A stretch of DNA of 63,975 nt, counting the filler, from Candidatus Woesearchaeota archaeon (GTDB taxonomy: Archaea > Nanobdellota > Nanobdellia > Woesearchaeales > BM511): NCBI GenBank assembly GCA_023266675.1. It is 5 parts of 5 records of this genome, joined end to end, with 100 filler letters (N's around TTAATTAATTAA, not from the genome) between each part and the next. Parts side by side here need not be neighbours in the genome. Positions count along the whole stretch, not along the records: positions 1 to 30,852 come from JAHFPP010000007.1; 4 more parts are not named here. One strand, given 5' to 3'. The position numbers were made by a program, and so were the translations under genes. The stretch's first letter is position 1, and every line of letters starts with the position of its first letter. Below are positions 1 through 63,975 of this stretch, piece by piece. The notes beneath the pieces were generated by a model. That model saw nothing but the letters and a program-made list of their open reading frames with translations. It was not told the origin of the DNA and ran no database searches.

Positions 1-8
1 TATCATTT

Positions 9-506
9 ATGCCATCATGCAAAACAAATGAAATTGGCAGAACAACAATATCAATGAATAATCAGGAGATATATTCTGGAATTCCTGACTGCAAAATGCC
101 TGTAAAAGTGGATATTGGTCCTGGAAAAATTCTTGAAGGCGAAAATAAACTTACATTCTCTGCAAGTGCTGGAAATTATATTGTAGACCAGGCAAAAATA
201 ATATCATACCTTAAAGATTCAGTTTATCCAACGTATTATTTTGAAGCTGACGAGAAAACAATGAATGGTATTAGAAACAATAACATGACTGTTAACATGA
301 CAATAACATTTGTTCCGTCACAGGATTTCCAGGATGTTGAAGTTGAAATCAACGGAAGAAAATTCTCAGTAGACAACAAAAAAAGGCTGTATAACCAAGT
401 AATAAATTCCTATGTGATAGAGGAAAATAACGCTATAAGCATAAGACCGCTTGACGGAACAGTCGACATAGTTGAACTGAAGATAGTAAGATACGAAACA
501 GATTAA
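9..506 (+). CDS. Hypothetical beta-rich protein, probably the 3' end of a larger secreted protein starting before the window
   Basis: Open frame from the window edge, beta-strand-like composition, same strand as the downstream lipoprotein cluster. Confidence 0.6.
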   Translation: MPSCKTNEIGRTTISMNNQEIYSGIPDCKMPVKVDIGPGKILEGENKLTFSASAGNYIVDQAKIISYLKDSVYPTYYFEADEKTMNGIRNNNMTVNMTITFVPSQDFQDVEVEINGRKFSVDNKKRLYNQVINSYVIEENNAISIRPLDGTVDIVELKIVRYETD

Positions 507-522
507 TCTAATTCTTTTTTAA

Positions 523-2052
523 TTAAAAAGTAATCGTTCCACTTGACGTGAATTTATAGACGCGATTCTTAAAACCGACCCCTGTGGCAAATGGAGAATC
601 TGCATTCCAAGAAGGTGTACCAACAGCAGTTAATATTGAAGAACTAGATGATGTATCGATAAATGCGCTGCCTGAAACAGTATTAAGTAAAAGTGAAGTT
701 CCAGAAATAGCAGTTAATGGAGCTGTACTCGGTGTAAAGTTTCCAGTATAAACAGCAGTTCCTTTAACAACACGTAAATTAGAAATGTACCCAACACCTG
801 ACAAGCCATTATTATATTGCTCTCCAACATAAGCAGATTGCCCAGATGGTGCATCATTCCCGCTATATGATATAGGTGTACCAAATACACCGTCTAATGC
901 AATGTTAACGCTTGAACCAGTGAACACCATAGCTACATGATGCCATGCATTTAATTTTCCAGTATAATCAACGGATGTGTGTTCGTATTTGTAAGTAGAA
1001 CCATCATAGAGTCTGCCTATTATGTTATATCCATTAGCAATTCCAAGTTCTACAAAATGATTTCCTCCTGCGTGAGTTCCAATTTGAAAAAGATTTATTA
1101 TCGTAGCTACAGATGTTAAATTTACCCAGCATTCTATAGTGAATGCCCCGCTACCAAAATCAAACCCTGATTTATTAGGAATTGTAAAATAATCAGGAGT
1201 GTTATTAAAAAAAATACTTCCAGAACCAGATGTTGTAATCGTCGGCGAACCAGTTGTCGACACTGCAGCTGCAAAACTATCAGGATAACTGATTATTACT
1301 ATGCCAGAACCTCCGTTCTTCCCATTAGCGCCAGAATTAGCTCCGCCTCCACCTCCAGTATTAGCTGTTCCGGCTGTAGCTCCGCTACCATCAGAGTCAC
1401 CTGTGCCGCCGCCGCCAACTCCACCTACTCCGTTTGGTTTAGCAGCATGCGTATGTCCTCCACCACCACCAGCATATGTTGTTACTGTTCCAGTTATACA
1501 TGAAGCTATTCCTGCACCGCCATTCCCGCCACCATTTGCCTCTGGTGGAACTAAACCAACAGTTCCTGCCCCACCACCACCACCTGAACAATATGGACTT
1601 GCAGCAGATACTTGCCCAGCACCACCGTGGTTCCCCTGCCCAACTATCCCATTACCTCCTGGATTTGAATTATTAGATGCACCATAAGCTCCACCACCTC
1701 CAGACCCTCCATTATAATTATCATATAAAGTTATTGTGCCACCTTCCATCCCCTGACCGCCGCCTATTGCAGTAATAGACCCAAAAACAGAATTACTACC
1801 TCTCGCCGGAGGATTTGTGTCTGCACCACCCGCGCCGATTGTGATTGTATAAGATGTTCCTGAAACTACAGAAAGAATGCCTGACAATAGTCCTCCTGCG
1901 CCTCCGCCACCGCCGCCTCCCATAACTCCGGAGCCTGGACCTCCTCCTGCAACAACTAAATATTCAACCCAATCTGTTTTAAGAGAACCACTCCAAGTTT
2001 TATTTGCAAGCATTGAAAGCTGTTGCGACATTGAGTACATTCCGCTAACCAT
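523..2052 (-). CDS. Glycine-rich domain protein with an inserted LamG/ConA-like lectin domain (phage tail-fibre-like)
   Basis: VEYLVVAGGG...GGGGAGG...ANTGGGGG...GGSGIVII glycine-rich pattern. FTIECWV, WHHVA and GYISNLRVVKG are LamG-3 motifs. Start placed at ATG 2052, overlapping the upstream stop (TAATG). Confidence 0.8.
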   Translation of the reverse strand: MVSGMYSMSQQLSMLANKTWSGSLKTDWVEYLVVAGGGPGSGVMGGGGGGGAGGLLSGILSVVSGTSYTITIGAGGADTNPPARGSNSVFGSITAIGGGQGMEGGTITLYDNYNGGSGGGGAYGASNNSNPGGNGIVGQGNHGGAGQVSAASPYCSGGGGGAGTVGLVPPEANGGGNGGAGIASCITGTVTTYAGGGGGHTHAAKPNGVGGVGGGGTGDSDGSGATAGTANTGGGGGANSGANGKNGGSGIVIISYPDSFAAAVSTTGSPTITTSGSGSIFFNNTPDYFTIPNKSGFDFGSGAFTIECWVNLTSVATIINLFQIGTHAGGNHFVELGIANGYNIIGRLYDGSTYKYEHTSVDYTGKLNAWHHVAMVFTGSSVNIALDGVFGTPISYSGNDAPSGQSAYVGEQYNNGLSGVGYISNLRVVKGTAVYTGNFTPSTAPLTAISGTSLLLNTVSGSAFIDTSSSSSILTAVGTPSWNADSPFATGVGFKNRVYKFTSSGTITF

Positions 2053-2897
2053 TAGAAAGTCACCGTCCCGGATGATGTCCATGTATAAATTCTCCATGGA
2101 CCAACAATACTCATGATTGGAGAACCTGTCGTTGATACAGCTTGCGCATAAATTGAAAGATAACGAATGATGACTATGCCAGAGCCTCCTGCTCCACCAT
2201 TTGCTGAATTACCAGCTCCTCCGCCTCCACCACCTGTATTCGCTGTTCCAGCTACTCCTGGTAAATTAAGAAGTCCACCTGCTCCGCCACCACCTGCACC
2301 TCCCATTCCTGATCCTGTAGTAACTTGTGATCCTCCACCACCTCCACCAGCATAAAATACACGTGAACATGTGATAGTTGAAACTTGTCCTGTTCCAGCA
2401 TTACTGCCTGTATCAGCAATAGTGGATTGTGTTCCTATAGAACCAGCCCCACCACCTCCACCGCCAGATGTTCCGCTGCTAGCTTTTCCAGCAACTCCGT
2501 CAAATCCTTGTCCAGATGTTCCAGTTCCTACTGCAACTCCTGCCCATGGTCCACCACCAGAGCCGCCATTTCCGCCTGTTTGCGTTCCGCCTGCATGACC
2601 AGTCCCACCAAATCCTCCGCCTATAGCTGTAATATTTCCAAAAACAGAATTATTACCAATAACTCCTTCGTTTGATGTGCCTGCTGCTCCACCCGCACCA
2701 ATTGTGATTGTAATAGATGATCCAGAAGAAACAACAAATCCTACAGCAGTAAGCAACCCTCCAGCACCACCTCCACCGCCAGATGTACCACCGCCACCTC
2801 CACCAGCAGCAACAACTAAGTATTCAACGGTTGGAGTAACTGGCAAATTTAAGGATGAAGTTGTTATTCCCCCAAGGTATTTATTCTTTATGCTCAC
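2052..2897 (-). CDS. Glycine-rich domain protein, paralog of the downstream gene
   Basis: Same VEYLVVA-GGG / GGSGIVIIRY / YTWTSSGTVTF architecture. Confidence 0.8.
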   Translation of the reverse strand: MSIKNKYLGGITTSSLNLPVTPTVEYLVVAAGGGGGGTSGGGGGAGGLLTAVGFVVSSGSSITITIGAGGAAGTSNEGVIGNNSVFGNITAIGGGFGGTGHAGGTQTGGNGGSGGGPWAGVAVGTGTSGQGFDGVAGKASSGTSGGGGGGAGSIGTQSTIADTGSNAGTGQVSTITCSRVFYAGGGGGGSQVTTGSGMGGAGGGGAGGLLNLPGVAGTANTGGGGGGAGNSANGGAGGSGIVIIRYLSIYAQAVSTTGSPIMSIVGPWRIYTWTSSGTVTF

Positions 2898-3277
2898 GAT
2901 ATTGCCTCATAGCTAACAGTGAACGTTAATTTACTTGCAGTGCTGCTTGTAACCCAGATTGTGCTTGCCTCCCCAGAAACGCTTGTGTCAAGCAAATAAA
3001 AACTTACAGATTTATCCATGATAGTCAATGAAGAATTTGCAGGTATAGAAATCGTTGATGCTATTGCGCGATACGTTGAGCCATCAGCTAACCTTAATTC
3101 GACAGTTGCGTTGTAAGGGTTTGTTCCGTCTATGTTTGAAACTGATATCATATTAATTTTATACGCTGTTCCTGACGACGGCGCAGCAACAAGCGCATTA
3201 CGTGAGGTATCAGAAGGTGTAATTATCGTCGTGTGTGGAATAATAGAAGTTATACTAATCATATTTGGCGCTGCCAA
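2894..3277 (-). CDS. Phage-like small beta-sandwich protein (MAAPN... family)
   Basis: TTG start after a GGTGA Shine-Dalgarno site. YKINMISVSNIDG and SYEAIS resemble tail-associated genes of aquatic tailed phages (recognised from memory). ATGA-type overlap with the next gene. Confidence 0.65.
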   Translation of the reverse strand: MAAPNMISITSIIPHTTIITPSDTSRNALVAAPSSGTAYKINMISVSNIDGTNPYNATVELRLADGSTYRAIASTISIPANSSLTIMDKSVSFYLLDTSVSGEASTIWVTSSTASKLTFTVSYEAIS

Positions 3278-3279
3278 TT

Positions 3280-3588
3280 TTAATCACCAAAAACCATTGA
3301 TATGACAACTGCTTTGCCCACAGTTGCTACACGCAAGTTGTTTTCAGTAATGTTTCCTGTAACGCTAAGTGTTCCTGCAATAGAAGTATTGCCTGTATTT
3401 GCAGCTATTGTAAATTTATTAGAATTAATTGCAACGTCCCCACTAGTGGTTAGTGTAGATAATCTTCTTTCAGCACCGACTAAACTAACATTGCTAAGAA
3501 TAGCTGCTGCTCCTCCGACGCCAATAGCAAAAAGCCCTTTCTTGATAAATTCCCGTTTCTCTATATCTTGTATCTCTTTCTTATCCAA
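3280..3588 (-). CDS. Small protein with a Tat-like signal peptide and phage-fibre-like C-terminus
   Basis: EKREFIKK plus hydrophobic stretch plus VGA, then SGDVAINSNKFTIAANTGNTSIAGTL and ATVGKAVVISMVFG. TTG start after GGTGAG. Confidence 0.65.
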   Translation of the reverse strand: MDKKEIQDIEKREFIKKGLFAIGVGGAAAILSNVSLVGAERRLSTLTTSGDVAINSNKFTIAANTGNTSIAGTLSVTGNITENNLRVATVGKAVVISMVFGD

Positions 3589-3706
3589 CTACTCACCCAC
3601 AAAGCAGTTCTAACAATATTCATATTTAAAACTTTGCAATAATGCACTCGTATAAATGGTAATTCTTAAATAGGACTTATGTCAGTTAAAGGTAATATAA
3701 GAAAAA

Positions 3707-5512
3707 ATGGTTAATACTCCTCAATCACCTAACTCTGGAATGACTTTTGGAATTGATACGATAAATAATAGTATAAATTCTGGGAAAAAAGTTATTTCAA
3801 ATAACTGGACCTTATTAGCAATAGTATTTTTTTTTCATATACTTAATGTTGGAATAAATCTTACTTTTATTGGAATACCTATTAATTTTCCAGGAATGCA
3901 CTGGTTTAATGGACTTAATATTACTTATTTATGGAAAACACCGCAACTTGCTGGAAGTGTTCTGTACACTAACACCATATTAAACACGACGTTTTGGGTG
4001 TTAATCATAGTTATATTTGTTTTTGGAAGAGGAAAAAGCTGGGAAGAATTTGGCTCTAAAGTTCTTATGGTTGTTGCTTTTGTAGCTGTTTCTATTTTTT
4101 CCGGAATTTATAATATTGGAGATATTGCTTCGTTAAATGTTCTTGGAACTGTGATTGAAATAATCCTGATAATTGTAATTAGAAACGTTATTTTTAAGCA
4201 GCAATATAATATTGTAGAAGCAAATTATTATACCATATTAATCATATTTCTTGACTTTTATTTGATAAATATTGTTCAGTTAATGTTTCCTGCACAAATC
4301 GACGTGATAAACAGGGTTATTCTTCCTGTTCTTGTTTTGACAGTTATAGTTTATATGGAAAGCTCAACTTTAAAAAGTTGGTTTATTTTTGGTATCTTAT
4401 TTTTTTATCTTATTTTTTTTATGACAAGCTCTCCAAGCATTAAAGCAAATTTTAATGCCGGCTTCAAGGGTGCAGAAAAAGATGCAACACCATTGCAAAC
4501 TTTTTCTGAAAAAGTAAAAATTTGGTGGGCTGGAACTCTGCAATCATATAACGAATCAAAACAGATGCTCTCAGGAGATTATTATACAGGTCAGGTTGAG
4601 CAGAATCAGGTAAAGCCTCTCGGCGTCTTCCTTGAAGATATGAAAGGTGACACTGAATTTTTACAGAATGAAAAAATTGAAATCTGGAGCAAACTAAAAG
4701 TCCAGTCTTTGCAAAATGATAACTCTCCAGAAACAGATCCAATAAATATTAATGTGAGCTGCTTTATAAAAAATGGAACAGGAGTTATAAATGGGATTAT
4801 TTCACCAAAATCAGAATTTAAAGTAAATTCATATGAAGAGGAATTTTTAACTTGCTCATTTAATAATATAAATTTATCTCCTGGTTATTATCCTGTGACA
4901 TTTAACGCATCATTTAACTTTGAAACCCAAAGCTATCTAAAAACATATTATATTGATAAGGACAAAAAACGAACGCTTATGGCAAACAATGTAAATATTC
5001 TAAGCAGTTATGGAATAAGTGACACGAGTCCTGTTGCTGTATACACAAATGGGCCAATAAAGATAGGTATGGAAACAACCCCTCCTCCAATTGGAGTTCC
5101 TTCAATTAATCCTGAAGCTGATTTTAGCTCGTATATAGGAATAACAATTGACAAAAATTGGGGTGAGGGAAGCCTTAAAAGCATTAAAGAATTATGGATT
5201 GAACTCCCTGAAGGATTAAGTTTTAATGACTGTCCCAGTTTTGAAAACCTTCCACAAGATAAGTGGGATACAAAAAATGGCGATAAAAGCTATGTTATGA
5301 TTTCAAAATACCAATTAAATAACAGCAAGATATCAACTGATAATAAAAAAGGATTTACTCTACCTAAATCATATAAATGCTCGCTAAAACTTAAAAGTAG
5401 AAATGACCTGCTTGGGCAAACGCCTATAGCAATAAAATATTTTAAGACAAGAATTAGCTATGATTATATGATTACAAAAACAACAAATATAAACATAAGG
5501 AGTATAAACTAA
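3707..5512 (+). CDS. Multi-pass membrane protein with a large extracellular domain related to the three downstream lipoproteins
   Basis: About 7 hydrophobic segments in the N-terminal 240 aa. C-terminal domain has FNFET, NGPIKI and ISYDY motifs. Confidence 0.8.
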   Translation: MVNTPQSPNSGMTFGIDTINNSINSGKKVISNNWTLLAIVFFFHILNVGINLTFIGIPINFPGMHWFNGLNITYLWKTPQLAGSVLYTNTILNTTFWVLIIVIFVFGRGKSWEEFGSKVLMVVAFVAVSIFSGIYNIGDIASLNVLGTVIEIILIIVIRNVIFKQQYNIVEANYYTILIIFLDFYLINIVQLMFPAQIDVINRVILPVLVLTVIVYMESSTLKSWFIFGILFFYLIFFMTSSPSIKANFNAGFKGAEKDATPLQTFSEKVKIWWAGTLQSYNESKQMLSGDYYTGQVEQNQVKPLGVFLEDMKGDTEFLQNEKIEIWSKLKVQSLQNDNSPETDPININVSCFIKNGTGVINGIISPKSEFKVNSYEEEFLTCSFNNINLSPGYYPVTFNASFNFETQSYLKTYYIDKDKKRTLMANNVNILSSYGISDTSPVAVYTNGPIKIGMETTPPPIGVPSINPEADFSSYIGITIDKNWGEGSLKSIKELWIELPEGLSFNDCPSFENLPQDKWDTKNGDKSYVMISKYQLNNSKISTDNKKGFTLPKSYKCSLKLKSRNDLLGQTPIAIKYFKTRISYDYMITKTTNINIRSIN

Positions 5513-5520
5513 TAATAAAA

Positions 5521-6504
5521 ATGACAAATAACAAAACAAAAGGATTTATGTTTATTATTACCATAGTTTTATCTTTGTACTTATCCGGATGCAGTCTTGC
5601 AAATTTTTCCGCCTCAGGAAAAGAAACCCCTATAACAAATGTTAATGTTTATCAGGGCACTGAAGGGCTTGAGATTGAATTCCTGACAAATTCTCCTCCT
5701 GAAAAAGTATATGAAGGAGAAAATTTCGTGGTATCAACTCTTCTTAACAATAAAGGAGCGTATCCAATTACCAGTGGAAAAGTTGTATTGACGCATGAAC
5801 CTGATTATTTTGATGTACCGACAACTTCATCAACATTCAACCTGCTTGGAAAAACAATGTATGACCCTTCAGAGCATAATATACAGAAAAGTTTCAATTT
5901 AAATACAAAAAAGCTTGAACCAAAATCAACTGGTCACGACAGCATAGTTTTAGTTACTGCATGCTATGATTATGGAACAAAATTAAATACAGAAGTGTGT
6001 ATTGATACGGATCCTCAAAACATAAAAGCCATAGAAAAATCATGCAATACAGAAGATTTGTCTTTTAGCGGACAGGGAGCGCCAATTGCCATAACAAAAA
6101 TAGAAACAAAAATGATTATAGGTGAAGGAGGAAAAGTTAGACCTAATTTCTGGATATATGTTCAAAATCATGGAGATGGGCAGGTTATATCAAAAAGCAG
6201 CATTGATAAAGCGTGCGGCTCTGCGAGTATTGATAAAAATGAGTTAAACGGAGTAGTTTTAAAAGATTTAAAATTTTCACAATACACTTTAGCTGATATG
6301 GACTGTAGGCCGAAACCGGAAACATCATTAAATCCTGTTTTAAAGCTTACAGATAACGAACAGTATTTCATATGCACATTAAGAGATGACGTTTCAATAC
6401 CTGCTGATACCTCAACTTTTAAAACCGGTCTTTATATTGAACTTGAATATGGATACACACTAACAAAATCAAAAGAGTTCACCATAAAAAAATATAATAC
6501 CTAA
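5521..6504 (+). CDS. Uncharacterised lipoprotein, paralog 1
   Basis: Lipobox LSGC; GTEGL, TACYDY, VCID, GQGAP, LEYGY motifs. Confidence 0.8.
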   Translation: MTNNKTKGFMFIITIVLSLYLSGCSLANFSASGKETPITNVNVYQGTEGLEIEFLTNSPPEKVYEGENFVVSTLLNNKGAYPITSGKVVLTHEPDYFDVPTTSSTFNLLGKTMYDPSEHNIQKSFNLNTKKLEPKSTGHDSIVLVTACYDYGTKLNTEVCIDTDPQNIKAIEKSCNTEDLSFSGQGAPIAITKIETKMIIGEGGKVRPNFWIYVQNHGDGQVISKSSIDKACGSASIDKNELNGVVLKDLKFSQYTLADMDCRPKPETSLNPVLKLTDNEQYFICTLRDDVSIPADTSTFKTGLYIELEYGYTLTKSKEFTIKKYNT

Positions 6505-6592
6505 GTTAATATGCTTAATCAGATAGATTAACCACTTTATAATGTATAAATTTAAGAAAGATATAAATACGAGTATTCTTAGTAAAATCAAT

Positions 6593-7513
6593 ATGTTAAA
6601 AAAACAATTGTTAATTATGATTCTGTCTGTTCTTATGGTTTTCGCATCTGGATGCCAAACTGATATGTATAATCCTCAAAAAACAACTCAGATAACAAAT
6701 TATCATACAGGAACTGAAGGACTTTCACTTAAATTTTTACAAGATACCCCTCCTGCTAGAATATACTCAAACACTCCAATGGATATAATGGTGGAAATAA
6801 CAAATAAAGGCGCTTACAGTGTTGCCGGAGGAAAACTGTATCTCTCAGGATTTGACACTCAGTATATAAGACCTTACCCTGAAATGCAGCCAAATATTGA
6901 AGCTGAGGGAAAATCAGTTTTTAATCCTTACGGAACAGTAACCCAAACAGAAAGTTTCAATGTAAATCAGGTTTTGCTTCCATATAATGTTGATAAGGTG
7001 ACCCAAACAATAAAAGCAACTGCATGCTACGAGTATATGACTGAAGCATCAATTGAAGTTTGCATTGACCCAAAAACAACTACAACTTTAAGAGAAAGGA
7101 CATGCATTCCTCAAAGTTCATATTCAGCTGGCGGCGGGCAAGGAGCACCTGTTGCCATAACAAGTGTTGAACAAGAGACATATCAAAATAAACTGCAATT
7201 CAGAATATATATAAGCAATGTCGGAGGAGGGACAGTTTTCAAAAATACAGCTATAAATGACTGCCATACATCCCTTAATAGGATGGATGCGAATAAGGTT
7301 GATGTTGTAAGCGTTGAATATTCAGGTAGAACAATGAACTGTAAACCGTTAAACCCTGTAACTCTTGACGAAAGCGGAAGAGGATTTGTTTATTGCGAAG
7401 GATATCTCTCTCCAGACCAAAAAGACACCTACAAAACAATACTTCAGGTAAAACTAAGATATGGATACAGAACGTCAGTCCAGACAAATGTGGATATAAT
7501 AAAATCACCTTAG
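6593..7513 (+). CDS. Uncharacterised lipoprotein, paralog 2
   Basis: Start refined to MLKKQ; lipobox ASGC; GTEGL, TACYEY, VCID, GQGAP, LRYGY motifs. Confidence 0.8.
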   Translation: MLKKQLLIMILSVLMVFASGCQTDMYNPQKTTQITNYHTGTEGLSLKFLQDTPPARIYSNTPMDIMVEITNKGAYSVAGGKLYLSGFDTQYIRPYPEMQPNIEAEGKSVFNPYGTVTQTESFNVNQVLLPYNVDKVTQTIKATACYEYMTEASIEVCIDPKTTTTLRERTCIPQSSYSAGGGQGAPVAITSVEQETYQNKLQFRIYISNVGGGTVFKNTAINDCHTSLNRMDANKVDVVSVEYSGRTMNCKPLNPVTLDESGRGFVYCEGYLSPDQKDTYKTILQVKLRYGYRTSVQTNVDIIKSP

Positions 7514-7614
7514 AGTGGTATTAATATCAAAAGATTTATATAAAAAAAGACTAAAAAAAGTTTAACAATTAATATTTATTAAGATATCAACAAAAATATA
7601 CGGAGGAAATAATT

Positions 7615-8553
7615 ATGAACAAAAAAATTATAATAATGATAAGCGTTATACTATCCATGTTTTTACTCTCTGGATGCAGTGGAGGAAACACTCAACAGGT
7701 AACAGTTGACAATCCATATCTTGGAGGCTCACAGGGGCTAATTGCCACATTTGAACCAATGGGCATAGCAGATAACGGCGGAACTGAAAGCATATACGAG
7801 AATGAAGAATTCCCAGTTGATATTACATTAAAGAATCAGGGAGAATTTAATGTTCCCGCTAATAGTGTAAAAACAAATTTAAAAGGAATAACCACAGCAG
7901 ATTATACTGGCTTGACTATGGATACAACAACAAATCCTGCAATTGAAAAGATTTCGACGTACAACCAGAAAGGCGGCGAAACAACAATAACACATAATAA
8001 AGGAAAGATAATTCCTGCAAGAATGGCTGGACGAAACATTATGACTGCAAACATATTTGCAAACGTCATATACCCTTATGAAACTTATGTCTCAGCTCCT
8101 AAAGTCTGCTTTAAAAGCACATCAGGAAAAGACACTGGAGTATGTGAAGTTGAAAATGCAGCTCTTCAGGTATTCTCATCAGGCGCGCCAATACGAGCAG
8201 TAAGTGCCAAGGAAACAAGAGCCGGAACAAATGTTGTAAGCGTTGAATTCACAATAGAGAATGCTGGCGGCGGAGAATCAAAGTCAAAAACAAAAACAGA
8301 ATTTGATTACAGGTACAATGACATAGATTTTGAAGTTGGAAGCAGCACCCCATCAGGTATATGGACATGCACAAATGCCGGTAAAGCCGGAATTGCAAGG
8401 TTTGGCGAAGACAACAAACTTACAATCATCTGCAAATCAATTCCGTCTGCAATACAGACAGGAAGCGTTTACCAGAGCCAGCTTGACCTTGTATTGAAGT
8501 ACGATTACAAAGTTGTAATCTCAAGAAACCTAATAATAAAAGGAAACCAATAA
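7615..8553 (+). CDS. Uncharacterised lipoprotein, paralog 3
   Basis: GGAGG Shine-Dalgarno; lipobox LSGC; GSQGL, YPYET, SSGAP, LKYDY motifs. Confidence 0.8.
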   Translation: MNKKIIIMISVILSMFLLSGCSGGNTQQVTVDNPYLGGSQGLIATFEPMGIADNGGTESIYENEEFPVDITLKNQGEFNVPANSVKTNLKGITTADYTGLTMDTTTNPAIEKISTYNQKGGETTITHNKGKIIPARMAGRNIMTANIFANVIYPYETYVSAPKVCFKSTSGKDTGVCEVENAALQVFSSGAPIRAVSAKETRAGTNVVSVEFTIENAGGGESKSKTKTEFDYRYNDIDFEVGSSTPSGIWTCTNAGKAGIARFGEDNKLTIICKSIPSAIQTGSVYQSQLDLVLKYDYKVVISRNLIIKGNQ

Positions 8554-8568
8554 ATTATTCTTTTTATT

Positions 8569-10005
8569 TTATTTTTTAATATTTTTATATGCATTCAATA
8601 TTTCTGTCTTGTCATAATTTTTGCTTATCATTTTCTGGATAATTTTTTCTTTTGTGTCCCCTTTTGATAATGCGCTTTTTATCAGATTATCAAGTTCTTC
8701 TGACTTATGAGCTTTAAAGGTTTTATTAGATGTTTCATCAGATTCATATTTATTTAAAAACTCAGATGCCTTAGGACTTATTACAGATCTTATTTTTTCT
8801 TCTACTTCTTTTAAAAATTCATCTTTTTCAGCTTTTTTATCAGAAATTTTATTTTTATATTCATCTATCTGTTTTTGAAACATGTTAATTGATATCTCAG
8901 AATTTAATTGTTCTCTAGTGTTTTTTTCAATTATTTCGTTTATCTTTGACTCATAATGCGAGATTAACTGAACTATTCTATTTTCGTACATCTCCTTTTC
9001 TTTTGTCTTTTGAGATGCTAATCTTAAAAACTTGTCTTTTAAATCCGAAAGTCCGGATTCCATAAAATTATTGCTGCTTTGCAGCTTTGATAATTTTCCT
9101 GACAGTGACTCAAGTGTCTTTTCATATGTTTTTTTTGAGACATAGTAATCTTCTTGTTTTAGCAGGATTTTTTCATTTAAAGCTTTAAGTTTTTTTTCTA
9201 AAACAAGATTCTCCTTAAGCACTGACTGTAACTTTTTTAGAATCTCTTCTCTTGAAAGTCTTATCAATTCTGATGGTAGACCTGTTTTTTTTAAATTTTC
9301 TATATTTTTGTTTTCATCATTTATCTGGCTTTGCAGAAACTGTATTTTTTTATCTTTTTCTAAAATTAAATTCTCGTATTTTGATATTAATTTTTTTACA
9401 TAAATCTGTGCTTTTTTATTTTTTTCATTATTTTCATTTAGCTTTTTTTTATAAGCAAGAGCAATATCATCAATTATCTCTTTTGTTTTTGATGAAACTT
9501 CACTGGATATTGTTTTTCTGCTTGAATTTTCAAGCTCCATTAATTTCCTGTTATAAGCTTCTTTTTGTTTTAAGATTTCTTTATGCAAAACGGAATTCTC
9601 ATTCTTTAGATTGAAAAAGTCTTTTTCCAAGGACTCGTTCCCTTTGAGTACTTTGTATATTTTATCATCATATCTTACCTGTTTTTTCAAATTCTTAATG
9701 TAATCATCTTTTTTTAGTATCAAAGTTTCATATCCAGTAACTACTTCTTTTATTGATGATTTTATATCATTTATTTCACTGTCTTTGCTAAAGATTATTT
9801 TATTGTAGTCAGCTGTTAACTTATCAATGACTTTTTTTGCCTTTAAGCTGGTATCCTGGTATTCCTGTTCTTTTTTTAGAAAGCTTTTTTCAAAATCAGA
9901 TTTTATTTTAACGAGATTATTTTGGAGTTTATCAATACTTGAAAGAAATTCTTCACCATCTTTTTCCTCTTTTTTTTCTCGTGTATCGATGCTTTGACCC
10001 ATCAT
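8569..10005 (-). CDS. Long coiled-coil protein of unknown function
   Basis: K/E-rich heptad pattern throughout, small helical C-terminal domain, no ATPase motifs. Confidence 0.75.
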   Translation of the reverse strand: MMGQSIDTREKKEEKDGEEFLSSIDKLQNNLVKIKSDFEKSFLKKEQEYQDTSLKAKKVIDKLTADYNKIIFSKDSEINDIKSSIKEVVTGYETLILKKDDYIKNLKKQVRYDDKIYKVLKGNESLEKDFFNLKNENSVLHKEILKQKEAYNRKLMELENSSRKTISSEVSSKTKEIIDDIALAYKKKLNENNEKNKKAQIYVKKLISKYENLILEKDKKIQFLQSQINDENKNIENLKKTGLPSELIRLSREEILKKLQSVLKENLVLEKKLKALNEKILLKQEDYYVSKKTYEKTLESLSGKLSKLQSSNNFMESGLSDLKDKFLRLASQKTKEKEMYENRIVQLISHYESKINEIIEKNTREQLNSEISINMFQKQIDEYKNKISDKKAEKDEFLKEVEEKIRSVISPKASEFLNKYESDETSNKTFKAHKSEELDNLIKSALSKGDTKEKIIQKMISKNYDKTEILNAYKNIKK

Positions 10006-10031
10006 GAACTTGTAAATTTATGAAATCTGAA

Positions 10032-10985
10032 TTATGAATTAAGCAGAACAAACTTTGAAAGTAGCGCTTCAAGCTGTATGAATTCATCAGAGCCTTCAAC
10101 AAGCCTAAATTCTGCCTCACCGCATTCCTTTATCATTTCAAGACGTTTTTTGGCATCAACATCAAGCGACCATATCTGTCCCTGTATCTGTTTTATCAAA
10201 TCAGTTCCTGATAAACCATAATTTAACATTGTGTCTAGCAAATGCTTTTTTGCCTCAATAAATTTTCCTTTAACTGTGAATTCAAGAACTTCCTTTATCT
10301 CTTTAGGTCTGGCGACTGATGCCATTGAATAAACTGTTTCTTCTGTGACATGGTCGCTTACTGCTGCGCATGACTGAAGCACGTTTTCAAGTCTTCTGCA
10401 ATCTCCTTCAGAAACAATAAACAGCGCATCCATTGCCTTAGAATCTATTTTTATCTTTTCATTGTGCGATATCTTTTTTATAATGTCAAGTATATCATCC
10501 TTGTTTAATGGCTTAAATTTGAACAATGCACATCTGGACTGTATAGGATCTATTATTTTTGACGGATAATTGCATGAGAGTATGAACCTGCACGTGTTTG
10601 TGTAGTTCTCCATTGTACGTCTTAATGCCTGCTGCGCTTCACGTGTCAAAGCGTCACACTCATCAAGATATATTATTTTAAATGGAACCTCTCCAAGTGC
10701 TCTTGTTCTAGCAAAATCCTTGACTTTTATTCTTACTACGTCAATTCCTCTTTCGTCTGACGCGTTTAGCTCAAGAAAGTTTTCTCTCCATGAAGGACCA
10801 AAGAATTCTTTTGCTATAACAAGTGAAAGCGTTGTCTTGCCGATGCCTGCTGGACCTGTGAATAAAAGATGAGGCATATTTTTCTGTTTTATAAATGCTT
10901 TTACTCTCTTAACTATATCTTCCTGTCCTTTAATATCATCAAAACTTGATGGTCTGTACTTTTCTGTCCACATTGATGTTTCCAT
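10032..10985 (-). CDS. rfcS: Replication factor C small subunit
   Basis: WTEKYRP, Walker A GPAGIGKT, ELNASDERG, LDECD, SRC motif. Confidence 0.97.
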   Translation of the reverse strand: METSMWTEKYRPSSFDDIKGQEDIVKRVKAFIKQKNMPHLLFTGPAGIGKTTLSLVIAKEFFGPSWRENFLELNASDERGIDVVRIKVKDFARTRALGEVPFKIIYLDECDALTREAQQALRRTMENYTNTCRFILSCNYPSKIIDPIQSRCALFKFKPLNKDDILDIIKKISHNEKIKIDSKAMDALFIVSEGDCRRLENVLQSCAAVSDHVTEETVYSMASVARPKEIKEVLEFTVKGKFIEAKKHLLDTMLNYGLSGTDLIKQIQGQIWSLDVDAKKRLEMIKECGEAEFRLVEGSDEFIQLEALLSKFVLLNS

Positions 10986-11029
10986 GATTAAAATAGGATT
11001 TGGTGTTATTATTAAATCTTTCTAGAATA

Positions 11030-11164
11030 ATGCTTTATTGAAAAGTTACCCTACTTCATCTCACTCACTTTAAAACGTTCGTTCGATTCCGTCTGACCTT
11101 GCAATATTTATCTAATAAATAATTGCAAATAATGGTGCAGACGGTTAACTTTTCAATAACGCCT
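11030..11164. mobile_element. MITE-like structured repeat, family A copy 1
   Basis: Terminal inverted repeat GCTTTATTGAAAAGTTA/TAACTTTTCAATAACGC, flanking direct repeat AGAATA, second copy at 25367. Confidence 0.75.
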
Positions 11165-11329
11165 AGAATATAAGACTAAAATATAAAAAAATAATGCATC
11201 ATGAAAGTAAATATTAAAGATAGAATAAAAATATATAGAAAATCTTGAAAAACATAGCAAAATTTTCTAAGAAGTGCTTTGAAATATCATAAAGAGAGGG
11301 TTATTCAAAGCCCTCTATATTAAAAAAAA

Positions 11330-11614
11330 TTAAATTATGTCTTCTTCAGCTACTACCATGAAGTCGCCTACTGCGATTACTGCGCTAAATGGTACAAGGA
11401 TTTGCCCTTTCTTGTCTTTTTCAAGATCGAGTTTTTCTGTGTATGATGTAGGATTTATCAAAACCATGTGTATAAGTTCGCCGGTTTTTGTTTCAAAGAT
11501 AATATCTCCTACTTCTCCAAATTTCTTTCCTGTTTTAGAGACTATTGTCTTTCCTATAAGCTGTCTTGAGAACTTCTTGTCTTCTTCTCCCATATTTTTT
11601 TCAGTTTCGGCCAT
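11330..11614 (-). CDS. PRC-barrel domain protein (CdpB-like)
   Basis: LIGKTIVSKTGKKFGEVGDIIFE and VPFSAVIAVGDFMVV are typical PRC-barrel segments. Confidence 0.85.
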   Translation of the reverse strand: MAETEKNMGEEDKKFSRQLIGKTIVSKTGKKFGEVGDIIFETKTGELIHMVLINPTSYTEKLDLEKDKKGQILVPFSAVIAVGDFMVVAEEDII

Positions 11615-11714
11615 TTTTCACCCACAAACCTCTCATTATTATACTCTTTAGATTGAATATGCTTATATTTATAGGTTTCTATTTTAGGATAGTAAATAAT
11701 ACTGGTATAATAAA

Positions 11715-12530
11715 TTAGGTGTTGTAACACTGCTCATAAAGCTGGTATGCAGTGCACTTATTCTTCTCTAAGATTTTTGGAGGAAGTATTTTTTGTGATA
11801 ATAGCTCCCTGACTTTTTGTGTGAGTTCACTTATCTCTTTTTTTAGAAACGGGTCAAGGATAATTTGCCGTTCAACCCCATAGTCAAGGTATCTTACTAT
11901 GCCTTCTTTTATTTTAATTTCATTTTTTTCCAATAGAAGCATCATATACGCTCCAAGCTGCACTTTATGACCCTCCCAAACGCCAGTTTCAGGGGCTTTC
12001 CCGGTCTTTAGCTCTACAGGAACCATTTCATTATTCTATCTTCTAAGTTCATCGATTATTCCTTTAAGACCCAGTGTATCTGATTCAACTCTTACTTCAG
12101 ACTCTATTTTTGGTGTAAGCGATTCCCATAGCTCTTTTCCAGTTAATCCTGTTTTTTTGTGATATGAATAAACATTTGTTGCATGATATTTTGCCTCTTC
12201 AAGAATCATAGGTAAAGTTTTAGTTAATGTCAAAGAAATGTCAAGCTTTGCTTCTCTTAGGATTCCTTTGTTTTTTATTATTGTTTTTCGAAGAATTTTA
12301 GTGTAAACTTTTTTATACTCGCTAAATACCTCTTCATAAGTCATGCCTACCTTTAAAAAATTTACAAGCTCTTCTTCTGATTTATTTATACCGTCATAAG
12401 TCTCATGCCGAATTGTTCCTTTGACAAGCGCTTCACGCGGTATCTTTATTATTTTTAAAACCTGTTCAAAATACAGTTTTCTAGGACAGTACAAATAAGA
12501 TGATAGAAAAGTAACGCTTATCTTTTGCAT
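11715..12530 (-). pseudogene. Solo Cas4-like PD-(D/E)XK nuclease interrupted by an in-frame TAG
   Basis: YLYCPRK, GIID, ELKTG and QLGAY motifs. The two ORFs are in the same frame, separated by TAG at 12036-12038. C-terminal C-x2-C reads CTAY. Confidence 0.8.
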
Positions 12531-12688
12531 TTAAAGAAATAGAGTAATCGTGTTTAAAAGCGTTGTGGCAACGCGTGTCCAGTGGAGTATTATGATAGTT
12601 TAAATAAGATTAAGTAAGTTGTTTACTACTTTAAAATGGTTTTATTGGAATAAATTTATAAATAAAATTAAATCTCGTTAAGTATAAA

Positions 12689-13261
12689 ATGGCTAAACAA
12701 AAAGTATTATTATTAAATAGCCCGTTCTCAGGAATCGGAAAAAATATTGGAGATTTGGTTAAAACATATAGAGAAGACGCAGAATTTTTATCATTAAAAT
12801 ATACAGGGGATATTCCACAACCAAATTCACCGGATTATACTGGAAACCTTTATGACCCCAATCATTTTTATGTAAGTAATGAGAGTAGTAAAGAAAAACA
12901 GAAAGAAGTTATTTCTAGAAGACTTAGTGATGTGATTGGACCATTGATTTGGAGGGAATATCGATTCAAAAAAACTGAAGAAGGATTAGTTTTGATTGCT
13001 GAAGGATTCAATTCAGATTATTATAGAAAACGCCAGCCTGCAATTGAAAAAATTGCTGAATTGATATATGATGTTAACGTAATCTTGCCAGTATGGAGTA
13101 AGAATAAAGGAGGACAAAGTTACAAAATAGATATGGACAGGATGTATAAGTTCTTTGATTCGATAGTTAAACAAAAACCTAGTTTATTTTTAAGCAGAAA
13201 TCCTGTTGAAGTACAAACTCCATTATTGGTAATGACTGAATATTTAAAACAAAAAAGATAG
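12689..13261 (+). CDS. Hypothetical protein
   Basis: 190-aa ORF with TTTATAAA box upstream; no family recognised. Confidence 0.65.
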   Translation: MAKQKVLLLNSPFSGIGKNIGDLVKTYREDAEFLSLKYTGDIPQPNSPDYTGNLYDPNHFYVSNESSKEKQKEVISRRLSDVIGPLIWREYRFKKTEEGLVLIAEGFNSDYYRKRQPAIEKIAELIYDVNVILPVWSKNKGGQSYKIDMDRMYKFFDSIVKQKPSLFLSRNPVEVQTPLLVMTEYLKQKR

Positions 13262-13317
13262 AGAGAAGAAGAATTTTCTAAAGAAACATTTATATAAAAC
13301 ATAAAAACAAATATTTT

Positions 13318-14397
13318 ATGGACATAAACCAAAGAATTGAATTGATTAATCAAGTAGGTGAAGAAGTAATCACTGACGATGACCTAAAAACGCTTCTTGA
13401 AACTAAAAAACATCCAATAGCTTATGATGGATTTGAGCCTTCAGGTACAAGCATTCACATAGCACAGGGACTTTTGCGGGCCATTAATATTAATAAGATG
13501 ACCAAAAGTGGTGTAAAATTCAAGATTCTGGTTGCTGACTGGCACGCTTGGGCAAACAACAAGATGGGCGGCGACCTTGAAAAAATACAAAAAGTGGGTA
13601 AATATCTTATTGAAGTATGGAAAGCCTGCGATATGGACTTGGATAACGTTGAATTTGTTTGGGCTTCAGACCTTGCAAAAGATGATGCTTATTGGAAGAT
13701 TGTAATGAATGTTGCAAGAGAATCTACGCTTAATAGAGTGCTTCGGACAACTCAGATAATGGGAAGAAGCGAGAATGACACACTTCAGGCATCGCAGATA
13801 TTTTATCCATGTATGCAGGCAGCCGACATATTCTACTTAAAGGCAGATATTTGCCAGCTTGGGATGGACCAAAGAAAAGTTAATGTTTTGGCTAGGGAAG
13901 TTGGTGAAAAATTAGGATTTTGGAAACCTGTAATAATAAGCCATCATATGCTTATGGGACTTTCAGAGCCTCCTAAAGGTGAAATTGATGCTACAGAAAA
14001 AGCTATTGCTATGAAAATGAGTAAATCAAAGCCTGATACTGCAATATTTATGAATGATTCATTTGACGATGTGAAAAGAAAAATATCAAAGGCTTACTGC
14101 CCGCAAGGACAGGTTAATGATAATCCGATGATGGAATACTGCAAATATATTTTGTTTGAAAAATTTGATAAACTCGTTGTTGAAAGACCTGAAAAGTTTG
14201 GCGGAAACATGGAAATATGCGGGTATGAAGAATTAACTAAAGTTTATTCTGAGGGAAAGCTTCATCCTATTGATTTAAAGAATACTGTGGCAAAATATCT
14301 TAATGAGTTGCTTGAGCCTGTGAGAAAAAAGCTTGAACACAATAAAACAGCAGAAAAACTTTATGACGAAATAAAACATTTTGAAGTAACAAGATGA
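13318..14397 (+). CDS. tyrS: Tyrosyl-tRNA synthetase (archaeal type)
   Basis: YDGFEPSG, HIAQ (HIGH-like), YPCMQAAD, KMSKS. Confidence 0.97.
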   Translation: MDINQRIELINQVGEEVITDDDLKTLLETKKHPIAYDGFEPSGTSIHIAQGLLRAININKMTKSGVKFKILVADWHAWANNKMGGDLEKIQKVGKYLIEVWKACDMDLDNVEFVWASDLAKDDAYWKIVMNVARESTLNRVLRTTQIMGRSENDTLQASQIFYPCMQAADIFYLKADICQLGMDQRKVNVLAREVGEKLGFWKPVIISHHMLMGLSEPPKGEIDATEKAIAMKMSKSKPDTAIFMNDSFDDVKRKISKAYCPQGQVNDNPMMEYCKYILFEKFDKLVVERPEKFGGNMEICGYEELTKVYSEGKLHPIDLKNTVAKYLNELLEPVRKKLEHNKTAEKLYDEIKHFEVTR

Positions 14398-15473
14398 AAA
14401 AAGAAAAAATTTCAAAAATAAAACAGCTTCAAGATATTCTTTCAAAAAAAAACATTGACGTCTCAATATTCCTTAATTTTGACGAAAACAAAAAAGACAA
14501 AACAGTTTATTATTTCAGCGATGTTGAGCCGGAGTTCTCATGCCTTATTATTCCAAAAAAAGGAAACCCAAAATTGATTGTTGCAAAGCTTGAAGAAGAA
14601 CTGACTAAAAAAGAATCAAAGATAAGAAATGTTGTTCTTTTGGAAAAAGATTTTTTCAAGCAACTCTCAAGAATTATTGGAAAGAATAAGAAGATTGGAT
14701 TAAATTTTAAGACTGTATCGCTTTCTGAAAAAAAATTATTGTCAAAACATCTAAAAAAATCAAAATTCTTTGATGTTTCTAATGACATTACTGATTTAAG
14801 AATACAAAAGACTGATGATGAGATTGATAAAATAAGAAAAGCGTGTAAAATAACTGATGAGATATTCTCAAAAATAATATTAAATGCAAAAAGTTTTAGA
14901 AACGAAAAAGAAATTGAAGAATTGATTGAAAATGAAGCCAAAAAAAACGGCTGCTCACTTGCTTTCTCGCCAATAGTTGGAAGCGGGAAAAATTCATCAA
15001 TGCCGCATTATAAAGATAATAATTCAGAAATAAAAAAAGGATTTTGCGTGATTGATTTTGGAGTTAGATATCAAGGATATAATTCTGATATAACACGGAC
15101 AATTTATTTTGGAACGCCAAGCGAAAAAGAAAAAGAAGAGTATTACAGGCTTCTTGGTGTGCAGGAAGAAGCAATAAAAAAGATAAAAGTTGGAGAAGAT
15201 TTTAAGAAAATTGATAAAGCTGTAAGAAAAGTTTTAGGAGACTCATTTATTCATTCACTTGGACATGGGCTAGGAATTGACGTTCATGAGAGAGTCTCAA
15301 CAGATAACAAAAGAAGTTTATTAAAAGATGGAACAATACTCACTGTTGAGCCTGGTGTTTACCATACATCAAAATTTGGAATAAGAATAGAAGATGATGT
15401 TTTAGTGACAAAAAGAGGTAATGAAATATTAACCAAAAGCAGCAAAAAACTGATTATTATAAAAATAACATAA
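14394..15473 (+). CDS. Xaa-Pro peptidase (M24 family)
   Basis: DFG...SDITRT, HSLGHGLG, EPGVY, GIRIEDD. Confidence 0.93.
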   Translation: MKKEKISKIKQLQDILSKKNIDVSIFLNFDENKKDKTVYYFSDVEPEFSCLIIPKKGNPKLIVAKLEEELTKKESKIRNVVLLEKDFFKQLSRIIGKNKKIGLNFKTVSLSEKKLLSKHLKKSKFFDVSNDITDLRIQKTDDEIDKIRKACKITDEIFSKIILNAKSFRNEKEIEELIENEAKKNGCSLAFSPIVGSGKNSSMPHYKDNNSEIKKGFCVIDFGVRYQGYNSDITRTIYFGTPSEKEKEEYYRLLGVQEEAIKKIKVGEDFKKIDKAVRKVLGDSFIHSLGHGLGIDVHERVSTDNKRSLLKDGTILTVEPGVYHTSKFGIRIEDDVLVTKRGNEILTKSSKKLIIIKIT

Positions 15474-15502
15474 TTAAAAAAATAATTATAAACAAAATAC
15501 AA

Positions 15503-17434
15503 TTGAGGGATATCATCAAAACATTTGAAGAACTGTCAAAACTTGTACCGGTTGTCAAAAGCAAGATAATTCATATGACATCTTTGGCAAAGTCAGGTCA
15601 CCCTGGCGGACCGCTATCTGCAACTGAAACAATACTCTGTATGATAAACAGCCTTAATCTAGACAAAAATAATCCTTATGACGCGTCAAAAGACAAAATA
15701 GTCATTAGCGCAGGGCATTATTCAGCCGGTATATATGCAAGCCTTGCAGCTTTAGAGCTTGTGAATAAAAAAGAAGTTGTAGTGTCAAATTTTCGTTCAT
15801 TAAAAGATGTTGTCGAAGGGCACGTTACACATAAATTTCCGTTTATATGGGACTCCACAGGTCACCTTGGTTATGGTCCTTCAATATCCGCTGGACACGC
15901 AATTGCTGATAAATCACTTGGATACAGCAATACAAGAATAGTTTGTTTTATGGGTGATGGCGAGCAGACAAAAGGACCTATTCTTGAAGCGTTAAGATTC
16001 ATAAAAAAATACGGCTTAAAAAATATCATAATAATTGTTGACTGCAACTGCCAACAGCTTTCAGGAAAAACCGAAAGCATCATGCCAATGGATATAAAAA
16101 AGAATTATGAAGCAAACGGCTTTGAAGTGATAAGCGTTGGCGGAAACAATATCAAAGAGCTTACTTCTGTATTTAACAAGGTAAAAAGTGAAGATAACAA
16201 TTATGTGATACTCTCAAACACTGTAATGGGAAAAGGAGTCTGCGAAGCTGAAGGAACATATGAGTATCACGGAAAACCTGTAAAAGACCATAAGAAAGCA
16301 ATAGAAGATTTGATGACTGAAGACAAACTAGAATATTATAAAATCATACGTGAAAGCGATGAGAAAACAAATTTTATAGGACGCCCAATAATTAAACCAA
16401 ATATTGACAGTAGCGGAAGAATTGTTTTTGAAACATCGCTTGCATGCAGAGTTGCGTGGGGAGAAACACTGATTGATATTTCAAAGAAAACACTGAATGA
16501 TGACGGGACTCCAAAAAAAGATTTTTCGCCGCTTGTGGTTTTTGACTGCGATTTGGCAGGCTCTGTTGGTACATCAGGGTTTTTAAAAAAATATCCCGAT
16601 AACTTTTTTCAGGCAGGAATCCAGGAACACAGCACTTCAATAATTGCAGGCACAGTGTCAACAAGAGGAGTAAGCACGTGGCTAGGCATGTTTGGAGTGT
16701 TTGGTCACTCAATGGGATACAACGAGCATTTCTTGACAGCTGTAAATGAAGGAAACTTAAAACTAATAACAACTCATAATTCAATTGATACTGGCGAAGA
16801 CTCGAAAACCCATTCACCGATATCATACTTAACGTTAAACAATCATCCTGGATGGATAACATTTTGTCCGTGCGACGCAAACCAGACTGACGCGATAGTA
16901 CGATACATGGCAAAGAATTATGGCAACATGCACTTAGCACTTGGACGAAGCTCACTTGACATAATAAGAAAACAGGATAATAATGAAGTTTATTTTGACA
17001 ATGATTATAATTTTATTCCTGGAAATTTTGATGTACTACGAGATTACGGAGATGATGCTGTTATTGTAACATATGGAACACCTACAAACTATGCATTAAA
17101 AGCTGCAGAAAAACTAAAAGAGTTTAATATAAGTGTTAAAGTCATAAATTCTCCAACGCCAAGCATTGTTTCTGAAGAATTAGCAGAAATATTAACAAAT
17201 GCAAAAGTAGTTGTGACATTTGAAGACCATAATGTTGAAACAGGAATATCAAAAATTGTTGACTCTGCACTTTTAAAGTATCACATCAACAACAAATCAA
17301 TTCCAAATTACACAAGAATAAGCATTGGAATGAAAAGCTACAGCAAGTCTGCAACTGCAAAAGAACTCTACAAATATTTTGGCATCGATGATGAAACACT
17401 TGTGAAAAGAATCAGTGAAAGTTTGGAGAAATAA
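15503..17434 (+). CDS. tkt: Transketolase (single chain)
   Basis: SGHPGG, SAGH, GDGE...N thiamine-diphosphate motif, GIQEH, GEDSKTH. Confidence 0.9.
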   Translation: MRDIIKTFEELSKLVPVVKSKIIHMTSLAKSGHPGGPLSATETILCMINSLNLDKNNPYDASKDKIVISAGHYSAGIYASLAALELVNKKEVVVSNFRSLKDVVEGHVTHKFPFIWDSTGHLGYGPSISAGHAIADKSLGYSNTRIVCFMGDGEQTKGPILEALRFIKKYGLKNIIIIVDCNCQQLSGKTESIMPMDIKKNYEANGFEVISVGGNNIKELTSVFNKVKSEDNNYVILSNTVMGKGVCEAEGTYEYHGKPVKDHKKAIEDLMTEDKLEYYKIIRESDEKTNFIGRPIIKPNIDSSGRIVFETSLACRVAWGETLIDISKKTLNDDGTPKKDFSPLVVFDCDLAGSVGTSGFLKKYPDNFFQAGIQEHSTSIIAGTVSTRGVSTWLGMFGVFGHSMGYNEHFLTAVNEGNLKLITTHNSIDTGEDSKTHSPISYLTLNNHPGWITFCPCDANQTDAIVRYMAKNYGNMHLALGRSSLDIIRKQDNNEVYFDNDYNFIPGNFDVLRDYGDDAVIVTYGTPTNYALKAAEKLKEFNISVKVINSPTPSIVSEELAEILTNAKVVVTFEDHNVETGISKIVDSALLKYHINNKSIPNYTRISIGMKSYSKSATAKELYKYFGIDDETLVKRISESLEK

Positions 17435-17465
17435 TTTAAGACATAAAAACTTTCAAAAAATTAAA

Positions 17466-18176
17466 ATGAATTCAAATAAATACAAAATAAAATTAACTAG
17501 AGTTTATAATAATTTTTTTAAAAAAATTGGGATAAATAAAAAAACAGGTCAAATTAATTCTAAAAAAAATAAAAAGTTTCCAGCTTACCCATTTATTGGT
17601 TCGAAGTATGGAAAGACTAAAAAAATACTAGTCATTGGACTTGATATAGGAAAAGACCCAAAAGAAGGAGGAGTACTAAGTCTAGAAGAACGAAGGGAGA
17701 TAATAGAAGATAAAAAAATCAATGAACATAAATCTCCTTATTTACCTGGTGTGTATATTTCTGCATTATATTTTCTTAAAAAGGAAAAAAAATGGAATAA
17801 AAATTGGAATAATGTTAAATTTATATCATTTCAAAAAGCGTTGAAAAAACCTGAATTGTTGCCCAAAGAGAATCCGTTATCCTTTATTGCCTTTACAAAT
17901 TTTTTTAAATTTGTCACAATATATAGAAAAAGAAAAAGTGGAAATAAAGATAGAACACATATTAACAAAAAAAAAGAAGAACAATTATTAATAGATGAAG
18001 TAAAAATACTAAATCCTGATATTATACTTTTTCATAGTAAAAGCTTCTCAAATAAAAAAGAAATAATTTCAAAACTTAAAAAATTTAAAAATAAAATTTT
18101 TATAGGTCCTCATCCTTCTTATCATGGAAAAAAAGAATCAAAATATTTTATAAATCAATATGAAAAATTAAAATAA
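17466..18176 (+). CDS. Uracil-DNA-glycosylase-fold protein, very AT-rich
   Basis: PFIGSKY...KILVIG, FTNFFK, EVKILNPDIILF and HPS motifs. Confidence 0.6.
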   Translation: MNSNKYKIKLTRVYNNFFKKIGINKKTGQINSKKNKKFPAYPFIGSKYGKTKKILVIGLDIGKDPKEGGVLSLEERREIIEDKKINEHKSPYLPGVYISALYFLKKEKKWNKNWNNVKFISFQKALKKPELLPKENPLSFIAFTNFFKFVTIYRKRKSGNKDRTHINKKKEEQLLIDEVKILNPDIILFHSKSFSNKKEIISKLKKFKNKIFIGPHPSYHGKKESKYFINQYEKLK

Positions 18177-18179
18177 GTC

Positions 18180-19268
18180 TTATAACTTGATTACCCACTT
18201 GCCGTTCTTTTGTACAAGCTTTCCGTCAAAGTATACTTCTCCGCCTTCCTTTCGAAAGTCCTTGACAATATCCCAGTGAAGCGCAGAGTAGTTTCCATTC
18301 TGCTTGTTCTTTTCTATGCACTCAGGGTATGCCATGCCTATTGCAAGGTGTATTGTTCCACCGATTTTTTCGTCAAACAAGAGATTCTTTGTAAAAACTG
18401 TAATCATTGGGTTCATTCCTATTCCAAATTCTCCCAGATATTTTGCGCCGTCGTCCATGTCAAGCATTGCTGTCAGGAATTTCTCGTTTTTTTCGGCTGT
18501 TGCTTTCACGATTTTTCCTTTGCTAAACTCAAGCCTTATCCCTTCAACTTCATTTCCTGCGCGAATAGCTGGGTAAGTGAATTTTATATGTCCTTGTGCT
18601 GAGAATTTTTCTGGTGCCGTGAATACTTCACCATCAGGAACGTTGTGAGTTGCGTATTCTGAGCGTGCAGTCATTCCATTAATGCTGAATGTTAAATCTG
18701 TTTCTTTTCCAACAATCCTTACTTTCTTTGTTTTATTGACAACTGCCTGGAGTGCATTTAGCCTTTTTATCATTTGTTTTGGGTCCTGATTTGTTGCACC
18801 GTACAAAAAGTCCTGGTATTCATCAAGTGACATTCCTGCATCCTGTGCAAGTGCCTGTGTTGGAAAATCAACTCCTACCCATCTTTTTGTAAGTCTTATT
18901 TTTGAAATTGGATCCATTGTTTTTGTTCTCAAAGCCATTTTTTTGTGGTCAAGATTAGTAAATTCCCTTGTGTTGTAATCTGCGCCTATTGAAATAAAAA
19001 CATCGGTCTCCCTTGCCTCTTCTTCAGTTAACTTTGGATAATACTTTAACTGGTGATCCTGTGCATACTTGTAATATAGATAATTTAATCCTGGAAGTAT
19101 TATTTTTACAGTTGGAAATGCACCCTGCTGCATACAAAGTTTGTAGATTTCTTTAATTAAAGGCTCTGCAAGTACATCGCTTGAAATAATCACTTTATCT
19201 CCTTTCTTGACTTTTGTAGAATGATAAACTAAAAGCTGTGCTAATTTTGTTATTCTTGAATCAACCAT
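18180..19268 (-). CDS. Aminopeptidase (M29, AmpS/AmpT family)
   Basis: NVPDGEVFTAP, GEFGIG, DEKIGGTIHLAIG, SALHWD. Confidence 0.95.
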   Translation of the reverse strand: MVDSRITKLAQLLVYHSTKVKKGDKVIISSDVLAEPLIKEIYKLCMQQGAFPTVKIILPGLNYLYYKYAQDHQLKYYPKLTEEEARETDVFISIGADYNTREFTNLDHKKMALRTKTMDPISKIRLTKRWVGVDFPTQALAQDAGMSLDEYQDFLYGATNQDPKQMIKRLNALQAVVNKTKKVRIVGKETDLTFSINGMTARSEYATHNVPDGEVFTAPEKFSAQGHIKFTYPAIRAGNEVEGIRLEFSKGKIVKATAEKNEKFLTAMLDMDDGAKYLGEFGIGMNPMITVFTKNLLFDEKIGGTIHLAIGMAYPECIEKNKQNGNYSALHWDIVKDFRKEGGEVYFDGKLVQKNGKWVIKL

Positions 19269-19412
19269 TAAATCACCTTTATTCTATTGTTTCTTAAACA
19301 AAATTGAAATCTGTTACTTTATAAATATATCCTTTAAAATCTTCAAAGCATAGTTTTAAATAGTTAATGAGCTTTACTAGATATATCTTATAGACGACAA
19401 GGAGGGTTTTAA

Positions 19413-20552
19413 TTGAAATCTGAAAAAGAACTTGATAATGTAATGTATTCTTACACATCAGAAAACAATGGACTTGAAGAAGAAAATAGAGTTCTTAGAG
19501 AAACAATTTCCCAATTAAAATCTGAACTTGACAGATTAAAAATTCCTCCGCTCATGGTTTGCGAAGTCCTTGAACTTATAGGTGAAAATGCAATAATAAA
19601 AGTTCCAAATGGAAACCAATTTTTTGTAAACGTTTCAACTGATATAAAAACACTTGAATCTGGAGACACAGTTCTTGTTGACCAAAAAAACCTTAATATT
19701 CTTAGAAAAATAGGAAAAGAAAGTTCATTTAACGTTGAAAAATTCGTTATAATCGAGAAACCAAAATTGAAATGGGAAGATATTGGAGGTCTAGAAGATC
19801 AGATAAATGAAATAAAAGAAGTTATTGAACTTCCTTTGAAAAATCCTGAATTATTCAAAAAAATAGGAATAACTCCGCCAAAAGGAGTATTATTATATGG
19901 TCCTCCTGGAACAGGAAAAACACTTTTAGCTAAAGCAGTTGCTTCATCAACAAATAGCACATTTATTGAGGTTGTAGGCTCTGAACTTGTGCAGAAATTC
20001 ATCGGAGAAGGGGCAAAACTTGTAAAAGAGATATTTGCGCTTGCAAAAAGAAAAGCTCCTGCAATAATATTTATTGACGAAATTGATGCACTAGCAGCAA
20101 GAAGGATAGAAATTGGAACATCTGGTGAACGAGAAGTTCAAAGAACGTTCATGCAATTCTTGGCTGAAATTGATGGATTCAAGAATCTTGGAAACATAAA
20201 AATAATAGGATGCACAAACCGTAAAGACATACTTGACCCTGCAATACTACGTTCTGGACGACTTGACAGACATATAAATGTTGAAGCTCCAAATATCGCT
20301 GGAGTAAAGCAAATATTCAAAATTCACACATCAAGAATGCACCTTGACAAGAAAATAAACACAGACAAGCTTTTCAAAGACATGGAAGGATTTTCAGGCG
20401 CAGAAATAAAAGCCACATGCACAGAAGCAGGATACTTTGCAATAAGGGAAAAAAGAACATCAATATCCGAAAAGGACTTCATTAATGCAGTAAAGAAAGT
20501 ACGTGAGAAGGAAGAGCAGGAAAGCACTGATCACATCAATATGTTCGGATAA
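19413..20552 (+). CDS. pan: Proteasome-activating nucleotidase
   Basis: N-terminal coiled coil and OB domain, GPPGTGKTL, FIDEIDA, GRLDR, HbYX-like MFG end; TTG start. Confidence 0.95.
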   Translation: MKSEKELDNVMYSYTSENNGLEEENRVLRETISQLKSELDRLKIPPLMVCEVLELIGENAIIKVPNGNQFFVNVSTDIKTLESGDTVLVDQKNLNILRKIGKESSFNVEKFVIIEKPKLKWEDIGGLEDQINEIKEVIELPLKNPELFKKIGITPPKGVLLYGPPGTGKTLLAKAVASSTNSTFIEVVGSELVQKFIGEGAKLVKEIFALAKRKAPAIIFIDEIDALAARRIEIGTSGEREVQRTFMQFLAEIDGFKNLGNIKIIGCTNRKDILDPAILRSGRLDRHINVEAPNIAGVKQIFKIHTSRMHLDKKINTDKLFKDMEGFSGAEIKATCTEAGYFAIREKRTSISEKDFINAVKKVREKEEQESTDHINMFG

Positions 20553-20577
20553 ACATATTTGCTGTTTTTTAATTTAA

Positions 20578-21024
20578 TTAATTCTTTGTTTTTACAATTA
20601 AATCAAACATTTCACTTTCAAGATAATATGCCCGCTGATTGTTCTCAAGCTGAATAAAAGAAAGCTGAATACCTTTTTTTATAATACTTTGAATCTGAGA
20701 TTTGATTGTATTATTTGACTTTGAAAGTTGTGATGCAAGATCTCCATAAGTGTATTTCTTGTTTTTTGAAACTGTAAAAATATGAAGTATTTCTTTTTCT
20801 GAGACTGTAAGATTTGACTTTGCATCCTCAACTTTCTTGATTAAATTGTTTTCTGATTTTCTTTCATTAAAAATTGATGCGTCAACAGGTTTTTGCTGTT
20901 CAATTAATTGAAGCCTTTTTTCAATATGAAGTATTTTTTCAGTTAATTCCTGATTTTCTTTTCTTATTTTTAGAAATGCCCGCCGTAAAAGTTCATCCCG
21001 GTTATTATCACTTTCAAACCCCAT
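20578..21024 (-). CDS. Coiled-coil plus winged-HTH DNA-binding protein
   Basis: LTVSEKEIL...TYGDLASQLSKSNNTIKSQIQSI HTH followed by a wing ending RAYYL. Confidence 0.75.
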   Translation of the reverse strand: MGFESDNNRDELLRRAFLKIRKENQELTEKILHIEKRLQLIEQQKPVDASIFNERKSENNLIKKVEDAKSNLTVSEKEILHIFTVSKNKKYTYGDLASQLSKSNNTIKSQIQSIIKKGIQLSFIQLENNQRAYYLESEMFDLIVKTKN

Positions 21025-21086
21025 AAGATTAGTTTGCCAACATTATATATAAATCTTATCAAAAATAAGAAAATAATTCATAATCG

Positions 21087-21183
21087 GTCGTTTAAACGAT
21101 GAAGTTAGTCGTTTAAACGGCATTTTTTGTCGTCTATAAATTCTTAGTCGGTCGTTTAAACGGCAGTTTAAACGATTAAACGG
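21087..21183. repeat. Phased palindromic GTCGTTTAAACG repeats (iteron-like array)
   Basis: Copies at 21087, 21108, 21129 (degenerate) and 21151, plus partial copies at 21166 and 21176. Confidence 0.85.
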
Positions 21184-21319
21184 CATAAAATTATGAATTA
21201 TAATAATTATGTAAAAAATCATTAAAATAACATGTTTAAAAACAGAATATTTTGGGGTATAATTGTATAAAAGATTATGTAATAAAAAGTAAAAGATTGA
21301 AAAAAATAAGAAAAAAAGT

Positions 21320-21380
21320 AGCTCAGCAGTTACTATCCGTTCATCATCCATATTCAGCTGGGGATAACTTCCTCATCGCT
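21320..21380 (-). ncRNA. Box C/D methylation guide sRNA 1
   Basis: Minus strand reads AGCG-ATGAGGA(C)-AGTTATCCCCAG-CTGA(D')-ATATGG-ATGATGA(C')-ACGGATAGTAACTG-CTGA(D)-GCT, with an AGC/GCT terminal stem and an oligo-T terminator. Confidence 0.85.
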
Positions 21381-21464
21381 TCAATCAGTATTAATTATAT
21401 AGAATATAAGTGTTTGTTTTTTAGTTATAAAAATAACAATTATGAATGGCAGTCTTGGAAGATT

Positions 21465-21540
21465 TGCACTCGCTCAGCAGTTACTTCCGTTTGTCACAGG
21501 CATGGCCTCGAATGGTGTTCACTTCTCTCATTGCAAGTCT
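21465..21540 (-). ncRNA. Box C/D methylation guide sRNA 2 (degenerate internal boxes)
   Basis: ATGAGAG (C), guide AAGTGAACACCAT, TCGA (D'), GTGACAA (C'-like), ACGGAAGTAACTG, CTGA (D). D guide nearly identical to sRNA 1. Confidence 0.65.
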
Positions 21541-21623
21541 TGCACTTCCTTAAATTAAGAATGATTTTTTAGTATATAAGCGTTTAGATATCAAAAGATA
21601 TTAATAGCTATAATATGAAAGAT

Positions 21624-22631
21624 TCAGATTATCTGAAAATCAACGCATATCCTGTATACTTTCGGAGCATGTTGTCCGCACTTTACAAGGGTTAGTATTT
21701 TATATTTCATATTATTTTTACTGCATGCTTTTTCTATCTTTTTATATGCCAAATCAAACTCTTTTTCGTTTAAGAAATCATAAAAATGAATTATTGTTCC
21801 TTTTTTTGATGCTGATAAAGCGGAATCTAAGAAATCCTCAGCAGATTTTGGAAGAGGCATGAGTATCCTGTCAAAATGTTTCTTTAACTTTGGAACTTCA
21901 ATTTTTACGTCCCCGTTTATTAAAGTGACATTTTTTATCTTATTCAATTTTATGTTTTCAAGCCCGTATTTATGCCCCTCTGGATTCATTTCTATACCTA
22001 TTATCGATTTTGCCTTCGTATTTTTTGACAAAACACATGGATAAGGCGCTGCTCCAGAGAACATCACAAGTATGTCCTCTTCGGATTTGACAAGTTCAGA
22101 TATTCTTTTTCTTTCAGTTGAAAGACGCGGTGAAAAATAAACTTTTTCAACATTAATTTTAAGCCGTACATTATTTTCTTTATGAATTGTTTCCTTCTTA
22201 TTTTCACCGGCAAGATAAATCATCTTTTGAGTTCGAAAATCACCTTCATGAACCCCTCCTTTCTTTAGAACAGTCTTTATGGTCTTGTTTGACTTTAGAA
22301 GTGCGTCGGCAATTAATTTTTCTTTTTTTTCAAGCTCCCTGTCAACTTCTATTATTGCTATGTCTCCTACATGATCATATGCTGTCTTTAAGGATTCTAT
22401 CTCTTCACTTGTAAGTTTTATTTTTAGAATATCAGCAAATGACTTTTTTTTCTCAGTCTTTTTGAATTTTTTTTCAAAAATACTGTATTCTGAGTCAAAC
22501 TTTTTCTTAATTGGAAGATATATGAACCCTTCTTCTTTTATAAGATCATAATCTGTGTCTAAATTATCTTTTTGCAAGAGCTCTCTTCTTGCTTTTTCAA
22601 CATCTTTCAAAGGAACTCTAAGTGCATGCAT
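21624..22631 (-). CDS. trm5: tRNA (guanine-37-N1)-methyltransferase, Trm5/Tyw2 family
   Basis: GDIAII, YFSPRLSTER, MFSGAAPY, RILMPLP. Confidence 0.85.
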   Translation of the reverse strand: MHALRVPLKDVEKARRELLQKDNLDTDYDLIKEEGFIYLPIKKKFDSEYSIFEKKFKKTEKKKSFADILKIKLTSEEIESLKTAYDHVGDIAIIEVDRELEKKEKLIADALLKSNKTIKTVLKKGGVHEGDFRTQKMIYLAGENKKETIHKENNVRLKINVEKVYFSPRLSTERKRISELVKSEEDILVMFSGAAPYPCVLSKNTKAKSIIGIEMNPEGHKYGLENIKLNKIKNVTLINGDVKIEVPKLKKHFDRILMPLPKSAEDFLDSALSASKKGTIIHFYDFLNEKEFDLAYKKIEKACSKNNMKYKILTLVKCGQHAPKVYRICVDFQII

Positions 22632-22716
22632 GTTTGTTAAAAGAAATTTTACCTTTATTTAAAGTTACCTTTAGAATATAATAAGATATGAAGAAGGAAT
22701 ATTAATTAAAAAAATG

Positions 22717-23751
22717 TCAAAAAAATTCCCCAAGACCTTTTTGTGCCTGCTTTTCAGTGCTTTTTTCAATTTTATCAAGTGCAGAATTCACTCGCTCTAG
22801 CGAAAAATCATGCTCATTTACAAGCATCTCTATAATTTTATCTCTTTGTACTTTGCCAAAAGAAATATTATAAACATCATTGACTTTTATATTCTTTATT
22901 GTACTGTATACTTCCTGCCATGAATAATCAAAATGCTCATCCCACTTTGCATCATTAAAAATTTCTTCTAGATTATTTTTATGCTTAGTTACAAGATCAT
23001 ATGCTTTTTTAGGACCAATTCCTTTTATACCTCCAATATTATAGTCTGTACCAACAAGCATCGCCAGTGCAATCAATTGATCCTGATTAAAATTAAGTTT
23101 TTCAAGATTTGTTTTAAGTGTAAATAATTCCGGCTGCACGGTTTCATACGCTAATTTTCCTGAAAGCTTTTTTTTACCTGTTATCGCCAAATTTTTTACT
23201 ACATAAGGTGCCCCAAAAATAAGCGAATCTGTATCTTGAGAAACAACTGCATAAGCCTGCCCTTTCTTGACAAGATACGCTGCCTGCGCTTCACCTTCTG
23301 ATGCTGCCTGAACTATCGGAAGCCCGAGATACTCTATAATTTTTTTTGCCTGTTCAACCATTTCCGGTGTAAGCATTGATGTACGTTTTGCAAACTTTTT
23401 CATGTCTTCAACATTTTCATCAAGAACCGCTTTTTCATATTCTTTTTGAGCTTCAATTTTCAGATTTTTTCTTCTTTCCCGTTCCTTATTTTTTAATTCC
23501 GGAACAATACCATCAAAAACAAATATCGGCTTTAAACCTTTTTCCATAAAATTTGTTGTACGAAAAAATAACCCTGTAATATGACTTGTGACTCTTCCTT
23601 TTGAATCCTTAAGCGGCGTTCCATCCTGCTGCCTTATTGTTGAAAGAAACTGATAAAGCATATTATATGTATCAATTGCAAGTATTTTTCCTGAAAGCTT
23701 CTCGACAGTTATTGATTCGGATGTCAATAAAGAAGTTATTGCCGTTCCCAT
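22717..23751 (-). CDS. fen: Flap endonuclease 1
   Basis: AIDTYNMLYQFLSTIR, EGEAQAA, SQDTDSL, GTDYN, PIP box QKGLGEFF. Confidence 0.97.
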   Translation of the reverse strand: MGTAITSLLTSESITVEKLSGKILAIDTYNMLYQFLSTIRQQDGTPLKDSKGRVTSHITGLFFRTTNFMEKGLKPIFVFDGIVPELKNKERERRKNLKIEAQKEYEKAVLDENVEDMKKFAKRTSMLTPEMVEQAKKIIEYLGLPIVQAASEGEAQAAYLVKKGQAYAVVSQDTDSLIFGAPYVVKNLAITGKKKLSGKLAYETVQPELFTLKTNLEKLNFNQDQLIALAMLVGTDYNIGGIKGIGPKKAYDLVTKHKNNLEEIFNDAKWDEHFDYSWQEVYSTIKNIKVNDVYNISFGKVQRDKIIEMLVNEHDFSLERVNSALDKIEKSTEKQAQKGLGEFF

Positions 23752-23753
23752 TT

Positions 23754-24659
23754 TTACCTGAAAAAATCAAGTATTTTTTTAAAAAGCCATTTCTTTGGTT
23801 TTTCTTTAATGTTGTTTTTAGACTTATTTTTTCTGGCCTTCATTTCTTTTTTCTTGATTTTATGAATTTTAGGTTTTTCTTTTATTTTATGTTCTTGTTG
23901 TCTCTTTTTTTCTGATACTTTTTGAGGTTTATGATCTTTTTGAACTTTGATTTTACTAATTATATCTACTTTCTCCTTAGCTTCCTCATCTTCAAATGCC
24001 TCAATTTCCTGTTCATTATATGTTTCTAGAATTATTTTTTTTGTATCATCTTTTTGATTGTATATTTCTATATTATCATTTGATATAATTAATTCTTCTT
24101 CTGCTTTTTCTTTTTTCTTTAGTGTTTTTTCTTCATTAATATTTTCTTCAACAAATAACTCTTTTCTTTCAGTATCCTCTTGCTTTTCCTCATCATCTAT
24201 TGGTATTGTTAAAATTATTTCTTTTACCATATCTTCGGCTTCAGAAAGCGAAGTCATGTACCATTTCCAGAATATTTCATCCTGTCCATGGACTGAAACT
24301 ACAAGAGGTATTGAGAAATCCTTTATTACTCTTAATGAAAGCCTAACATGAGTTGGGACATCATAATCCCTCAATATTTTTTTCTCTTTTAAAAGATTAA
24401 ATGAGTACCTGTCATTTTCATTAAGATATTTTTCAAGTGTCTGAAGCCTTTCTTCCTGACCTTCACAGAAGTATGCCGGAGAGCCTCCAACCTTTGTATT
24501 TGAAACAAATATTTTTCCTGAATCCTTTAACTGCATTAAAACTGCTCCAACGATAAACGTATCACCACCAACTTCCTTAACAACTTCTCTTGGTATAACT
24601 GGACCGTTTTTTTGGATTATCTCTAGAATTCTTGGTCTTAAATCAATCTTTGTATCCAT
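23754..24659 (-). CDS. Hypothetical protein with N-terminal wHTH-like domain and charged tail
   Basis: ILEIIQKNGPVIP...VGGSPAYF; acidic then lysine-rich C-terminus; stop 2 nt before the fen start. Confidence 0.75.
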   Translation of the reverse strand: MDTKIDLRPRILEIIQKNGPVIPREVVKEVGGDTFIVGAVLMQLKDSGKIFVSNTKVGGSPAYFCEGQEERLQTLEKYLNENDRYSFNLLKEKKILRDYDVPTHVRLSLRVIKDFSIPLVVSVHGQDEIFWKWYMTSLSEAEDMVKEIILTIPIDDEEKQEDTERKELFVEENINEEKTLKKKEKAEEELIISNDNIEIYNQKDDTKKIILETYNEQEIEAFEDEEAKEKVDIISKIKVQKDHKPQKVSEKKRQQEHKIKEKPKIHKIKKKEMKARKNKSKNNIKEKPKKWLFKKILDFFR

Positions 24660-24711
24660 TACTACTCTTAAATAAATTCAAATATTTAAAGTTTTGTAAA
24701 GAAAGAGTGAA

Positions 24712-25323
24712 TTATGGTCTGGTCCACTTAATTTCGTAGTAAGTTACGTCTCCTTCTGAGTCTGCAATACCAATTAGAAGCCTTTTCTTAGTTGAGTGAG
24801 CAACCCTGTTTTTTGCCGCAAAATCGTACCAAGTCATTGCATCTGTTTCATTTACCGGGTAGAGTACCCATTTTGCATGGTCTTCACCAGGCTTAACTCC
24901 TCGGTCATATACTCTAAAATCAGCGCCGAATTTCAATGCAGTCTTAACTATATATCCTCGTTCTCGCATATCCTTAAAAACTTTGTATCGTGTAAAAAAG
25001 TTTTTTTCCTTTTTCTGGGCTTTTTTTAGAAATTCTTCAAGCGTAACTATCTTTTTTCCTGAATAAATCTTGATCTTTTCTTTTTCAAGTAGGTATAATG
25101 ATTCTATGAATGAAAGCTCAACTTTTTTTTGATGAATACCGCCAAATCTGCTTAATGCATATAGCTCTCTGGCTGGGTCTGAGTCTTCAGTCAATACCGT
25201 ATCATCATGAAGATGCGCTTTGACAAACGTTTTTTCTTTAGATTCTTTCTTTGGCTCTTTGATAATCTCAGATAATTTTACAGTTTCAATTGTTTGGACT
25301 TCTTTAGCTTTATCTTTTACCAT
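24712..25323 (-). CDS. endA: tRNA-splicing endonuclease
   Basis: ESLYL, GYIVKTALKFGADFRVY, HAKW, RVAHSTKK (catalytic Y/H/K). Confidence 0.95.
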   Translation of the reverse strand: MVKDKAKEVQTIETVKLSEIIKEPKKESKEKTFVKAHLHDDTVLTEDSDPARELYALSRFGGIHQKKVELSFIESLYLLEKEKIKIYSGKKIVTLEEFLKKAQKKEKNFFTRYKVFKDMRERGYIVKTALKFGADFRVYDRGVKPGEDHAKWVLYPVNETDAMTWYDFAAKNRVAHSTKKRLLIGIADSEGDVTYYEIKWTRP

Positions 25324-25366
25324 AATATGTAAGAACGCTTATTTGCTTAAAAACGTTGCGATTGAG

Positions 25367-25502
25367 GAGTATTATTAAAAAGTTACCCTACTACATCTCG
25401 TTACGTAAAAATACTTCACTCGATTTCGTCTGGCCACGCCATTATTTGCTATGCAAATAATGGCTAATAATGGCACAGACGGTTAACTTTTCAATAACGC
25501 AA
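25367..25502. mobile_element. MITE-like structured repeat, family A copy 2
   Basis: Same terminal repeats and internal stems as 11030-11164; flanks ATTGAG/ATTGAT in the same register. Confidence 0.75.
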
Positions 25503-25577
25503 ATTGATGGTTTTAATGATAATAATTATGATTAGTTATAGGAAGCTTTTAAATAATGGACAAAACTTCTTATTCAT

Positions 25578-26477
25578 ATGAAAGATATGGAAATAACATT
25601 TTTAGGAACAAGCGGAATGATGCCTACAAAAGACAGGAATCAGACAGGAATACTTTTTAGCTACGGCACTGAAAACATACTTTTTGACTGCGGAGAAGGC
25701 ATGCAGCGCCAACTTAAGATTGCGGGAATTTCAATAATGAAAATAACAAAAATCATGATAAGCCATTGGCACGGAGACCACGTTCTTGGAATACCAGGGC
25801 TCATACAGACAATCTCTGCTATGGACTATAAAGGAAAACTAAAACTGTACGGACCAGTTGGAACAAAAGATAGAATTACAGCGATACTCAACGCGTACAT
25901 CTTTGAAAATAAGCTTGATTATGAAATCATTGAAATAAGTGAAGGTGTGATTGTTGACAATGAATATTTTACTGTGGAAGCATATGCGCTTGAGCATAAC
26001 ATCGACACATTTGGATTTAGAATAGTTGAGAAAGACAAGCTTAAGATAAAAACTTCATACACTGAAAAACTCGGAATTCCTGATGGACCGCTACTTGGAA
26101 AACTTCAAGATGGAAAGGATATTGAATTCAAAGGCAAAAAAATACATTCTAAAGACGCAACAACAAAAGTTGAAGGAAGAATAATCGGAATAATAATTGA
26201 TACGCTTTTTTGCTCAAACTGCATAAAAATAGCCAAGGACGCAGACTTATTGATTAGCGAAACAACATACGATTCAAGCCTTGAAGAAAAAGCCACAGAA
26301 TACAAGCACATGACTGCAAAACAGGCAGGATTAATCGCTTCTCAAAACAATGTAAAAAAGCTTGTGTTATTCCATTACAGCCAAAGATACAAGACGTCTG
26401 ATATAGTATTTAATGATGCGAAGGAAGTTTTTGACAACACAATCGCTGCTTATGATTTTATGAAAGTGAAGTTATAA
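25578..26477 (+). CDS. rnz: Ribonuclease Z
   Basis: FLGTSG, DCGEG, SHWHGDHVLG, exosite GIPDGPL, HYSQRY. Confidence 0.95.
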   Translation: MKDMEITFLGTSGMMPTKDRNQTGILFSYGTENILFDCGEGMQRQLKIAGISIMKITKIMISHWHGDHVLGIPGLIQTISAMDYKGKLKLYGPVGTKDRITAILNAYIFENKLDYEIIEISEGVIVDNEYFTVEAYALEHNIDTFGFRIVEKDKLKIKTSYTEKLGIPDGPLLGKLQDGKDIEFKGKKIHSKDATTKVEGRIIGIIIDTLFCSNCIKIAKDADLLISETTYDSSLEEKATEYKHMTAKQAGLIASQNNVKKLVLFHYSQRYKTSDIVFNDAKEVFDNTIAAYDFMKVKL

Positions 26478-26500
26478 AAATATACTATTTTCTTTTTTCC

Positions 26501-26575
26501 AAAAAATTTATAACAAGGGGATACTAAAAAATTTATAACAAGGGGATACTAAAAAATTTATAACAAGGGGATACT
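26501..26575 (+). repeat. Perfect 25-bp tandem triplication containing a BRE/TATA-like element
   Basis: AAAAAATTTATAACAAGGGGATACT three times. Confidence 0.95.
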
Positions 26576-26587
26576 ATTACTCATAGA

Positions 26588-26809
26588 ATGAAGATTAAAG
26601 CACAAATTATAATTTTAATTATTTCATTTATCATAGCGTTAATTACTTTCATAATATTTTATCCAATTATCATTTATTGCCCATTAAATGCATTATGTTC
26701 TCCAATAGCATGGTATGCACCATTTTCTTTTTTTGGAATTATTTGGATAATTTCTTATACTATTTGTTATATAGCATATTTACTAACTAAACTTTTTAAT
26801 AGAAAATAA
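26588..26809 (+). CDS. Small two-TM membrane protein
   Basis: Two hydrophobic helices around a C-x5-C loop. Confidence 0.6.
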   Translation: MKIKAQIIILIISFIIALITFIIFYPIIIYCPLNALCSPIAWYAPFSFFGIIWIISYTICYIAYLLTKLFNRK

Positions 26810-26877
26810 TAGGACATTATAATTCCAAGATTATATAAATTATATTATTAACGTCTAAAAAATAAGATATAATTAAC

Positions 26878-27090
26878 TTATTTTAATGCAAGAATTATGT
26901 CTGATGACTTTATTGTTCTTCGCCCAGCATGAACTGAATACTTTACTGCTTTTTCAGAAACTTCTTTTGCGAATATCTCAAGCTCTTCCTTAAGCGCTTT
27001 TTTTGCTGGACCTGAAACCCTTAGCGCCCCGCAGTCTTTCATTATTTTTCCCATAGCAGCTAGTGGAAGAAGTTTTTTAACCATATTCAT
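26878..27090 (-). CDS. Archaeal histone
   Basis: LPLAAMGKIMK...RVS...HAGRRTIKSSDI histone fold. Confidence 0.92.
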   Translation of the reverse strand: MNMVKKLLPLAAMGKIMKDCGALRVSGPAKKALKEELEIFAKEVSEKAVKYSVHAGRRTIKSSDIILALK

Positions 27091-28208
27091 TCATCTTTTT
27101 TCATATAAATTATGCGTGTTGGAAATGGTATTCCAATCTTATTCTTTCTTAAGGTTTCATAAATTAGATTTGTAGCTTCATCTTTTGCAGTAAGTCTTTT
27201 GTTGTAATGATCAACAAAAAATCTTGCCTGAAAATTTAAAGATGATTCTGCCATCTGAACGAATACTACATCAAGATAGGTATCTGGATTTTTTGATGGA
27301 ATTAATATATCTTTAAGCTTACTTAACTCTTTTTCAATTATTTCTTTTACTTTTTTTGGGTCTGAGCCGTACTCAACTGAGAAATCAACAACGACCCTTG
27401 CTTTTGGCCCTGGCTGGGCAAAATTCTGGACAACCATGTTTGAAAGCTGCCCGTTTGGAATTATCAAAAGTTCATTGTCTGGCGTAAGTACCCTTGTTGA
27501 CCTTATGCCTATATCCTGTACTACACCAAGTATGTCAGTTCCTGCCTTTATCATGTCGCCTTTCCGAAAAGACTGGTCGATTATAAGCTGAATTCCACCA
27601 AATATATTTGCTATTGTGCTTTGAAGCGCAAATCCAAGAACTATTCCTGCAACTCCAAGTGATGCAATGAATGGACCAACTGAGATCCCCCATTGGGAAA
27701 GCACGAATATTAGCGCTAGAATTATGAAAAAGATGTTTGTGAATCTGTGAAAGAGTGAAAGAAGCGTATCATCAATGTCAGACTTTGTCTTCTTTGCGAA
27801 TTCATGCCCCCACTCCTCGATTATTATATTTACTATTTTTGCCGCTATAAAAATTATAGTTACAACTATTAGCGAGTATGTTATGCTTATGAAAAACTTT
27901 TCTATGGCTAAAGGTAGTATGAGCGGGAAAAGCGCAACTCTTAATCCAAAAAATATTACAAGAAGGTAAAATGGCTTTTTTGTTCGCTCAACAATCAAGT
28001 CGTCTACTTTGGTTTTTGTTTTCTTTGCAAAGTGAGCCATTACTTTTTCAAAGATGAAATAAACAATTTTTGCAACTATGAAAGATGATGCTATTACAAG
28101 AAAAAAGACTATAACTGAGTTAAGCATAACATTATCCATTATATGGACCTTTGAAAGTTCATCAAATATCTGAGACATCTCAGTGTAGTTTCCTGCGTAA
28201 ATCCCCAT
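27087..28208 (-). CDS. mscS: Small-conductance mechanosensitive channel
   Basis: LGFALQSTIANIFGG, GVVQDIGIRST, IPNG, IGIPFP; start refined to MGIYAG. Confidence 0.93.
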   Translation of the reverse strand: MGIYAGNYTEMSQIFDELSKVHIMDNVMLNSVIVFFLVIASSFIVAKIVYFIFEKVMAHFAKKTKTKVDDLIVERTKKPFYLLVIFFGLRVALFPLILPLAIEKFFISITYSLIVVTIIFIAAKIVNIIIEEWGHEFAKKTKSDIDDTLLSLFHRFTNIFFIILALIFVLSQWGISVGPFIASLGVAGIVLGFALQSTIANIFGGIQLIIDQSFRKGDMIKAGTDILGVVQDIGIRSTRVLTPDNELLIIPNGQLSNMVVQNFAQPGPKARVVVDFSVEYGSDPKKVKEIIEKELSKLKDILIPSKNPDTYLDVVFVQMAESSLNFQARFFVDHYNKRLTAKDEATNLIYETLRKNKIGIPFPTRIIYMKKDE

Positions 28209-28260
28209 ATTAAATGTTAATGAATAGGGGTTTAAATATCTATTGAAAAAATGTTTTTTA

Positions 28261-28402
28261 GGCAAGTAATAAGTCTGCCAAGCGAAATTACAGAAATATA
28301 ATTCGATAGTACTGCGTTCCCGTAGGGAGCTTCCCCTCGCAACGCACATGATTAATTTATAAAAAGAAATTTCACACAAAGGCAGACGACTTATTACTTA
28401 CC
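28261..28402. mobile_element. MITE-like element, family B
   Basis: Terminal inverted repeat GGCAAGTAATAAGTC/GACTTATTACTTACC, TTTTA on both flanks, nested internal stems. Confidence 0.65.
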
Positions 28403-28446
28403 TTTTAGGCAAACTTTTAAAAATACACCCTTATTTCTGTGATATT

Positions 28447-28857
28447 ATGGAAAGCTATGAAGAAATGCTGACAAAAGCAAGAAGCGAACTGCCTGAGGAT
28501 ATAGGAAAGTCAGACAGATTTGTAGTGCCAAAGGTAATTGGGCACATCCAAGGTAATAAGACAGTAATCTCCAACTTTATAGGCATAGCGCAGACAATTG
28601 GACGACCAGTTGAGCATCTTTTAAAATTTATAAACAGGGAAATGGCTGCACTTGGAGAAGTCAAGAAAACGCTTGTAATTTTCAACACAAAGCTTTCAGC
28701 AACAAAGATGAATGAAAGAATCCAGATGTACGTTGACAACTTTGTCATATGCAGAACATGCTCAAGACCTGACACAAAACTCCACAAGGAATCCGGCGTC
28801 ACAATAATGACATGCCAAGCCTGCGGTGCAAGACACTCGATTGCTAGTAAGATATAG
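28447..28857 (+). CDS. eif2b: Translation initiation factor 2 beta subunit
   Basis: YEEML...RFVVP, GNKTVISNF, zinc ribbon CRTCSRPDT...CQACGA. Confidence 0.95.
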   Translation: MESYEEMLTKARSELPEDIGKSDRFVVPKVIGHIQGNKTVISNFIGIAQTIGRPVEHLLKFINREMAALGEVKKTLVIFNTKLSATKMNERIQMYVDNFVICRTCSRPDTKLHKESGVTIMTCQACGARHSIASKI

Positions 28858-28902
28858 AAAGAATTCTAATAGATTTATATATAATTAAAATATTATTAAA
28901 TT

Positions 28903-29409
28903 ATGAACAATAATGAAAGTTCTGGTCTATCTGAAAAAGATGGGAATTATAGATATAATATGATTAAAGGAAGGATTGCTGAAACTTTAATCGAAGAATT
29001 ATTCTTATCTCTTGGTTATGATGTATTTAGGTATGGAATGGAAAACACCGTACCAGGTATAACTAAATTATTAAAAGATGTTAGAAGTGATGTTGCCGAT
29101 AATATTAGAAGAATGCCTGATTTTGTTGTAAAAAGAGATAATAAAGTATTTTTTGTAGAAGTAAAATTTAGAGCAAATGAAACTTTTTCAATAAAAGATT
29201 TACCAGAAAAATATCCATTTGTAAATTGTTATTTTATTATTGTTTCAAAAAGACACATAAAATGTATCACGTATGGTGAACTCGAAAAAGGAGAAAAAAT
29301 TACACCAGAGGATAAAAAATACTTAGGATATAGAGAAGAATTTGATTTAAATAAAAAAATAATAATAGACTTCTGTGATTTTGCACTTTTATTTTTTAAA
29401 GAGGTTTAG
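28903..29409 (+). CDS. PD-(D/E)XK nuclease-fold protein
   Basis: KGRIAE...MPDFVV...FVEVKFR. Confidence 0.7.
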   Translation: MNNNESSGLSEKDGNYRYNMIKGRIAETLIEELFLSLGYDVFRYGMENTVPGITKLLKDVRSDVADNIRRMPDFVVKRDNKVFFVEVKFRANETFSIKDLPEKYPFVNCYFIIVSKRHIKCITYGELEKGEKITPEDKKYLGYREEFDLNKKIIIDFCDFALLFFKEV

Positions 29410-29706
29410 ATGAAAAATTATCATAAAGAAATGAAAGATAAAGTAAAAATTATTTTATACATTTCTATTTTTATAATATTAATATTATCCTTAAAAGGAA
29501 AACAGAATTATATTGATATGATAAATAAATGGTTACCTAGTATTTTAATTAGTATAGTTACAACAAGTATTAGTCAAATTATATTACAAAAGTTTACAGG
29601 TACATTTTTTGAAAAAATTCTTTTACCAATAAAAATAGGAGAATTTAGATTTTATATATCTTTATTTTTAATATTAACTATAATAATAAAATTAATTTTA
29701 TTTTAA
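29410..29706 (+). CDS. Small membrane protein
   Basis: Three hydrophobic segments, abutting the previous gene, very AT-rich. Confidence 0.55.
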   Translation: MKNYHKEMKDKVKIILYISIFIILILSLKGKQNYIDMINKWLPSILISIVTTSISQIILQKFTGTFFEKILLPIKIGEFRFYISLFLILTIIIKLILF

Positions 29707-29708
29707 TT

Positions 29709-30851
29709 CTACCCAAACCATGCGCCAAGTCCAGTTTGTTTTTCAGGTTCTTTTCCAAAGACGTCTTCAACTGCTCGCTGAACCAAATCCAAACTTTGTT
29801 TTAGATAAGGAGAGACATTGTATTTTTTTGCCAAACTAATAGCCGGCTCAAGATATTTCACAATTGATCCTTCTGATATTGTGAATATTATTTTACCTGA
29901 ACATTTAGTGCAGACGCCAATCAACGGCGGTCGCCTGAATTTCTCATTGCATTTGACACATCTAAATTCTTGCTGCGAAAACTTACGAAGATTCCCTTTT
30001 ATGTCTTTCATGAAATGCTTTTCAATAACGAGCCTTGCAACATCTGACTCGTCAACTGCAACTATTTTTTCTGCCAAAAACATCTGCCCTCGAAGCTTCT
30101 CCTCCATTGAAGGAAGTGTTTTATATGATGAACACATGACGCCTGAATTCAAGTTAGTCGTATCGTGAGTAAATCCCATTCCTTCATACTGTGCTGGTGT
30201 TGCAAGCACGTCATCAATCTGCCTGACTTTTACTTCCCACGGATTCTTAAAGAGTAATGCTGCTTCATAAAGTTCAAGCGGATACTTCCATGCAATATCA
30301 AGCCCATGGACTTCGTCGTCAACTTCTGATGGCACAATCATTGAAGTTAAAACAAGCGGTGCGTCCATTGTTCTTGAACCACGCCTGTCAGGAAGAAACG
30401 TTCTTGAAAAATTAAGCAAAGCATCAAGAAGCATCATAACACACGCTTCATCCCCATCACAGTTTCTTCTCATTGCAGCATGAAACATTGGGTGGCAGTA
30501 CATTCCTTGTGTTCTTGAAAATCCAATTATCCTTCCAACCATCCCTGCGCTTGTGTGAGGAGCAAGTCCAATGACAAGAGTTCCAAGAAGGTCATCCCTA
30601 GTTTTAACGTGATAATAAGCTTTTTCTCCATAAAGTGTTTCAAGAAGTTCATCAATGAATTGACAAACTCTTATCAAAACAGTACTTGAGAATTCATCCG
30701 GTGACTCCTGTGAATCTGGAAGGATTATGTCCTGCGGTAAAAGTTCAAGTATCTGCTCATCGTTTTCCAAAACAACTCCATGAATGTCTTTTATGTATCC
30801 AAGTTCATGAAGCTTTGCAACACCAACAGATACTTCTTTTGGTTTGAAATG
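29709..30851 (-). CDS. polC: DNA polymerase D large subunit (DP2), C-terminal part; 5' end cut by gap
   Basis: GLAPHTSAG, RRNCDGDE catalytic motif, MDAPLVL, zinc finger CVKC...CTKC, PIP-like QTGLGAWF. Confidence 0.97.
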   Translation of the reverse strand, partial: HFKPKEVSVGVAKLHELGYIKDIHGVVLENDEQILELLPQDIILPDSQESPDEFSSTVLIRVCQFIDELLETLYGEKAYYHVKTRDDLLGTLVIGLAPHTSAGMVGRIIGFSRTQGMYCHPMFHAAMRRNCDGDEACVMMLLDALLNFSRTFLPDRRGSRTMDAPLVLTSMIVPSEVDDEVHGLDIAWKYPLELYEAALLFKNPWEVKVRQIDDVLATPAQYEGMGFTHDTTNLNSGVMCSSYKTLPSMEEKLRGQMFLAEKIVAVDESDVARLVIEKHFMKDIKGNLRKFSQQEFRCVKCNEKFRRPPLIGVCTKCSGKIIFTISEGSIVKYLEPAISLAKKYNVSPYLKQSLDLVQRAVEDVFGKEPEKQTGLGAWFG

Positions 30852-30852
30852 A

Positions 30853-30952
30853 NNNNNNNNNNNNNNNNNNNNNNNNNNNNNNNNNNNNNNNNNNNNTTAA
30901 TTAATTAANNNNNNNNNNNNNNNNNNNNNNNNNNNNNNNNNNNNNNNNNNNN
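30853..30952. other. Artificial contig linker
   Basis: N-run, TTAATTAATTAA (stops in all frames), N-run. Confidence 0.99.
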
Positions 30953-31067
30953 GTAATTCTTGTGGAGATTTTCTTACAACTCTCCCTTTTTCAATTTCTT
31001 TATTTAGCTTTGCAACAGAGGCGCCAGGTCTTTCTCCATCTTCATGTTTTCTACCAAAATGTCCCAT
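30953..31067 (-). CDS. 5' fragment of a hypothetical gene cut by the gap
   Basis: GGAG Shine-Dalgarno and TTTATAAA box upstream; MGHFGRKHEDGERPG... open to the gap. Confidence 0.45.
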
Positions 31068-31119
31068 CTCCTTTAGAAAACAAATTTATTTATAAATGTT
31101 ACTACTAATTAGTCTATAA

Positions 31120-32520
31120 TTAAATCTTCTTCCACTTTGTGCCGTCTTTAGAATCTTCAAGAACTATTCCCTTATGTTTCAATTCATTTCTTATTTTATC
31201 AGCTTTTGCAAAGTCTTTTTGTTTCTTAGCATTATCCCTCTCTTTGATTAGTGCTTCAATTTCACCATTAACTTCTGCAATTTCTTCTTTCATATTTTTA
31301 AATCCAAGACCAAGAACTCTATCAAAATCAAGAAGTATTGAATACTTGTCTTTGTTTGAGATTTTTTCATCCTTTAAAACATGATACATCAACGCAAGTA
31401 CTTTTGGCATGTTCAAGTCGTCATTAATCAGTTCCTTGAATTCTTCAGTGTATCTGTGGTCAAGCCTCTTATGAATTTCTCCGTCATCGTCTTTCTTTAT
31501 TTCTATTACCTTATTCTTCAAAGCATTAAAAGAGTTCCTTGAAGATTCAAGGCCATCAAAACTGAATTTCAGTTGCTGTTTGTAATGCGCAGTCAGGCAA
31601 AAATACCGATAAACTATCGGGTCAAATCCTTTGTCAACAAGTGTTTGAAGCTTTAAGAAGTTGTCACCGCTTTTTGCCATTTTATCCTTATCAATCACCA
31701 AGAATTCACCATGCAGCCAGTATTTCACCCACGGATGCTTGTTAAACGCAGCTTCACTTTGCGCGATCTCATTTGTGTGGTGAACCTGAATATGATCAAT
31801 TCCCCCTGTGTGGATATCAAACTGCTCTCCTAAATACTTTGAAGACATTGCTGAGCATTCTATATGCCAGCCAGGGTATCCTTTGCCAAAAGGCGAGTCC
31901 CATTTCATTTCCTGCTCGTCAAACTTTGATTTTGTAAACCACAAAACAAAATCATTAGGGTTTCTTTTATTTTTGTCAGCGTCAACTCTTGATTTTTTTT
32001 CAGAGTCATCATTTTCAAGTCTTGCAAGACGTCCGTAATCTTTGAATTTTGAAGTGTCAAAATAAATATTTCCGCCAGCGGAATAAGCATAGCCGTTTTT
32101 CTCAATCTTTCTTATTATCTCAATCATTTCTTTAATGTGGTCGGTTGCTTTTGGTATAATTTCAGGCGTCTCAATATTCAATTTTTCCAAGTCAACCATG
32201 AACGCTTTTGTGTAAAACTCAGCTAACTCATAAACAGTTTTTTTCTCACGCTTTGCGCCTTTAAGCATCTTGTCTTCACCTGAATCAGCGTCGGAAGTCA
32301 AATGCCCAACATCAGTTATATTCATAACGTGCTTTAAATTGTAACCATTATACTTTAGCGTTCTTCGTAGAACGTCATTAAAAACATAAGTCCTAAGATT
32401 TCCAATATGAGCATAGTTATACACTGTAGGACCGCACGAGTAAAGTCCAACTTCACCATCTTTTATCGGCTTAAAAACTTCTTTTTTACGAGCGAGAGTA
32501 TTATACAATTTTAAAGTCAT
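31120..32520 (-). CDS. cysS: Cysteinyl-tRNA synthetase
   Basis: CGPTVY, HIGN, PGWHIECSAMS, KMAKS. Confidence 0.97.
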   Translation of the reverse strand: MTLKLYNTLARKKEVFKPIKDGEVGLYSCGPTVYNYAHIGNLRTYVFNDVLRRTLKYNGYNLKHVMNITDVGHLTSDADSGEDKMLKGAKREKKTVYELAEFYTKAFMVDLEKLNIETPEIIPKATDHIKEMIEIIRKIEKNGYAYSAGGNIYFDTSKFKDYGRLARLENDDSEKKSRVDADKNKRNPNDFVLWFTKSKFDEQEMKWDSPFGKGYPGWHIECSAMSSKYLGEQFDIHTGGIDHIQVHHTNEIAQSEAAFNKHPWVKYWLHGEFLVIDKDKMAKSGDNFLKLQTLVDKGFDPIVYRYFCLTAHYKQQLKFSFDGLESSRNSFNALKNKVIEIKKDDDGEIHKRLDHRYTEEFKELINDDLNMPKVLALMYHVLKDEKISNKDKYSILLDFDRVLGLGFKNMKEEIAEVNGEIEALIKERDNAKKQKDFAKADKIRNELKHKGIVLEDSKDGTKWKKI

Positions 32521-32668
32521 AACCTTAATTAGAACACGGTATTATTTAAAATTATAGGAAATAATCACTACTTATCTCTTTTTATTAAGTATCTCTATTT
32601 TTGTTTGGTAAACTATTCTTATAACTATTTAGATATATTTAAAAACGCAAACTATCATTTATTATTTA

Positions 32669-32929
32669 ATGTCACTAGATGAAAACGTTGACGCTTTAAT
32701 ACAGACTAATCTTAGAACAACGTTTCTTAATCAATCTTTAATTTCTCTTATACCTGGAGTCTATGCACATTACAGCATAAACAGCACATTAAATAACTCG
32801 GAGCTTACAGAACAGCAGAAGGTTTTTGAGATAGTTGTATCACACATACCAAAAGAAATAGCATTGAATGTAGCACGCGTCGGAGCTGTTTATGCATTAT
32901 ACAACTTTTATCAGTTCCTGCAGCATTAA
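32669..32929 (+). CDS. Small hypothetical protein
   Basis: 86-aa ORF with TTTAAAAA box upstream. Confidence 0.5.
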   Translation: MSLDENVDALIQTNLRTTFLNQSLISLIPGVYAHYSINSTLNNSELTEQQKVFEIVVSHIPKEIALNVARVGAVYALYNFYQFLQH

Positions 32930-33135
32930 TTATTCAAATCTCATTTATCATACATATCTTTAAAAATAATCACTCATTACTTGAAGTTATGGCTTTCAAG
33001 AAAAGGCAGCATAGCTGAAAATATTTTAATTCTTCTGATTAGTTATAACTTTTAAAACAATATTTAAAATAAAATTAATGTTAAAAATATACTGTTAAAA
33101 TAACCTATTTACAAATAATTAAACGGTGATTAAAT

Positions 33136-34146
33136 ATGCAAAATAAAAATGAAAAAAAACTTTATTATAACTTAAAAAAATCAGTTGATTTGTCACGCCT
33201 TCCAAAAATAGAAGGATACAATTTTGAGAAAAATGATTTTGAAAAAATCTTGGAGTCATTTAATACAACTGGTCTACAGGCAGGCGAGCTTGGTCGCGCA
33301 ATTGAAATAACAAAAACAATGATTAGGGAAAAAGTTCCGCTGTTTCTTTCATACACATCAAACATGGTATCATCAGGCGTTAGGGAGCACATATGTTACC
33401 TTGTTAAAAATAATAAAGTAAATGTTCTTGTGACTGCTGCAGGAGGAATCGAGGAGGATGTCATCAAGGCAAGGATGCCTTTTAGTGTTGGAGATTTCAA
33501 TGCAAAAGGAGAAACTCTTTTTGACTCCGGCGTATCACGAATAGGAAATATCTTCACAACAAACGAACATTACACTTATTTTGAGTTCTTCATGAGAAAA
33601 GTTTTTGACAAATTGATGGAAGAAAAGACAAAAGACGGCTACTGCATTGTCTCGCCTAGTGAGATAGCAGAGATGATGGGTAGATTGATTGAAAGCGAGG
33701 AAGAGTATGATTTTAACTCATCAATAGTCTACAATGCGTATAAAAATAAGATTCCAATATTTTGTCCAGGAATTGTTGACGGCGCAATTGGGGACATGCT
33801 TTATTTTTACAAAAAAAACCATTCAAACTTTGTGCTTGACACTGCACGTGACCATGAAAGAATAATTGATTACACTTTGCAGCAGGAAAAGACTGGTGCG
33901 ATAATACTTGGAGGCGGAATATCGAAGCACTATGTTTTAAATGCAAACATATTCAAGGAAGGGCTTGACTATGCAGTATACATCTCAACTGCGCAGGGGT
34001 TTGACGGCTCAGACAGCGGCGGAAATGTGGATGAAGCAATATCTTGGGCAAAAGTTAAACCAACTGCAATGCATGCAAAAGTTTATTGTGAGGCATCCAT
34101 TGCTTTTCCACTTTTAGTTGCTGCAAGCTTTGCCAAGAAAAACTAA
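33136..34146 (+). CDS. dys: Deoxyhypusine synthase
   Basis: SYTSNMVSSG, TAAGGIEED, LGGGISKH, DGSDSG, EAISWAK. Confidence 0.95.
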   Translation: MQNKNEKKLYYNLKKSVDLSRLPKIEGYNFEKNDFEKILESFNTTGLQAGELGRAIEITKTMIREKVPLFLSYTSNMVSSGVREHICYLVKNNKVNVLVTAAGGIEEDVIKARMPFSVGDFNAKGETLFDSGVSRIGNIFTTNEHYTYFEFFMRKVFDKLMEEKTKDGYCIVSPSEIAEMMGRLIESEEEYDFNSSIVYNAYKNKIPIFCPGIVDGAIGDMLYFYKKNHSNFVLDTARDHERIIDYTLQQEKTGAIILGGGISKHYVLNANIFKEGLDYAVYISTAQGFDGSDSGGNVDEAISWAKVKPTAMHAKVYCEASIAFPLLVAASFAKKN

Positions 34147-34156
34147 TTTTTTTTAT

Positions 34157-34834
34157 CTATCTTTTTTTGCAGATAAACAAACAGTGATCTTTCTCGTAAG
34201 GGTCAAGCTCTTTGTAGTCAACTATCGTAATGACTTTTTCAAGTTCTTCACGCACTTTCCTAAAGACATCTTTTGGCTTTTTTGTAACGTCTATACTTCT
34301 TGATTTTACAAAATAAAGTCCAAATCCTCCGCTTTTCAGATACATGTCAACATTTTTTAAGAATATTTCTGTCTGGTTTTTTTGAGCAATATCCATATAG
34401 ATGACATCAGCTTGTGTTACAAGATGTGTGTATGTCAAAGGCTTATTTGCGTTTGCAAGTATTGGTGCAATATTTTTTCTTTTTTCAGCTAAAAAGACAA
34501 GGTCTTTAACCATACGAGGCGCAAAGTCTAGAGCAAAAACAAATCCTTTTTCGCCTACAATATCAGATATGTGGGATGGTGTTGTCCCTGATGAAGCGCC
34601 AAGATAAAGCACTATTTCGCCTTCTCTAATCCCTATCTGTGAAACTCCTTTCTGGATTGCAGCTGCAAGTTTACTTCGCTTATGGTTCCACTCCCTATAC
34701 TCGTCATTTCCAATTTTGACAATTTCCTCATCATAAACAACATTTCCTTTGTAGAGATTCTTAGTAAAAAAAGTCTTCTTACCTTTCCTGTCTTCAAAAT
34801 AAATATTTGGAAACTTATAATTATACGGTTGCAT
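34157..34834 (-). CDS. flpA: Fibrillarin-like rRNA 2'-O-methyltransferase
   Basis: YREWNHKRSKLAAAI, LYLGASSGTTPSHISD, RSIDVT, LDPYEKDH; start refined to MQPYN. Confidence 0.96.
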   Translation of the reverse strand: MQPYNYKFPNIYFEDRKGKKTFFTKNLYKGNVVYDEEIVKIGNDEYREWNHKRSKLAAAIQKGVSQIGIREGEIVLYLGASSGTTPSHISDIVGEKGFVFALDFAPRMVKDLVFLAEKRKNIAPILANANKPLTYTHLVTQADVIYMDIAQKNQTEIFLKNVDMYLKSGGFGLYFVKSRSIDVTKKPKDVFRKVREELEKVITIVDYKELDPYEKDHCLFICKKR

Positions 34835-34934
34835 ACACTTTAGAATAAAGTTTTTGTATTTAAAATCTTCGTATAATAATCTGTACACATTATATATGGC
34901 AAAATATTTAAACAAAATATCCCAAAATAAGGAT

Positions 34935-35822
34935 ATGAAATCAAAAAAAGGGTTTTTAGTATCACAGATGTTTATTTATGCATTTGGAATTATCGTTGCT
35001 ATACTGATTCTATACTCAGGGTATAAGGCAATATTTACTTTTTCTTCATCAGCAGAAACGTCAACGTTTACTACACTTCAGGCAAAGTTATCAAGCGATT
35101 TGGAGAGTCTGGCTTTGCATAAAGGGGAGGTAAAAACATTCTCTTACTCTATTCCTTACGGATATAATCAGGTATGTGCGTTTGATTTAATTAATGATTC
35201 CAATCTACAGGCTTCAATATTTGAGTTTTTTCCGTTTCTTAGGCAAAGCATAGAAGAAAAATCCGAGAACATATTTTTCATCAATAATAACAAGGTTTTC
35301 GGAATTAGAGTACCTGCGTTAAAAATCAAAGGATACCCATATTATGCATGTGTAAATCTAAAAGGCAATGAGCTGACTTTTAACGCCAAAGGAGATGTAT
35401 ATAATGGCGAGCGTGTAGCAATGCTTCTTACAAGCAATAAGGTTGAAGTTGATTTATCACTACCATATTTACACGATTCATGCACTAACCTTAACTCACA
35501 GTGTCATAAATTAAAGTCAAACCTTGAAATTATTTCTTCAGATGGACTTGCAAAAATGATTATACTCAAAGATACGGAAGTAACACTTCCAGTAGGAAAT
35601 AAAAGTTTATACATTAAAATAAATGGTGCAGGCAGAGGGAGTAATGAGTACGATTGGGGACCAGCAGGAACTAAATTTACAAATAATTTAATCAAGTTAG
35701 GCATTAAGAAAAGTGATTGTGAATCTAATGTTCCTTTCAAACTTAAAGATAAAGATGAAAATTATATATCTACTGTTACATGTGAAGAAGGATTTGCTAT
35801 CTGGACTTTTTCAGAAATCTAA
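34935..35822 (+). CDS. Pilin-like protein with class III signal peptide
   Basis: MKSKKG|FLVSQMFIYAFGIIVAILIL followed by a Cys-containing globular domain. Confidence 0.7.
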   Translation: MKSKKGFLVSQMFIYAFGIIVAILILYSGYKAIFTFSSSAETSTFTTLQAKLSSDLESLALHKGEVKTFSYSIPYGYNQVCAFDLINDSNLQASIFEFFPFLRQSIEEKSENIFFINNNKVFGIRVPALKIKGYPYYACVNLKGNELTFNAKGDVYNGERVAMLLTSNKVEVDLSLPYLHDSCTNLNSQCHKLKSNLEIISSDGLAKMIILKDTEVTLPVGNKSLYIKINGAGRGSNEYDWGPAGTKFTNNLIKLGIKKSDCESNVPFKLKDKDENYISTVTCEEGFAIWTFSEI

Positions 35823-36769
35823 CTAAACTTCTTTTCCAAATCCTTTCTTAGTTTGTCACCAATGAATTCTCCCTTAAAGAAATCAACTTTTATCGCGATA
35901 GAAATCTTGTCAGCAAGAGCTTTTGCAACTTTTCCTTTATCCTGCCTTTTGGCTTTCATAACAAGCGGATGCTGCAAAAGTATTCCATACTTAGGAGACC
36001 TTGCGCCAGTCTTGATATGCCTAAACAATGCTTCTTCAGCGCCAAGCAACTGGATTGTTGACGCAGGCATAAACGCCATTTTCTCAACGCTTCCGGCCTT
36101 TGCAATCATCTTTGCGCCGATATTAGTTCCAGTAATCTCATGAAAATTATGGCATATATTTTTCATAACGCCTTCCATATAATCCTCTGTTTTGCGTCTT
36201 TCAGCATAAAGTCCTTCAACAGCCTTTGCTAGCGAAAGAATCTTTTCAACATCATTATCCCTAAGGTCTTTTCCCATGGATACATCAACCTTCAATTCAT
36301 GCAGAAGTTTATTTTTGTCTTTTTCCAATATCACTTTAACGAATGTTTCATTGTCAGATATCAGTTCTGACGCTTCAGGAAGATACAGCGAATACCATTC
36401 GCGAAGTCTTTTACACAGTCCATTTGCAATTTTATCAATGTCTTCAGTTGTTTTAACGGCCTGGATAATCAGCAAATCATCCTTAACTGACTCTGAAACA
36501 AGCTTTTTTGTGTTAAATAAATTCACCGAATAAAACTCTTTAGCGTCTTTTCTAAAGTTTTCAAGAATCCTGTTGATTATATTTGCGCTGTCAGTCTTTT
36601 TTATATGCGGATGCTTTTTAATCAAACTCTTCTCAGACTCAAGCTCTTCTCCTTTTGAGAGCAGGTAAGCGTTTTTCACAGCTTCCTCTTTACTAAACAG
36701 CACTTTCTCCTTTATATGAAAATGCTCATCTATCACAAAGCTTCCGATTGCGTTTGAAAAAAGGTACAT
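35819..36769 (-). CDS. nop5: Nop5 (Nop56/58) box C/D RNP protein
   Basis: RLREWYSLYLPE, PASTIQLLGAEEALFRH, PKYG; start refined to MYLFSN. Confidence 0.93.
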   Translation of the reverse strand: MYLFSNAIGSFVIDEHFHIKEKVLFSKEEAVKNAYLLSKGEELESEKSLIKKHPHIKKTDSANIINRILENFRKDAKEFYSVNLFNTKKLVSESVKDDLLIIQAVKTTEDIDKIANGLCKRLREWYSLYLPEASELISDNETFVKVILEKDKNKLLHELKVDVSMGKDLRDNDVEKILSLAKAVEGLYAERRKTEDYMEGVMKNICHNFHEITGTNIGAKMIAKAGSVEKMAFMPASTIQLLGAEEALFRHIKTGARSPKYGILLQHPLVMKAKRQDKGKVAKALADKISIAIKVDFFKGEFIGDKLRKDLEKKFS

Positions 36770-36856
36770 AAAACTCAATAATATCAGTTCATATTTAAAT
36801 TTAATTGATGAACTGCAACCGTCTGATTTCATTTCAACAAAATCTTTATAAACAAC

Positions 36857-36888
36857 TATCAGTTTCTGATATATCACTTAGTGATATA
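36857..36888. promoter_or_regulatory. Two tandem TATCAS-N3-STGATA palindromes, likely PadR operators
   Basis: TATCAG-TTT-CTGATA and TATATCAC-TTA-GTGATATA just downstream of the TTTATAAA box at 36845. Confidence 0.65.
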
Positions 36889-36924
36889 GTTATATTTAAG
36901 AGTTATATTCAATGGGAGAAAAAG

Positions 36925-37443
36925 ATGATATTCAAGTCACATATGAAGCTTAGCGTGCTTAAAAATCTGAAAAATAAAGATCAGACAGGATACGACCTGA
37001 TAACTTCAATCGGCGAGTTTGGAGGCAAAAAACCTTCAGCAGGCTACATTTATCCACTCTTAAAGGAGCTTGAAGAGAAAAATTTCCTGACTTTAAAAAG
37101 CGAAGGAAGAAGAAAAATTTATCTTATAACTCCAAAAGGAAAGACACTTTTGGAGAATATGCAGAAAAACCATGATGAGATGCTAAATAATATGATTAGC
37201 ACAATTGGGCCTATCGCTGAAAAGGGAGAAATGGAGAAATATGTCGCATTTCAGTCAAGGCTTCAAAAATACAAAAACCAGATGCTTAGGGACATTGACA
37301 TTTTAGATGGATTCCACAAGGCGATGTATAAAATTTATGATAAAAATGATCCTTCATCAAGAAAGAAACTGAGGGATACAATAAAAGAATCTACAAAAAA
37401 ACTTGAAAGAATCTCAGGTAAAAACAATAAGGTGAAAAAATGA
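36925..37443 (+). CDS. PadR-family transcriptional regulator
   Basis: GYDLI...PSAGYIYPLLKELEE...RRKIYLITPKG. Confidence 0.92.
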   Translation: MIFKSHMKLSVLKNLKNKDQTGYDLITSIGEFGGKKPSAGYIYPLLKELEEKNFLTLKSEGRRKIYLITPKGKTLLENMQKNHDEMLNNMISTIGPIAEKGEMEKYVAFQSRLQKYKNQMLRDIDILDGFHKAMYKIYDKNDPSSRKKLRDTIKESTKKLERISGKNNKVKK

Positions 37444-38372
37444 ATAAAAAAATAATTATTTTAATAACAACACTTTTGATGACATTCTCATCAGTCTTCG
37501 CGTCTATCAATCAGACTGATATGTCCGGAAATTCAAACGTTGGCGTGAATAAAGATGCAGCGTTTATCATAACAACATTAAAATATGAACCTTACCCTGT
37601 TAATGCAGGCGATTGGTTTGATGTATGGATTCAAGTTCAAAATATAGGACAGAATGACGCTTTAAACTCAAAATTTGAGATAGTGCCAGAATACCCTTTC
37701 TCAACAAACGAAAATAGCAGTCAGTCATTTAATACAATAAGCGGCACGATAAACGCCAACAAAAATTTAAAATCAGGAGAACAGAATCCTCAGGAAAATA
37801 TTGTTGTATTGAAATATAGGGTAAAGGTTGCAGACAATGCAAAAGAAGGGGAGAATAACTTAAAATTCAAGGCAACTATAAGTGGAGTTAATGTTCATTC
37901 CTATGATATGCCTATCTATATAGATAAAACCAAAACAGATTTTAAAATCGTTATGCGCGACGTAAATTCTAGAAGAACAACATTCTCAATAGCGAATATC
38001 GGTGAAAAACAGGCCAGTGCAATAACAATCCAGGTCAAAGATGACAGCATACTTTTGGATAAAACAAATGCAGAACTTATACTAGGAACATTGAATATCG
38101 GTGAATTCTCAACAATGTCTTTTCCAATAATACCAAATGAAACTATAAAGGAAATAACATTTGATATAGGATATACAGATGTAAGCGGAGTTAGAACAAA
38201 CATTGAAAAAACGGTTCCGGTAAAAATATTAAAAGAAGATGAAACTGCGGATTTATCAAAATCAAACCTTAGTTTGACTTTTTATGAAAGATATTCAAAA
38301 GAACTATACGGGGTTTTCGGATTAATTGCAGGGTTGTTAATCATGACATTGATAAATAAGCGAAAAAAATAA
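37440..38372 (+). CDS. Exported COG1361-type (S-layer-domain-like) protein with C-terminal anchor
   Basis: Signal peptide, KYEPYPVNAGDWFDVWIQVQNIG, SIANIG, C-terminal TM helix plus basic tail. Confidence 0.75.
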   Translation: MNKKIIILITTLLMTFSSVFASINQTDMSGNSNVGVNKDAAFIITTLKYEPYPVNAGDWFDVWIQVQNIGQNDALNSKFEIVPEYPFSTNENSSQSFNTISGTINANKNLKSGEQNPQENIVVLKYRVKVADNAKEGENNLKFKATISGVNVHSYDMPIYIDKTKTDFKIVMRDVNSRRTTFSIANIGEKQASAITIQVKDDSILLDKTNAELILGTLNIGEFSTMSFPIIPNETIKEITFDIGYTDVSGVRTNIEKTVPVKILKEDETADLSKSNLSLTFYERYSKELYGVFGLIAGLLIMTLINKRKK

Positions 38373-38389
38373 TTTAAGAGCTGATTTTA

Positions 38390-39025
38390 ATGAAAGAAAA
38401 AAATAAAGAAGAAACCAAACGAAAAAAACCAGTCTTGTTTATAATATTGCTTTTAGTGTTTATCATCGGAGGAATTGCAGGATATGACTATTGGAATATA
38501 CTTCAAACAAGAGTATACACTGAAAAAGCAGTAATTAATGCACCAATAATAACACTGTCTCCATTAAATAGCGGTACGCTTGACCGAGTCATGGTAAAAG
38601 AAGGAGACTCAGTAAGAACAGATATGATACTTGCAACAATTAACGGAGTTTCGCTTAAATCAAAAACCGAAGGAGAAATAATCTCTGTTCAAAATATCCC
38701 AGGACAATTTGTAAACACCCAAACACCGCTCATTAAGATGATTAATCCAAAAGAGTTTCGAGTTATTGGGACAATCGATGAAAATAAAGGATTTAATGAT
38801 ATAAAACTAGGACAAAAAGTTGAGTTTATAGTTGATGCATTTGAACCAAAAAAATATTATGGAACTGTTGACAGCATATCACCATCATCAAGACAGCAGG
38901 ATATTATCTTTAGCATATCAGACAAGCGGGCAGTAAACCAATTTGATGTAAAAGTATCTTATGATATCAATAAATACCCGGAACTTAAAAATGGGATGTC
39001 TGCAAAGATATGGATCTATAAATAA
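38390..39025 (+). CDS. HlyD/EmrA-like membrane fusion (adaptor) protein, short form
   Basis: N-terminal TM, GTLDRVMVKEGDSV lipoyl half, GQKVEFIVDAF, LKNGMSA. Confidence 0.85.
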   Translation: MKEKNKEETKRKKPVLFIILLLVFIIGGIAGYDYWNILQTRVYTEKAVINAPIITLSPLNSGTLDRVMVKEGDSVRTDMILATINGVSLKSKTEGEIISVQNIPGQFVNTQTPLIKMINPKEFRVIGTIDENKGFNDIKLGQKVEFIVDAFEPKKYYGTVDSISPSSRQQDIIFSISDKRAVNQFDVKVSYDINKYPELKNGMSAKIWIYK

Positions 39026-39053
39026 CCTTTTTGTTTTAAAATAATTTTTTAAT

Positions 39054-39770
39054 ATGGGCTTATCAAAAAACGTCTCTAAACTTAAAAATGAAGAGTTTTC
39101 TAAAGATAAAAATGCTGAAATAATAAAAAAAGACAACACCAGATGGTGGATACTTGCAACAGTAATGATAGGTACATTTCTTGGAGGATTAAACCAATCT
39201 GTTTCAAATCTTGCACTTCCAAAAATAATTGACCAATTTGGAATAACAGTCTCACAGGCAGCATGGATATCAACAGCATACATCATCGCAAATGCTGTGC
39301 TTGTTCCGGTATGGGGAAAACTCGGAGATACAATAGGACGTAAAAAAGTTTACCTTACAGGATTTATAATCTTTATTTTTGGCTCAATTCTTGTCGGCTT
39401 TTCATGGAATCTTACTTCAATGTTAATCTTCCGGGTTATACAAGGAATCGCAGTATCAGCGGATTATCCAACGGCAATGGCAATAATAGCAGTCACATTC
39501 ACCGATGGACGCGAGCGGGCCAAAGCTTTAGGAATATGGTCAGCGTCATTTGCAGTTTCATCAGTACTTGGACCGTTACTTGGAGGTCCAATAATCGATA
39601 ATTTTGGATGGAATGCAGTTTTTTTTATGATGCTTCCAATAGGGCTAATTGGAATGTTTATGGCAATAACATTCGTCAAGGAATCAGTTTCAGAAAAAAA
39701 GAATGTAGCCTTTGATTTTTATGGCGCAATAACACTTGGAGTATCACTTTCAAGCCTAGTGCTTGTCCTT
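39054..39770 (+). CDS. DHA2-family MFS efflux pump (EmrB/QacA), cut by gap
   Basis: NLALPKI, WISTAY, GKLGDTIGRKK, GPLLGG. Confidence 0.92.
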
Positions 39771-39870
39771 NNNNNNNNNNNNNNNNNNNNNNNNNNNNNN
39801 NNNNNNNNNNNNNNTTAATTAATTAANNNNNNNNNNNNNNNNNNNNNNNNNNNNNNNNNNNNNNNNNNNN
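39771..39870. other. Artificial contig linker
   Basis: N-run with TTAATTAATTAA. Confidence 0.99.
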
Positions 39871-40757
39871 GGCTGCGAGATTAAAGTTCTAATTAGATTA
39901 TTTTCATCATTGCTCAATTTTATCTCTAGAAATCCTGCTTCGCCTTTTTTTATTATTGAACCATCTACTGCGATATAACCAAAGTTAGCATCATCTCCTG
40001 AAGCTATATTAACTCCGGCATATACAGGAATAATCATTTTTCCTGTGTCTGTATTAATGCCAATCATTTCAACTTGCTTGTTTGTAACAGGATGAATCAC
40101 GCTTCTAAACTCATCAGTTCCGTTTGACGTGCTTCCATCAAACAGTCCATTACCATACTGTGTTCCGTTATTATCATAATCAAGCATCATATTTTTCAAT
40201 TGGGTTGAAAATACTGAAGGATTATTTTTTATAATATTTTTAAATGATACAGTATCCCATGTTGAGCCCATCATAAACATCTTCTTATTATTCTCTGACA
40301 CGTTATTATTATTGTCTGGTATGTCAGAATAAACATTATCAACTATCTGGGAAAGAGGTTTGTATGCTTCAACCTGCTTAGTTTCGCAAACCTGTGTAGT
40401 TGGAGTAGAATCATTATACAGGCAACCGCTAATTGTATGCAGTCCTGTATTATTGAAAGTTACCTGATAATTGCTTCCCTGAACATATCTTCCTTTTACA
40501 AGTTCGCCAACTTTTCCGTCTTTTTGTATTGTATAACTTGTAGAATTAGGTTCAGGAACAATGCTTCCGTTAAAACTAACATTGAAAGGTTTGTTGTTGT
40601 CTTTTCTTACTTCATCAACATTCAATTTTGCTTCAAGATTTTGTATAACCGGTTGTGTTACAACAGGTGCGCTTCCTCCGCCGCCTCCACCGCATCCAGT
40701 AATGCTTAATGCAGCGTATGCGCCAACTAAAAATGATGTTATCCTCGAATAGTTCAT
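39871..40757 (-). CDS. Lipoprotein with poly-Gly linker and Ig/PKD-like domain, 3' end at gap
   Basis: Lipobox ITGC followed by GGGGGGS; GGTGA Shine-Dalgarno. Confidence 0.7.
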
Positions 40758-41138
40758 ATTTTCTTCACCTTATCTTTTTCACTTTTTTTATTGTGATTAA
40801 TTGATTATGAATTATGATTGATTATGAATTATGCAGACTCCGGATTATCCAAAATCATCTACTAATTTAATAGTTACTATGAAGTAGGTATAATGAAATG
40901 GTATATAAATCTTTTTATTTATTACTACTCGATGTTAATAACAAAAATAAGGTAATTAGAATTTGTTTTATTGCACTAACCTTTGTTTTATAATTTATAT
41001 TTTTATACTTATTTCAAAAGTATACTCATAAGAACCCATTTACACAATTCTTCTCTATTCCACAATATTTATAAATGATTCATAAATACTCTGGGTATAC
41101 CCCTAGGATATAACAATAACCTATAATATATAGATAGC

Positions 41139-41213
41139 AGCGGGATAGGGCAGCCAGGAGTGCCCGCCGGGCTCATAACCCGGAGGTCGGAGGTTCAAAT
41201 CCTCTTCCCGCTA
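41139..41213 (+). tRNA. Initiator tRNA-Met (CAT)
   Basis: Cloverleaf AGCGGGA/TCCCGCT with A1-U72, anticodon stem CCGGG-CTCATAA-CCCGG with three G-C pairs, GGTTCAAATCC T-arm; CCA not encoded. Confidence 0.97.
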
Positions 41214-41290
41214 CTTTTAATTTTTTATTGTGTTTATTGAACTTCTAAATTAATTTAATATTTTCATATATACTAAATAAATTTAATTTA

Positions 41291-42010
41291 TCAAATAAAA
41301 GAAGTTAGAAGCATTATAAGAAATATTCCTGTAGCCATAGCAATTACAACTCCCTTGGATAAATTATTTCTTGTTTCAGGAAGCAAAGTTGAAGCACCAA
41401 TATACAAGAATTCTCCTACAAACGCCGCAAGCATAATTGCAAGAACGCTTTCAGAAATATTTATTGTTGTTGTTGCAAGAATACCAACAAACGGGGCCAA
41501 TGCGTCAAATACAAGAAAGGTTATTGTTCTTTTAATATGCTGCTTATTTTTAAGCATTAATGTAACTGTATTTATTCCATCTGTAAAATCATGGAATATT
41601 ACTGCGAGTGCAACTATCAAACCAACTGATGCATTAATTCGAAATGCTGCTCCAATAGCTGCTCCGTCTAAAAAACTGTGTAGTATGAGGCTTCCAGCGC
41701 CAATAGGACCCATTATGTGGTTATGGTCATCATGATCTCCGATGTGGTGTGTTAAAAGAAATCTTTCGATAAGGCTGTAAAGAAAGAAGGACAGTACAAC
41801 TGTTATCATTACATATCTTACAGGAATATTAACTGATCCTGCAAGCTCCAAACTCTCAGGCAAAAGGTCTAAAAAAGAGACAGCGATTAAACTTCCTGCA
41901 GCAAAAGCAAAGAAAAAAGGAAGGTACTTTCTGAATTTTACAATTATTGCTCCACCAACTAGCGTTGAAATAAATGCCGCCAATGCAAAAATAAGTATCA
42001 ACCTATCCAT
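41291..42010 (-). CDS. ZIP-family metal (zinc) transporter
   Basis: His-rich loop HHIGDHDDHNH, HSFLDG, HDFTDG, LLPE. Confidence 0.92.
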   Translation of the reverse strand: MDRLILIFALAAFISTLVGGAIIVKFRKYLPFFFAFAAGSLIAVSFLDLLPESLELAGSVNIPVRYVMITVVLSFFLYSLIERFLLTHHIGDHDDHNHIMGPIGAGSLILHSFLDGAAIGAAFRINASVGLIVALAVIFHDFTDGINTVTLMLKNKQHIKRTITFLVFDALAPFVGILATTTINISESVLAIMLAAFVGEFLYIGASTLLPETRNNLSKGVVIAMATGIFLIMLLTSFI

Positions 42011-42088
42011 AATTTCTCATCTTTTTATTGTTTGAACTGTTATATCATACTTTGATTGTATATAGTAATCTAAACCTTTTTATATACT

Positions 42089-42111
42089 TTATTGATTTTA
42101 ATTATCAATAA
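42089..42111. promoter_or_regulatory. Fur-box-like palindrome
   Basis: TTATTGAT-N7-ATCAATAA; core TGATTTT-A-ATTATCA versus the 7-1-7 TGATAAT-N-ATTATCA; just downstream of TTTTTATATA. Confidence 0.6.
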
Positions 42112-42134
42112 GCAAAATTAAGGTGGAAGAAAAA

Positions 42135-42527
42135 ATGAAAGAATCACGACAGACAAAACAGAAAAATATCCTTGAAAAGAAGCTTAAAGAGCAAACAAAA
42201 TTATTCAATGCAGAAGAATTGCATAACGAAGTAAAAAAAGAGGATAAAAATATAGGAATTGCTACAGTCTACCGTTTCTTAAAAGAAAACCTAAAGAAAC
42301 ACAGCATCCATTCATATGATTGTAATAGGAAAAAGATTTACTCATTAAAAACAAACAATCATTGTCATTTTAAATGCGAAAAATGCGGAAAAACTGAGCA
42401 TTTTGACATCAAAGAGGTAAATTTTTTAAAAGAAAAACTGAAAGGTGACATATGCAACTTTCAGATTGATGTAAATGGAATATGCGAGGAGTGTAAACTT
42501 AAAAATCAACGTTTTCCTACTTTATAA
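42135..42527 (+). CDS. Fur/Zur-family metalloregulator
   Basis: TKQK...AEEL...IGIATVYRFL, HCHFKCEKCG, GICEEC. Confidence 0.92.
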   Translation: MKESRQTKQKNILEKKLKEQTKLFNAEELHNEVKKEDKNIGIATVYRFLKENLKKHSIHSYDCNRKKIYSLKTNNHCHFKCEKCGKTEHFDIKEVNFLKEKLKGDICNFQIDVNGICEECKLKNQRFPTL

Positions 42528-43495
42528 ATTTCCTTAGCAATCTCTTTTATCCTATCCACCTCTGTAAGCGTTTTGAATAGGAGTTCGCCATAATCATGAA
42601 CGATTATCTCTTCATCTTTAATTTTTATCACTGCAATTATTACAGCATCTTCAACTGTTTCAAAATTCTTTGTAATTTTTCTTATGTCAAGCAACATTTT
42701 CTTTTTTGGTTTTGCTGTATACGCTGATTTGGTTTTACACTCACTGACAACAAATTCTTCATAATTTTTTTTATCAAGAAGAGAGTATTCACCAATGCAA
42801 ACCATGCATTTAGCACTTTTATTAACCTTGAAGTTTTCAAATTTGTTTTTCCAGACATCAAATCGCATAAGTTCTTTTGACGGATTTTTGCCAAGAATGA
42901 TTTTCAATGCTTCAGCAACCTGCATTGATGCAACAATATGCGTTGTTGAACTAATCACACCATCAGTATCACATGTTGCAAGGTTCTTTGAGTCATTAAA
43001 AATACAGCTAAGGCATGCACCGTCAGCTAATACATTATATACTACTCCAATTGAACCAGATGCAGCGCCGTAAATAAAAGGAATCTTTCCCTTTTTTGAG
43101 TATTCATTTAGAAGAAACCTTGTCTCCATGTTGTCTGTGCCATCAATGATGACATCAGCTTTTATTTTGTCAATATTCTCTGCGCATATCCTTTCAGTTA
43201 TTGCTTCAATTCTGACATTTGAATTTATCTTTTCAAGATGTATCTTCAATGCTTCAACTTTATACTTTGAAACGTCATTTTCAACATATAATGACTGTCG
43301 TTGGAGATTGGACTCTTCTACTTTATCATTGTCAAATATTTTCATCCTACCAATCCCGGCACGTACTAGAAGATCTGCACTGACGCTGCCAAGAGCGCCG
43401 ACGCCAACAATTGTTATCGATGAGTTTTCTATTCTCTTTTGTCCTTCTTTTCCAATCTCTTTAAACAATTCCTGCCTTGAATATCTATCTGCCAT
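42506..43495 (-). CDS. ThiF/MoeB/E1-like adenylyltransferase
   Basis: RYSRQ, GVGALGS, SNLQRQ, DGTDN, CLSC...C...CMVC. Confidence 0.92.
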   Translation of the reverse strand: MADRYSRQELFKEIGKEGQKRIENSSITIVGVGALGSVSADLLVRAGIGRMKIFDNDKVEESNLQRQSLYVENDVSKYKVEALKIHLEKINSNVRIEAITERICAENIDKIKADVIIDGTDNMETRFLLNEYSKKGKIPFIYGAASGSIGVVYNVLADGACLSCIFNDSKNLATCDTDGVISSTTHIVASMQVAEALKIILGKNPSKELMRFDVWKNKFENFKVNKSAKCMVCIGEYSLLDKKNYEEFVVSECKTKSAYTAKPKKKMLLDIRKITKNFETVEDAVIIAVIKIKDEEIIVHDYGELLFKTLTEVDRIKEIAKEIYKVGKR

Positions 43496-43614
43496 AACAT
43501 ATGGGGAATTATATCCTCTTAAAAAGGTTTTTGAGAAATAAGTAAATAATGATATTACTTATAAGTAGTTAAAATATCGAAAAGTTTATAAACTTACACT
43601 TCTCATTATATAAT

Positions 43615-44871
43615 ATGAGATTAAATAGACACGATATCTTAAAATATGCAGGTGCAGCGGCAGCAAGCATAGCATTAAGCATGTATGGATGCAGCAAAAC
43701 TGACGCACCAACAGAATCCAAACAATTAGGTCTTGAAAAAAAGATATTTATATACACTCAAAGCCTGACAAGCACAAAAAACGATGAGCTCGTGCTGCAG
43801 TCTTCTGACTTTTGGATACCTCACCTTTATGACCTCTCTTTTGATAGAACATATGAATCACGAGATACAGGCAAGAAAAAGACTGTAAAGAAAAAAATAA
43901 AAGGCAAATGGAAAAATGTTTCTGAACCGATATATACTGATGTGCTTGTAAAAACAACACCACATTTAACAAATAGGGCATCGCAAAAATCAATAGATAA
44001 CTTTGTTGATAAATCCGGAGAATTATATATAACTCCAATGCTAGGTGTTCAAAATACAGAAGACATAAAAGAACTCCTTTTAGACCCCAAAAAATATGTC
44101 TCATTAATTGCAGACGAGATAAAAAGGAAAGGATTTGACGGGATAACTGTTGACATAGAGAGGGAAACTATTGGAAAAGAATACAGCAGACAGCTTGTTT
44201 CATTCATGGAGGAATTAAGGCGTCAACTCCCAACCAAGGACTACACAATATCAATTGCGGTCTCTCCGCGATTCAAAGGTTCAGAAAAAAATTATCCACA
44301 CCACGCTTTTTATGATTATAACAGTCTTGAAAAACACGTTGATTATATCCATCTTATGTGCTATGATTTCCATAAGGGAGTAAAAGGAAATACGCCAAGG
44401 CCAGTATTAAGCGACTCGGAATTAAAAAAAGTTCTGGACTATGCCGTAGAGACAATTCCAAAGGAAAAAACAGTAGTGCTACTCCCTTTCTATGGAGGGC
44501 AATGGACAGTAAAAGATGTATTAGTAGGAAAAGGAAAAAAGAGACATACAGAACAGGCATTCTCAAAACCAAAAGCGTTAAGCGCAGATTATCAGAGCAG
44601 GAATATGAGTAATTTTAACATCAAAAATAAAACTTATGATAATGGAGAACTACGCATAGAAACAAAAGACGGAAAAATAATATACGGGCAGGATGAAAAA
44701 GTTTTTAGTGACCGCCTAAAAATTCTTGATGCTTATAACGTGCCAGGTGTAGGTGGATGGAGACAATCACACGCGTCAACAGAAATACTTGAAACATATA
44801 AAGGATGGAAACCAAGCACATATAATCTTGGTGCATTCTTTAACAGACTGTTTGGCGCAAAATTATTCTAA
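43615..44871 (+). CDS. GH18 glycoside hydrolase (chitinase/YaaH-like) lipoprotein
   Basis: FDGITVDIE catalytic motif, LMCYDFH, PFYG, GVGGW; Tat-like NRHDILK and lipobox MYGC. Confidence 0.85.
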   Translation: MRLNRHDILKYAGAAAASIALSMYGCSKTDAPTESKQLGLEKKIFIYTQSLTSTKNDELVLQSSDFWIPHLYDLSFDRTYESRDTGKKKTVKKKIKGKWKNVSEPIYTDVLVKTTPHLTNRASQKSIDNFVDKSGELYITPMLGVQNTEDIKELLLDPKKYVSLIADEIKRKGFDGITVDIERETIGKEYSRQLVSFMEELRRQLPTKDYTISIAVSPRFKGSEKNYPHHAFYDYNSLEKHVDYIHLMCYDFHKGVKGNTPRPVLSDSELKKVLDYAVETIPKEKTVVLLPFYGGQWTVKDVLVGKGKKRHTEQAFSKPKALSADYQSRNMSNFNIKNKTYDNGELRIETKDGKIIYGQDEKVFSDRLKILDAYNVPGVGGWRQSHASTEILETYKGWKPSTYNLGAFFNRLFGAKLF

Positions 44872-44893
44872 ATATTAACTGAACTAAACAATA

Positions 44894-45469
44894 TCAAATT
44901 ATTATTCTTCCAATAAAATAAATCTTATTATCTTTTCCTGCAAGATGATTGACATATTTGACAAATTTTTGTATTCCTTTTTTTCTATTCAAAAGTGTAA
45001 TCGAATTATGTGACGATAAAATTTCAGAATATTCTCCTGTTCCGTCAACATAGATGATGCCACCGCCGCAGTCATTTCTCATTTTTACGGAAAAGTCAAT
45101 TATTAACTCCACTGATGGTTTCTCTATTGTTTTGTCGTTTATCAATGTGTAGTCTTTCCATCCAAAAACGCGAATCTCTCCTTCTATCTTTTTTATCTTT
45201 TTCCCAATAATTGATGAAATATATGCTTTTAGAAATTCGTTGCTTATAACCTTCTTTATTGATTCTGGAAGCACAGATTTTTTATACGAAAATTCCATTC
45301 TTCTCCTGCACACTTTAAAATTTATAGCACTTATCTCGCTAATCATTCTGTCAAACTCTTTTCTCTCAAAAAACTCCATCAGCGTAACGCTTGGCAGCGC
45401 ATTATTCTTGTAAAACTCCTGACTTAATTTTTCTACAATCTCAGTAGACAGGTAACCCTTGTTAATCAT
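44894..45469 (-). CDS. Degenerate 2OG-Fe(II) oxygenase domain (Ofd1/Tpa1 C-terminal-like)
   Basis: DYTLINDK in place of HxD; GGGIIY, FVKYVNH; start refined to MINKGYL overlapping the upstream stop. Confidence 0.7.
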   Translation of the reverse strand: MINKGYLSTEIVEKLSQEFYKNNALPSVTLMEFFERKEFDRMISEISAINFKVCRRRMEFSYKKSVLPESIKKVISNEFLKAYISSIIGKKIKKIEGEIRVFGWKDYTLINDKTIEKPSVELIIDFSVKMRNDCGGGIIYVDGTGEYSEILSSHNSITLLNRKKGIQKFVKYVNHLAGKDNKIYFIGRIII

Positions 45470-46079
45470 GAAACCACCCACCAAGCGCAAGTCTCTTTTT
45501 CTTAACAATAACTTCTTCAACTTCATGAAATGAGATTTTTGAGACCTCAAAGAAAACAAACGTATTTTTTTTAGGAATTATCCTAACTTTTGCATTCATC
45601 TTCTTATCAAAGAATAGGAGTGCTCCGCCATCATTCCTTTTCATTGTTGAAAGATAAATTAAAAACGCAATCTTTCGACCAGTAACCATGTCATCATGGC
45701 ATAACAGGTAACACGCATCCTCATAGATGCTTCCTGCAAGATCAATTTTTTTTCGTCCTAGCGTTAGTCCGCTAATCTTTTCCATGTAAGAAATAAACTC
45801 ATCTGAGATTAGAAACTCTCTAAATCTAATCAGCACATTCTGTTTTGATGAAACTAAATCATTTGTCTGCTTAACTTTAAATAAATCAGATTCTTTTAAG
45901 AAAAACTCTTCTTTCTTCAATGCAATTTCAATCTCTCTTAACTTCTTTGCTCTAAAAAAATTATTAATCTCAATATGCGAAAATGGTTTGGCATCTTTGA
46001 ACTGTCTTGAAAACTTGATTATTCTATCTTCTGTCAAATAGTCCTTATTTATCCAATTATTAATCTGATTCTCTTTCAT
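45462..46079 (-). CDS. 2OG-Fe(II) prolyl-hydroxylase-like oxygenase (OGFOD1/Tpa1 N-terminal-like)
   Basis: AKPFSH, SDLFKVKQTNDL, LLCHDD, RKIAFLIYL, GGAL, SFHEVEEV, RLALGGWFH. Confidence 0.85.
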   Translation of the reverse strand: MKENQINNWINKDYLTEDRIIKFSRQFKDAKPFSHIEINNFFRAKKLREIEIALKKEEFFLKESDLFKVKQTNDLVSSKQNVLIRFREFLISDEFISYMEKISGLTLGRKKIDLAGSIYEDACYLLCHDDMVTGRKIAFLIYLSTMKRNDGGALLFFDKKMNAKVRIIPKKNTFVFFEVSKISFHEVEEVIVKKKRLALGGWFHD

Positions 46080-46193
46080 ATCTTATCCACTATCATTCTT
46101 ATTTTTATACTTTATCCTGATTATGTTTATTTTTTTCCATATTCTCCAAATAAGAACACAAGATATAAATAGGTTCATCTTTCAAATAATTAT

Positions 46194-47384
46194 ATGAACA
46201 CTGAGTGCATACGCTGCAAGGGAAGAAATTTTTGCGCAAGAACATATTGCCCGCTTATCTCAAAAATATCTGCGCAAAAAAACGTAAACATTTCATCAAA
46301 ACAGGATTTTTTTGGAAAATCACCAAACATATTTGTTGGACGGTATGGATACCCCGATATTAATGTAGGATTCTTATCAACAGAACAGTATACAGAAGAA
46401 GATGCGCCGATAAACTGGACAATGAAAAATTATGGCATCCAAAAGATAATTGATTTGCGAACAAGCCTTGTAAACTCAAACTTCAAGTCAAATATTAAGA
46501 CGTTTGATGATAAGCTAGTTGATATGGGTAAAGAGATTGCGCTCTCAAGTAAACCAGTTGATGTTGAGATTAATCTAGAAAAGAAGCCATCATTTGAACT
46601 CTCATTTAATCAGGATGCAATGCCTCACGGGCCAAGCGTAAAGCTGAAAAAAGCTAGCATAACTGAGAATCCAAAAATACCTACAAAAGTTGACAAAGTA
46701 ACATCAGACACAGACCTTAAGGCGAATCAGGGATTAAATTTGCTGTACAGAAAAGGTTATGATGAGCATTACCTGACAAAAATATTTTCTGTCGGCACGC
46801 TTGGAATAAAAGAAAAAAGAAAACTTGTACCGACTCGCTGGGCGATAACAGCAGTTGACGACACTTTAGGAAAACAGATGGTTAGCGAGATAAAAGAATA
46901 CAACGTAGTTGATACATTTTCTGCCTATTACGGAAATCATCTTGGTAACTATTTCCTTGTACTTATATTTCCTGAAGTGTGGAGCTATGAACTTTTTGAG
47001 ATGCCTGTCTCCTCAACTGAATACACTCATGATGTAGAAGGATTTAACGGACGAAATGCATATGCAGAAGAAACTGCAGGCGGATACTATGCTGCAAGAC
47101 TTGCAATACTTGAACGGTTAAAACACGAAAAAAAGCAGGGGTTTGCGCTGACATTAAGATTTATTTCAAATGATTACTGGGCGCCGCTAGGCGTATGGGT
47201 TGTGCGTGAAGCAGTAAGAAATACTATGAAGCAAAAACCGATAGAGTTTTCATCAAAGGAACTCATGATAAAATATGCAAAGTCGCTTTCTAAGAAAAAA
47301 TTTGGATATGACATCACAAAAGTTTTGGCAGCAAGCAAGATTCTTAACGAACACCACACTCAAAGAAAACTTTGGGAATTCTAA
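46194..47384 (+). CDS. nreA: Nre-family DNA repair protein
   Basis: N-terminal CIRCKG...C...C, FVGRYGYP, KLVPTRWAITAVD, GGYYAARL, PLGVWVVRE, PIP box QRKLWEF. Confidence 0.9.
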   Translation: MNTECIRCKGRNFCARTYCPLISKISAQKNVNISSKQDFFGKSPNIFVGRYGYPDINVGFLSTEQYTEEDAPINWTMKNYGIQKIIDLRTSLVNSNFKSNIKTFDDKLVDMGKEIALSSKPVDVEINLEKKPSFELSFNQDAMPHGPSVKLKKASITENPKIPTKVDKVTSDTDLKANQGLNLLYRKGYDEHYLTKIFSVGTLGIKEKRKLVPTRWAITAVDDTLGKQMVSEIKEYNVVDTFSAYYGNHLGNYFLVLIFPEVWSYELFEMPVSSTEYTHDVEGFNGRNAYAEETAGGYYAARLAILERLKHEKKQGFALTLRFISNDYWAPLGVWVVREAVRNTMKQKPIEFSSKELMIKYAKSLSKKKFGYDITKVLAASKILNEHHTQRKLWEF

Positions 47385-47405
47385 ATAATCCAATAATAAA
47401 TTAAT

Positions 47406-47741
47406 CTATATTGATCTAGCAATATTATCATAATCTGTTTTTTCTATCTCTTTAAGTTTTTTTGCAAAAACCTTGTATGTCCGCGGTCCGACTTCTGTTA
47501 TTATCGAAAGCTTGTCATAAAAATCGCGAAGTGATATCTCCTTTTTAGTTAATTTTTTTGAAAGAAGATAATCATCTTTTCGCTCGTATGTTCCAAGAAT
47601 CTTAAGTGTTTCTGAAACAAAAACAATCAATTTGTCAGTTTCATCAACATCTGAAGGGGTATAGTCTATCTGCAGAGCATCAAAACTTGTCATCTTCTCA
47701 AAATCCTCTTTTTTAAGCCTGTATAAAAAATATTTATTCAT
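47406..47741 (-). CDS. Hypothetical protein (possibly EVE/PUA-like)
   Basis: 111-aa ORF overlapping the dus stop; DKLIVFV and KEIEKTDYDNI weakly EVE-like. Confidence 0.55.
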   Translation of the reverse strand: MNKYFLYRLKKEDFEKMTSFDALQIDYTPSDVDETDKLIVFVSETLKILGTYERKDDYLLSKKLTKKEISLRDFYDKLSIITEVGPRTYKVFAKKLKEIEKTDYDNIARSI

Positions 47742-48676
47742 ATTCTCACTCTATTTTTTAGATAGGTGTCAAGTATTTCTTTTAAATCTTCTTCTTTTTC
47801 TGCTTTTAATAATCTTTGCCTAAGCTCTGATGCGCCAAAAACACCTTTTGTAAACCAAAGTGCGTGAGTCCTGATTTCGGATAATTTAAATCTTCTCTGG
47901 TGTGTCTTGTAAATCTCCATCAATTCAATAAAACCGTCAAGTTTTTCCTCTGGCGTAACTTTTTCATACGATCCGTTTCTTAAATAATTATTGATTTGTG
48001 AAAAAATAAACGGGTTGCCCATCGCAGCGCGTCCAATCATTACTGCGTCACAGCTACCGCTTTCAAGTTTTTCTTTAACTTTCTCAGGAGAATTTACGTC
48101 ACCGCTTCCAATAATTGGTATGTTCGCTTTTTCCTTCACCTGTTTTATCGCGTTCCAGTCTGCTTTTCCGCTGTATCCCTGCTCTTTCGTCCTTCCATGA
48201 ATGCTTAAAGCGTCAGCGCCGGCGTCTTCAACTATTTTGGCGACTTCTAAATAATTTATTGACTTCTCATCCCATCCAATCCGTATCTTTGCCGTAACAG
48301 GGACATTAACAGCGTCTTTTATTGTTCTTATAATTTTTCCGATATTTTCAGGGCATTTTAGGTTGTAAACCCCTCCTTTTTTTGCAATGACATCCTTATC
48401 AGGGCATCCAAAATTGATGTCAATTAAATCAACATAAGGTTCAATTATCTTTGCAGCTTCTGCCATTTTTTCGGGGGTTGCGCCGACAATCTGACCGCCA
48501 AGCGGACGCTCGTCAGCTATGAAATCATTGAACCTTGAAAAAGCCTGAATCACGCCATCCTCATCCATCAAAGGCGAATAAACAAGTGCTGCACCATGAA
48601 GTTTACACTGCAATCTAAACGCTGCGTGTGTAACACCAGCCATTGGGGCAAGTACTGCATTTCCTTCAAGCTTTAA
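47738..48676 (-). CDS. dusB: tRNA-dihydrouridine synthase (DusB/NifR3 type), 5' end at gap
   Basis: LAPMAGVT, DINFGCP, TAKIRIGWD, IHGRT, VMIGRAAMGNP. Confidence 0.92.
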   Translation of the reverse strand, partial: LKLEGNAVLAPMAGVTHAAFRLQCKLHGAALVYSPLMDEDGVIQAFSRFNDFIADERPLGGQIVGATPEKMAEAAKIIEPYVDLIDINFGCPDKDVIAKKGGVYNLKCPENIGKIIRTIKDAVNVPVTAKIRIGWDEKSINYLEVAKIVEDAGADALSIHGRTKEQGYSGKADWNAIKQVKEKANIPIIGSGDVNSPEKVKEKLESGSCDAVMIGRAAMGNPFIFSQINNYLRNGSYEKVTPEEKLDGFIELMEIYKTHQRRFKLSEIRTHALWFTKGVFGASELRQRLLKAEKEEDLKEILDTYLKNRVRI

Positions 48677-48776
48677 NNNNNNNNNNNNNNNNNNNNNNNN
48701 NNNNNNNNNNNNNNNNNNNNTTAATTAATTAANNNNNNNNNNNNNNNNNNNNNNNNNNNNNNNNNNNNNNNNNNNN
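48677..48776. other. Artificial contig linker
   Basis: N-run with TTAATTAATTAA. Confidence 0.99.
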
Positions 48777-48777
48777 G

Positions 48778-49326
48778 GGCGGCAAATGGTCAAAGGAATT
48801 AGCTGAAGAAAATCTTTTACGAACACACACAACAGTGCTATCAGCAGAATACTTAAAAAAAATAAATGAAGGCGAGTTTAAAACCCCTGCAAAATTCTTC
48901 TCAGTAAACAAGGTTTTTAGAAATGAATCGCTTGACTGGAAACATTTGTTTGAATTCAATCAGGTCGAAGGGATAGTAATTGACCCAAATGCAAATGTAA
49001 AACATCTTAAAGGATACTTACGGGAGTTTTTTGGAAAGATGGGGTACACAGACATAAGAATGAGGCCAGCGCACTTCCCATATACTGAGCCAAGCTTTGA
49101 AGTTGACGTTTATAATCCAAAAAGAAAAACATGGGTAGAGCTTGGAGGCGCAGGGATATTTAGACCTGAAGTCACAAAAACATTAATTGGAGTTGAAGTA
49201 CCAGTTCTCGCATGGGGGCTTGGTATGGAAAGGATAATCACAGAATACTTTGAAATAAGCGACTTACGTGAGCTTTACAAGAACGACTTAAAGCAGTTAA
49301 GAAGAATGAAAGCGTGGATGAAATGA
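48778..49326 (+). CDS. pheS: Phenylalanyl-tRNA synthetase alpha subunit, C-terminal part
   Basis: LRTHTT, VFRNE, EFNQVEG, FPYTEPS, GIFRPE, AWGLGMER. Confidence 0.96.
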   Translation, partial: GGKWSKELAEENLLRTHTTVLSAEYLKKINEGEFKTPAKFFSVNKVFRNESLDWKHLFEFNQVEGIVIDPNANVKHLKGYLREFFGKMGYTDIRMRPAHFPYTEPSFEVDVYNPKRKTWVELGGAGIFRPEVTKTLIGVEVPVLAWGLGMERIITEYFEISDLRELYKNDLKQLRRMKAWMK

Positions 49327-49496
49327 TGAATAAAAAAGATTCATATAAAATGGAATACGGAAAAGAAAGAATGATGATTGGAGTATTACTCTTAGTCTCT
49401 TTAATCTTCATATACCTTCCTTCATCTGTTATACCTATGAAACATATAGCCGCCTTAATGATAGGCGCTACCGCAATATATCTAATGCTGAGTTAA
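49323..49496 (+). CDS. Small two-TM protein between pheS and pheT
   Basis: ATGA overlap with the pheS stop, two hydrophobic helices, ends 6 nt before pheT. Confidence 0.6.
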   Translation: MMNKKDSYKMEYGKERMMIGVLLLVSLIFIYLPSSVIPMKHIAALMIGATAIYLMLS

Positions 49497-49502
49497 AACA
49501 AA

Positions 49503-51905
49503 ATGCCACAAATAACAATAAATAGAAAAGTGTTTGAAACACTCGTTGGACGAAAGCTGCCTATCGAAAAGCTAAAAGACAGAATAAGCTATTTAGGAAC
49601 TGATCTTGATGAAATAACTGATGACGAGATAATGGTTGAAATTTTCCCAAACAGACCGGACATGCTGTCAGAACAGGGATTTGCACGGGCATTTTCAAGC
49701 TTCATCGGTGAAAAAACAGGTCTAAGAAATTATGAAGTAAAAAAAGGCGGCAAAGATTATAAAGTAATAATAGATGATTCATTAAAAGATGTAAGACCAT
49801 ACACTGCGTGCGCAATTGTTAAAAACCTTAAGTTTGACGACGAAAGAATAAGGGAAGTAATTCAGATACAGGAGAAGCTTCACATCTCCTACGGACGTCA
49901 GCGAAAAAGAGTTGCAATAGGAATTTATCCTCTTGAAAAAATAACGCTTCCAATAACATTCAAAGCAATGAAGCCTGACGAAATAAACTTTGTGCCGCTT
50001 ATGGCAGACGACAGCAAAGCTCAAAATGAAGAAAGCGGACAGACAATAAAATTGTTCTGGGAAAACCCTTATCTCATAAAATGCAAAGCAAAAGTTGTTC
50101 AAATAAATGGCAAAAAAGTAAAACTTGATCAAACAATATTCTATGCTTTCTCAGGAGGGCAAGAATCAGACTCAGGAACTATCGGTGATATAAATGTTCT
50201 AAGCGCTGTAAAGCAGGGTGACAAGGAAAGCATAATTAATATTGAGTACGAGCTGGAACATGAGCCAAATTTTAAAGTTGGAGACGTTGTTGACGTAAAA
50301 ATTAATAAAGAAAAGCGAGGAAAGCTCATGAGGCTGCACTCAGCAGCACACATAATATATTATATTGTTTATGAAAAACTTGGAAAGCTTAAAATAATTG
50401 GCTCAAACATAACAAGCGAGAAAGCAAGAATGGATTTTGAATACGACAAGCCATTAAATGAAGTTTTGCAGGAGATAGAATCAGACGTTAATAAATTAAT
50501 TGAAGAAAATCACAAAATAGAAATGTATGGGGATGAAAAAAACCAAAGCCTAAGATGGTGGAACTGCAAAGAATACAAGATGCCATGTGGTGGAACACAC
50601 GTAAGTTCAATGCAGGAAATAGGGAAAATACAGTTAAAAAGAAAAAATATCGGAGCAGGAAAAGAAAGAATTGAGATATACCTATCTGAAGAAGAAAATC
50701 TGCATTTTTATTCTCAAGAAAAATATGAAGAGCAAAAATCAAAAATAATTGCTCCTAAAATAATGACTGCAAAACAGATTCTTGAAAATCACCCGACTGG
50801 AAAAGAATACGCGCCACTTTTGCACGGGCTTAAAAAATACCCGATATTTATTGACACAAAAGGAAAAATACTCTCAATGCCTCCAATAATTAACAGCCAT
50901 GACATAGGCAAGGTTACGGAAAAAACAACAGACGTGTTCATTGAATGCTCAGGTTTTGACTTTGAAGTGCTGTCAAAATGCCTAAATTTCATAGTAACTG
51001 CGCTGTCTGACATGGGAGCAGAAATATATGAGATGGAACTTGATTATAAGGACAATAAAAAACATACTCCTAACTTAAATCCGCTCGAAATGAATGTTGA
51101 CCATGATTACATAAACAAGCTTTTAGGGCTTGAATTAAAAGATGGCGAATTTAAGGAATATTTTGAAAAAATGGGATATGCATATCATAAAAACAAGGTT
51201 TTTGTTCCAGCATGGCGTGCAGACATACTTCACCAGGCAGACCTCGCTGAAGATGTGGCAATAGCTTATGGATACGAGAATTTTGAAGAAACAATTCCAA
51301 ACGTCGCAACAATAGGGCACGCAAATGATTTTGAAGTCTTCAAGGAAAGAATACTTGAAGTGCTAGTCGGCCTTGGATTTATAGAAACAAATACGTTTTG
51401 CATAATAAACAAAGATGAGCAGATAAAATTCATGAATTATAACGGCGAAGTTGTTGAACTCTTAAATTCAGTATCAGAAGAATACAACTCACTTAGGTCA
51501 TGGATGACGCCAGCAATGCTTAGCGTATTAAAAAATAACAAGCACCATGAGTATCCGCAGAATATCTTTGAGGCAGGAAAAGTATTCTTAAAAGACAGTG
51601 AAAAAGAGACAGGTGTAAAAGAGGATGTCAGGCTTTGCGTTGCAATATCAGCAGTTGACGCAGACTACACAAGAATAAGGCAAGTTCTTGATTTAATATT
51701 CGAATCATTAAACACCGACTATGAAATAACTGAAACAGAGCACAATTCATTTGTTCCAGGGCGTGTTGCAAGAATAATAAAAGGAGACAAAAAAATAGCA
51801 TATATTGGAGAGATACATCCAAAAGTACTGGAAAATTTTTCGCTTGAAACTCCAACGGCAACGCTCGAATTAAACCTAACCGAGCTTTATTCCATATTAA
51901 AATGA
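49503..51905 (+). CDS. pheT: Phenylalanyl-tRNA synthetase beta subunit with inserted AlaX editing domain
   Basis: NRPDMLS, QEKLH, LSMPPIINS, RADILHQADLAEDVAIAYGY, IGEIHP; insert carries FYAFSGGQESDSG, HSAAH and CGGTH. Confidence 0.95.
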   Translation: MPQITINRKVFETLVGRKLPIEKLKDRISYLGTDLDEITDDEIMVEIFPNRPDMLSEQGFARAFSSFIGEKTGLRNYEVKKGGKDYKVIIDDSLKDVRPYTACAIVKNLKFDDERIREVIQIQEKLHISYGRQRKRVAIGIYPLEKITLPITFKAMKPDEINFVPLMADDSKAQNEESGQTIKLFWENPYLIKCKAKVVQINGKKVKLDQTIFYAFSGGQESDSGTIGDINVLSAVKQGDKESIINIEYELEHEPNFKVGDVVDVKINKEKRGKLMRLHSAAHIIYYIVYEKLGKLKIIGSNITSEKARMDFEYDKPLNEVLQEIESDVNKLIEENHKIEMYGDEKNQSLRWWNCKEYKMPCGGTHVSSMQEIGKIQLKRKNIGAGKERIEIYLSEEENLHFYSQEKYEEQKSKIIAPKIMTAKQILENHPTGKEYAPLLHGLKKYPIFIDTKGKILSMPPIINSHDIGKVTEKTTDVFIECSGFDFEVLSKCLNFIVTALSDMGAEIYEMELDYKDNKKHTPNLNPLEMNVDHDYINKLLGLELKDGEFKEYFEKMGYAYHKNKVFVPAWRADILHQADLAEDVAIAYGYENFEETIPNVATIGHANDFEVFKERILEVLVGLGFIETNTFCIINKDEQIKFMNYNGEVVELLNSVSEEYNSLRSWMTPAMLSVLKNNKHHEYPQNIFEAGKVFLKDSEKETGVKEDVRLCVAISAVDADYTRIRQVLDLIFESLNTDYEITETEHNSFVPGRVARIIKGDKKIAYIGEIHPKVLENFSLETPTATLELNLTELYSILK

Positions 51906-52402
51906 AAATACACTACAATCTGGCAAACGAGAGAAAAAAAATGAATAATATCATTTCGGAAATCAAAAAAACTCCAAATAAAAATATTTTTCTGGAAGTG
52001 TTTGACAAGGCTGAATTTATAGAGAATATTTCAAACTCGCTTAAGAAAGGGGAGAAAATAAGGATAAAAATTGATGAAAAGACAAAAGATTATCCAAACA
52101 TACTTAACACTGACTTGCCGCGTTTTATAATACAGAAGGATTTAGAAAAGGAGCAAATGTCAGTTATTGAACATTTAAAAAATATGGAAGGATTTATTTT
52201 TAATATTAATAAAAAAGGAAATGATTACTTCTTAGAAATACACAGGACACTTGATATAAAACTTAATTTAAAGCTAAAGATTGACAGTGATAAAACCATA
52301 GACCTAAATTTATTGACAGATAAAAAAGGAAAGGACAACATATTTTTTGGGATAAAAAGTTATTACTATATCAGAAAACTAAATGACTTTTCTTTAACTT
52401 AA
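51902..52402 (+). CDS. Hypothetical protein
   Basis: ORF overlapping the pheT stop; no family recognised. Confidence 0.6.
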   Translation: MKIHYNLANERKKMNNIISEIKKTPNKNIFLEVFDKAEFIENISNSLKKGEKIRIKIDEKTKDYPNILNTDLPRFIIQKDLEKEQMSVIEHLKNMEGFIFNINKKGNDYFLEIHRTLDIKLNLKLKIDSDKTIDLNLLTDKKGKDNIFFGIKSYYYIRKLNDFSLT

Positions 52403-52591
52403 CTTCTTAAAACATAATTTTTTTAAATAATAAAAATTTATTATCATAATGTACTATTCAAGTAGATTATATAATACTGACAATAATTTAACTTATGAAT
52501 CTAATATTCAGCAGAATCTTTATAGAAAAAGAGAACGTTGTAGTAGAAGATGCAATGATGCTTGCGATGGATTTAGATGTTGATAATAGCT

Positions 52592-52972
52592 TTATCCAAA
52601 TCTAGTTGCTAAGTTTACCATTCTACCATAAGATATTGCAAATGTAATAAAAAATAATAACCCAATTGCTAATAAGACTCCAATATTCATTATAAAAAAT
52701 AAGAAACATCTTTTAAGTTTAACTTTTTTATCTTCCTGACTATCTATTAAATATACTAAGAATGAAACTAATGCTAAAAAAACAATAAATATAACACCTA
52801 ATATTGCAAAATATTCATTTCCACTATATCCTTTACTAATTATATTATTCATAGTAAATATGGGGTCAATCCATTTTCTTGAGAGTGGATATATAATAAG
52901 AATATATACTAAATCTACTATTATAGATATCAATAATAATTTTAAAATATTAAGATTAATCTTAAATTTCAT
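52592..52972 (-). CDS. Three-TM membrane protein
   Basis: Hydrophobic segments; start refined to MKFKIN. Confidence 0.6.
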   Translation of the reverse strand: MKFKINLNILKLLLISIIVDLVYILIIYPLSRKWIDPIFTMNNIISKGYSGNEYFAILGVIFIVFLALVSFLVYLIDSQEDKKVKLKRCFLFFIMNIGVLLAIGLLFFITFAISYGRMVNLATRFG

Positions 52973-53043
52973 TAAATAACTAAAGAAAATGTTATTTAAA
53001 TATCTATTCATTTGTTAAATATAAATAAAAAATAAAGAAGAGT

Positions 53044-53481
53044 TTATTCTTCCTTTTTTGGAGCTGCTTTTTTCTTTGCAGGAGCCTTTTTAGCTTTGCC
53101 TTCAGAATTATCAGACTTTTTCTCTGCTTTTTCTTTTTTAGCTTCAGTTTTTCTGGCTTCTTTCTTTTCTTTTTTCTCAGCTGATTTTTGTTTGTCAGCG
53201 CCTTTTCTTACGTGAAGCGGTCGAGCTCCAGCTTTTTTTGGTTTTGTTTCCTTGATATCAAGTCCAAATTTCTTAAAAGCTGTCCTGACGTCAGCGCTTG
53301 ATGCGCCTTTCTTCAACGATAATGTTTCCATTAATGGCTCCAAGTGCAAAACATTGCATTTTCTTCTTCTTGTTTCGCCGTCAATTATAACAAATCTGTC
53401 ATCAATAACTTCGACTATAACACATTTTTTTGCTGCATCTCTTCCTGCAAGTTTAATACAAACTCTTCCTACTTCAAACAT
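53044..53481 (-). CDS. rpl14e: 50S ribosomal protein eL14 with lysine-rich tail
   Basis: EVGRVCIKLAGRDA, RRRKCNVLHLEP. Confidence 0.95.
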   Translation of the reverse strand: MFEVGRVCIKLAGRDAAKKCVIVEVIDDRFVIIDGETRRRKCNVLHLEPLMETLSLKKGASSADVRTAFKKFGLDIKETKPKKAGARPLHVRKGADKQKSAEKKEKKEARKTEAKKEKAEKKSDNSEGKAKKAPAKKKAAPKKEE

Positions 53482-53494
53482 TTTATTTCCTCCG

Positions 53495-53550
53495 TGTATC
53501 CTTCCTAAGAATTATTAGTGGCGTCGCCGCTCACTTTTAGGATGGATGTA
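53495..53550 (-). ncRNA. Structured 5' leader of rpl14e (candidate cis-regulatory RNA)
   Basis: AUCC/GGAU and UCCUAA/UUAGGA stems enclose a GUG-A-GCG-GCGA-CGC-CAC GNRA hairpin, directly before GGAGG. Confidence 0.55.
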
Positions 53551-53583
53551 TTTTTTTAAATTATATTAATAAAAATGAAAAAT

Positions 53584-53850
53584 TTATTTTCTTGTTTCGT
53601 CTTTTATCTTCTGCCTTAAACATTTTGAGCATAAAACTCCGCCATATGGTCTTTCTGGTCTCTTCATAGTTTTTGGCATGTTCTGCATTTTTCTTGGCCT
53701 TTCTCTGGCTACGCCTTTTAAAACGTCTCCGCATGTGCCGCAGTGTGCTTTTTTAGGTTTTCTTAAAACGTGATGTAAAACTACTCTGCCGCCAGGGGTC
53801 TTTCTTGATACTCTTCTAAATGTTCTTGATTTGTGTATTCCTGATACCAT
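53584..53850 (-). CDS. rpl34e: 50S ribosomal protein eL34
   Basis: KTPGGR, CGTCG, RPERPYGGVLCSKC. Confidence 0.96.
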   Translation of the reverse strand: MVSGIHKSRTFRRVSRKTPGGRVVLHHVLRKPKKAHCGTCGDVLKGVARERPRKMQNMPKTMKRPERPYGGVLCSKCLRQKIKDETRK

Positions 53851-53902
53851 TGTAGACGTTAGAAATTAGGCTTGATTTAAAAAGATAACGGTTTTTTGAT
53901 AT

Positions 53903-54724
53903 CTAATAAACGTTCATCAATTTTCTTATTAATATTGATAGAATCAGTGAGAATATTATATATGTTCCAAGCCATCCTGGGTGCCATCCTAAAAAGCTGA
54001 AGTTTCCAAAAGGTCTGATAACATTATAGTCAACTTTAAGCTGGTATATGCTGTCTGATTCAACATATCCTTCACTCGATCCATAAATATAATCTATCCA
54101 TGTCATCTTCATTTTTGTCTGTTTTATGTTTGAGTCTCCGCTTCCTACAACTATTTTTTTATCAACAAATTGGTTGTTGTAAACAACACTTATTTTGAAA
54201 TCACCTTCCTTTTGAGGTGATATTATAAAATTAACTTCTGATTCACCATTAACTTTTACTGTTTTTTCTGAAATTAATTTTATTTCTTCAGGGACTGTTA
54301 TTGTCATATCTCCACTTGTGCCTTTTTTTAAGAATAATGTAACATTTGTTTCCTGTCCTACCTGCAGCGGGTAAAATGCGAAGTGTGTTGCTATCCAACC
54401 AAACAATATTATTATCGGAATGAATGTGTAAAGCATTGATTTGAATGATTCACGCATCATATCGCCTGAATGTGAGAATGCCTCTTTTTGAAGCTTCATA
54501 ACTTTTTTAGGATTATCCCTATTTTTTCTCATTTCTTCCTGAAGTTTTTTCTGCTTGTCCCTTACATTTTTAAGAAGTTCCTGGTCCGTTGTGTACTTGT
54601 AGATTACTGTTATGATAAGTGTAATTAGTAGTGAAATTAAAAACAGTCCAAATATTGTTGGTATTTTTAGTATTGGTCCAAGAATGAAGTTAAGTGCAGG
54701 ATCAAATATGTTGAATAGTCCCAT
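53903..54724 (-). CDS. EMC3/TMCO1 (DUF106, Oxa1 superfamily) membrane protein
   Basis: TM, coiled coil, YTFIPIIILFGW, GWLGTYIIFS; canonical position after secY. Confidence 0.88.
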   Translation of the reverse strand: MGLFNIFDPALNFILGPILKIPTIFGLFLISLLITLIITVIYKYTTDQELLKNVRDKQKKLQEEMRKNRDNPKKVMKLQKEAFSHSGDMMRESFKSMLYTFIPIIILFGWIATHFAFYPLQVGQETNVTLFLKKGTSGDMTITVPEEIKLISEKTVKVNGESEVNFIISPQKEGDFKISVVYNNQFVDKKIVVGSGDSNIKQTKMKMTWIDYIYGSSEGYVESDSIYQLKVDYNVIRPFGNFSFLGWHPGWLGTYIIFSLILSILIRKLMNVY

Positions 54725-54732
54725 TTTTTACC

Positions 54733-56157
54733 TTATTTCCCCATGAATTTTCTCATCATAGGATTCATATCATACATATGCTGTTTTGCGATGTCTTCGT
54801 ATAATCTGTATATAATCATAACTGTAAGTAGAAGTCCTGTCCCACTTGATAGTGCCCCTGATAAATCTGCCATTGCGGCCAAAAATCCCACTGTTATTGC
54901 ACCCATTACTGTTAGCGGCATGATATACCTGTCTAAAACTTTTTCAAGAATTCTTTGATCTTTTCTAAAACCTGGTATTTGAAGACCTGATTCCATCATT
55001 TTTTTGGCCTGTGACCTAGAGTCCATTCCGCTTGTTTGAACCCAGAATAATGAGAATATAACTGCGCCGCCGATTAAGATTAGTATATATGTTAAGGCCT
55101 GAATCCATGTCAGCCATCCTATAAAAATTGTTCCCTGTGAAATTATTGCGCTTACTAAGTTAGGTCCTGTCACCCATGGTCTAACTGCCTGTGCTGCTGA
55201 TTGTCCTCCAAAAAGGCTTACCCAAAGCTGCACGTTAGCAAGGAGTGCCGCGACTAATATAACTGGGATGTTTGATGTGTAAATGAATGATAAAGGCCAT
55301 CTTATGCCGTGTCCTCTTACTCGTCCAAATGATAAAGGTATTTCAACTTTCATTGCTTGCGCATACACTGCAACGACAAAAACAAGTATTGTAGCAAGCA
55401 CTGCTGCTAAAAGAAGGAATGCGGTTGTTGAGTCGCCCGCTGCTATGGACTGGAAAAATGCAGGTATTGCTCCTGCAGATATATCAGGATTAGTTGGTGA
55501 CGGCAACGGATTTATTGCTCGAAGCAATATAGATTTTGATACCCCTGCAGCGATGAAAAGTGATATTCCTGAGCCAAATCCCCATTTTGAGACAACTTCA
55601 TCCATAAGCATGACGAGTATTCCTCCAAGCATTAATTGGAAGATAAGTGCAAGTTTTAAAGTCATAATCATTGTTCCTGTTAAAGCAATTGCGCCAGCAG
55701 TTCCTACTGCCAAAAACTGATTTGTTGCAGGGTCATAGAATGCTCCAGGTGAGAGTCCTCCCATGAAAACATAAATAGCTGCCTCAAATAATATGAATAA
55801 TAATGAGAATAATTTCTGTGTTCCCTGAAAATTCTTTTTACCTTCATGAGTGTTTAAGTCAAATTTTACTAGACCTGATCCGTTTAATAATTGTAAAACG
55901 ATTGATGCAGTAACAAGCGGTCCTATTCCAAGGCTCATTATAGAGCCGAATTCTGCTCCAAGAATTATTGAAAGATATTGAAACTGCTGAAGTGCGTTGT
56001 TTCCAAGGCCAAACAATGGAATCAAACCTAATATGAAGAATAATACAAGTATAACTAGAGTCCACTTGATTTTCTGCTTAAAACCAAGCTTTGCTTCCGT
56101 TGGTCCCTTTATCTCAGGAAGATTTGATACTATATTAGTGTATAACCCCATAATCAT
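54733..56157 (-). CDS. secY: Preprotein translocase SecY
   Basis: LGIGPLVTASIVLQLL, KWGFGSGISLFIAAGV, YTSNIPVIL, IPGFR, GTGLLLTV. Confidence 0.97.
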   Translation of the reverse strand: MIMGLYTNIVSNLPEIKGPTEAKLGFKQKIKWTLVILVLFFILGLIPLFGLGNNALQQFQYLSIILGAEFGSIMSLGIGPLVTASIVLQLLNGSGLVKFDLNTHEGKKNFQGTQKLFSLLFILFEAAIYVFMGGLSPGAFYDPATNQFLAVGTAGAIALTGTMIMTLKLALIFQLMLGGILVMLMDEVVSKWGFGSGISLFIAAGVSKSILLRAINPLPSPTNPDISAGAIPAFFQSIAAGDSTTAFLLLAAVLATILVFVVAVYAQAMKVEIPLSFGRVRGHGIRWPLSFIYTSNIPVILVAALLANVQLWVSLFGGQSAAQAVRPWVTGPNLVSAIISQGTIFIGWLTWIQALTYILILIGGAVIFSLFWVQTSGMDSRSQAKKMMESGLQIPGFRKDQRILEKVLDRYIMPLTVMGAITVGFLAAMADLSGALSSGTGLLLTVMIIYRLYEDIAKQHMYDMNPMMRKFMGK

Positions 56158-56306
56158 AAAGATTTATGATTTATTTAAAAAGCTAACGATTTTTGGCACT
56201 ATTTCCTTCGTCAAGAGTATTTAAAAAGATAATAATTTTTACATTTTTTCTATATTAATTATTTTCACCCTAAATCTTTATATATAATTTAATTAAAACT
56301 ATTCAT

Positions 56307-56804
56307 ATGCTATCCAACAACAAATATGTGCATGCTTTAGTCAGGAGACTGATTATCCTTTTTGTTGTTACGATATTTGCTTTTGTAATACACAGGGTTT
56401 CTTTGTCTTTGCATCATCAGATTTTTGGCGCGATAATATTCATCATACTTTTCACGTCAAGCCTTCTTTACTATTACATTACTCTGTTTAAAACCAAAGT
56501 CATGCATCCTATCGAGTTTTTATCAAGTCTCTTCTTAGTATTTTTTCTGACGATTTTGATGTTTTCATTAATCTATAACGAGCCTATCAATGACTCAGAG
56601 ACATATTTTATAGAAAATGGTGCTGTAAAAAATGACCTTTCTTTCAGTTCATCATTTTATTTTTCTACAGTCACAATAACAACGCTCGGATATGGAGACA
56701 TAGCGCCAGTAGGGTCATACAGATTTTTTGCGATGACAGAAGTTATGCTTGGCTTAATATACGGCGGCACAATAATTTATTTTTTGACTAGAGCGTTTGA
56801 ATGA
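56307..56804 (+). CDS. Potassium-channel-family protein
   Basis: FYFSTVTITTLGYGDI selectivity filter. Confidence 0.9.
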   Translation: MLSNNKYVHALVRRLIILFVVTIFAFVIHRVSLSLHHQIFGAIIFIILFTSSLLYYYITLFKTKVMHPIEFLSSLFLVFFLTILMFSLIYNEPINDSETYFIENGAVKNDLSFSSSFYFSTVTITTLGYGDIAPVGSYRFFAMTEVMLGLIYGGTIIYFLTRAFE

Positions 56805-56880
56805 ATAATTTCTTCTCGATATTATATTAAATGTATTGTTAAGAACCTTTAAATATTAGATAAATCAGACTTATTAATAT

Positions 56881-57539
56881 ATGAAATATATTTTGATTCT
56901 CATATGTATATTTACATTATTAGTAGGATGCTCTCAAATCAAAACAGAAAATTCATCAAGTTTAAATGAGTCACAAAATCTAAAAAATAACGAAACTCAT
57001 ACCATTGAGATTTACAAGCCAAACCCCCTAAATAGTACTGAATTAGTTAAAGTTGCAAAGGTTGTAGATGCTTCAACATCTGAAACCAACAATCTTGTTG
57101 CAGGGATGGTTAACTATGAACATGGTGCCTTTCAAAAAGCCATCGAAAATTTTAATGTAGTTCTAAAGACAGATATGAATAATAACGTGGCATTATATTA
57201 TCGAGCATTAACTTACTTTAGTTTAGGAGAATATGATGATGCTATAAAAGATGCAGATGAATTAATAAAATTAACACCTAAAGATTCTGCTTTGTATGTT
57301 ATGCGTGCTTCATTCAATACTGAATATGAAAATTACGAAGCTGCCCTTAAAGACTATAATGAAGCGATAAAAATTTCTCCTGAAAATATATCAATCTATT
57401 TTTTAAGAGCAGACCTAAAAGAATTTTTAAATGATTCTAATGGCGCAATTAAAGATATGGATATAGTAATACAAATTGATTCAAACTCATCAAAAGCGTA
57501 TGTGTATAGAGCAGACTTTAAATTCTCCAATAATAATGT
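56881..57539 (+). CDS. TPR-repeat lipoprotein, cut by gap
   Basis: Lipobox LVGC; repeated YYRA...Y..AI.D...I...P units. Confidence 0.85.
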
Positions 57540-57639
57540 NNNNNNNNNNNNNNNNNNNNNNNNNNNNNNNNNNNNNNNNNNNNTTAATTAATTAANNNNN
57601 NNNNNNNNNNNNNNNNNNNNNNNNNNNNNNNNNNNNNNN
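57540..57639. other. Artificial contig linker
   Basis: N-run with TTAATTAATTAA. Confidence 0.99.
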
Positions 57640-60600
57640 ATTAAACGCCTTAATATTATCCATGCCTGTAGAAGGTTTAGATACTAAAACTGTATATGTC
57701 TTATTTTTACTTAAAACAAAAGCATTATTTAAACTTGAATCCTGACTAAGCAAAGTATTACCATCATCAATTATACTAATAGGCTCAAACTGAGAAGCAG
57801 AACCTGACGATGAAGAACCTGTAGTAGTAGATGTTGATGCACATTTATTCAAATCACACTCACTCTTCTTGCAAGACTTCCCATTATCACAAGCACACAC
57901 TGCGTCTCCATTTGTAGAAGGAAACGACGCACATGAAGCGCTGGCAACATTTGAAACAGTAAATTGTCTTGTAAATGACCCTGAAGGGAATCTTGTACCA
58001 GCTTTACAATCACCATTAGTAGCAGGCTGACCAGCCTCGAATAAGATAGATAGTTGTGATTGCCCACTATTAGTTCCTGCACCAGTATAAGTCCATGTAG
58101 CTGACACCTTATTAATTTTACATTGACCTTGTACATCTGGTTTATATTTTGTCGGGACAGTTATTTGATTAAATTTTATACTTCTTCCGGAAGTGTCAGA
58201 TATAACACAAGTATTATCAAAGGGTTTAAATGGACCATTTGAATTAAATGCGTAAGTATCATCTTTACAACTAAATACACCATCACAATTTTTATCTTCA
58301 AAAAAGACAGATAAATCTCCAGGGTTAGATGTTAAAATATATTCAATTGATGGACTAAACGGTTCATTTATAGTATCATATTTAACAGTTGTTTTATCAA
58401 AGCCCTGACCCCATTCGATAGGATTGTATTTTGCTGCCGATACAGAGGTCCCTGTGCCAAGCACACTTGATGGTACATTTCCTTCTTTGAAGACGTCAAC
58501 GCCTGTTGCGTATTTGTTTCCTGAGTATGTTTCAGATATTGGTACAAAAAGTGTGTCTTGAATTGCTCGTTTAGTTGCTCCATCTCCTTGATAGACTGTC
58601 CAGAATAAGCACATATCCTGGTCACCTGTTTTAGTCAAAGTAGGAATAGCCTTAAACGAGCTTCCAACAACAGCAACGTCGCCTGGTGAGAACTCAACGC
58701 TTGAAATCATCATGTTGCCAAATCCTAAATCTCTGGCAATGCCGGAGGTACACCCGATTATTCCTGATAATGGGTCAACATTGCATCCAAGCATGTTAAA
58801 TGGTGTTTTGTCTGATACTTTTGAGTAAAATACTCCATCCTGATGTTCATCTGGCAGACATTGCTTCTTTTTTGTCGCATCTGCGAATATCAATTGAACT
58901 TTAAGATGATCATATACATATGCTGATTTATCATTAACAATGTGAAATGATTTATCAAGCGGAACAGTCTGAGTTATCTTTCCACCAGTTAAAACTGATG
59001 AATAAGGCGGAACAGGTGTTTGTGTATAAAGACAAGGGCAATCGTTTGTTCCCTGACAATTTAATTTGTATAAGGAGTTCTCCGCTTTTGTTACACAAAC
59101 AAGTGATGCTGTATAACCATCAATATCACATCCTGGAGTTATGTATAATCCTCCTCTATATTCATAAACTGGTTTTGATGTTGCCGGATTAATCCACATA
59201 AAGCTTCGACTAAGTGTTGGTGTCATAACATTTGTGGCAAAAGAAGTAGAATAAGCTGCATCCATTATTGTATTAAAGTTTATATCCCACTGATAACCTA
59301 ATGACGCCATGCACATTTTTTGCGCAACATCTCCAACGCCGCCGCCAAATAAGGTTTTCATTGCTGCATTGTCATATCTTTGATTGAAATCAACCATTGA
59401 GCTTTGAATTCCTTCAGTTACGCCACCAACTCCTGCTGAAAGTATTGCGAGTGGGTTATTTGTTTCAGTTGCTAAATTAGATACCCCTCCTTGCGAGCAT
59501 CCTGAACCAAATGAAACTACTGCATCGCTAATTGTTTTACAGACATATTTTGAAAAAAGTTCTTTGCATACTTCGCTTGAATACTGCCCCGTATACTTTG
59601 CTGATTCAATGCATGTTTTTATGTCATTAAGCATGTTTCTTAATAGTTTTAGCCTTTGATACATTCCTGTCAGACACATGCTTGAAATCGCCGTTAAATG
59701 CTGTGATTGAGGATTAAGCATAGGTATAGTATATTTGCCAGTTACAGTATCAAATAAATGATTTGTTCCAAAAGGATTTGATGACTGGTCTCTTTCCTTG
59801 AAATAAAGTTTAGGATCGTATCTGCTTTTATCAGTTGGTAATTTTAAATGACCTGAGAATTCATCTGAGGGTATAGAATTAGCTTCAACATCTCCTTCGT
59901 CTCCATAGATATAACCTATTGTTGCATACCTATAATCCCATGTTACAGGTGTTTTATCATCTTTATTTGAGATACCTGCATTATTAAAAGGTCTAACTAT
60001 TGAAGGAGTTGTAGTTGATGAGCCTGTTATTATACAATAACATTCTTTAACTCCATTAGACTGAGTATTAGATTCTCTTGATTGTAAGTTAGTTTGTTTA
60101 GAAAGTATATACTGGTCAAACTCATCCCCGTCTTTACCTCCATAGGTTACACCTAACTTTGTAAATTGTTGTTTTTTAATTATTGCATTTGGATCTGTTG
60201 GTTTAGAATTAATTGCGTTAAAATTATCTACTTCTTTCTTAACTACACCCAGATAATCAAATTTACCGACACTTCCCCTAAATTTAGCTTTGCAGTTATT
60301 GCTACAAGTGTCAGGTATTGCTAATTCTAATAAATCATCTTTTCCATCAACATATGTTGCTTTTACAGTTAATCCTTTAATCTCCCCACCTATACCTATT
60401 GACGGGTTAACATTCTGATAAACTTTTTCTAAAGTTAAGGTATATGCATTATCGGATGAGTCCGGTTTTTTTATCCAATATGAGTTATCATAAAGGTAAC
60501 ATTGATCTTTTCCGTTTAATTCGTCTTTCTTATTTTTTATTATAAGATTTTTATCATCCTTGATATCGCAAGTAACTTTTCTTGCTCGATAAAGCATTGT

Positions 60601-63600
60601 TAAATCATCAGCATTGCATTCATTTGGTTTTAAAACATTTTGGCTTTCAAGATAGCTTGTTATATCATCATAACTCCTAATTTCTTTTTCATCTGGTTTT
60701 GGTGTTTTAGGTTCTCCAGTCCATGGTGCGGGTGATGATGCGCAGAAGATTCTGTCACAGCTCCATCTGTATGCTAAGTCAATATTTTTCTCAGCTTGCC
60801 ATAATTTGTATAATGTTGGATAACAGTTGTATAAATCCAGATTTGAAAGTCTATTGAGGTATGTTGCGTCTTTAACATTATTATTGGCGTTTAAGATAGC
60901 TGGATAACACTTGCTTTTTGTTAACATGCTTGCTAATGGTGCATTGTCGCCTACAACTTGTAATCGCTGATATATTGTTCTTACTATTCTTACTGACACA
61001 ACGGTTAAGTATGAACCTATGCAAACGTATCCTACTGCGTCGACTATTGGTTTTGCTTTTTGAAGTATCGTATCAATATTTTTTATGCTTGAGTTTAAGA
61101 ATGTCACTCCTCCATTTACTAGCCAGTCTGGAAGTTTTGTAAAATCGAGTTTGGTGTTGTCAATGGGGAATGCGAGGTCCGCGCACATCGTCTGTGTTTG
61201 TGTACCTGAATAAGGGGAATTTGTAGTTCCAGGAACAGTGCTTGGAGGATTTAAGGTGTTATACGTAACTACAACCTGTATTGGTATTTTTAGTTGATTA
61301 TTAAGTGATTTGTAGAATTTTTTCCAGTCATCAAAACTAAAATTTCCTGTTAAAACACTTATTGGCGACGTTAACCTTGCAACATAATAACATTTTGTTT
61401 TTGTCTGGTCGCATTGTTTGTTGCTGAAATCAATTCCGCTTGTCATCATCTTAGTGATATTGTAAGCTTCGCTGTTTAGCTGGTATGTGTCAAGCGGTGC
61501 CATCGTTATTGTTGGGTCTGCTGCGACCTGTACAGAGTTTGGCGAGTCCATTGAACCAACCCATTTTAGTTCAAAGAAAAACGCCATTCTCTCTGAGCCT
61601 TCTTGAAGCCTTTCAACTGAAAGAAATTGTGGCGACTGGTATTCTGGATGGAATAATATCGTCCATGAAAGATTTCCTGAGTAGCATGATCTTGTTCCAA
61701 AATAAGAAGGATATGGTCGAGATTTTAATCCTGCCGCATTTGTTGCCTGAAGATAGAAAAATCGTTTACCGTTATTTTCAGGTGCTTGTCCATTAAGCCA
61801 AGCGTTTATATCATAATTGCCGACATTATTCTTTGTGACTGTAAAGGTAGATTCATTTACCCATCTTGGAAGCCCACTCATTGATTGACCCGTAAAGGAT
61901 GCTAAAGACCCTAATGATGCAGATGCAAAATTTACATTTTTAAATTCAAAGTTTCCATTTGTGTCAGATGTTGTTGTTTTATCTGGTTTTTCATCATAAT
62001 ATTTTAAAACCCATAAATCAACGGTTGTGTTTGGAGTTGTTTTTCCGCGAACAGTTATAGAGTCAAGCGAGGTTATATAGAAAAAATCAGAGCCTCCGGG
62101 TGAAGGGCTTTCAATTGTTGGTCCTTGTGTTCCGACAAGAATGTTTTGCTTAACTTCAGCAACGTTTCCTGCTGAGTCTTTGGCAGCAACTTTTACAAAA
62201 TATGTTCCATCTTGTGAAAAACTTATGTCCTGAGTAAAATTTCCTTCAATGTTGTCAAGTGATTTGTATGGTTTCACTGTACAAAGATTAACTGCCGGAT
62301 TTGTTTGATTTAGGGTTATATTGGAATTAATGGTGATTTCTTTCTTTATGCTTTCTTCACAAGCAGAATTTAATGCTGAAACACTGTATTTGTAATTTTT
62401 ATTTTTTGAGATATTTTTATCAATGAATGAGTTTATGCTATTTGTTGAACCTATAATCACATCATCTCTGTATATGTAGTAAGATGATGGAGTAGCTAGC
62501 TGATTGGAATAACTCCATGATAATTGTACTCCTTGATTGCTTTGTGCTGCGTCAAGCGAATCTGGTGCGAATGATGGTGTTGCAAGATAAAAGTCAATAT
62601 CTGACTGTTCATTTACATTTCCTTTAACTTTTAATGATAAATTTCCATATACTGCAGGAAGTGTTACATTTAATATTGGCTTTGAAAGGTCAATCATTAA
62701 TTTGTATGTTTTTGAGTAAGTGTTTTTTGAAACGTCTGTTGATTTTATGAATATAGTATTTGTCTGTATTCCTGTATCAATCGCGATGTTTGAAAAAGTG
62801 AAAGTTCCGTTTTCGTTAGCAGTTTTTTCATCTTTAAAGCCTCCGTTTACATATATTTGTACAAATGCGAATCCTTCTGTTTTGCCTGTTAGATAAAGCA
62901 AGTCTTTATTATACCATAAAATGCGGTTTGTTGAATTGTCAAAAGGTGATACAGTTATTGTTGGAGGGGTTATATCCTTACCACCCTTAAACCCCTGTTC
63001 TGTTGAATTCTTGCAGTATCCATCCTCATTGCACGAATTTACTTTATAGTAGATTGTTTTGCCTTTTTCTACAGTAATCTGAACTGCATGATCTTTTGAA
63101 TATCCCGGAGTGTTGTCAATTTTGTTTCCTGTTGAAGTTCTTGAATATACTGTTGATGTTGAATTATCATCTGTTTGCCAGCCTATTCTTGCACTTGTGT
63201 CTTGAGAATCCATTATTGTTATGTTTAATATCTGTGGACTACTTGTATCGGTTGAAACTGTTAATATTGATTTTGATACTTTTGGCCCTTCATTGCCTGA
63301 AACATCCCATACTGACAGTTGGAAGTTATATGACTTACCTGCACTCAAATTTATATCTGTATAACTGGTCTGGGTGCCGTCATAAATTTTTGCACCATCC
63401 CTGTAAAGTGTGTATTTCTGAAAATCCGCTGCAGATGATGTGTCCCATGAGAATGATGCTGTTGTTTTTGTAATTGATTGTGCATTAAAATTTGTTACTG
63501 CCGGAGGAGGCGTTGCATCTGTTGTTGTAAATTCTCCTATTTTCTCATCAGGAAATGCTCCTCCATCTGTTGAGCTTAGTCTGTAATAATATTTTGTTTG

Positions 63601-63852
63601 TGGCGATAATCCTGTTGCTTTTATTGCATGATTTTTTACAAGATTATTTGAGGAGAAAGGAGGGCCATATGCGGTTGTTAATCCTATTTCAACGCTTGTT
63701 GTTGAAGAGTTGTCTGTTTGCCACGTAAAATCTGCAGAATTACTTTGAGAGCTTACCATCTGCCCACTTATTGTAAGAGCGTATGATACTGGCAGCGCTA
63801 TGATTAGATAGATTATAATTATTACGATAAAATTAAGCATCCCCTTTCCCAT
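57640..63852 (-). CDS. Giant secreted protein (>2070 aa) with Fn3/Ig-like repeats and a Cys-rich C-terminal region, 3' end at gap
   Basis: Signal peptide; WQTD...H...GLSPQTKYYY Fn3 repeats; DTTPP-type linkers; later helical and Cys-rich segments. Confidence 0.88.
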
Positions 63853-63975
63853 CTACTTTTTTCCTCTCTCTTTGTCTTAATAAGTGTTTCTGTTTTTGAT
63901 AATCATGTTAATTTTTGATAAATTCTGGTTTTGATATTTGTGTTGAAAATGAACGAAGGCTCATTAGGAATATTC

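Follow-up and report, generated by a model that had tools for sequence, protein, structure and literature searches.

The closest analogue of the locus described here is provided by the mosaic adhesive trimer (MAT) fibres of Bdellovibrio bacteriovorus. In the published account, a MAT protein consists of a signal peptide, a conserved β-rich domain of ~130 aa and a trimeric fibre whose tip varies, and a cell that has to recognise others presents these fibres at its surface (PMC10769870). The recognition of and attachment to partner cells by DPANN archaea is presented as an open question in the abstract of PMC11329633.

On the phage side, cyanophage Pam3 carries fibres in which a glycine-rich/TNF-like part recognises the host receptor, and fibres of this type fold with a cytoplasmic chaperone (PMC9608196). 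A further point of reference is a module found in aquatic tailed phages, including the cultured lake phage DSL-LC04; no paper was found for its GKAIAMAIVFG motif or for PF21722/Gly_rich_2/DUF7483.

Export of a protein complex through a single signal is known from E. coli, where signal-less subunits of hydrogenase or DMSO reductase are carried out as hitchhikers by the Tat pathway. The criteria for Tat signals used below were taken from PMC7317946, which describes lysine substitution in the twin-arginine motif as poorly tolerated in model systems, and a basic c-region and Arg at +2/+3 as hindrances to Sec export in model bacteria.

The cassette and its chromosomal site

The window, the whole stretch of DNA that was analysed, comprises 63,975 nucleotides of joined contigs from a Candidatus Woesearchaeota archaeon (GCA_023266675.1). 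The cassette occupies positions 523-3588, 523 nt from the end of contig C26, and consists of four intact, coupled minus-strand genes in 3.07 kb. The first gene, P1 (3588..3280), encodes 102 aa from a TTG start, with the C-terminal end ...ATVGKAVVISMVFGD. After a gap of 2 nt follows P2 (3277..2894; 127 aa, N-terminus MAAPN...), which overlaps by 4 nt with G1 (2897..2052; 281 aa, Pfam Gly_rich_2 at 1.2e-23). The last gene, G2 (2097..523), yields 524 aa from the ATG at 2097 and matches Pfam Gly_rich_2 (1.9e-22) and Laminin_G_3 (1.3e-13). Its true start is most likely Met16 (ATG 2052-2050), worked out by arithmetic from the ORF coordinates, giving 509 aa and a 1-nt overlap with the G1 stop. A divergent intergenic region (3589..3706) separates P1 from a gene for a 601-aa protein; inspection by eye found TTTAAATA at 3630-3623 on the minus strand, a candidate promoter element, and GGTGA 5-9 nt ahead of the P1 TTG start, a candidate ribosome-binding site. 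The one metatranscriptome, from the same sample, yielded no more than a stray contig of 168 nt, located on the glycine-rich repeats.

The first-pass annotation, made from the sequence alone, had described four tightly coupled minus-strand genes, richer in GC than their flanks, in the order protein with the C-terminal end given above, MAAPN... protein, Gly-rich protein and Gly-rich plus LamG protein; the ORF coordinates, the Pfam matches and the composition confirm this. G+C is 0.44-0.52 in 1201-3000 vs 0.28-0.34 in 3601-6600. The rise sits at codon positions 1-2 (GC12 0.44-0.63) and comes from Gly/Ala/Thr codons, without foreign codon usage, because the GC3 of the cassette (0.18-0.33) falls within the range of the genome (401 long ORFs, mean 0.299, sd 0.055). 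High G+C as a mark of recent foreign origin was thus rejected.

To the left of the cassette is the 3′ end of a conserved DPANN gene (3..506, plus strand; the C-terminal 167 aa, the contig starting inside the gene). To the right is the gene for a conserved DPANN polytopic membrane protein of 601 aa (3707..5512, plus strand), followed by three paralogous signal-bearing proteins (5521-8553). The 601-aa protein has homologues in 38 of 60 relatives, and the gene order left ORF-601-327-323 is conserved. At six of the seven loci from relatives, the site is empty: the left-ORF homologue lies directly upstream of the 601-aa homologue, on the same strand and uninterrupted, with a gap of 46 nt in the closest relative (G001). 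The cassette was thus correctly said to interrupt a surface-protein cluster, but not on the original grounds: the left partial ORF has no BLASTP similarity to the right-hand genes. RFC, another product of this contig, reaches 74% identity with proteins of Nanoarchaeota, Woesearchaeota and Pacearchaeota MAGs.

The reported lack of an integrase, capsid or terminase nearby extends to all 51 window ORFs, among which none of these families appeared. A search of the entire bin likewise found no Terminase_6N, Phage_capsid or Phage_portal, and the borders of the cassette show no conspicuous direct or inverted repeats. A prophage or integrated element was rejected on these grounds, with neither an integrase nor att-like flanking repeats nor virion genes to be seen.

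Related cassettes occur at six further places (C6, C52, C41, two genes on C2, and C20), all with housekeeping genes on both sides. Among them are fused paralogues that unite leader, fibre and tip in a single chain, namely two on C2 (544 aa, with a Peptidase_S74 chaperone domain, and 513 aa) and one on C20 (593 aa), whereas the C41 locus has only a degenerate leader remnant. Gly_rich_2 is also found in ordinary signal-bearing giant surface proteins on C67 and C76. Since P1 was not found in 300 related genomes, nor P2 in 60, the cassette is a trait of a narrow lineage, with one bin and scattered metagenomic proteins as its known occurrences.

A viral fragment mis-joined into an archaeal contig, or mis-binned with it, is a very improbable explanation. 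It would be in keeping with the nearness of the contig end, with paralogous repeats in the bin that could mislead an assembler and with the related MAG G036, in which a similar cassette stands on a phage-like contig. The glycine-rich middle (1314-3287) also has no cover among the contigs of a second assembler. However, that assembler bridges both junctions, with Logan contigs that span 81-1314 (with zero differences) and 3287-5600; their similar depths of 5.7 and 7.0 come from the same sample and so are not independent data. The six further loci among housekeeping genes, the host-like GC3 and a leader that ties the loci to each other rather than to viral contigs also speak against an artefact. 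The evidence supports a genuine chromosomal insertion into a conserved DPANN gene cluster.

A fibre module of tailed phages

The cassette is a fibre module of tailed phages and has its origin there. P1, the anchor (3280..3588, minus strand), is made up of a leader, a short fibre repeat (NSNKFT..NTGNT..AGTL) and a putative C-terminal docking motif. Its residues 45-84 match the structural protein PHROG 697 (7e-6), while a search for near-length homologues returned only P1 itself. The C-terminal motif, TVGKAVVISMVFGD (3283..3324, minus strand), is the counterpart of the viral ending GKAIAMAIVFG(G), a type of motif that closes 78 of the 79 viral ORFs located immediately upstream of a P2 homologue. 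These 79 viral loci have the gene order of the cassette (anchor, jelly-roll, tip), and many continue with Gly-rich proteins. DSL-LC04 has the same arrangement, its anchor ending in GKSIAMAMIFGF. The likeness to tail/fibre gene runs of aquatic tailed phages, noted in the first-pass annotation, is borne out by the viral loci, by DSL-LC04 and by the fold of G1. A complex predicted from three P1 C-termini and three P2 chains reached a median score of 0.27 against a mark of 0.32, which speaks neither for nor against contact between the two.

P2 (2894..3277, minus strand) is a single jelly-roll of 127 aa, encoded by the gene that is conserved in the middle of the phage module, and is the presumed adaptor; the middle-gene proteins of this type have 117-132 aa, a range that includes P2. 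It has 461 homologues, which are 69-78% identical among the 120 listed (metagenomic), and is 69-73% identical to proteins of six IMG/VR loci; its nearest Atlas clusters are 96-100% Viruses. The AF2 model (pLDDT 92.1) aligns by VIA with the KHP40 cement protein (Z 10.0), the STIV turret (9.1) and Ena fibres (9.0). Re-alignment with VIA was needed for both P2 and G1, as Foldseek alone gave weak matches (TM 0.3-0.5). Sequence searches of the PDB with P2, G1 and G2 returned nothing meaningful, and a pattern scan for P2 in species-representative genomes returned none.

The AF2 model of G1 (pLDDT 90.3) has a TNF-like and glycine-rich receptor-binding fold, with no helices by DSSP and with residues 1-12 below pLDDT 50. 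By VIA the model aligns with the Bxb1 tail tip (9d93_Qb; Z 13.8, rmsd 3.0, 160 aligned residues, 38% identity) and the Pam3 fibre (7ypx_A; Z 13.3, rmsd 2.5, 162 aligned, 32% identity). G2 is a distal fibre protein in which Gly_rich_2 is followed by a C-terminal Laminin_G_3 (ConA-like lectin) domain, and it matches PHROG 2295 at 1.6e-43, as well as baseplate and virion structural PHROGs.

The archaeal cassettes are a family spread over several loci that arose more than once. In the jelly-roll tree, archaeal copies of P2 are interleaved with viral ones and a single origin of the archaeal copies is rejected (AU p = 0.0014). The P2 of C26 shares 78% identity with metagenomic viral-type proteins, that of C6 73% with a viral locus. 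The same data, along with the leader remnant on C41, would suit cassettes that have no role as adhesins and are instead viral leftovers, a stock for host-range exchange among viruses, or decoys whose membrane-tethered anchor captures virus fibre parts. We consider this improbable, given a bin in which virion genes were not found, borders at which no repeats stand out, four genes that are intact and coupled, loci that lie among housekeeping genes and a leader that is under purifying selection and was not found on viral contigs.

The leader of the anchor and its route of export

The leader of P1 (residues 1-39; 3472..3588, minus strand) comprises MDKKEIQDIEKREFIKK, a Gly/Ala-rich hydrophobic stretch, VGA and then ERR. 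As first described, the other three proteins carry no signal: P1 alone among the cassette proteins is hydrophobic at its N-terminus (maximal Kyte-Doolittle 19-residue mean 1.93). A hydrophobic N-terminus is found in none of the 79 viral anchors, for which this mean never reaches 1.6. The leader is common to five proteins of the genome, P1 and four other fibre-like proteins, and these five are the only ones among all ORFs to fit a [KR]RxF[LIVM][KR]+hydrophobic rule. It also occurs on 17 external metagenomic proteins, whose mature parts are fibre repeats, S74, C1q-like or Kelch-like. Pattern scans for the leader returned nothing from IMG/VR or the JGI metagenome contigs, and only one match, bacterial and by chance, from species-representative genomes. 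As far as the sequences go, the leader is confined to cellular (archaeal) versions of the anchor, the outcome that the first-pass annotation had predicted alongside phage matches. It is under purifying selection (pN 0.04-0.23 vs pS 0.39-0.77). Together with the chromosomal insertion and the restriction to archaeal versions, this supports the proposal that the module was domesticated with an added, secretion-like leader.

The traits of the leader are Tat-like: a [KR]R-x-F-[IVL]-K pattern, a weakly hydrophobic Gly/Ala-rich h-region, a basic c-region residue, an AxA site and Arg at +2/+3. An alignment of 16 leaders shows no variation at the second Arg or the Lys of the motif and hardly any at the Phe, and RR is present in 2 of the 16. 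However, KR rather than RR is found in 15 of the 17 external leaders and in all five from this genome, P1 having K-R-E-F-I-K-K. No Pfam family was found for P1 (E <= 0.1) and no NCBIfam family over its leader (E <= 1), where the only match, autotrans_barl at residues 42-84, was below cut-off; with one sub-threshold match excepted, NCBIfam gave no family for eight proteins. The TatFind-like rule used in the scan for Tat signals was home-made, not the published program. The Tat-like signal originally reported thus stands in its pattern, h-region, c-region and AxA site, but not in the twin arginine of S-R-R-x-F-L-K or in any family match, and from its residues a Tat-type signal is the best fit. 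The KKG-LFAIGV of P1 also fits a simple FlaFind pattern for class III (type IV pilin-like) signals, in which a [KR]-[GA] cleavage site immediately precedes a strongly hydrophobic segment. The Gly of this position is replaced by W or S in 2 of the 16 aligned leaders, the segment is Gly/Ala-rich and the AxA is conserved behind it; a class III pilin signal is held to be less likely than an AxA-cleaved one.

The machinery gives a mixed picture. TatA is encoded at C11:6891-7028 (52.6 bits), not next to a TatC, whereas TatC (PF00902) has no match even at E <= 10 in this 95.9%-complete bin, which does not prove its absence. TatA is present in 5 of 40 relatives and in none of three family relatives, and two relatives likewise have TatA without TatC. 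The bin has a SecY gene (window 54733-56157, contig C29), and C38 encodes one canonical SRRQFLG-lipobox protein.

Co-export by Tat, as first proposed, is not shown by these findings, the TatC result and the KR pair weighing against it. That the leader is a true Tat signal, with P1, P2 and G1/G2 assembled in the cytoplasm and exported folded on one signal-bearing subunit, is possible but rather unlikely. The conserved motif, the RR of two leaders, the h-region, c-region, AxA and Arg positions (by the criteria in PMC7317946) and the restriction of the signal to the anchor all agree with it. So do the cytoplasmic chaperone of Pam3-type fibres (PMC9608196), the occurrence of TatA in a genome most of whose relatives lack it and the RR-lipobox protein. 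On the other hand, a TatC gene missed from such a complete bin is possible but unlikely, no Pfam or NCBIfam family covers the leader, and the three leader-bearing single-chain paralogues have no need of hitchhiking.

These single chains, which unite leader, fibre and tip, suit another, still unlikely reading, in which the leader functions as a signal peptide of Sec type or as an N-in signal-anchor. The single chains would then be exported unfolded and trimerise outside, as in the Bdellovibrio MAT fibres, and in the split cassettes only P1 would surface, with P2, G1 and G2 either leaving by some other route or staying inside. SecY, the KR pair, the lack of a TatC match and the occurrence of Gly_rich_2 behind ordinary hydrophobic signals favour this, but conservation of the entire leader under selection, including the h-region, is unusual for Sec signals, and the basic c-region and Arg at +2/+3 hinder Sec export in model bacteria (PMC7317946). 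Three intact, coupled and signal-less genes would also be left without a role, and as P2, G1 and G2 have no signal, their export is unexplained without Tat.

A cell-anchored fibre and its known relatives

On balance, we think it somewhat probable that a fibre module of tailed phages was captured into a DPANN chromosome of the Nanoarchaeota/Woesearchaeota type and adapted there to serve the cell itself. In the phage, the variable N-terminus of the anchor docks to the virion and its C-terminus ends in GKAIAMAIVFG; the jelly-roll comes next, and then distal receptor-binding proteins that can be exchanged. The archaeal anchor would have had this virion-docking N-terminus swapped for a lineage-specific, selectively maintained leader, which may deliver the anchor to the cytoplasmic membrane or across it. 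The C-terminal motif of the anchor would hold the jelly-roll protein, and this in turn would bear two Pam3-gp24-like glycine-rich tips, one with an extra lectin domain. The cell would thus display phage-type receptor-binding fibres and attach by them to a partner cell or surface. If the signal is of Tat type, the signal-less partners could ride along as a folded complex, which would need a TatC that is absent from the assembly. Surface display, the subunit contacts, the adhesin role and the export route are all putative.

A bolder version, which we hold to be doubtful, is that the lineage repeatedly captures receptor-binding modules from phages infecting the organisms on which it lives, fits them to a socket anchored in the cell (the leader anchor with its C-terminal motif, plus the jelly-roll adaptor) and sends out the fibres, already folded, by a Tat-like route of KR type that operates without recognisable TatC. 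Phage host-range determinants would then be borrowed for partner recognition, with tips as swappable as in phages.

On the favoured reading of a captured and re-fitted module, the cassette is a concrete candidate for partner recognition in a symbiotic-type DPANN archaeon. It provides named genes, a leader specific to the family and a modular architecture of anchor, adaptor and tip, all of them open to expression, localisation and binding assays. If export is Tat-like, one must also ask how KR signals are read in a genome that has TatA but in which TatC was not detected. The comparison further brings to attention a very widespread phage fibre junction, made of the GKAIAMAIVFG C-terminus and the 127-aa jelly-roll protein.

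The cassette shares this junction with the module of aquatic tailed phages (DSL-LC04, with a gammaproteobacterial host, and many IMG/VR contigs): gene order and anchor motif are alike, and the distal proteins are Gly-rich or lectin-type in both. Unlike the phage module, however, the archaeal cassette lies in a chromosome without any virion genes, and its anchor has a leader in place of the virion-docking N-terminus. G1 has the TNF-like/glycine-rich fold in common with gp24 of Pam3 (PDB 7ypx/7yfw) and the glycine-rich protein of the Bxb1 tail tip (9d93), at 31-38% identity over about 160 residues. In contrast to gp24, the G1 model has no N-terminal α-helical baseplate-docking domain, G1 comes after a jelly-roll protein, and the C26 cassette has no gp25-like chaperone gene.

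The likeness to Tat hitchhiking lies in one signal-bearing subunit among signal-less partners, and in a leader with x-[KR]-R-x-F-[IVL]-K, a weak h-region, a basic c-region and AxA. The cassette differs from known Tat systems in being mostly KR, in the TatC that was not found and in having a phage fibre as its cargo rather than a cofactor enzyme.

To our knowledge, the cassette would be the first archaeal counterpart of the phage-fibre-like adhesins of Bdellovibrio, no such report having been found in the literature. By the published description, the archaeal paralogue with an S74 domain can be likened to MAT fibres. The archaeal family differs from these in its host, an archaeon, in members that are multi-gene, phage-style cassettes with the signal on the anchor only, and in a leader that is Tat-like and conserved.

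The cassette and its viral counterparts

The four coupled genes at 523-3588 are all read on the minus strand, as the first-pass annotation had described them. The anchor P1 (3588..3280) is an ORF of 102 aa and the jelly-roll protein P2 (3277..2894) one of 127 aa. They are followed by two glycine-rich tips, G1 (2897..2052, 281 aa, Pfam Gly_rich_2) and G2 (2097..523, 524 aa, Gly_rich_2 plus Laminin_G_3). Reckoned from the ORF coordinates, the start of G2 is more likely its Met16, an ATG that overlaps the G1 stop. PHROGs matches of the cassette fall in virion, baseplate and tail families.

P2 has 461 homologues; among the 120 listed, identity is 69-78% and length nearly always 127 aa. The atlas clusters nearest to it are 96-100% Viruses, with Uroviricota the commonest. 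The IMG/VR collection comprises 89 loci, and 79 P2 homologues in it have an upstream ORF. This anchor, directly before P2, ends in a GKAIAMAIVFG(G)-type motif in 78 of the 79 (77 by pattern and one variant by eye), a set that contains near-duplicates and 47 distinct tails; L037 is the only one of them without the motif. The viral anchors are 73 to 1464 aa long, with N-termini of the typical fibre kind. The viral genes downstream of P2 are variable, and many encode proteins with about 30% glycine that end in GSITF, as do G1 and G2. The cultured phage DSL-LC04, whose host belongs to the Gammaproteobacteria, has the same gene order, and its anchor ends in GKSIAMAMIFGF.

The model of G1 (pLDDT 90.3) resembles the tail tip of Bxb1 (Z 13.8) and the fibre of cyanophage Pam3 (Z 13.3), with the next structural group, the ALK glycine-rich domain, far below at Z 5.5. 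In Pam3, according to PMC9608196, the host receptor is bound by this TNF-like plus glycine-rich part, and folding of the fibre involves a chaperone. P2 is modelled (pLDDT 92.1) as a small single jelly roll similar to phage cement or turret proteins and Ena pilus subunits (Z 8.7-10), a likeness that names the fold, not the function. The anchor motif, the gene order in DSL-LC04 and the fold of G1 bear out the first-pass match to fibre gene runs of tailed phages, and homology and modelled structure together identify the cassette as a phage fibre module.

The junction itself, a GKAIAMAIVFG(G) anchor followed by a jelly roll of 117-132 aa and an exchangeable distal protein, recurs very widely among contigs of aquatic phages (L002-L104, some up to 160 kb); those of the L002/L007 type are the closest phages. 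Viral distal proteins have N-terminal motifs in common, such as M..RY.GG.I or GVWTLDQA..G.WP. No paper describing this junction was found in the literature.

The cassette is richer in G+C, as had been noted, reaching 0.44-0.52. Since the excess lies in codon positions 1-2 alone and GC3 (0.18-0.33) is inside the genome range (0.299 +/- 0.055), the bump reflects the Gly, Ala and Thr content; the host-like GC3 gives no sign of foreign codon usage. Stretches of G1 and G2 DNA (1757-1864 versus 2614-2727) are 80-84% identical and lie about 860 nt apart, a pattern that points to a tandem duplication of the glycine-rich gene.

Insertion and origin in the archaeal genome

The window joins five contigs of a single bin, and positions 1-30852, which include the cassette, are contig C26. 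The bin, G000, comprises 1.22 Mb in 83 contigs and is 95.9% complete, with a G+C of 0.343; the one sequencing run that contains the sequence is labelled groundwater metagenome. The window encodes RFC, PolD DP2, fibrillarin/Nop, aIF2-beta, a tRNA-splicing endonuclease and SecY, and RFC on the cassette's contig has up to 74% identity to Nanoarchaeota, Woesearchaeota and Pacearchaeota MAGs, a gene content that marks the source organism as a DPANN archaeon. In the PheRS beta-subunit ORF (49503-51905, 800 aa), AlaRS-type domains (the tRNA-synt_2c C-terminal part and tRNA_SAD) are also matched between B1 and B3/4. The 1056-aa LeuRS (C52:8323-11493; L206:323-3493) has an alpha/beta-hydrolase match at residues 242-397 inserted in the synthetase. 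The 2086-aa ORF at 57592-63852 (minus), with fn3 and other beta-sandwich matches, resembles a typical giant DPANN surface protein.

To the right of the cassette is a 601-aa membrane protein (3707-5512), a conserved DPANN gene present in 38 of 60 relatives. In six of seven relatives' loci examined, the left partial ORF (3-506) has its homologue immediately before the 601-aa homologue and in the same orientation, and counterparts of the next two genes come after them; the gap between the first pair is 46 nt in G001, the closest relative. This contiguity implies that the cassette splits a conserved DPANN cluster as a 3.07-kb insertion, in agreement with the interruption originally proposed. The cluster (3-506 and 3707-8553) comprises a protein of the 400-aa class, a polytopic membrane protein whose C-terminal domain is large, and a set of two or three signal- and Cys-bearing paralogues.

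For the same sample, a second assembler gave contigs that span both junctions without differences (81-1314 and 3287-5600, at depths of 5.7 and 7.0). Continuity of coverage is thereby upheld at the borders but not across the glycine-rich middle, which these contigs do not cover, likely because of the repeated G1/G2 DNA. No repeats stand out at the borders. The first-pass annotation had seen no integrase, capsid or terminase nearby; neither the window nor the bin yielded any of these, or a portal.

Related loci in the genome lie among housekeeping genes. On C6, between rhodanese/S17e/Alba and MgtC/ArgRS, P2 is accompanied by two Gly_rich_2 proteins and a small ORF, an arrangement shared with viral L008. 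C52 has P1 and P2 with a DUF7483 protein beside LeuRS; C41, beside GyrB, has a degenerate leader remnant with P2 and a DUF7483 protein. Single-chain fibres with the leader are found on C2 (two, one with S74) and on C20 (one, near enolase and Cbf5). The small C6 ORF (C6:7621-7968; L108:2421-2768; 115 aa, MSHFAKV...) follows the glycine-rich genes. It has a 96-aa counterpart (MAHFAKL...) at the same place in viral L008 and L009 and none in the cassette; it may be a fibre assembly factor. Gly_rich_2 also occurs within ordinary giant surface proteins with a signal, and in 5 of 60 relatives, mainly in proteins longer than 1000 aa.

The P2 tree joins the cassette copy to the 127-aa viral group with full support, the C6 copy groups with other viral loci, and the C52 and C41 copies pair. 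Forcing the four archaeal copies together, a group fixed ahead of tree building, lowers the log-likelihood by 86 units (AU p = 0.0014), which indicates more than one origin of the archaeal P2 family. Searches of 300 genomes of the order for P1, and of 60 relatives for P2, found neither. The tree itself is silent on direction; transfer from virus to archaeon is favoured because the module is so common in viruses and missing from relatives.

A related DPANN bin, G036, has a cassette (10274-12296 of L204, G036:C5:41001-61000) with a leaderless anchor-like ORF, a 112-aa P2-like ORF and a 347-aa Gly_rich_2 protein. The contig also encodes T4-type RNA ligases 1 and 2, Dam methylase, a bacterial-type RecA, Tad3 anti-Thoeris and NAMPT/NAD synthase. 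It resembles a large phage: a virus infecting that archaeon, or else a phage binned there in error.

The leader and its export route

P1 begins with MDKKEIQDIEKREFIKKGLFAIGVGGAAAILSNVSLVGA, then ERR. None of the 79 viral anchors has a comparably hydrophobic N-terminus (maximum 1.58 versus 1.93 for P1), and a leader pattern scan of IMG/VR found none, as expected if the signal belongs to the archaeal versions only. The rule [KR]RxF[LIVM][KR] plus a hydrophobic stretch matches only five ORFs of the genome, every one fibre-like: P1, its C52 paralogue, two adjacent C2 genes and one C20 gene. Searched with a profile of these five leaders, 1.84 billion proteins gave 21 matches. Together with a further search, 17 external leader-bearing proteins were identified, two of which (P0139 and P0140) come from one 36-kb contig. 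The mature parts of the 17 are fibre repeats, an S74 chaperone domain, C1q-like domains or Kelch-like repeats, and ocean-survey sequences occur in one cluster. Comparison of the five paralogues shows nearly saturated synonymous sites (pS 0.39-0.77) against a pN of 0.04-0.23; selection maintains the leader, and recent copying alone does not account for it.

Judged by the Tat criteria in PMC7317946, the leader has the motif frame, a weak h-region, a basic c-region, an AxA site and Arg at +2/+3. This much of the Tat-like signal first proposed stands. However, the first arginine of the twin-arginine motif is missing, and Pfam and NCBIfam scans placed no family over the leader. Across the aligned leaders, the second Arg, the Lys of F-I-K and one Ser are invariant, Phe and the AxA-site Ala nearly so, and RR occurs in 2 of 16. 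Of the machinery, too, only part was found: the bin encodes TatA (C11:6891-7028, L001; between a response regulator and RpoL), but TatC had no match even at E <= 10. Among 40 relatives, TatC is found in three, adjoining TatA each time, and TatA in five, two of them (G026, 100% complete, and G036) without TatC; neither is found in any of three family relatives. A home-made TatFind-like rule gave one convincing canonical twin-arginine candidate in the genome, a 175-aa protein outside the window (C38:2618-3145) with SRRQFLG and then a lipobox-like LYGC. A Tat-type route for the leader is possible but doubtful, and a Sec-type route slightly less probable. We regard a class III pilin signal as less probable than one cleaved at the AxA site, as the Gly ahead of the hydrophobic stretch is not conserved and the AxA site lies behind it.

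Proposed fibre display and known parallels

On balance, we lean modestly towards a cell that displays phage-type receptor-binding fibres for partner attachment, and from these data we infer its subunit contacts, localisation and role. The leader-bearing anchor P1 would sit at the membrane and the jelly-roll adaptor P2 would mount on its C-terminal motif. The glycine-rich and lectin tips, G1 and G2, would face outward, and the displayed fibres would serve attachment to the partner. No report of such fibre genes in DPANN was found in the literature; the available text of PMC11329633 mentions tail-fibre-like 'antennae' on the host cell only. The nearest functional parallel is the MAT family of Bdellovibrio (PMC10769870).

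Follow-up and report, generated by a model that had tools for sequence, protein, structure and literature searches.

The window considered here is a stretch of 63,975 nucleotides, filler included, whose positions 1-30852 correspond to contig C26 of a Candidatus Woesearchaeota archaeon genome of 1.22 Mb (34% G+C, 83 contigs). Two copies of a short repeat lie on this contig, each next to a gene read from the minus strand, and the end of the element is found 45 bp from the ATG of the neighbouring gene in copy 1 and 44 bp in copy 2. A preliminary description of this DNA had claimed dispersed repeats at 11030-11164 and 25367-25502; both proved to be real, and their boundaries were refined to those listed in Table 1. 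A BLAST comparison of copy 1 with copy 2 returned 78% identity across query positions 6-133. The 17-bp terminal inverted repeats reported in the same description were recovered and are complementary at 16 of 17 positions in copy 1. The flanking repeats were also found, their true length being 8 bp rather than the 6 bp originally proposed, with AGAATA forming part of the duplication of copy 1. Copy 1 is carried unchanged by one DNA contig from a second run of the same study.

Table 1. Coordinates (window positions) of the two copies of the very probable MITE, of their parts and of the adjoining putative promoter boxes.
Feature	Position	Strand	Remarks
MITE copy 1	11030-11162	minus (folding strand, "M strand")	133 bp; covariance model score 140.6 bits
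Copy 1 target-site duplication, left	11022-11029		CTAGAATA
Copy 1 target-site duplication, right	11163-11170		CTAGAATA; 8/8 with left copy
Copy 1 terminal inverted repeat, equivalent to IRL of the related IS	11032-11048		P1 3' arm on the minus strand
Copy 1 terminal inverted repeat, P2-side end	11146-11162		
Copy 1 conserved junction strand J3/1	11050-11057	minus	minus GAAGUAGG, plus CCTACTTC
Copy 1 hairpin P3	11058-11087	minus only	two tandem G.A/A.G steps
Copy 1 long irregular hairpin P2	11090-11143	minus	base CGUCUG/CAGACG, 1-nt bulge, ACC/GGU
Putative TATA-like box of gene 10032-10985 (minus, ATG at 10985)	11006-11016	minus	by eye
MITE copy 2	25369-25502	minus	134 bp; covariance model score 148.5 bits
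Copy 2 decayed target-site duplication, left	25361-25368		ATTGAGGA
Copy 2 decayed target-site duplication, right	25503-25510		ATTGATGG; 6/8 with left copy
Copy 2 junction strand J3/1	25387-25394	minus	GUAGUAGG
Copy 2 hairpin P3	25395-25424	minus	lower tandem G.A step retained, AC/GU changed to GU/AC
Copy 2 hairpin P2	25427-25481	minus	
Putative TATA-like box of gene 24712-25323 (minus, ATG at 25323)	25345-25354	minus	by eye

The repeats show the hallmarks of a transposon. They are short (133-134 bp) and gene-less, their 17-bp terminal inverted repeats begin with GGC, and they are flanked by direct repeats. Among the 94 copies of the family having enough flanking sequence, the best 8-bp flanking direct repeat matched at 8/8 positions in 24 copies and at 7/8 positions in 28, versus 0.9% and 10.9% respectively when flanks were paired between different copies. 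Nine relatives were compared with regard to the divergent gene pair surrounding copy 2; synteny is conserved in 7 of them, whose intergenic DNA displayed, by eye, two TATA-like boxes and no element. An empty site, as envisaged in the preliminary description, was found for copy 2 in these relatives, at the level of the orthologous locus and not of the allele. No polymorphic empty allele occurred among the read contigs, none of which skips copy 1 or copy 2. We conclude with high confidence that the repeats are a MITE, a gene-less derivative of an IS5-type insertion sequence (IS).

The collection of copies throughout the genome and the construction of a covariance model, both suggested beforehand, yielded about ten copies and supported the fold described below. 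The model, designated R1 and built from seven short copies, gave nine strong matches in the source genome, while one additional copy of 330 bp with large insertions was detected by BLAST only; together they are dispersed over nine contigs. Two copies, C11 (180 nt) and C46 (182 nt), carry insertions inside their hairpins. At E<=0.01, R1 was positive in 12 of 100 further genomes from the same order, most of them with several copies and with records titled Woesearchaeota. An exact core pattern, consisting of P2 base, gap and P2 base, was run on species-representative genomes and returned 91 stretches, 86 of which belong to MAGs titled Candidatus Woesearchaeota, Nanoarchaeota or TPA 'uncultured Methanosarcinales' bins. 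The remaining five are bacterial and lie within G+C-rich DNA; about two were expected by arithmetic and all five were taken for chance matches. The core pattern returned no stretches in viral contigs, and the Rfam covariance models, ribozymes included, gave no match at E<=1 in window positions 1-30852 and ten further loci.

Copies of the family occur in both orientations and in several arrangements. Those of genome G066 lack P3 and one copy (L152) consists of P1 and P2 alone, thus indicating P2 as the core module. In G096, as judged by eye, a whole inverted copy occupies the P3 position of another one, and this nested composite is present more than once. A second family of MITEs, found in G075, shares the end type and has an unrelated interior that is branched and rich in G+C.

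The ends of the element led to its probable relatives among autonomous ISs. Of 101 genomes of the order, 39 contain genes matching PF01609 (DDE_Tnp_1), and the MITE end type was observed in 3 of 30 scanned transposase loci, namely L210 (genome G045), L209 (G067) and L218 (G008). L210 is an 890-bp IS with inverted repeats GGTTGTGTAGAAAA(A/T)GT, ends GGTTGTGTAGAAAAAGT and ...AAAATGT, and identical flanks GTTTTTTAT. L209 is bordered on both sides by the 8-bp flank AGCCTAAG. The inverted repeat of L218 is GGCTCTGTCC..., with GGCTCTGTCCTAAAAGT starting at the first base of its contig and the second end about 0.9 kb from the first. The IS copies of these three genomes have 8-bp (or 9-bp) flanks and ends that are identical to no MITE subfamily, and their reading frames (285-326 aa) match PF01609 with E values of 6e-15 (L210), 2e-16 (L209) and 2e-13 (L218). 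The ISs may belong to an ISH1- or IS903-like subgroup of the ISfinder classification, characterised by 8-9 bp duplications and GGC ends.

The closest annotated relatives of these transposases among plasmid records were the IS5 family transposase of Methanomethylovorans hollandica (pMETHO01, WP_015313961.1), with 38% identity, and that of Halobacterium ISH28, with 32%. These archaeal IS5 elements share the end type GGCTCTG... with the roughly 0.9-kb Woesearchaeal ISs and with the window element, which differs from them in being gene-less, 133 bp long and provided with two hairpins unseen in 31 transposase loci. ISH28 has GGCTCTGGTGAATCGC at both ends, while the Methanomethylovorans IS ends in GGCTCTGTAGAAAA and GGCTTTGTAGAAAT with flanks matching at 7/8 positions. 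In the latter, the left inverted repeat GGCTCTGTAGAAAA is directly followed by CCTACTTT, the plus-strand form of the MITE junction motif, and the P2 base of the MITE resembles a mini hairpin, GTCTGG-NNNN-CCAGAC, found in the corresponding place in L209 and L210 next to the right inverted repeat. Since these conserved blocks are matched at IS ends, the plus strand of the MITE corresponds to the sense strand of the transposase. The presence of such counterparts also means that the junction motif and the P2 base may be conserved for reasons acting at the DNA level. The P2/P3 core of R1, searched in the 31 transposase loci, gave nothing at E<=1 except for one match at chance level.

A candidate for the autonomous partner sought since the preliminary description was found in related genomes, as a DDE_Tnp_1 IS with the same end type, and not in the source genome, where PF01609 had no matches and mobilisation in trans is putative. 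The MITE hallmarks and the match to IS5-family ends contradict the earlier suggestion of a new mobile structured RNA or single-stranded DNA element; of the two kinds of match that were held to tell against that suggestion, the one to a known IS end was obtained and the one to an Rfam family was not. Several other candidate partners were discarded. An IS1595 partner was dismissed with PF12762 in none of five MITE-bearing genomes, and a HUH partner (REPIN/RAYT, IS200/IS605) with PF01797 above the cut-off in two of the five and absent from G000 and G074, the latter type being disfavoured by the 8-bp target duplications as well. A search for long inverted-repeat pairs in G075 and G058 returned short pairs and solo ends only. 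The frame between two MITE-like ends at L084 encodes a metallophosphoesterase, the solo end at L085 has no mate, and the IS5-type element L180 of G075 has different ends. As PF01609 is a very broad family, nothing can be learned from its co-occurrence with the MITE (7 of 12 MITE-positive versus 32 of 88 negative genomes).

The minus strand of the element folds into a three-way junction in which the paired inverted repeats form the outer helix P1, followed by the long hairpin P2 and the short hairpin P3. The order of the parts is P1 5' arm, CGUCUG-U-GCC...(P2)...GGC-CAGACG, nA, P3, G-n-A-g-U-A-G-g and P1 3' arm. The constant CGTCTG/CAGACG stem noticed at the outset was seen in both window copies, together with the change from ACC/GGT to GCC(A)/(T)GGC and the substitution of the inner hairpin; above the bulge, GCC/GGC is the form found in most family copies, with ACC/GGU in copy 1. 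The arm described as AUC-GA-AC-GA-AC...GU-GA-GU-GA-GAU on the minus strand of copy 1 and its AC/GU to GU/AC swap in copy 2 were both confirmed. P3 has tandem G.A steps in the window copies and GUU/GUU loops in other lineages. The calculated folding energies of the minus strand were -43.4 kcal/mol for copy 1 and -50.3 kcal/mol for copy 2 (z = -6.5 and -8.0), and none of 200 shuffled sequences folded as well as either copy.

Compensatory change, claimed originally for the two window copies, turned out to be abundant across the collected ones, with 37 of 41 pairs showing a change on both sides in a model-found set of 46 copies from 11 genomes. Standard pairs accounted for 96.0% of the 1721 pair cells of this set, an alignment that is fitted to the model and in which copies sharing a genome cannot be counted as independent. 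The shuffle control gave 69.0% pairing, with 0 of 500 shuffles reaching the observed value, and the slid-partner controls 33-41% (30-41% over both alignments). P1 retained 15 of 15 pairs, with 96.4% of cells paired in the same set. A larger alignment of 97 copies gave the same values, although 63 of its rows were found by the exact P2 pattern and the conservation of P2 is inflated there. The P2 base itself covaries between genomes, occurring as CGTCTG/CAGACG, CGTCGG/CCGACG, CGTCGC/GCGACG and CGTCAC/GTGACG. The A, U and A of the junction, a motif lying outside the search pattern, are invariant in 97 of 97 copies.

Other structural readings of these parts were considered by eye and rejected. The tandem G.A hairpin lacks the 3-nt bulge and the conserved C/D boxes of a C/D-box or K-turn motif, and the junction strands do not appear to agree with the hammerhead consensus. 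Pairing of the junction strand with P2 in a pseudoknot would need a complementary CCUAC, which occurs in only three copies of the source genome. Homology between the inner extensions of the inverted repeats (CCGTCTG and CCTACTT) was unconvincing, with about 4 of 9 positions shared.

The pairing shows a marked preference for one strand. The minus strand contains 165 G.U and U.G cells versus 30 A.C and C.A cells, and 126 versus 17 when the interior helices are considered, an excess of which part could derive from sequence constraint on one arm or from the model-fitted alignment. At pair 24-147 of the P2 base, G.U occurs 25 times and A.C never, with G.U present there in at least 6 genomes. The 5' arm of this pair abuts the inverted repeat. 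Using RNA parameters, the minus strand was the more stable one in 94 of 96 copies (mean -59.9 versus -50.5 kcal/mol), and P3 appears only in the minus-strand minimum-energy folds of the window copies.

Stratification of 95 rows by target duplication, some low-scoring rows of which may have mis-set boundaries, showed 96.9% Watson-Crick and G.U pairing with 0.6% A.C in copies with an 8/8 duplication (n=24), and 96.3% with 0.6% A.C in those with 6/8 or less (n=42). The G.U share rose from 3.7% in the first class to 5.4% in the second. If the low-duplication class is truly old, its stems have not decayed along with the flanks. The earlier proposal that selection acts on a single-stranded fold is thus upheld by the pairing of 96% against 69% in shuffled data, the minus-strand specificity and the stems kept in copies with decayed duplications, and on balance we favour a minus-strand fold under selection. 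A 165-nt contig from an RNA library of the source sample overlaps positions 25372-25438 only and might represent DNA carry-over.

The placement of the element was investigated on 103 non-redundant copies using crude ORF calls, after removal of weak matches, of copies interrupted at the end of a contig, of the composites in G096 and of three copies from G074 truncated on the 5' side. Of these, 94 are intergenic. The neighbour on the 5' side of the M strand is divergently transcribed in 75 of 99 cases, and that on the 3' side starts beside the element in 55 of 100. An element end stands 43-48 bp from an ATG on 35 of 120 start-facing sides and closer on just 14. When sides at least 43 bp from the start are considered, this distance class holds 33% of them versus 3.1% for uniform intergenic insertion, and when limited to sides of no more than 120 bp, 43% versus an arithmetic estimate of about 10%. 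Visual inspection of the 35 sequences detected in all of them a TATA-like octamer about 30 nt before the ATG, preceded by an A-rich stretch, with the 8-bp duplication a few bases upstream. For the autonomous copy L210 the distance to an ATG is likewise 45 bp, and a TATA-like box lies in between. A cause on the side of the host, such as accessible or bent DNA at promoter edges or purifying selection within compact intergenic regions, is considered at least as likely as a peculiarity of this transposase. Copies between tandem genes are oriented 38 versus 18, a mild bias which makes a strict cis-regulatory RNA a poor fit.

Other explanations of these data have to be weighed against a fold selected after insertion. 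It seems quite unlikely that the element is a passive and young MITE, free of selection on any fold and with stems that merely result from its construction out of two IS ends, the compensation arising by descent, gene conversion or template-switch correction of quasi-palindromes. The element is indeed a MITE with related copies within each genome, stable stem-loops are generally reported for MITE transcripts in PMC10969869, and the second family in G075 is likewise a long branched palindrome between ends of the same type. However, neither descent nor palindrome correction predicts the 165 G.U versus 30 A.C cells, pairing persists in 11 genomes from different families despite sequence replacement in P1, distal P2 and P3, and the non-canonical tandem G.A steps and GUU/GUU loops are maintained on one strand only; moreover, pairing is still 96.3% where no target duplication can be detected. 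A fold of single-stranded DNA, in which a transiently exposed minus strand, for instance during replication, would join the ends and aid synapsis or excision of a 130-bp element whose duplex would not be long enough for bending, is unlikely too, even though the structured, unrelated interior of the second MITE family hints at a need common to short elements. G.T and tandem G.A are among the better-tolerated mismatches of DNA, and with DNA parameters the minus strand is still the more stable in 92 of 96 copies. Full-length ISs with the same ends have no P2/P3 core in the 31 transposase loci and therefore the enzyme does not need it, while DDE enzymes of the IS5 family work on duplex ends and generate 8-bp duplications like those seen here. 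The stems of old copies also point to selection after insertion, not to transposition alone.

Structure might instead be a by-product of duplex binding sites, with CGTCTG..CAGACG recognised by a dimeric protein (transposase or host regulator) and CCTACT extending the left repeat. We regard this as improbable, since such sites account for the sequence-conserved base and leave aside the covarying distal P2, P3 and P1, the strand asymmetry and the pairing-preserving swaps in the P2 base; it would fit well with the motif directly after the left inverted repeat of the Methanomethylovorans IS, with GTCTGG-NNNN-CCAGAC adjoining the right repeat in L209 and L210 and with the vicinity of the element to promoters. 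Finally, a three-way junction with invariant junction nucleotides and strong covariation could be expected from a free-standing structured RNA gene or a self-cleaving ribozyme resembling a transposon. This reading is hardly credible in view of the target duplications and inverted ends common to DDE ISs, the nested copies, the roughly ten dispersed copies per genome in both orientations and the Rfam search, which returned no match at E<=1 with ribozymes included.

Archaeal MITEs are known from Sulfolobus, Halobacterium and Haloquadratum according to PMC10969869, and a 2024 census (PMC11602168) lists one Woesearchaea genome with 105 MITEs per Mb. Our literature search returned no description of the present family, which may be listed in the supplementary tables of PMC11602168, outside that search. 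Like prokaryotic MITEs in general, the window element is small, gene-less and intergenic, has inverted repeats, target duplications and AT-rich targets, and its transcript is predicted to fold stably. Unlike them, the family has an interior conserved across the families of the order, with compensatory change, strand bias and a fixed distance from start codons. Correia, ERIC, RUP and BOX elements are structured bacterial MITEs that act as RNA, and the likeness lies in mobile DNA operating beside genes through a folded transcript or embedded signals, the fold being a predicted one here; domain of life, transposase family and fold all differ. Promoter, IHF-site and terminator roles are assigned to Correia elements in PMC10969869. 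Among archaea, PMC3674436 presents the transposon-derived small RNAs of Sulfolobus solfataricus, the RNA-257 paralogues, as a precedent with a cellular role. These pair in antisense with an extended stretch of a 3' UTR (PMC3674436), whereas for the window element both a transcript and a target are hypothetical.

The REP/REPIN sequences mobilised by RAYT (HUH Y1) enzymes resemble the element in the conserved GTAG beside a hairpin and in their many intergenic copies. REPINs are not known to have 8-bp target duplications or DDE-type inverted ends; in addition, Y1_Tnp was above the cut-off in two of five MITE-bearing genomes and not in that of the window. With regard to placement, the yeast retroelements Ty3 and Ty1 direct their integration to the promoters of Pol III genes through contacts between integrase and TFIIIB. 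Insertion at a fixed short distance from the initiation complex, with the gene spared, would be analogous, although these are retroelements and, for the window element, selection in a compact genome may contribute.

Taken as a whole, the account of an IS5-type MITE whose minus-strand fold is selected after insertion is likely to be correct. The source would be an IS5-family IS of about 0.9 kb from Woesearchaeota-type DPANN archaea, whose transposase would bind the inverted repeats in trans and paste the element into an 8-bp staggered cut. Usually the cut would fall next to a leaderless gene, a few bases before its BRE/TATA, thereby leaving the promoter intact. After insertion, selection would act on the single-stranded fold of the minus strand, which is antisense to the parent transposase, most likely in the form of a transcript, produced by read-through or by initiation in the adjoining promoter region. 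The proposed parts of such an RNA are the three-way junction, the sequence-conserved bulged basal helix and the tandem G.A hairpin. As a guess, a compact and self-contained RNA module of this kind might insulate or terminate transcription or bind a protein, and might make the insertion tolerable or even useful. RNA is the form in which the minus-strand fold would most likely be selected, and yet any particular RNA function assigned to it is doubtful. Only tentatively can we picture a functional structured minus-strand RNA, spread by a transposon and selected by its hosts across a DPANN order, serving as an insulator or terminator at promoter edges or as a protein-binding module.

The element represents a new IS5-type MITE family of Woesearchaeota, unusual in its RNA-like interior and in its placement at promoter edges. 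MITEs are usually seen as inert debris in which the ends alone are constrained. Here, the ends drift between genomes and the inner fold is kept by compensatory, strand-specific change, old copies included, a pattern that would be expected for a working RNA (or single-stranded DNA) part carried by a transposon. The fixed spot upstream of BRE/TATA offers a testable case of mobile DNA coexisting with, or being reused by, the compact genomes of DPANN archaea. If this placement were aimed and not filtered by selection, it would constitute a prokaryotic counterpart of the promoter-directed integration of yeast retroelements.

Three of the copies in the window's own genome carried 45-200 nt of additional sequence within the loops of the long hairpin P2 and/or the short hairpin P3, with retention of the ends and of the junction. 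A minimal relative had nothing but P2 and an outer stem of 20 bp, and was devoid of both P3 and the junction motif. The related genome G096 contained four or more occurrences of a composite repeat, all with identical flanks, in which an entire copy of the element, inverted, took the place of P3 in an outer copy.

A second MITE family, detected in the related genome G075, showed ends of the same type as those of the element (GGC..GTTGAAAAA), enclosing a G+C-rich, branched interior of 160-215 bp unrelated to that of the element. TATA-like boxes adjoined the copies of this family too, as seen within short flanks.

The window consists of several pieces and contig C26 covers positions 1-30852 only, followed by eight runs of 44 N arranged in four pairs (30853-57639). 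The weak C/D-box sRNA-like match falls under the snoPyro_CD gathering score of 45 and is in keeping with an archaeal genome. The nearby RNA-library contig showed a depth of 64.5, the top value of the stretch, and ARAGORN returned no tRNA within 20500-22500.

Features and their coordinates
Feature	Location	Details
Weak C/D-box sRNA-like match	window 21320-21380 (-)	snoPyro_CD 29.2 bits, E 0.023
RNA-library contig	window 21455-21546	106 nt, source sample
Copies with enlarged loops	G000:C58:4167-4497 (L010); G000:C46:5183-5364 (L081); G000:C11:12327-12506 (L007)	own genome
Minimal relative	L152:~1980-2080	
Composite repeat	L042, L051, L059, L070, L076	G096
Second MITE family	L183-L186, L191, L192 (G075); L084:1384-1549	
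IS copies with hairpins	L209:~1077-1968; L210:1131-2020	

Finally, in both transposase-encoding IS copies (L209 and L210) the left inverted repeat is followed by a second hairpin, and a hairpin GGGAATCG..CGATTCCC lies immediately 5' of the transposase ATG. The hairpins of these IS copies may sequester translation signals.

Follow-up and report, generated by a model that had tools for sequence, protein, structure and literature searches.

A phased array of short palindromes upstream of a DPANN winged-helix protein gene as a candidate multi-site operator of the adjacent protein

Small winged-helix autoregulators of the MarR/ArsR/Lrs14 type (BldR, ST1710, Lrs14/AbfR) have palindromic sites before their own genes, and Lrs14 reportedly binds its own promoter. 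The sites of the partition systems parC/ParR, tubC/TubR, the AspA site of pNOB8, SegB and parS/ParB lie upstream of the adaptor's own gene. ORB and mini-ORB boxes of replication origins are TTCCA..GGAAA-type dyads, often with a G-string, that are usually inverted around an unwinding element. Palindromic cores suit dimers, and the iterons of RepA, RepE, pi and lambda O are bound by monomers. Lrs14 proteins combine a winged helix-turn-helix (wHTH) with coiled-coil dimerisation (PMC11841832), and repeats and AT-rich DNA beside the gene of a DNA-binding protein are given as the general layout of archaeal origins (PMC4010727). The Sulfolobus origin-binding nucleoid protein UBP was also considered, but it is a beta-hairpin saddle protein (PMC12141716) and is unrelated.

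The locus analysed here, from the genome of a Candidatus Woesearchaeota archaeon, comprises a gene for a 148-aa wHTH protein, a phased array of palindromes and an AT-rich spacer, and it resembles each of these systems in part. With the MarR/ArsR/Lrs14 autoregulators it shares a small winged-helix protein of matching fold, with a helix that could mediate pairing, and palindromes in the control region of the protein's own gene, which are candidate operators. It is unlike them in that the long helix is N-terminal and not C-terminal as in Lrs14, in that the protein reaches no family model at cut-off and belongs to a family confined to DPANN archaea as far as seen, and in that its four to five phased sites are all upstream of the TATA box and not over it. 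Partition centromeres are alike in their short phased repeats directly upstream of the gene of a small putative binder, in the uniqueness of the site on the replicon and in a specificity that changes with lineage; however, no NTPase gene (ParA/SegA, ParM or TubZ) was found here in the operon or among the scanned ORFs of the contig, and the locus is chromosomal and not conserved within the taxonomic family. The iteron origins (RepA/RepE/pi, lambda O) also have directional units of about 20 bp, spaced by two helical turns, next to the gene of a putative binder, but the site cores are palindromic here, no Rep-type protein with two winged helices was found (no Rep family at E ≤0.1) and the locus shows no plasmid or virus context. 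ORB/orc1 and oriC3/WhiP origins likewise have repeats and AT-rich DNA next to the gene of a predicted DNA-binding protein, whereas here that neighbour is a single winged helix of 148 aa without an AAA+ module. In further contrast to ORB origins, the locus contains nothing like an ORB dyad, the AT tract is unconserved and is not flanked by inverted repeats, and a canonical ORB with orc1 is found in a relative of the same family. A literature search, which covered its sources in part, returned no published description of this protein family and no mapped DPANN origin.

The window, that is, the whole stretch of DNA analysed, has a length of 63,975 nucleotides; its positions 1-30852 correspond to contig C26, and the rest consists of other contigs joined by N runs. 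The assembly contains 1.22 Mb (1,224,635 bases) in 83 contigs, with 34% GC and 95.9% completeness, and a public run with a matching stretch is labelled as groundwater metagenome. The order of features at the locus is PAN, the wHTH gene, the array, the AT-rich spacer, the sRNA genes and Trm5. The wHTH gene (20578..21024, minus strand) is monocistronic and faces the convergent PAN gene, and the contig also carries RFC, a Cas4/Dna2-like nuclease, FEN1, a histone and PolD DP2 among its scanned ORFs. Beyond the AT-rich spacer (21186..21320), and outside the module formed by the gene and its array, lies a C/D-box sRNA gene (21320..21380, minus strand), which was matched below threshold by the Rfam model snoPyro_CD (29.2 bits, E 0.0011; gathering score 45) and is followed by a second C/D-box-like sRNA gene at approximately 21470..21546 on the same strand, in which C, D', C' and D boxes were read in the sequence. 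A metatranscriptome contig of 106 nt lies on 21455-21546, over this second sRNA gene, and relatives of the gene follow PAN in two genomes of the same family (G001 and G002). Apart from this segment, the same-sample metatranscriptome, available as assembled contigs only, covered a short stretch of PAN; the wHTH gene and the array were uncovered, which is uninformative either way.

The array was first noticed, in a reading made from the sequence alone, as phased copies of a palindromic 12-mer. The repeat is real: the 12-mer GTCGTTTAAACG is found exactly at 21087, 21108 and 21151, and nine of its 10 window matches (≤2 mismatches, both strands) fall within 21087-21184, against a chance mean of 3.68 matches in the window, with 10 matches reached in 0 of 100 shuffles. 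The palindrome itself, however, is not the 12-mer but its 10-mer core CGTTTAAACG, which is exact at 21089, 21110 and 21153 and has near-copies with one mismatch at 21165 and 21173. At ≤1 mismatch, all five window matches of this core are located within 21089-21182; at two mismatches it is not enriched across the window (19 matches, chance mean 26.8). Five copies of CGTTTAAACG are present in the whole genome, three of them in the array and the other two inside ORFs of 418 and 586 aa, so that no copy was found in other intergenic DNA of the assembly. When all 1,224,635 bases were searched for clusters of at least three identical 10-bp palindromes within 120 bp, this array was the sole one, and the wHTH gene itself (20578-21024) contains no intragenic copies of the sites at ≤2 mismatches.

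The centres of the five palindromes (P1 to P5, numbered from the gene) are placed at 0, 21, 64, 76 and 84 bp, so that copies 1, 2, 3 and 5 (0, 21, 64 and 84 bp) are whole helical turns apart and lie on one helical face. Three of the five carry a directional tail of the CGACTAAG kind, and all units have one orientation; because of these tails, the real repeat is a composite unit some 20 bp long, and the array thus presents direct repeats in the range of 17-22 bp at helical spacing. On the minus strand, the proximal composite unit (21079..21098) is formed by P1, with CGTTTAAACG at 21089-21098, and its tail, and unit 2 (21104..21119) by P2 (21110-21119) and the tail CGACTAAC; both were defined by sequence and pattern search. 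A central non-palindromic element (21121..21151), delimited by alignment with an orthologous locus and including one CGACTAAG tail, separates them from the distal sites (21153..21182), which are P3 (21153-21162, exact), P4 (21165-21174) and P5 (21173-21182), the last two with one mismatch each. The degenerate copy that the earlier reading had placed at 21129 is part of this central element, which is conserved in the orthologous locus, and is not a copy of the repeat. The core of the central element is similar to a motif that belongs to a dispersed repeat family without an Rfam match, and a degenerate form of the motif gave nine matches in the genome, where a rough hand estimate of the chance expectation is about one.

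Read along the gene strand, the order is P5, P4, P3, central element, P2, P1, a spacer of 35 nt, the TATA box and the ATG, with all five palindromes 36-140 bp upstream of the TATA box. The gene starts 63 bp from the first repeat, in agreement with the short distance noted earlier. Archaeal promoters have an established TATA-to-start geometry. The TATA box of the wHTH gene (TTTATATA on the gene strand; 21046..21053, minus strand) has its centre about 25 nt before the ATG at 21024, for which reason the mRNA is predicted to be leaderless or nearly so.

An AlphaFold2 model of the 148-aa protein (mean pLDDT 85.2, about 90 or higher in the winged helix) contains a long N-terminal helix of 41 residues (residues 4-44), a second helix and a winged HTH made up of helices 74-85 and 93-100, the recognition helix 104-117 and a beta-hairpin wing at 122-134; the wHTH proposed from the sequence is borne out by this model. 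Searches of Pfam and NCBIfam gave HTH matches below threshold only and no model at cut-off (HTH_36, E 0.0099 and 16.1 bits, with a cut-off of 25); the Lrs14 model matched weakly in 12 of 17 family members and Sta1 in 11 of 17. The best Foldseek matches were the MarR-type MepR (E 3e-4), a Methanosarcina regulator and the Lrs14-type AbfR2 (E 2.1e-3). In an exhaustive structural alignment against 48,161 chains, SmtB reached Z 10.3 and ArsR/MarR chains Z 9.3-9.8, with a MarR-type protein and the Methanosarcina regulator at Z 9.8 each; since ORC winged-helix domains also scored Z 8.7, fold alone cannot decide the function. Chains of Rep initiators (RepA/RepE/pi, lambda O) were absent from the 50 best matches by fold, the Pfam search at E ≤0.1 brought up none of the Cdt1, Rep or Orc families, and the model has one winged helix, where Cdt1-related initiators of the WhiP type have tandem winged helices. 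A homodimer prediction made with an alignment for two copies scored 0.08, against a mark of 0.42.

The protein belongs to a family that is uncharacterised and, as far as seen, confined to DPANN archaea. Two other close homologues, with 63% and 51% identity, were found among 5.8 billion clusters, and 14 homologues at E ≤0.001 among 1.84 billion representatives; a protein with 56% identity also ranks among the closest; the neighbours of the protein in a sequence atlas are mostly Nanobdellota and Woesearchaeota. With a profile built from the homologues, the family was detected in 37 of 61 genomes of the order, its own included, mostly as a single copy of 170-260 aa, and in one of the three other genomes of the window's own taxonomic family. 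The protein has no paralogue in its own genome, and no relative of it was present in the viral collection searched. Six bacterial LuxR/sigma-like loci that were obtained with a narrower alignment are irrelevant as orthologues.

A single orthologous locus with DNA was found, on a metagenome contig of 1537 bp (L020); searches of genome contigs with the single protein yielded no further orthologous DNA, and the conserved 3' half of the first sRNA, used as a DNA pattern in genome contigs, had no match. The order in L020 is as in the window (sRNA 3' end, T-run, array, TATA box, gene, convergent PAN); the 3' half of the 21320..21380 sRNA is identical, and the identity of PAN is 95% across 175 residues and 76% across another 82. 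For the wHTH protein, a hand count over the in-frame pieces gives about 60-68% identity, the tblastn value of 42% being depressed by frameshifts. L020 is frameshifted in both genes and error-prone, and its fine spacing may be off by 1-2 bases. The same TATA box is found at 226-233, at the same distance from the gene. No copy of CGTTTAAACG is present in L020; instead, four copies of CGATTAATCG, a sequence absent from the window's whole genome, occupy matching places (104, 116, 168 and 189), together with four CGACTAAG tails. Positions 3 and 8 of the palindrome have thus changed together in every copy (T/A in one locus, A/T in the other), while the tails and the central element are nearly unchanged, the 31 bp of the latter being better conserved than the palindromes. 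Listed from distal to proximal, the spacings are 8-12-43-21 for the window and 12-52-21 for L020, which differ by an additional tail motif of 10 bp; as this is about one helical turn, the phase is kept. The recognition helices of the two proteins differ at three positions (KSNNTIKSQIQ in the window and KSSNTVKAQIQ in L020). A concerted, symmetric change with preserved phase is as expected if selection has acted on the sites of a dimer.

Other genomes of the same family differ at this position. In G001, whose PAN is 81% identical, the coding genes PAN and Trm5 are about 150 bp apart and are accompanied by one sRNA gene, and the wHTH gene and array are absent between PAN and sRNA/Trm5; in G002, PAN is followed by two sRNA genes, and the gene and array are absent at the position. 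The profile detected no family member in either genome. Since the module is missing at the position in both, it constitutes an indel. The earlier reading had raised the question of whether homologues are consistently preceded by such arrays: one orthologue (L020) has the array, and among more distant family members an 8-mer in at least three copies within 300 bp upstream was found in two of 27, against 22 of 305 background windows taken from the same loci as the 27 upstream regions. The 55 neighbouring ORFs at 28 of 29 family loci included AAA_18 kinases (5 loci), RsmD-like methyltransferases (6), Xer-type recombinases (4), ArsR/S-layer proteins (4) and PadR (3), and no Orc1/Cdc6, MCM or ParA.

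The sequence-only reading had proposed a lineage-specific pair of origin and initiator, with the AT-rich tract as the unwinding element. This tract is indeed there (21186..21320, 135 bp, 85.9% AT) and lies in the top 0.09% of windows of the same size for AT content, but its function as an unwinding element is not borne out: 41 separate regions of the genome, two of them on contig C26, are at least as AT-rich, the spacer measures only about 40 bp in L020, it includes the T-run that ends the 21320-21380 sRNA gene, and the repeats flank it on one side only. The repeat was correctly described as unlike ORB boxes, as seen from CGTTTAAACG with its tail in comparison with TTCCACAGGAAAC in a same-family relative: in G001, inverted TTCCACAGGAAAC boxes and an AT-rich stretch are located upstream of the main orc1, an arrangement that by its sequence is a textbook ORB origin. 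TTCCACAGGAAAC was not enriched genome-wide here (42 matches against 48 for the reversed control, ≤2 mismatches). No orc1/cdc6 is adjacent to the array, where the neighbours are the wHTH gene, PAN, the sRNA genes and Trm5. The check for orc1/cdc6 that had been suggested, when applied to the whole assembly, returned as the sole match over cut-off a divergent paralogue on contig C1 (192.5 bits, 30% identical to the main Orc1 of G001). A main Orc1 was found in 10 of 10 relatives, at 420-443 bits and in each case with at least one weaker match of 90-297 bits, and in all 10 a DP1-like gene directly follows the main orc1. In the complete genome G019, the stretch at 748-762 kb is collinear with contig C26, and orc1, DP1 and PolD DP2 follow at 764-770 kb. 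The PolD DP2 gene is cut by the end of C26, which retains residues 797-1176, and neither DP2-N nor DP1 nor the main orc1 was matched anywhere in the assembly, for which the simplest reading is an assembly gap. On the evidence of this collinearity, the canonical origin is probably roughly 5 kb past the contig end and about 15 kb from the array, and a second origin that near would be unusual. On the 30.8-kb contig, GC skew tracks gene strand, has many sign changes and is uninformative. Two other candidates were set aside: TCCAGTGG, an ORB-like repeat some 500 bp downstream of the divergent paralogue of orc1, is not read as a unique origin because members of its family, which has a TATA box of its own, are dispersed over many contigs, and an ORB-like match with one mismatch near the end of contig C46 sits in apparent coding sequence.

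The array is probably a multi-site operator dedicated to the winged-helix protein of 148 aa that is encoded next to it, its putative binder, as judged from the arrangement of its sites; the autoregulatory array, mentioned in the earlier reading as an alternative, has thus become the best-supported explanation. From the number, uniqueness and phasing of the sites, their position at the promoter, the modelled fold and the co-variation of the palindromes, we infer that the protein binds here and does so as a dimer. The protein would pair through its long N-terminal helix, each pair would read one 10-bp palindrome aided by the directional tail, and the four to five sites spaced by whole turns would allow several pairs to assemble co-operatively on one face of the DNA. 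The complex so formed directly upstream of BRE/TATA would set the transcription of the gene itself. Geometry offers a hint of the sign of this control: because the sites precede BRE/TATA, activation or architectural control seems more likely than simple occlusion. With no other intergenic copy and no other cluster of this kind, the only evident target is the upstream region of the gene. Several observations count against this explanation. The sites precede the TATA box and do not cover it, which is not the classical geometry of archaeal repressors; dimers of winged-helix proteins typically read sites longer than a 10-bp palindrome; the directional tails point to the involvement of a second factor or to a site of greater complexity; and in the more distant family members arrays are no commoner than in the background.

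It is rather unlikely that a different factor binds the palindromes or the central element, the gene being then an ordinary target or the array an architectural element. Such a factor would fit the better conservation of the central 31-bp element over the palindromes, the resemblance of its core to the dispersed-repeat motif and the directional tails, which a symmetric dimer does not explain; yet the absence of the palindrome from all other intergenic DNA is odd for the site of a general factor, and all copies changed together as the recognition helix of the adjacent protein changed. Recognition by the adjacent protein could also serve another purpose than control of its gene, if the protein coated the phased array as a centromere-like or chromosome landmark, a unique origin-proximal mark for segregation or organisation. 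This is unlikely, although the array is the sole one of its kind in the genome, has multiple phased sites upstream of the gene of its putative binder with a specificity that changes with lineage, and is located in a neighbourhood of replication genes (RFC, the Cas4/Dna2-like nuclease, FEN1, histone and PolD DP2), about 15 kb from the expected orc1. The landmark lacks a partner NTPase, since ParA, ParM and TubZ families are absent among the scanned ORFs of the contig, and both the module at its position and any family member by profile are missing from G001 and G002. Proximity to the origin is deduced from gene order in this genome and does not hold for the family in three relatives, where the distance between the main orc1 and a family member on the same contig is 31.5 kb (G010), 328 kb (G019) and 198 kb (G028).

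That the block is the remnant of a small inserted cassette, in which gene and array came in as one unit and retain at most a slight function for the host, is quite improbable. The approximately 770 bp from the PAN stop to the sRNA gene are an indel with respect to G001 and G002, and close homologues are few in both collections searched, as would be expected of such a remnant; on the other hand, no integrase, transposase or terminal repeat is present at the block edges, no relative occurs in the viral collection, the intact ORF, the conserved promoter and the concerted change of the sites in the orthologue argue for selection, and the wider family is mostly single-copy and present in more than half of the order (37/61 genomes). 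A replication origin, in which the repeats would serve as iterons for an initiator other than Orc, encoded by the neighbouring gene, and the AT tract as the unwinding element, is very improbable. Its layout is suggestive, with phased repeat units some 20 bp long next to a 135-bp tract of 85.9% AT and a neighbouring gene for a predicted DNA-binding protein, and the assembly contains no main Orc1 but only the divergent paralogue of 192.5 bits. Moreover, non-Orc winged-helix initiators (WhiP) can specify archaeal origins, and origins can be captured from mobile elements (PMC4010727). Nevertheless, the AT tract is not conserved in length, is equalled by 41 other regions of the genome and has repeats on one side only, the neighbouring protein consists of one winged helix, lacks an ATPase, any Cdt1/Rep/Orc match at E ≤0.1 and a paralogue, the module is missing at the position in genomes of the same family, and the GC skew simply follows gene strand. 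The lack of a main Orc1 is better accounted for by the assembly gap into which DP2 runs, as 10 of 10 relatives have the main orc1 followed by a DP1-like gene, in G001 with inverted TTCCACAGGAAAC boxes, and the canonical origin would then be about 15 kb away. The proposal of a lineage-specific origin and initiator is accordingly not supported, and the operator is favoured.

Phased repeats and AT-rich DNA can mimic a replicator, and a tempting false origin call is removed by this analysis; the real origin of the genome is probably beyond the contig end, beside the missing orc1-DP1-DP2 cluster. The putative operator and its counterpart in L020 would be a clean natural case of a DNA-binding protein and all its putative sites shifting specificity together, with phase preserved over a 10-bp insertion, and the three residue changes in the recognition helix are directly testable candidates. 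A possible, though unlikely, extension is that the module acts as a DPANN 'address label', a unique nucleoprotein landmark, centromere-like or origin-organising, whose specificity is rewritten in concert between close lineages; if this were true and general, DPANN archaea would have an undescribed class of chromosome marking without a ParA-type partner. In either case, one binding experiment could annotate an uncharacterised protein family that is seemingly limited to DPANN archaea.

The gene for the large subunit of the D-family polymerase, DP2 (positions 29709-30852 of the window), is truncated by the end of its contig, and no match to its first ~796 residues, to a DP1-like gene or to a main orc1 gene was found anywhere in the assembly. 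In all 10 of the relatives examined, orc1 is followed by DP1. This points to the location of the canonical origin, together with essential replication genes, in an assembly gap.

Other features of the same contig were also recorded. A 25-bp unit, AAAAAATTTATAACAAGGGGATACT, is present in three perfect tandem copies (26501-26576), flanked by a 73-aa ORF on one side and a tRNase-Z-like gene on the other. By synteny, this site corresponds to the place where the region preceding orc1 starts in the complete genome of a relative, G019. An archaeal histone gene (26878-27090, minus strand) is located after these copies. Two neighbouring genes encoding glycine-rich (Gly_rich_2) proteins account for the high GC content (46-47%, the genome having 34%) and the strong negative GC skew of the region 526-2897.

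A dispersed repeat family is spread over the contigs of the genome. Its layout is a TATA box, a conserved stretch of ~13 bases and then GTCCAGTG, which is frequently doubled, followed by an internal motif similar to TTTATCGTCGACAAA and, ~34 nt further along, by a second GTCCAGTGG; in some copies a palindromic hairpin lies within a long insert. GTCCAGTG occurs 51 times, and about 15-20 of its clusters are promoter-like copies. Examples are the copies on contigs C1 (34380-34429, equivalent to ~935-990 of the locus L005), C76 (13109-13232), C57 (7996-8045) and C33 (6925-6967), with a further entry at 12577-12585 of the window, and one copy is found downstream of the divergent orc1 paralogue, at a distance of ~500 bp. 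No match to the family was found in Rfam; candidate identities are a family of small-RNA genes, a MITE-like element and the operator of a regulon, placed at transcription starts.

The second C/D-box sRNA (21455-21546) is covered by a 106-nt contig from the metatranscriptome of the same sample (depth 64.5, 3 differences). This contig runs 9 nt further with sequence from the opposite end of the sRNA, a wrap-around that would be compatible with a circular form of the sRNA or with a tandem copy at another place. In the orthologous metagenome contig L020, frameshifts interrupt both PAN, which is an essential gene, and the wHTH gene, the latter being split into three reading-frame pieces; these frameshifts are probably sequencing errors and not marks of pseudogenes. 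The TTATAGACGACAA motif of the central element of the palindrome array has a copy at 19388-19402, upstream of the PAN gene and 11-25 nt from its start codon; this copy is among the 9 genomic matches to the degenerate form of this motif.

In the segment C76:13100-13850, one copy of the repeat family contains TCCAGTGGAAAC, which resembles the classical core of the Orc1/Cdc6 origin box (ORB). After it come 210 bp of 90% AT and an ORF encoding two repeated HTH-like units. Adjoining this element is a 90-aa gene, the orthologue of the gene immediately upstream of the origin and orc1 in G019, although its orientation is opposite to that expected from simple synteny. The C76 segment may belong to the actual origin region.

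Follow-up and report, generated by a model that had tools for sequence, protein, structure and literature searches.

A conserved box C/D sRNA gene of a Woesearchaeota archaeon, predicted to guide methylation of 23S G2446 in the peptidyl-transferase centre

Introduction

Does a short stretch of AT-rich intergenic DNA in the genome of a Candidatus Woesearchaeota archaeon encode a box C/D guide RNA, and which nucleotides of the ribosome would such an RNA select? A sequence-only reading of the locus had proposed a minus-strand box C/D sRNA that targets G2446 of 23S rRNA. Here we follow up this proposal and refer to the flagged gene as sRNA-B.

The window denotes the whole stretch of DNA that was analysed (63,975 nucleotides). 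It consists of five contigs (C26, C27, C28, C29 and C48) joined by N runs and 12-nt linkers. Because the window is a concatenation, features in window 30853-63975 are not physically linked to sRNA-B. The genome assembly comprises 1.22 Mb in 83 contigs and is 95.9% complete by markers. The DNA runs carrying the sequence are labelled groundwater metagenome. The DPANN affiliation that had been proposed for the organism agrees with the closest Trm5 loci, which come from 'Candidatus Woesearchaeota' MAGs.

Results

Anatomy and surroundings of sRNA-B

The minus-strand order of boxes C, D', C' and D, the terminal stem and the oligo-T tract were all recovered where they had been proposed to lie. The elements are as follows, in the direction of transcription.

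21403..21410, minus strand: TATA-like motif ~27 nt upstream of the sRNA-B 5' end, putative promoter element
21320..21380, minus strand: sRNA-B, box C/D sRNA, 61 nt from stem base to stem base
21380-21378, minus strand: 5' strand of the terminal stem, AGC, followed by a G at 21377
21370..21376, minus strand: box C, AUGAGGA, from reading the sequence and from the four-box scan
21358..21369, minus strand: D' guide, 12 nt, AGUUAUCCCCAG, with position 5 at 21362, opposite G2446
21354..21357, minus strand: box D', CUGA, invariant in the 17-sequence alignment described below
21353-21348, minus strand: D'/C' loop, AUAUGG, 6 nt
21341..21347, minus strand: box C', AUGAUGA, canonical
21327..21340, minus strand: D guide, 14 nt, ACGGAUAGUAACUG
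21323..21326, minus strand: box D, CUGA, invariant in the same alignment
21322-21320, minus strand: 3' strand of the terminal stem, GCU, followed by AC and then by the T-run; the stem has 3 bp
21311..21317, minus strand: run of seven T 3' of sRNA-B, likely an archaeal terminator

Box C departs from RUGAUGA only by a G for U at position 5, which leaves 6 of 7 nucleotides and the G-A core in place. The D' spacer is 12 nt long and the D spacer 14 nt, compared with 12-13 nt in most homologues (14-15 also occur). The complement that had been assigned to the D' guide proved correct, the reverse complement of this guide being CUGGGGAUAACU.

Two protein genes flank the sRNA genes.

19413-20552, plus strand: proteasome-type AAA ATPase, on one side
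21624-22631, minus strand: Trm5/TYW2-type tRNA methyltransferase, on the other side

Upstream of Trm5, window 22717-25323 encodes on the minus strand a FEN1/XPG-type nuclease, a 301-aa ORF without a Pfam match and a tRNA-splicing endonuclease. Trm5, the sRNAs, the nuclease and the splicing endonuclease form an RNA-processing neighbourhood. A repeat cluster (21075-21186) sits between sRNA-B and a 148-aa ORF of no known family. A 19-24-nt repeat with a palindromic GTTTAAAC at its core occurs there three to five times, and on the plus strand the cluster contains a hairpin of 14 pairs with a T-run behind it (21087-21121).

sRNA-B stands out in scans of the genome

When 701 bases were scanned with Rfam by E-value, ~20 C/D families, archaeal and eukaryotic, matched exactly 21320/21-21380 on the minus strand. 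The top family was snoPyro_CD (RF00095; 29.2 bits, E 5e-4 on the 701 bases), and sR1 reached 24.8 bits. When snoPyro_CD was run over the 1.22-Mb genome, sRNA-B was returned with an E-value of 2.2e-4, compared with 1.27 (14.8 bits) for the runner-up. sRNA-B lies below every Rfam gathering threshold, the closest being that of RF00095 (29.2 vs 45 bits), and a gathering-threshold scan of the window returned tRNA only. Such a miss is expected for a distant lineage, because Rfam's archaeal C/D models derive from sequences of Pyrococcus and Sulfolobus.

A strict four-box regular expression matched 10 sites in the genome and 1 in the reversed genome; sRNA-B was the only match with canonical boxes throughout. 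The minimum-free-energy fold of sRNA-B is no better than that of shuffled sequences (z = 0.36), which is expected, since the structure of C/D RNAs depends on protein.

Other scans were less selective. A loose single-guide scan, which combined a C-like box, a D-like box and a 9-mer rRNA match, gave 352 matches and was judged uninformative, because the control matches listed resemble the real ones. A more stringent four-box scan, in which the stem had to reach >=4 bp, produced 8 matches, vs 2 in the control. It recovered a neighbouring gene, sRNA-A (see below), which the generic snoPyro_CD model misses; the other matches have AU-rich guides and look like chance. The generic model, the four-box scan and the stem scan found no further convincing C/D sRNA in the genome, bearing in mind that genes with boxes as degenerate as those of sRNA-A would escape them.

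Homologues of sRNA-B recur across the order

Of 401 genomes of the order, 25 contain the pattern 'UGANGA, 1-4 nt, UUAUCCCC, 2 nt, CUGA', G000 among them; the reversed control pattern had no match among those listed for the same 401 genomes. Apart from the match in G075, each of the 25 is followed by identifiable C' and D boxes and closed by a complementary terminal stem. When 17 compact copies were aligned, the guide core proved invariant, and so did the boxes, apart from box C of sRNA-B; the 16 other homologues all have UGAUGA at this site. Terminal stem cells are paired in 82.4% of cases across the 17 sequences, vs 57.0% in shuffles, and 0 of 500 shuffles came as high. The covariation score of the stem is 0.689, compared with at most 0.17 for slid partners.

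This alignment served to build a covariance model (R1), which at E <= 0.01 matched 47 of the 151 genomes sampled from the order, a tally in which the genomes that gave training sequences match by construction. On our own window, the model scores 57.8 bits at 21318-21381. The best 30 model matches were classed by eye. The same guide core is found in 24 of them, with C or U at one position (the U forms a G-U pair with G2447). The remainder are two one-change variants, three matches with a U2552 guide and one that is different. Six Trm5 loci from other MAGs contain no match to the sRNA model, and the placement beside the proteasome-ATPase gene is common to G002 alone.

Some homologues depart from the compact form. 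In L024 (G002), L029 (G027) and L039 (G298), a D'-C' insertion of 46-81 nt contains a hairpin, and the guide halves lie far apart; the G002 copy is located at L024 1414-1528 on the minus strand. In L040 (G397), the sRNA-B homologue is followed ~110 nt downstream by another C/D-like unit, whose D guide is related and whose box D reads CCGA; this suggests that tandem sRNA arrays exist elsewhere in the order.

The D' guide is predicted to select G2446

Rfam LSU and SSU models found no 16S or 23S gene in the 83 contigs. As the bin is without assembled rRNA, the target was tested on the rRNA of relatives. The panel contains the 23S of 14 relatives and the 16S of 11 relatives plus one partial sequence; three genomes (G001, G002 and G003) belong to the same family and the others to the same order. 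For numbering, the three family 23S sequences were aligned with an annotated E. coli 23S record (2,903 nt). The landmarks of this record sit one below the standard numbering, and the four-G run was therefore placed at 2444-2447.

In 13 of the 14 relatives, the 23S reads CCGGGGAUAACA, and guide positions 3-11 form 9 contiguous Watson-Crick pairs with 2444-2452. Position 1 also pairs (with C2442) in these 13 relatives, and positions 2 (A-C) and 12 (A-A) are mismatched. G016 has a wobble variant of the target, CUGGGGAUAAUA, which gives 11 contiguous pairs with one G-U. For the organism's own 23S, we would predict the core complement ...GGGGAUAAC... at 2444-2452. The alignment with E. coli 23S places G2446 across from guide position 5, counted upstream from D', as the sequence-only reading had claimed. 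The longer match it had claimed, 2442-2452, holds for 2444-2452 and for C2442 but fails for the 'CU' at 2442-2443. E. coli and 13 of the 14 relatives have CC at these positions and an A at 2453, so that the match amounts to 9 contiguous pairs plus C2442, not 11 or 12.

One 12-mer would find a 9-nt match in ~4.4 kb of rRNA with an estimated chance of ~0.07. Since a lone match of this length is not rare by chance, the weight of the argument lies on conservation. Guide position 2 is a G in most lineages and pairs with C2443, while position 1 varies freely. Five genomes combine an sRNA-B homologue with their own 23S, and in all five the D' guide matches the 23S best at the G2446 site, with runs of 10, 8, 11, 11 and 10 for G002, G019, G025, G027 and G028, respectively. 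The best 16S matches in four of these five genomes fall at four unrelated positions. Among 21 tRNAs identified by ARAGORN, none offers >=8 contiguous pairs to any of the four guides tested (best run <=7). G2446 lies in the central loop of domain V, at the peptidyl-transferase centre. The D' guide would most likely direct methylation of a universally conserved G in the catalytic centre of the ribosome.

Two peculiarities of the relatives' rRNA may be recorded here. The 23S genes of G001 (L017), G018 and G028 measure 3,070-3,219 nt, vs ~2,910 nt in relatives; in G001, insertions of ~45 and ~37 nt are located within domain V, near the peptidyl-transferase loop. The long insertions could be introns or expansion segments. 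The 16S 3' ends of all 12 relatives (G001, G002, G003 [partial], G005, G007, G012, G016, G018, G019, G020, G027 and G028) read GTCGTCACAAGG. The usual sequence at this universal primer site presumably has an A in place of the second C; if this is correct, a common reverse primer would mismatch the order.

The D guide is predicted to select the neighbouring U2438

Taken as a whole 14-mer, the D guide gave no consistent match to rRNA. The D guides of homologues are 12-13 nt long, and 15 of the 26 inspected share the 3' end of the sRNA-B guide and aim at the U2438 stretch. In the 23S of relatives, AAAAGUUACUCC is directly followed by GGGGAUAACA, and the D guides complement the stretch immediately 5' of the D' target. 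In the common form of the guide, positions 2-10 pair and U2438 stands opposite position 5. In sRNA-B, positions 2-8 pair with 2435-2441 of the relatives' 23S, with position 5 again opposite U2438. Its 2 extra nucleotides break the duplex after 7 pairs, and 3 more pairs are possible past a 2-nt bulge. Extra D-guide nucleotides are also seen in G111 (14 nt) and G040 (15 nt). Because the two guides of sRNA-B address abutting 23S segments, they could hardly be bound simultaneously and would act in turn. The aim of the D guide at the neighbouring U2438 is a new prediction of this work.

A tandem paralogue, sRNA-A, and its probable circular RNA

Two related sRNA genes stand here in tandem, with sRNA-B downstream. 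The upstream gene, sRNA-A, consists of the following elements.

21572..21580, minus strand: TATA-like motif, the same as that of sRNA-B, putative promoter of sRNA-A
21471..21546, minus strand: sRNA-A, tandem paralogue 90 nt upstream of sRNA-B, with degenerate boxes
21531-21525, minus strand: box C, AUGAGAG
21511-21508, minus strand: box D', UCGA
21497-21491, minus strand: box C', GUGACAA
21477-21474, minus strand: box D

sRNA-A and sRNA-B have in common a 14-nt repeat, which covers the end of the D guide, box D and the stem. The orthologues of sRNA-A in G002 and G003 are fully canonical, and in G002 the two genes also stand in tandem. Positions 3-11 of the sRNA-A D' guide pair with the 23S A-loop, with position 5 opposite U2552, and its D guide is of the U2438 type, as in sRNA-B. 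The tandem arrangement, with an upstream copy predicted to target U2552, is likewise new here. A search for FtsJ/RrmJ, the protein-only route to Um2552, gave only weak generic methyltransferase matches (best 33 bits).

Among the runs listed as containing the DNA, none is registered as RNA. One metatranscriptome, from the sample that probably yielded the DNA, was compared with window 18000-25000. It contains RNA of sRNA-A as a single 106-nt contig (depth 64.5) on 21455-21546, whose alignment has 3 mismatches and leaves 5 leading and 9 trailing letters unaligned. All of these numbers are reproduced if 21471-21546 is simulated as a 76-nt circle and written out in 106 letters (circle length + 30). 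The 3 'mismatches' arise because the wrap-around is aligned onto a similar flank. The assembler behind the contig, we assume, uses 31-letter words. The junction of the circle is ambiguous within a 7-nt repeat. This is good evidence that sRNA-A is an abundant circular, or at least permuted, RNA. The same metatranscriptome has no contig on 21320-21380 or on any gene of 18000-25000. A library of this kind would be expected to lose a linear 61-nt RNA, so this blank does not count against expression of sRNA-B. RtcB is encoded in the genome, and the RNA_ligase domain has one weak match (33.6 bits) in a 603-aa frame.

Protein partners

The core proteins of C/D RNPs are encoded in the genome.

34163..34816, minus strand: fibrillarin (Pfam match region), 280.5 bits, contig C27
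35825..36448, minus strand: Nop5 (Pfam Nop domain match region), 180.6 bits, contig C27

Fibrillarin and Nop5 are adjacent on C27 (window 30953-39770), and L7Ae is found on C12. Fibrillarin and Nop5 are thus both present in the window, as had been noted from the sequence, but on a contig other than that of sRNA-B and without linkage to it.

Alternative explanations

Could short motifs have come together by chance in this AT-rich intergenic DNA, or does the layout belong to a protein-coding gene? It is overlapped by two ORFs, 21043-21351 on the minus strand (102 aa) and 21252-21572 on the plus strand (106 aa), and no RNA contig covers the sRNA-B copy. However, neither ORF has a Pfam match, and the 102-aa translation is of low complexity. 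The 25 pattern matches as opposed to 0 for the reversed control among those listed, the covarying terminal stem of the homologues and the genome-wide E-value of 2.2e-4 make this reading very unlikely, and we give it almost no credence. A different question is whether the D' guide truly acts on 23S. The sequence-only reading had itself named the 5' domain of 16S as an alternative target, and an exact 12-nt complement is indeed present near position 120 of the G005 16S; moreover, the organism's own 16S is absent from the assembly. The two family relatives that have this part of the 16S nevertheless fail to bear the alternative out, pairing over only 8 (G001) and 7 (G002) contiguous nucleotides with mismatches beside the would-be target nucleotide. 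G005 is without a copy of the sRNA by pattern or model (its genome is 79% complete), and the guide variants across the order follow the 23S: position 2 is a G opposite C2443, and position 12 in G002 is a U opposite A2453. We consider a 16S target quite improbable.

It is also conceivable that sRNA-B is a decaying or partly disabled copy, little expressed and perhaps with a dead D guide, while, after the tandem duplication, sRNA-A and perhaps other factors carry the load. Its box C variant is unique among the 17 aligned homologues, its D guide contains the 2-nt insertion, and guide position 2 forms an A-C mismatch with the family 23S. Within the family, G003 has sRNA-A only, no copy was found in G001, and sRNA-B of G002 carries a D'-C' insertion of ~59 nt. 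On the other hand, the kink-turn G-A dinucleotides are kept in all four boxes, the 9-nt guide core is intact, and the terminal stem, the TATA-like motif and the T-run are present. G002 keeps the same A at position 2, which indicates that this mismatch has been tolerated over family-level time, and the recurrence of longer D spacers in G040 (15 nt) and G111 (14 nt) suggests a tolerated variant. Decay of sRNA-B thus appears unlikely, and we favour the reading of an intact guide gene directed at 23S.

Discussion

Overall, sRNA-B is probably a genuine archaeal box C/D guide RNA gene, whose D' guide would direct methylation of G2446 and whose D guide would direct methylation of U2438. By analogy with characterised C/D RNPs, the transcribed RNA would form a kink-turn from boxes C and D and a kink-loop from C' and D'. 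L7Ae, together with a Nop5 dimer and two fibrillarins, would bind these. With each guide paired to nascent 23S, fibrillarin would add a 2'-O-methyl group to whichever nucleotide faces the fifth position upstream of D' or D. The D' guide would select G2446, the site of yeast Gm2815/snR38. The D guide would select U2438, its pairing weakened here to 7 contiguous pairs by the 2-nt insertion.

A broader proposal is more tentative, and we regard it as possible but rather doubtful. In this cold, mesophilic groundwater organism, the lineage may possess a minimal kit for RNA-guided rRNA methylation: a duplicated pair of C/D sRNAs in tandem, one or both circular, that serve only the peptidyl-transferase centre (U2438, G2446 and U2552). 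The pair would then come close to an ancestral core set of guide RNAs common to Archaea and Eukarya.

With these homologues, an uncultivated mesophilic DPANN order joins the carriers of a G2446 guide, alongside Methanococcus, Methanopyrus, Ignicoccus, Nanoarchaeum and the eukaryotic snR38. This would place the guide among the most widely conserved methylation guides known. G2446 and U2552 are both methylated in yeast, and G2446 is also methylated in human, Arabidopsis and Dictyostelium, according to the site table of PMC8817022. For annotation, the family is a checkable one that standard pipelines miss, yet it is present in 47 of 151 sampled genomes. The tandem pair with its shared guide illustrates cleanly how duplication shuffles guides. 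The circle of sRNA-A, if confirmed, would extend C/D sRNA circularisation beyond the thermophile cases considered here.

A full-text literature search, with subscription journals outside its scope, returned no C/D sRNAs described for Woesearchaeota or, N. equitans aside, for DPANN. The G2446 guide itself is already in print for four other archaea (PMC4644070). Among the sRNAs given by Dennis et al. 2015 (PMC4644070), the same guide core stands beside D' or D in Methanococcus maripaludis (Mma) sR101, Nanoarchaeum equitans (Neq) sR03 and Ignicoccus hospitalis (Iho) sR414, with the same core and register as in sRNA-B, and T. tenax sR140 has it shifted by one. The target given there for Mma sR101, Methanopyrus kandleri (Mka) sR7 and Iho sR414 is '23S G2720' in alignment numbering. 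U2712 is given for N. equitans sR14, and U2826, which equals E. coli U2552, for N. equitans sR10 and four others (PMC4644070). From the guide sequences and the 8-nt offset, we infer that G2720 corresponds to G2446 and U2712 to U2438.

In several respects, sRNA-B differs from these published copies. The partner guide differs per species among the copies in that source, whereas that of sRNA-B is predicted to address the adjacent U2438 (PMC4644070). In N. equitans, itself a DPANN archaeon, the three targets are distributed over three sRNAs according to the same collection, while here they fall on a tandem pair that shares one guide (PMC4644070). The copies in that collection are verified by RNA-seq (PMC4644070), whereas sRNA-B is predicted from sequence.

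sRNA-B resembles the Pyrococcus model RF00095 and the Sulfolobus and Pyrococcus sR families in its length of ~60 nt, its boxes, the 12-nt length of its D' spacer and the short terminal stem. The host genome is AT-rich and that of a mesophile, and very few C/D sRNAs were found in it, whereas hyperthermophiles have dozens to over a hundred, as far as the account in PMC7994747 goes. Circular C/D sRNAs are described in N. equitans (PMC3491384), and circular C/D box sRNAs are reported for N. equitans, Pyrococcus and Thermococcus kodakarensis across two sources (PMC3491384, PMC9014305). The sRNA-A contig is exactly what a 76-nt circle would give and in this resembles the circles of those reports (PMC3491384, PMC9014305). 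Unlike the circles in PMC3491384, it concerns the neighbour sRNA-A and comes from one metatranscriptome contig instead of inverse RT-PCR.

The closest eukaryotic counterpart is snR38/SNORD1/snoR38 (RF00213). The alignment with the snoR38 guide suggests that yeast G2815 corresponds to E. coli G2446. Like the eukaryotic guide, the D' guide of sRNA-B is complementary to this part of the rRNA and would select the same G. The eukaryotic RNAs are longer, with degenerate C' and D' boxes, and in the Rfam consensus their guide has a U opposite the A that replaces G2444 in eukaryotic rRNA. The equivalence with Gm2815/snR38 that had been suggested for the locus is supported by the snoR38 consensus guide, which aligns in the same register relative to D', and by the site table of PMC8817022, where yeast Gm2815 is listed as the equivalent of human Gm4362, Arabidopsis Gm2805 and Dictyostelium Gm3148. 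Against RF00213, sRNA-B scores 19.7 bits vs a gathering threshold of 45 (E 0.38 on 111 bases) and is not a member by Rfam's criterion. We therefore file it as an archaeal C/D sRNA rather than as a member of RF00213; it is predicted to work like snR38 and Mma sR101.
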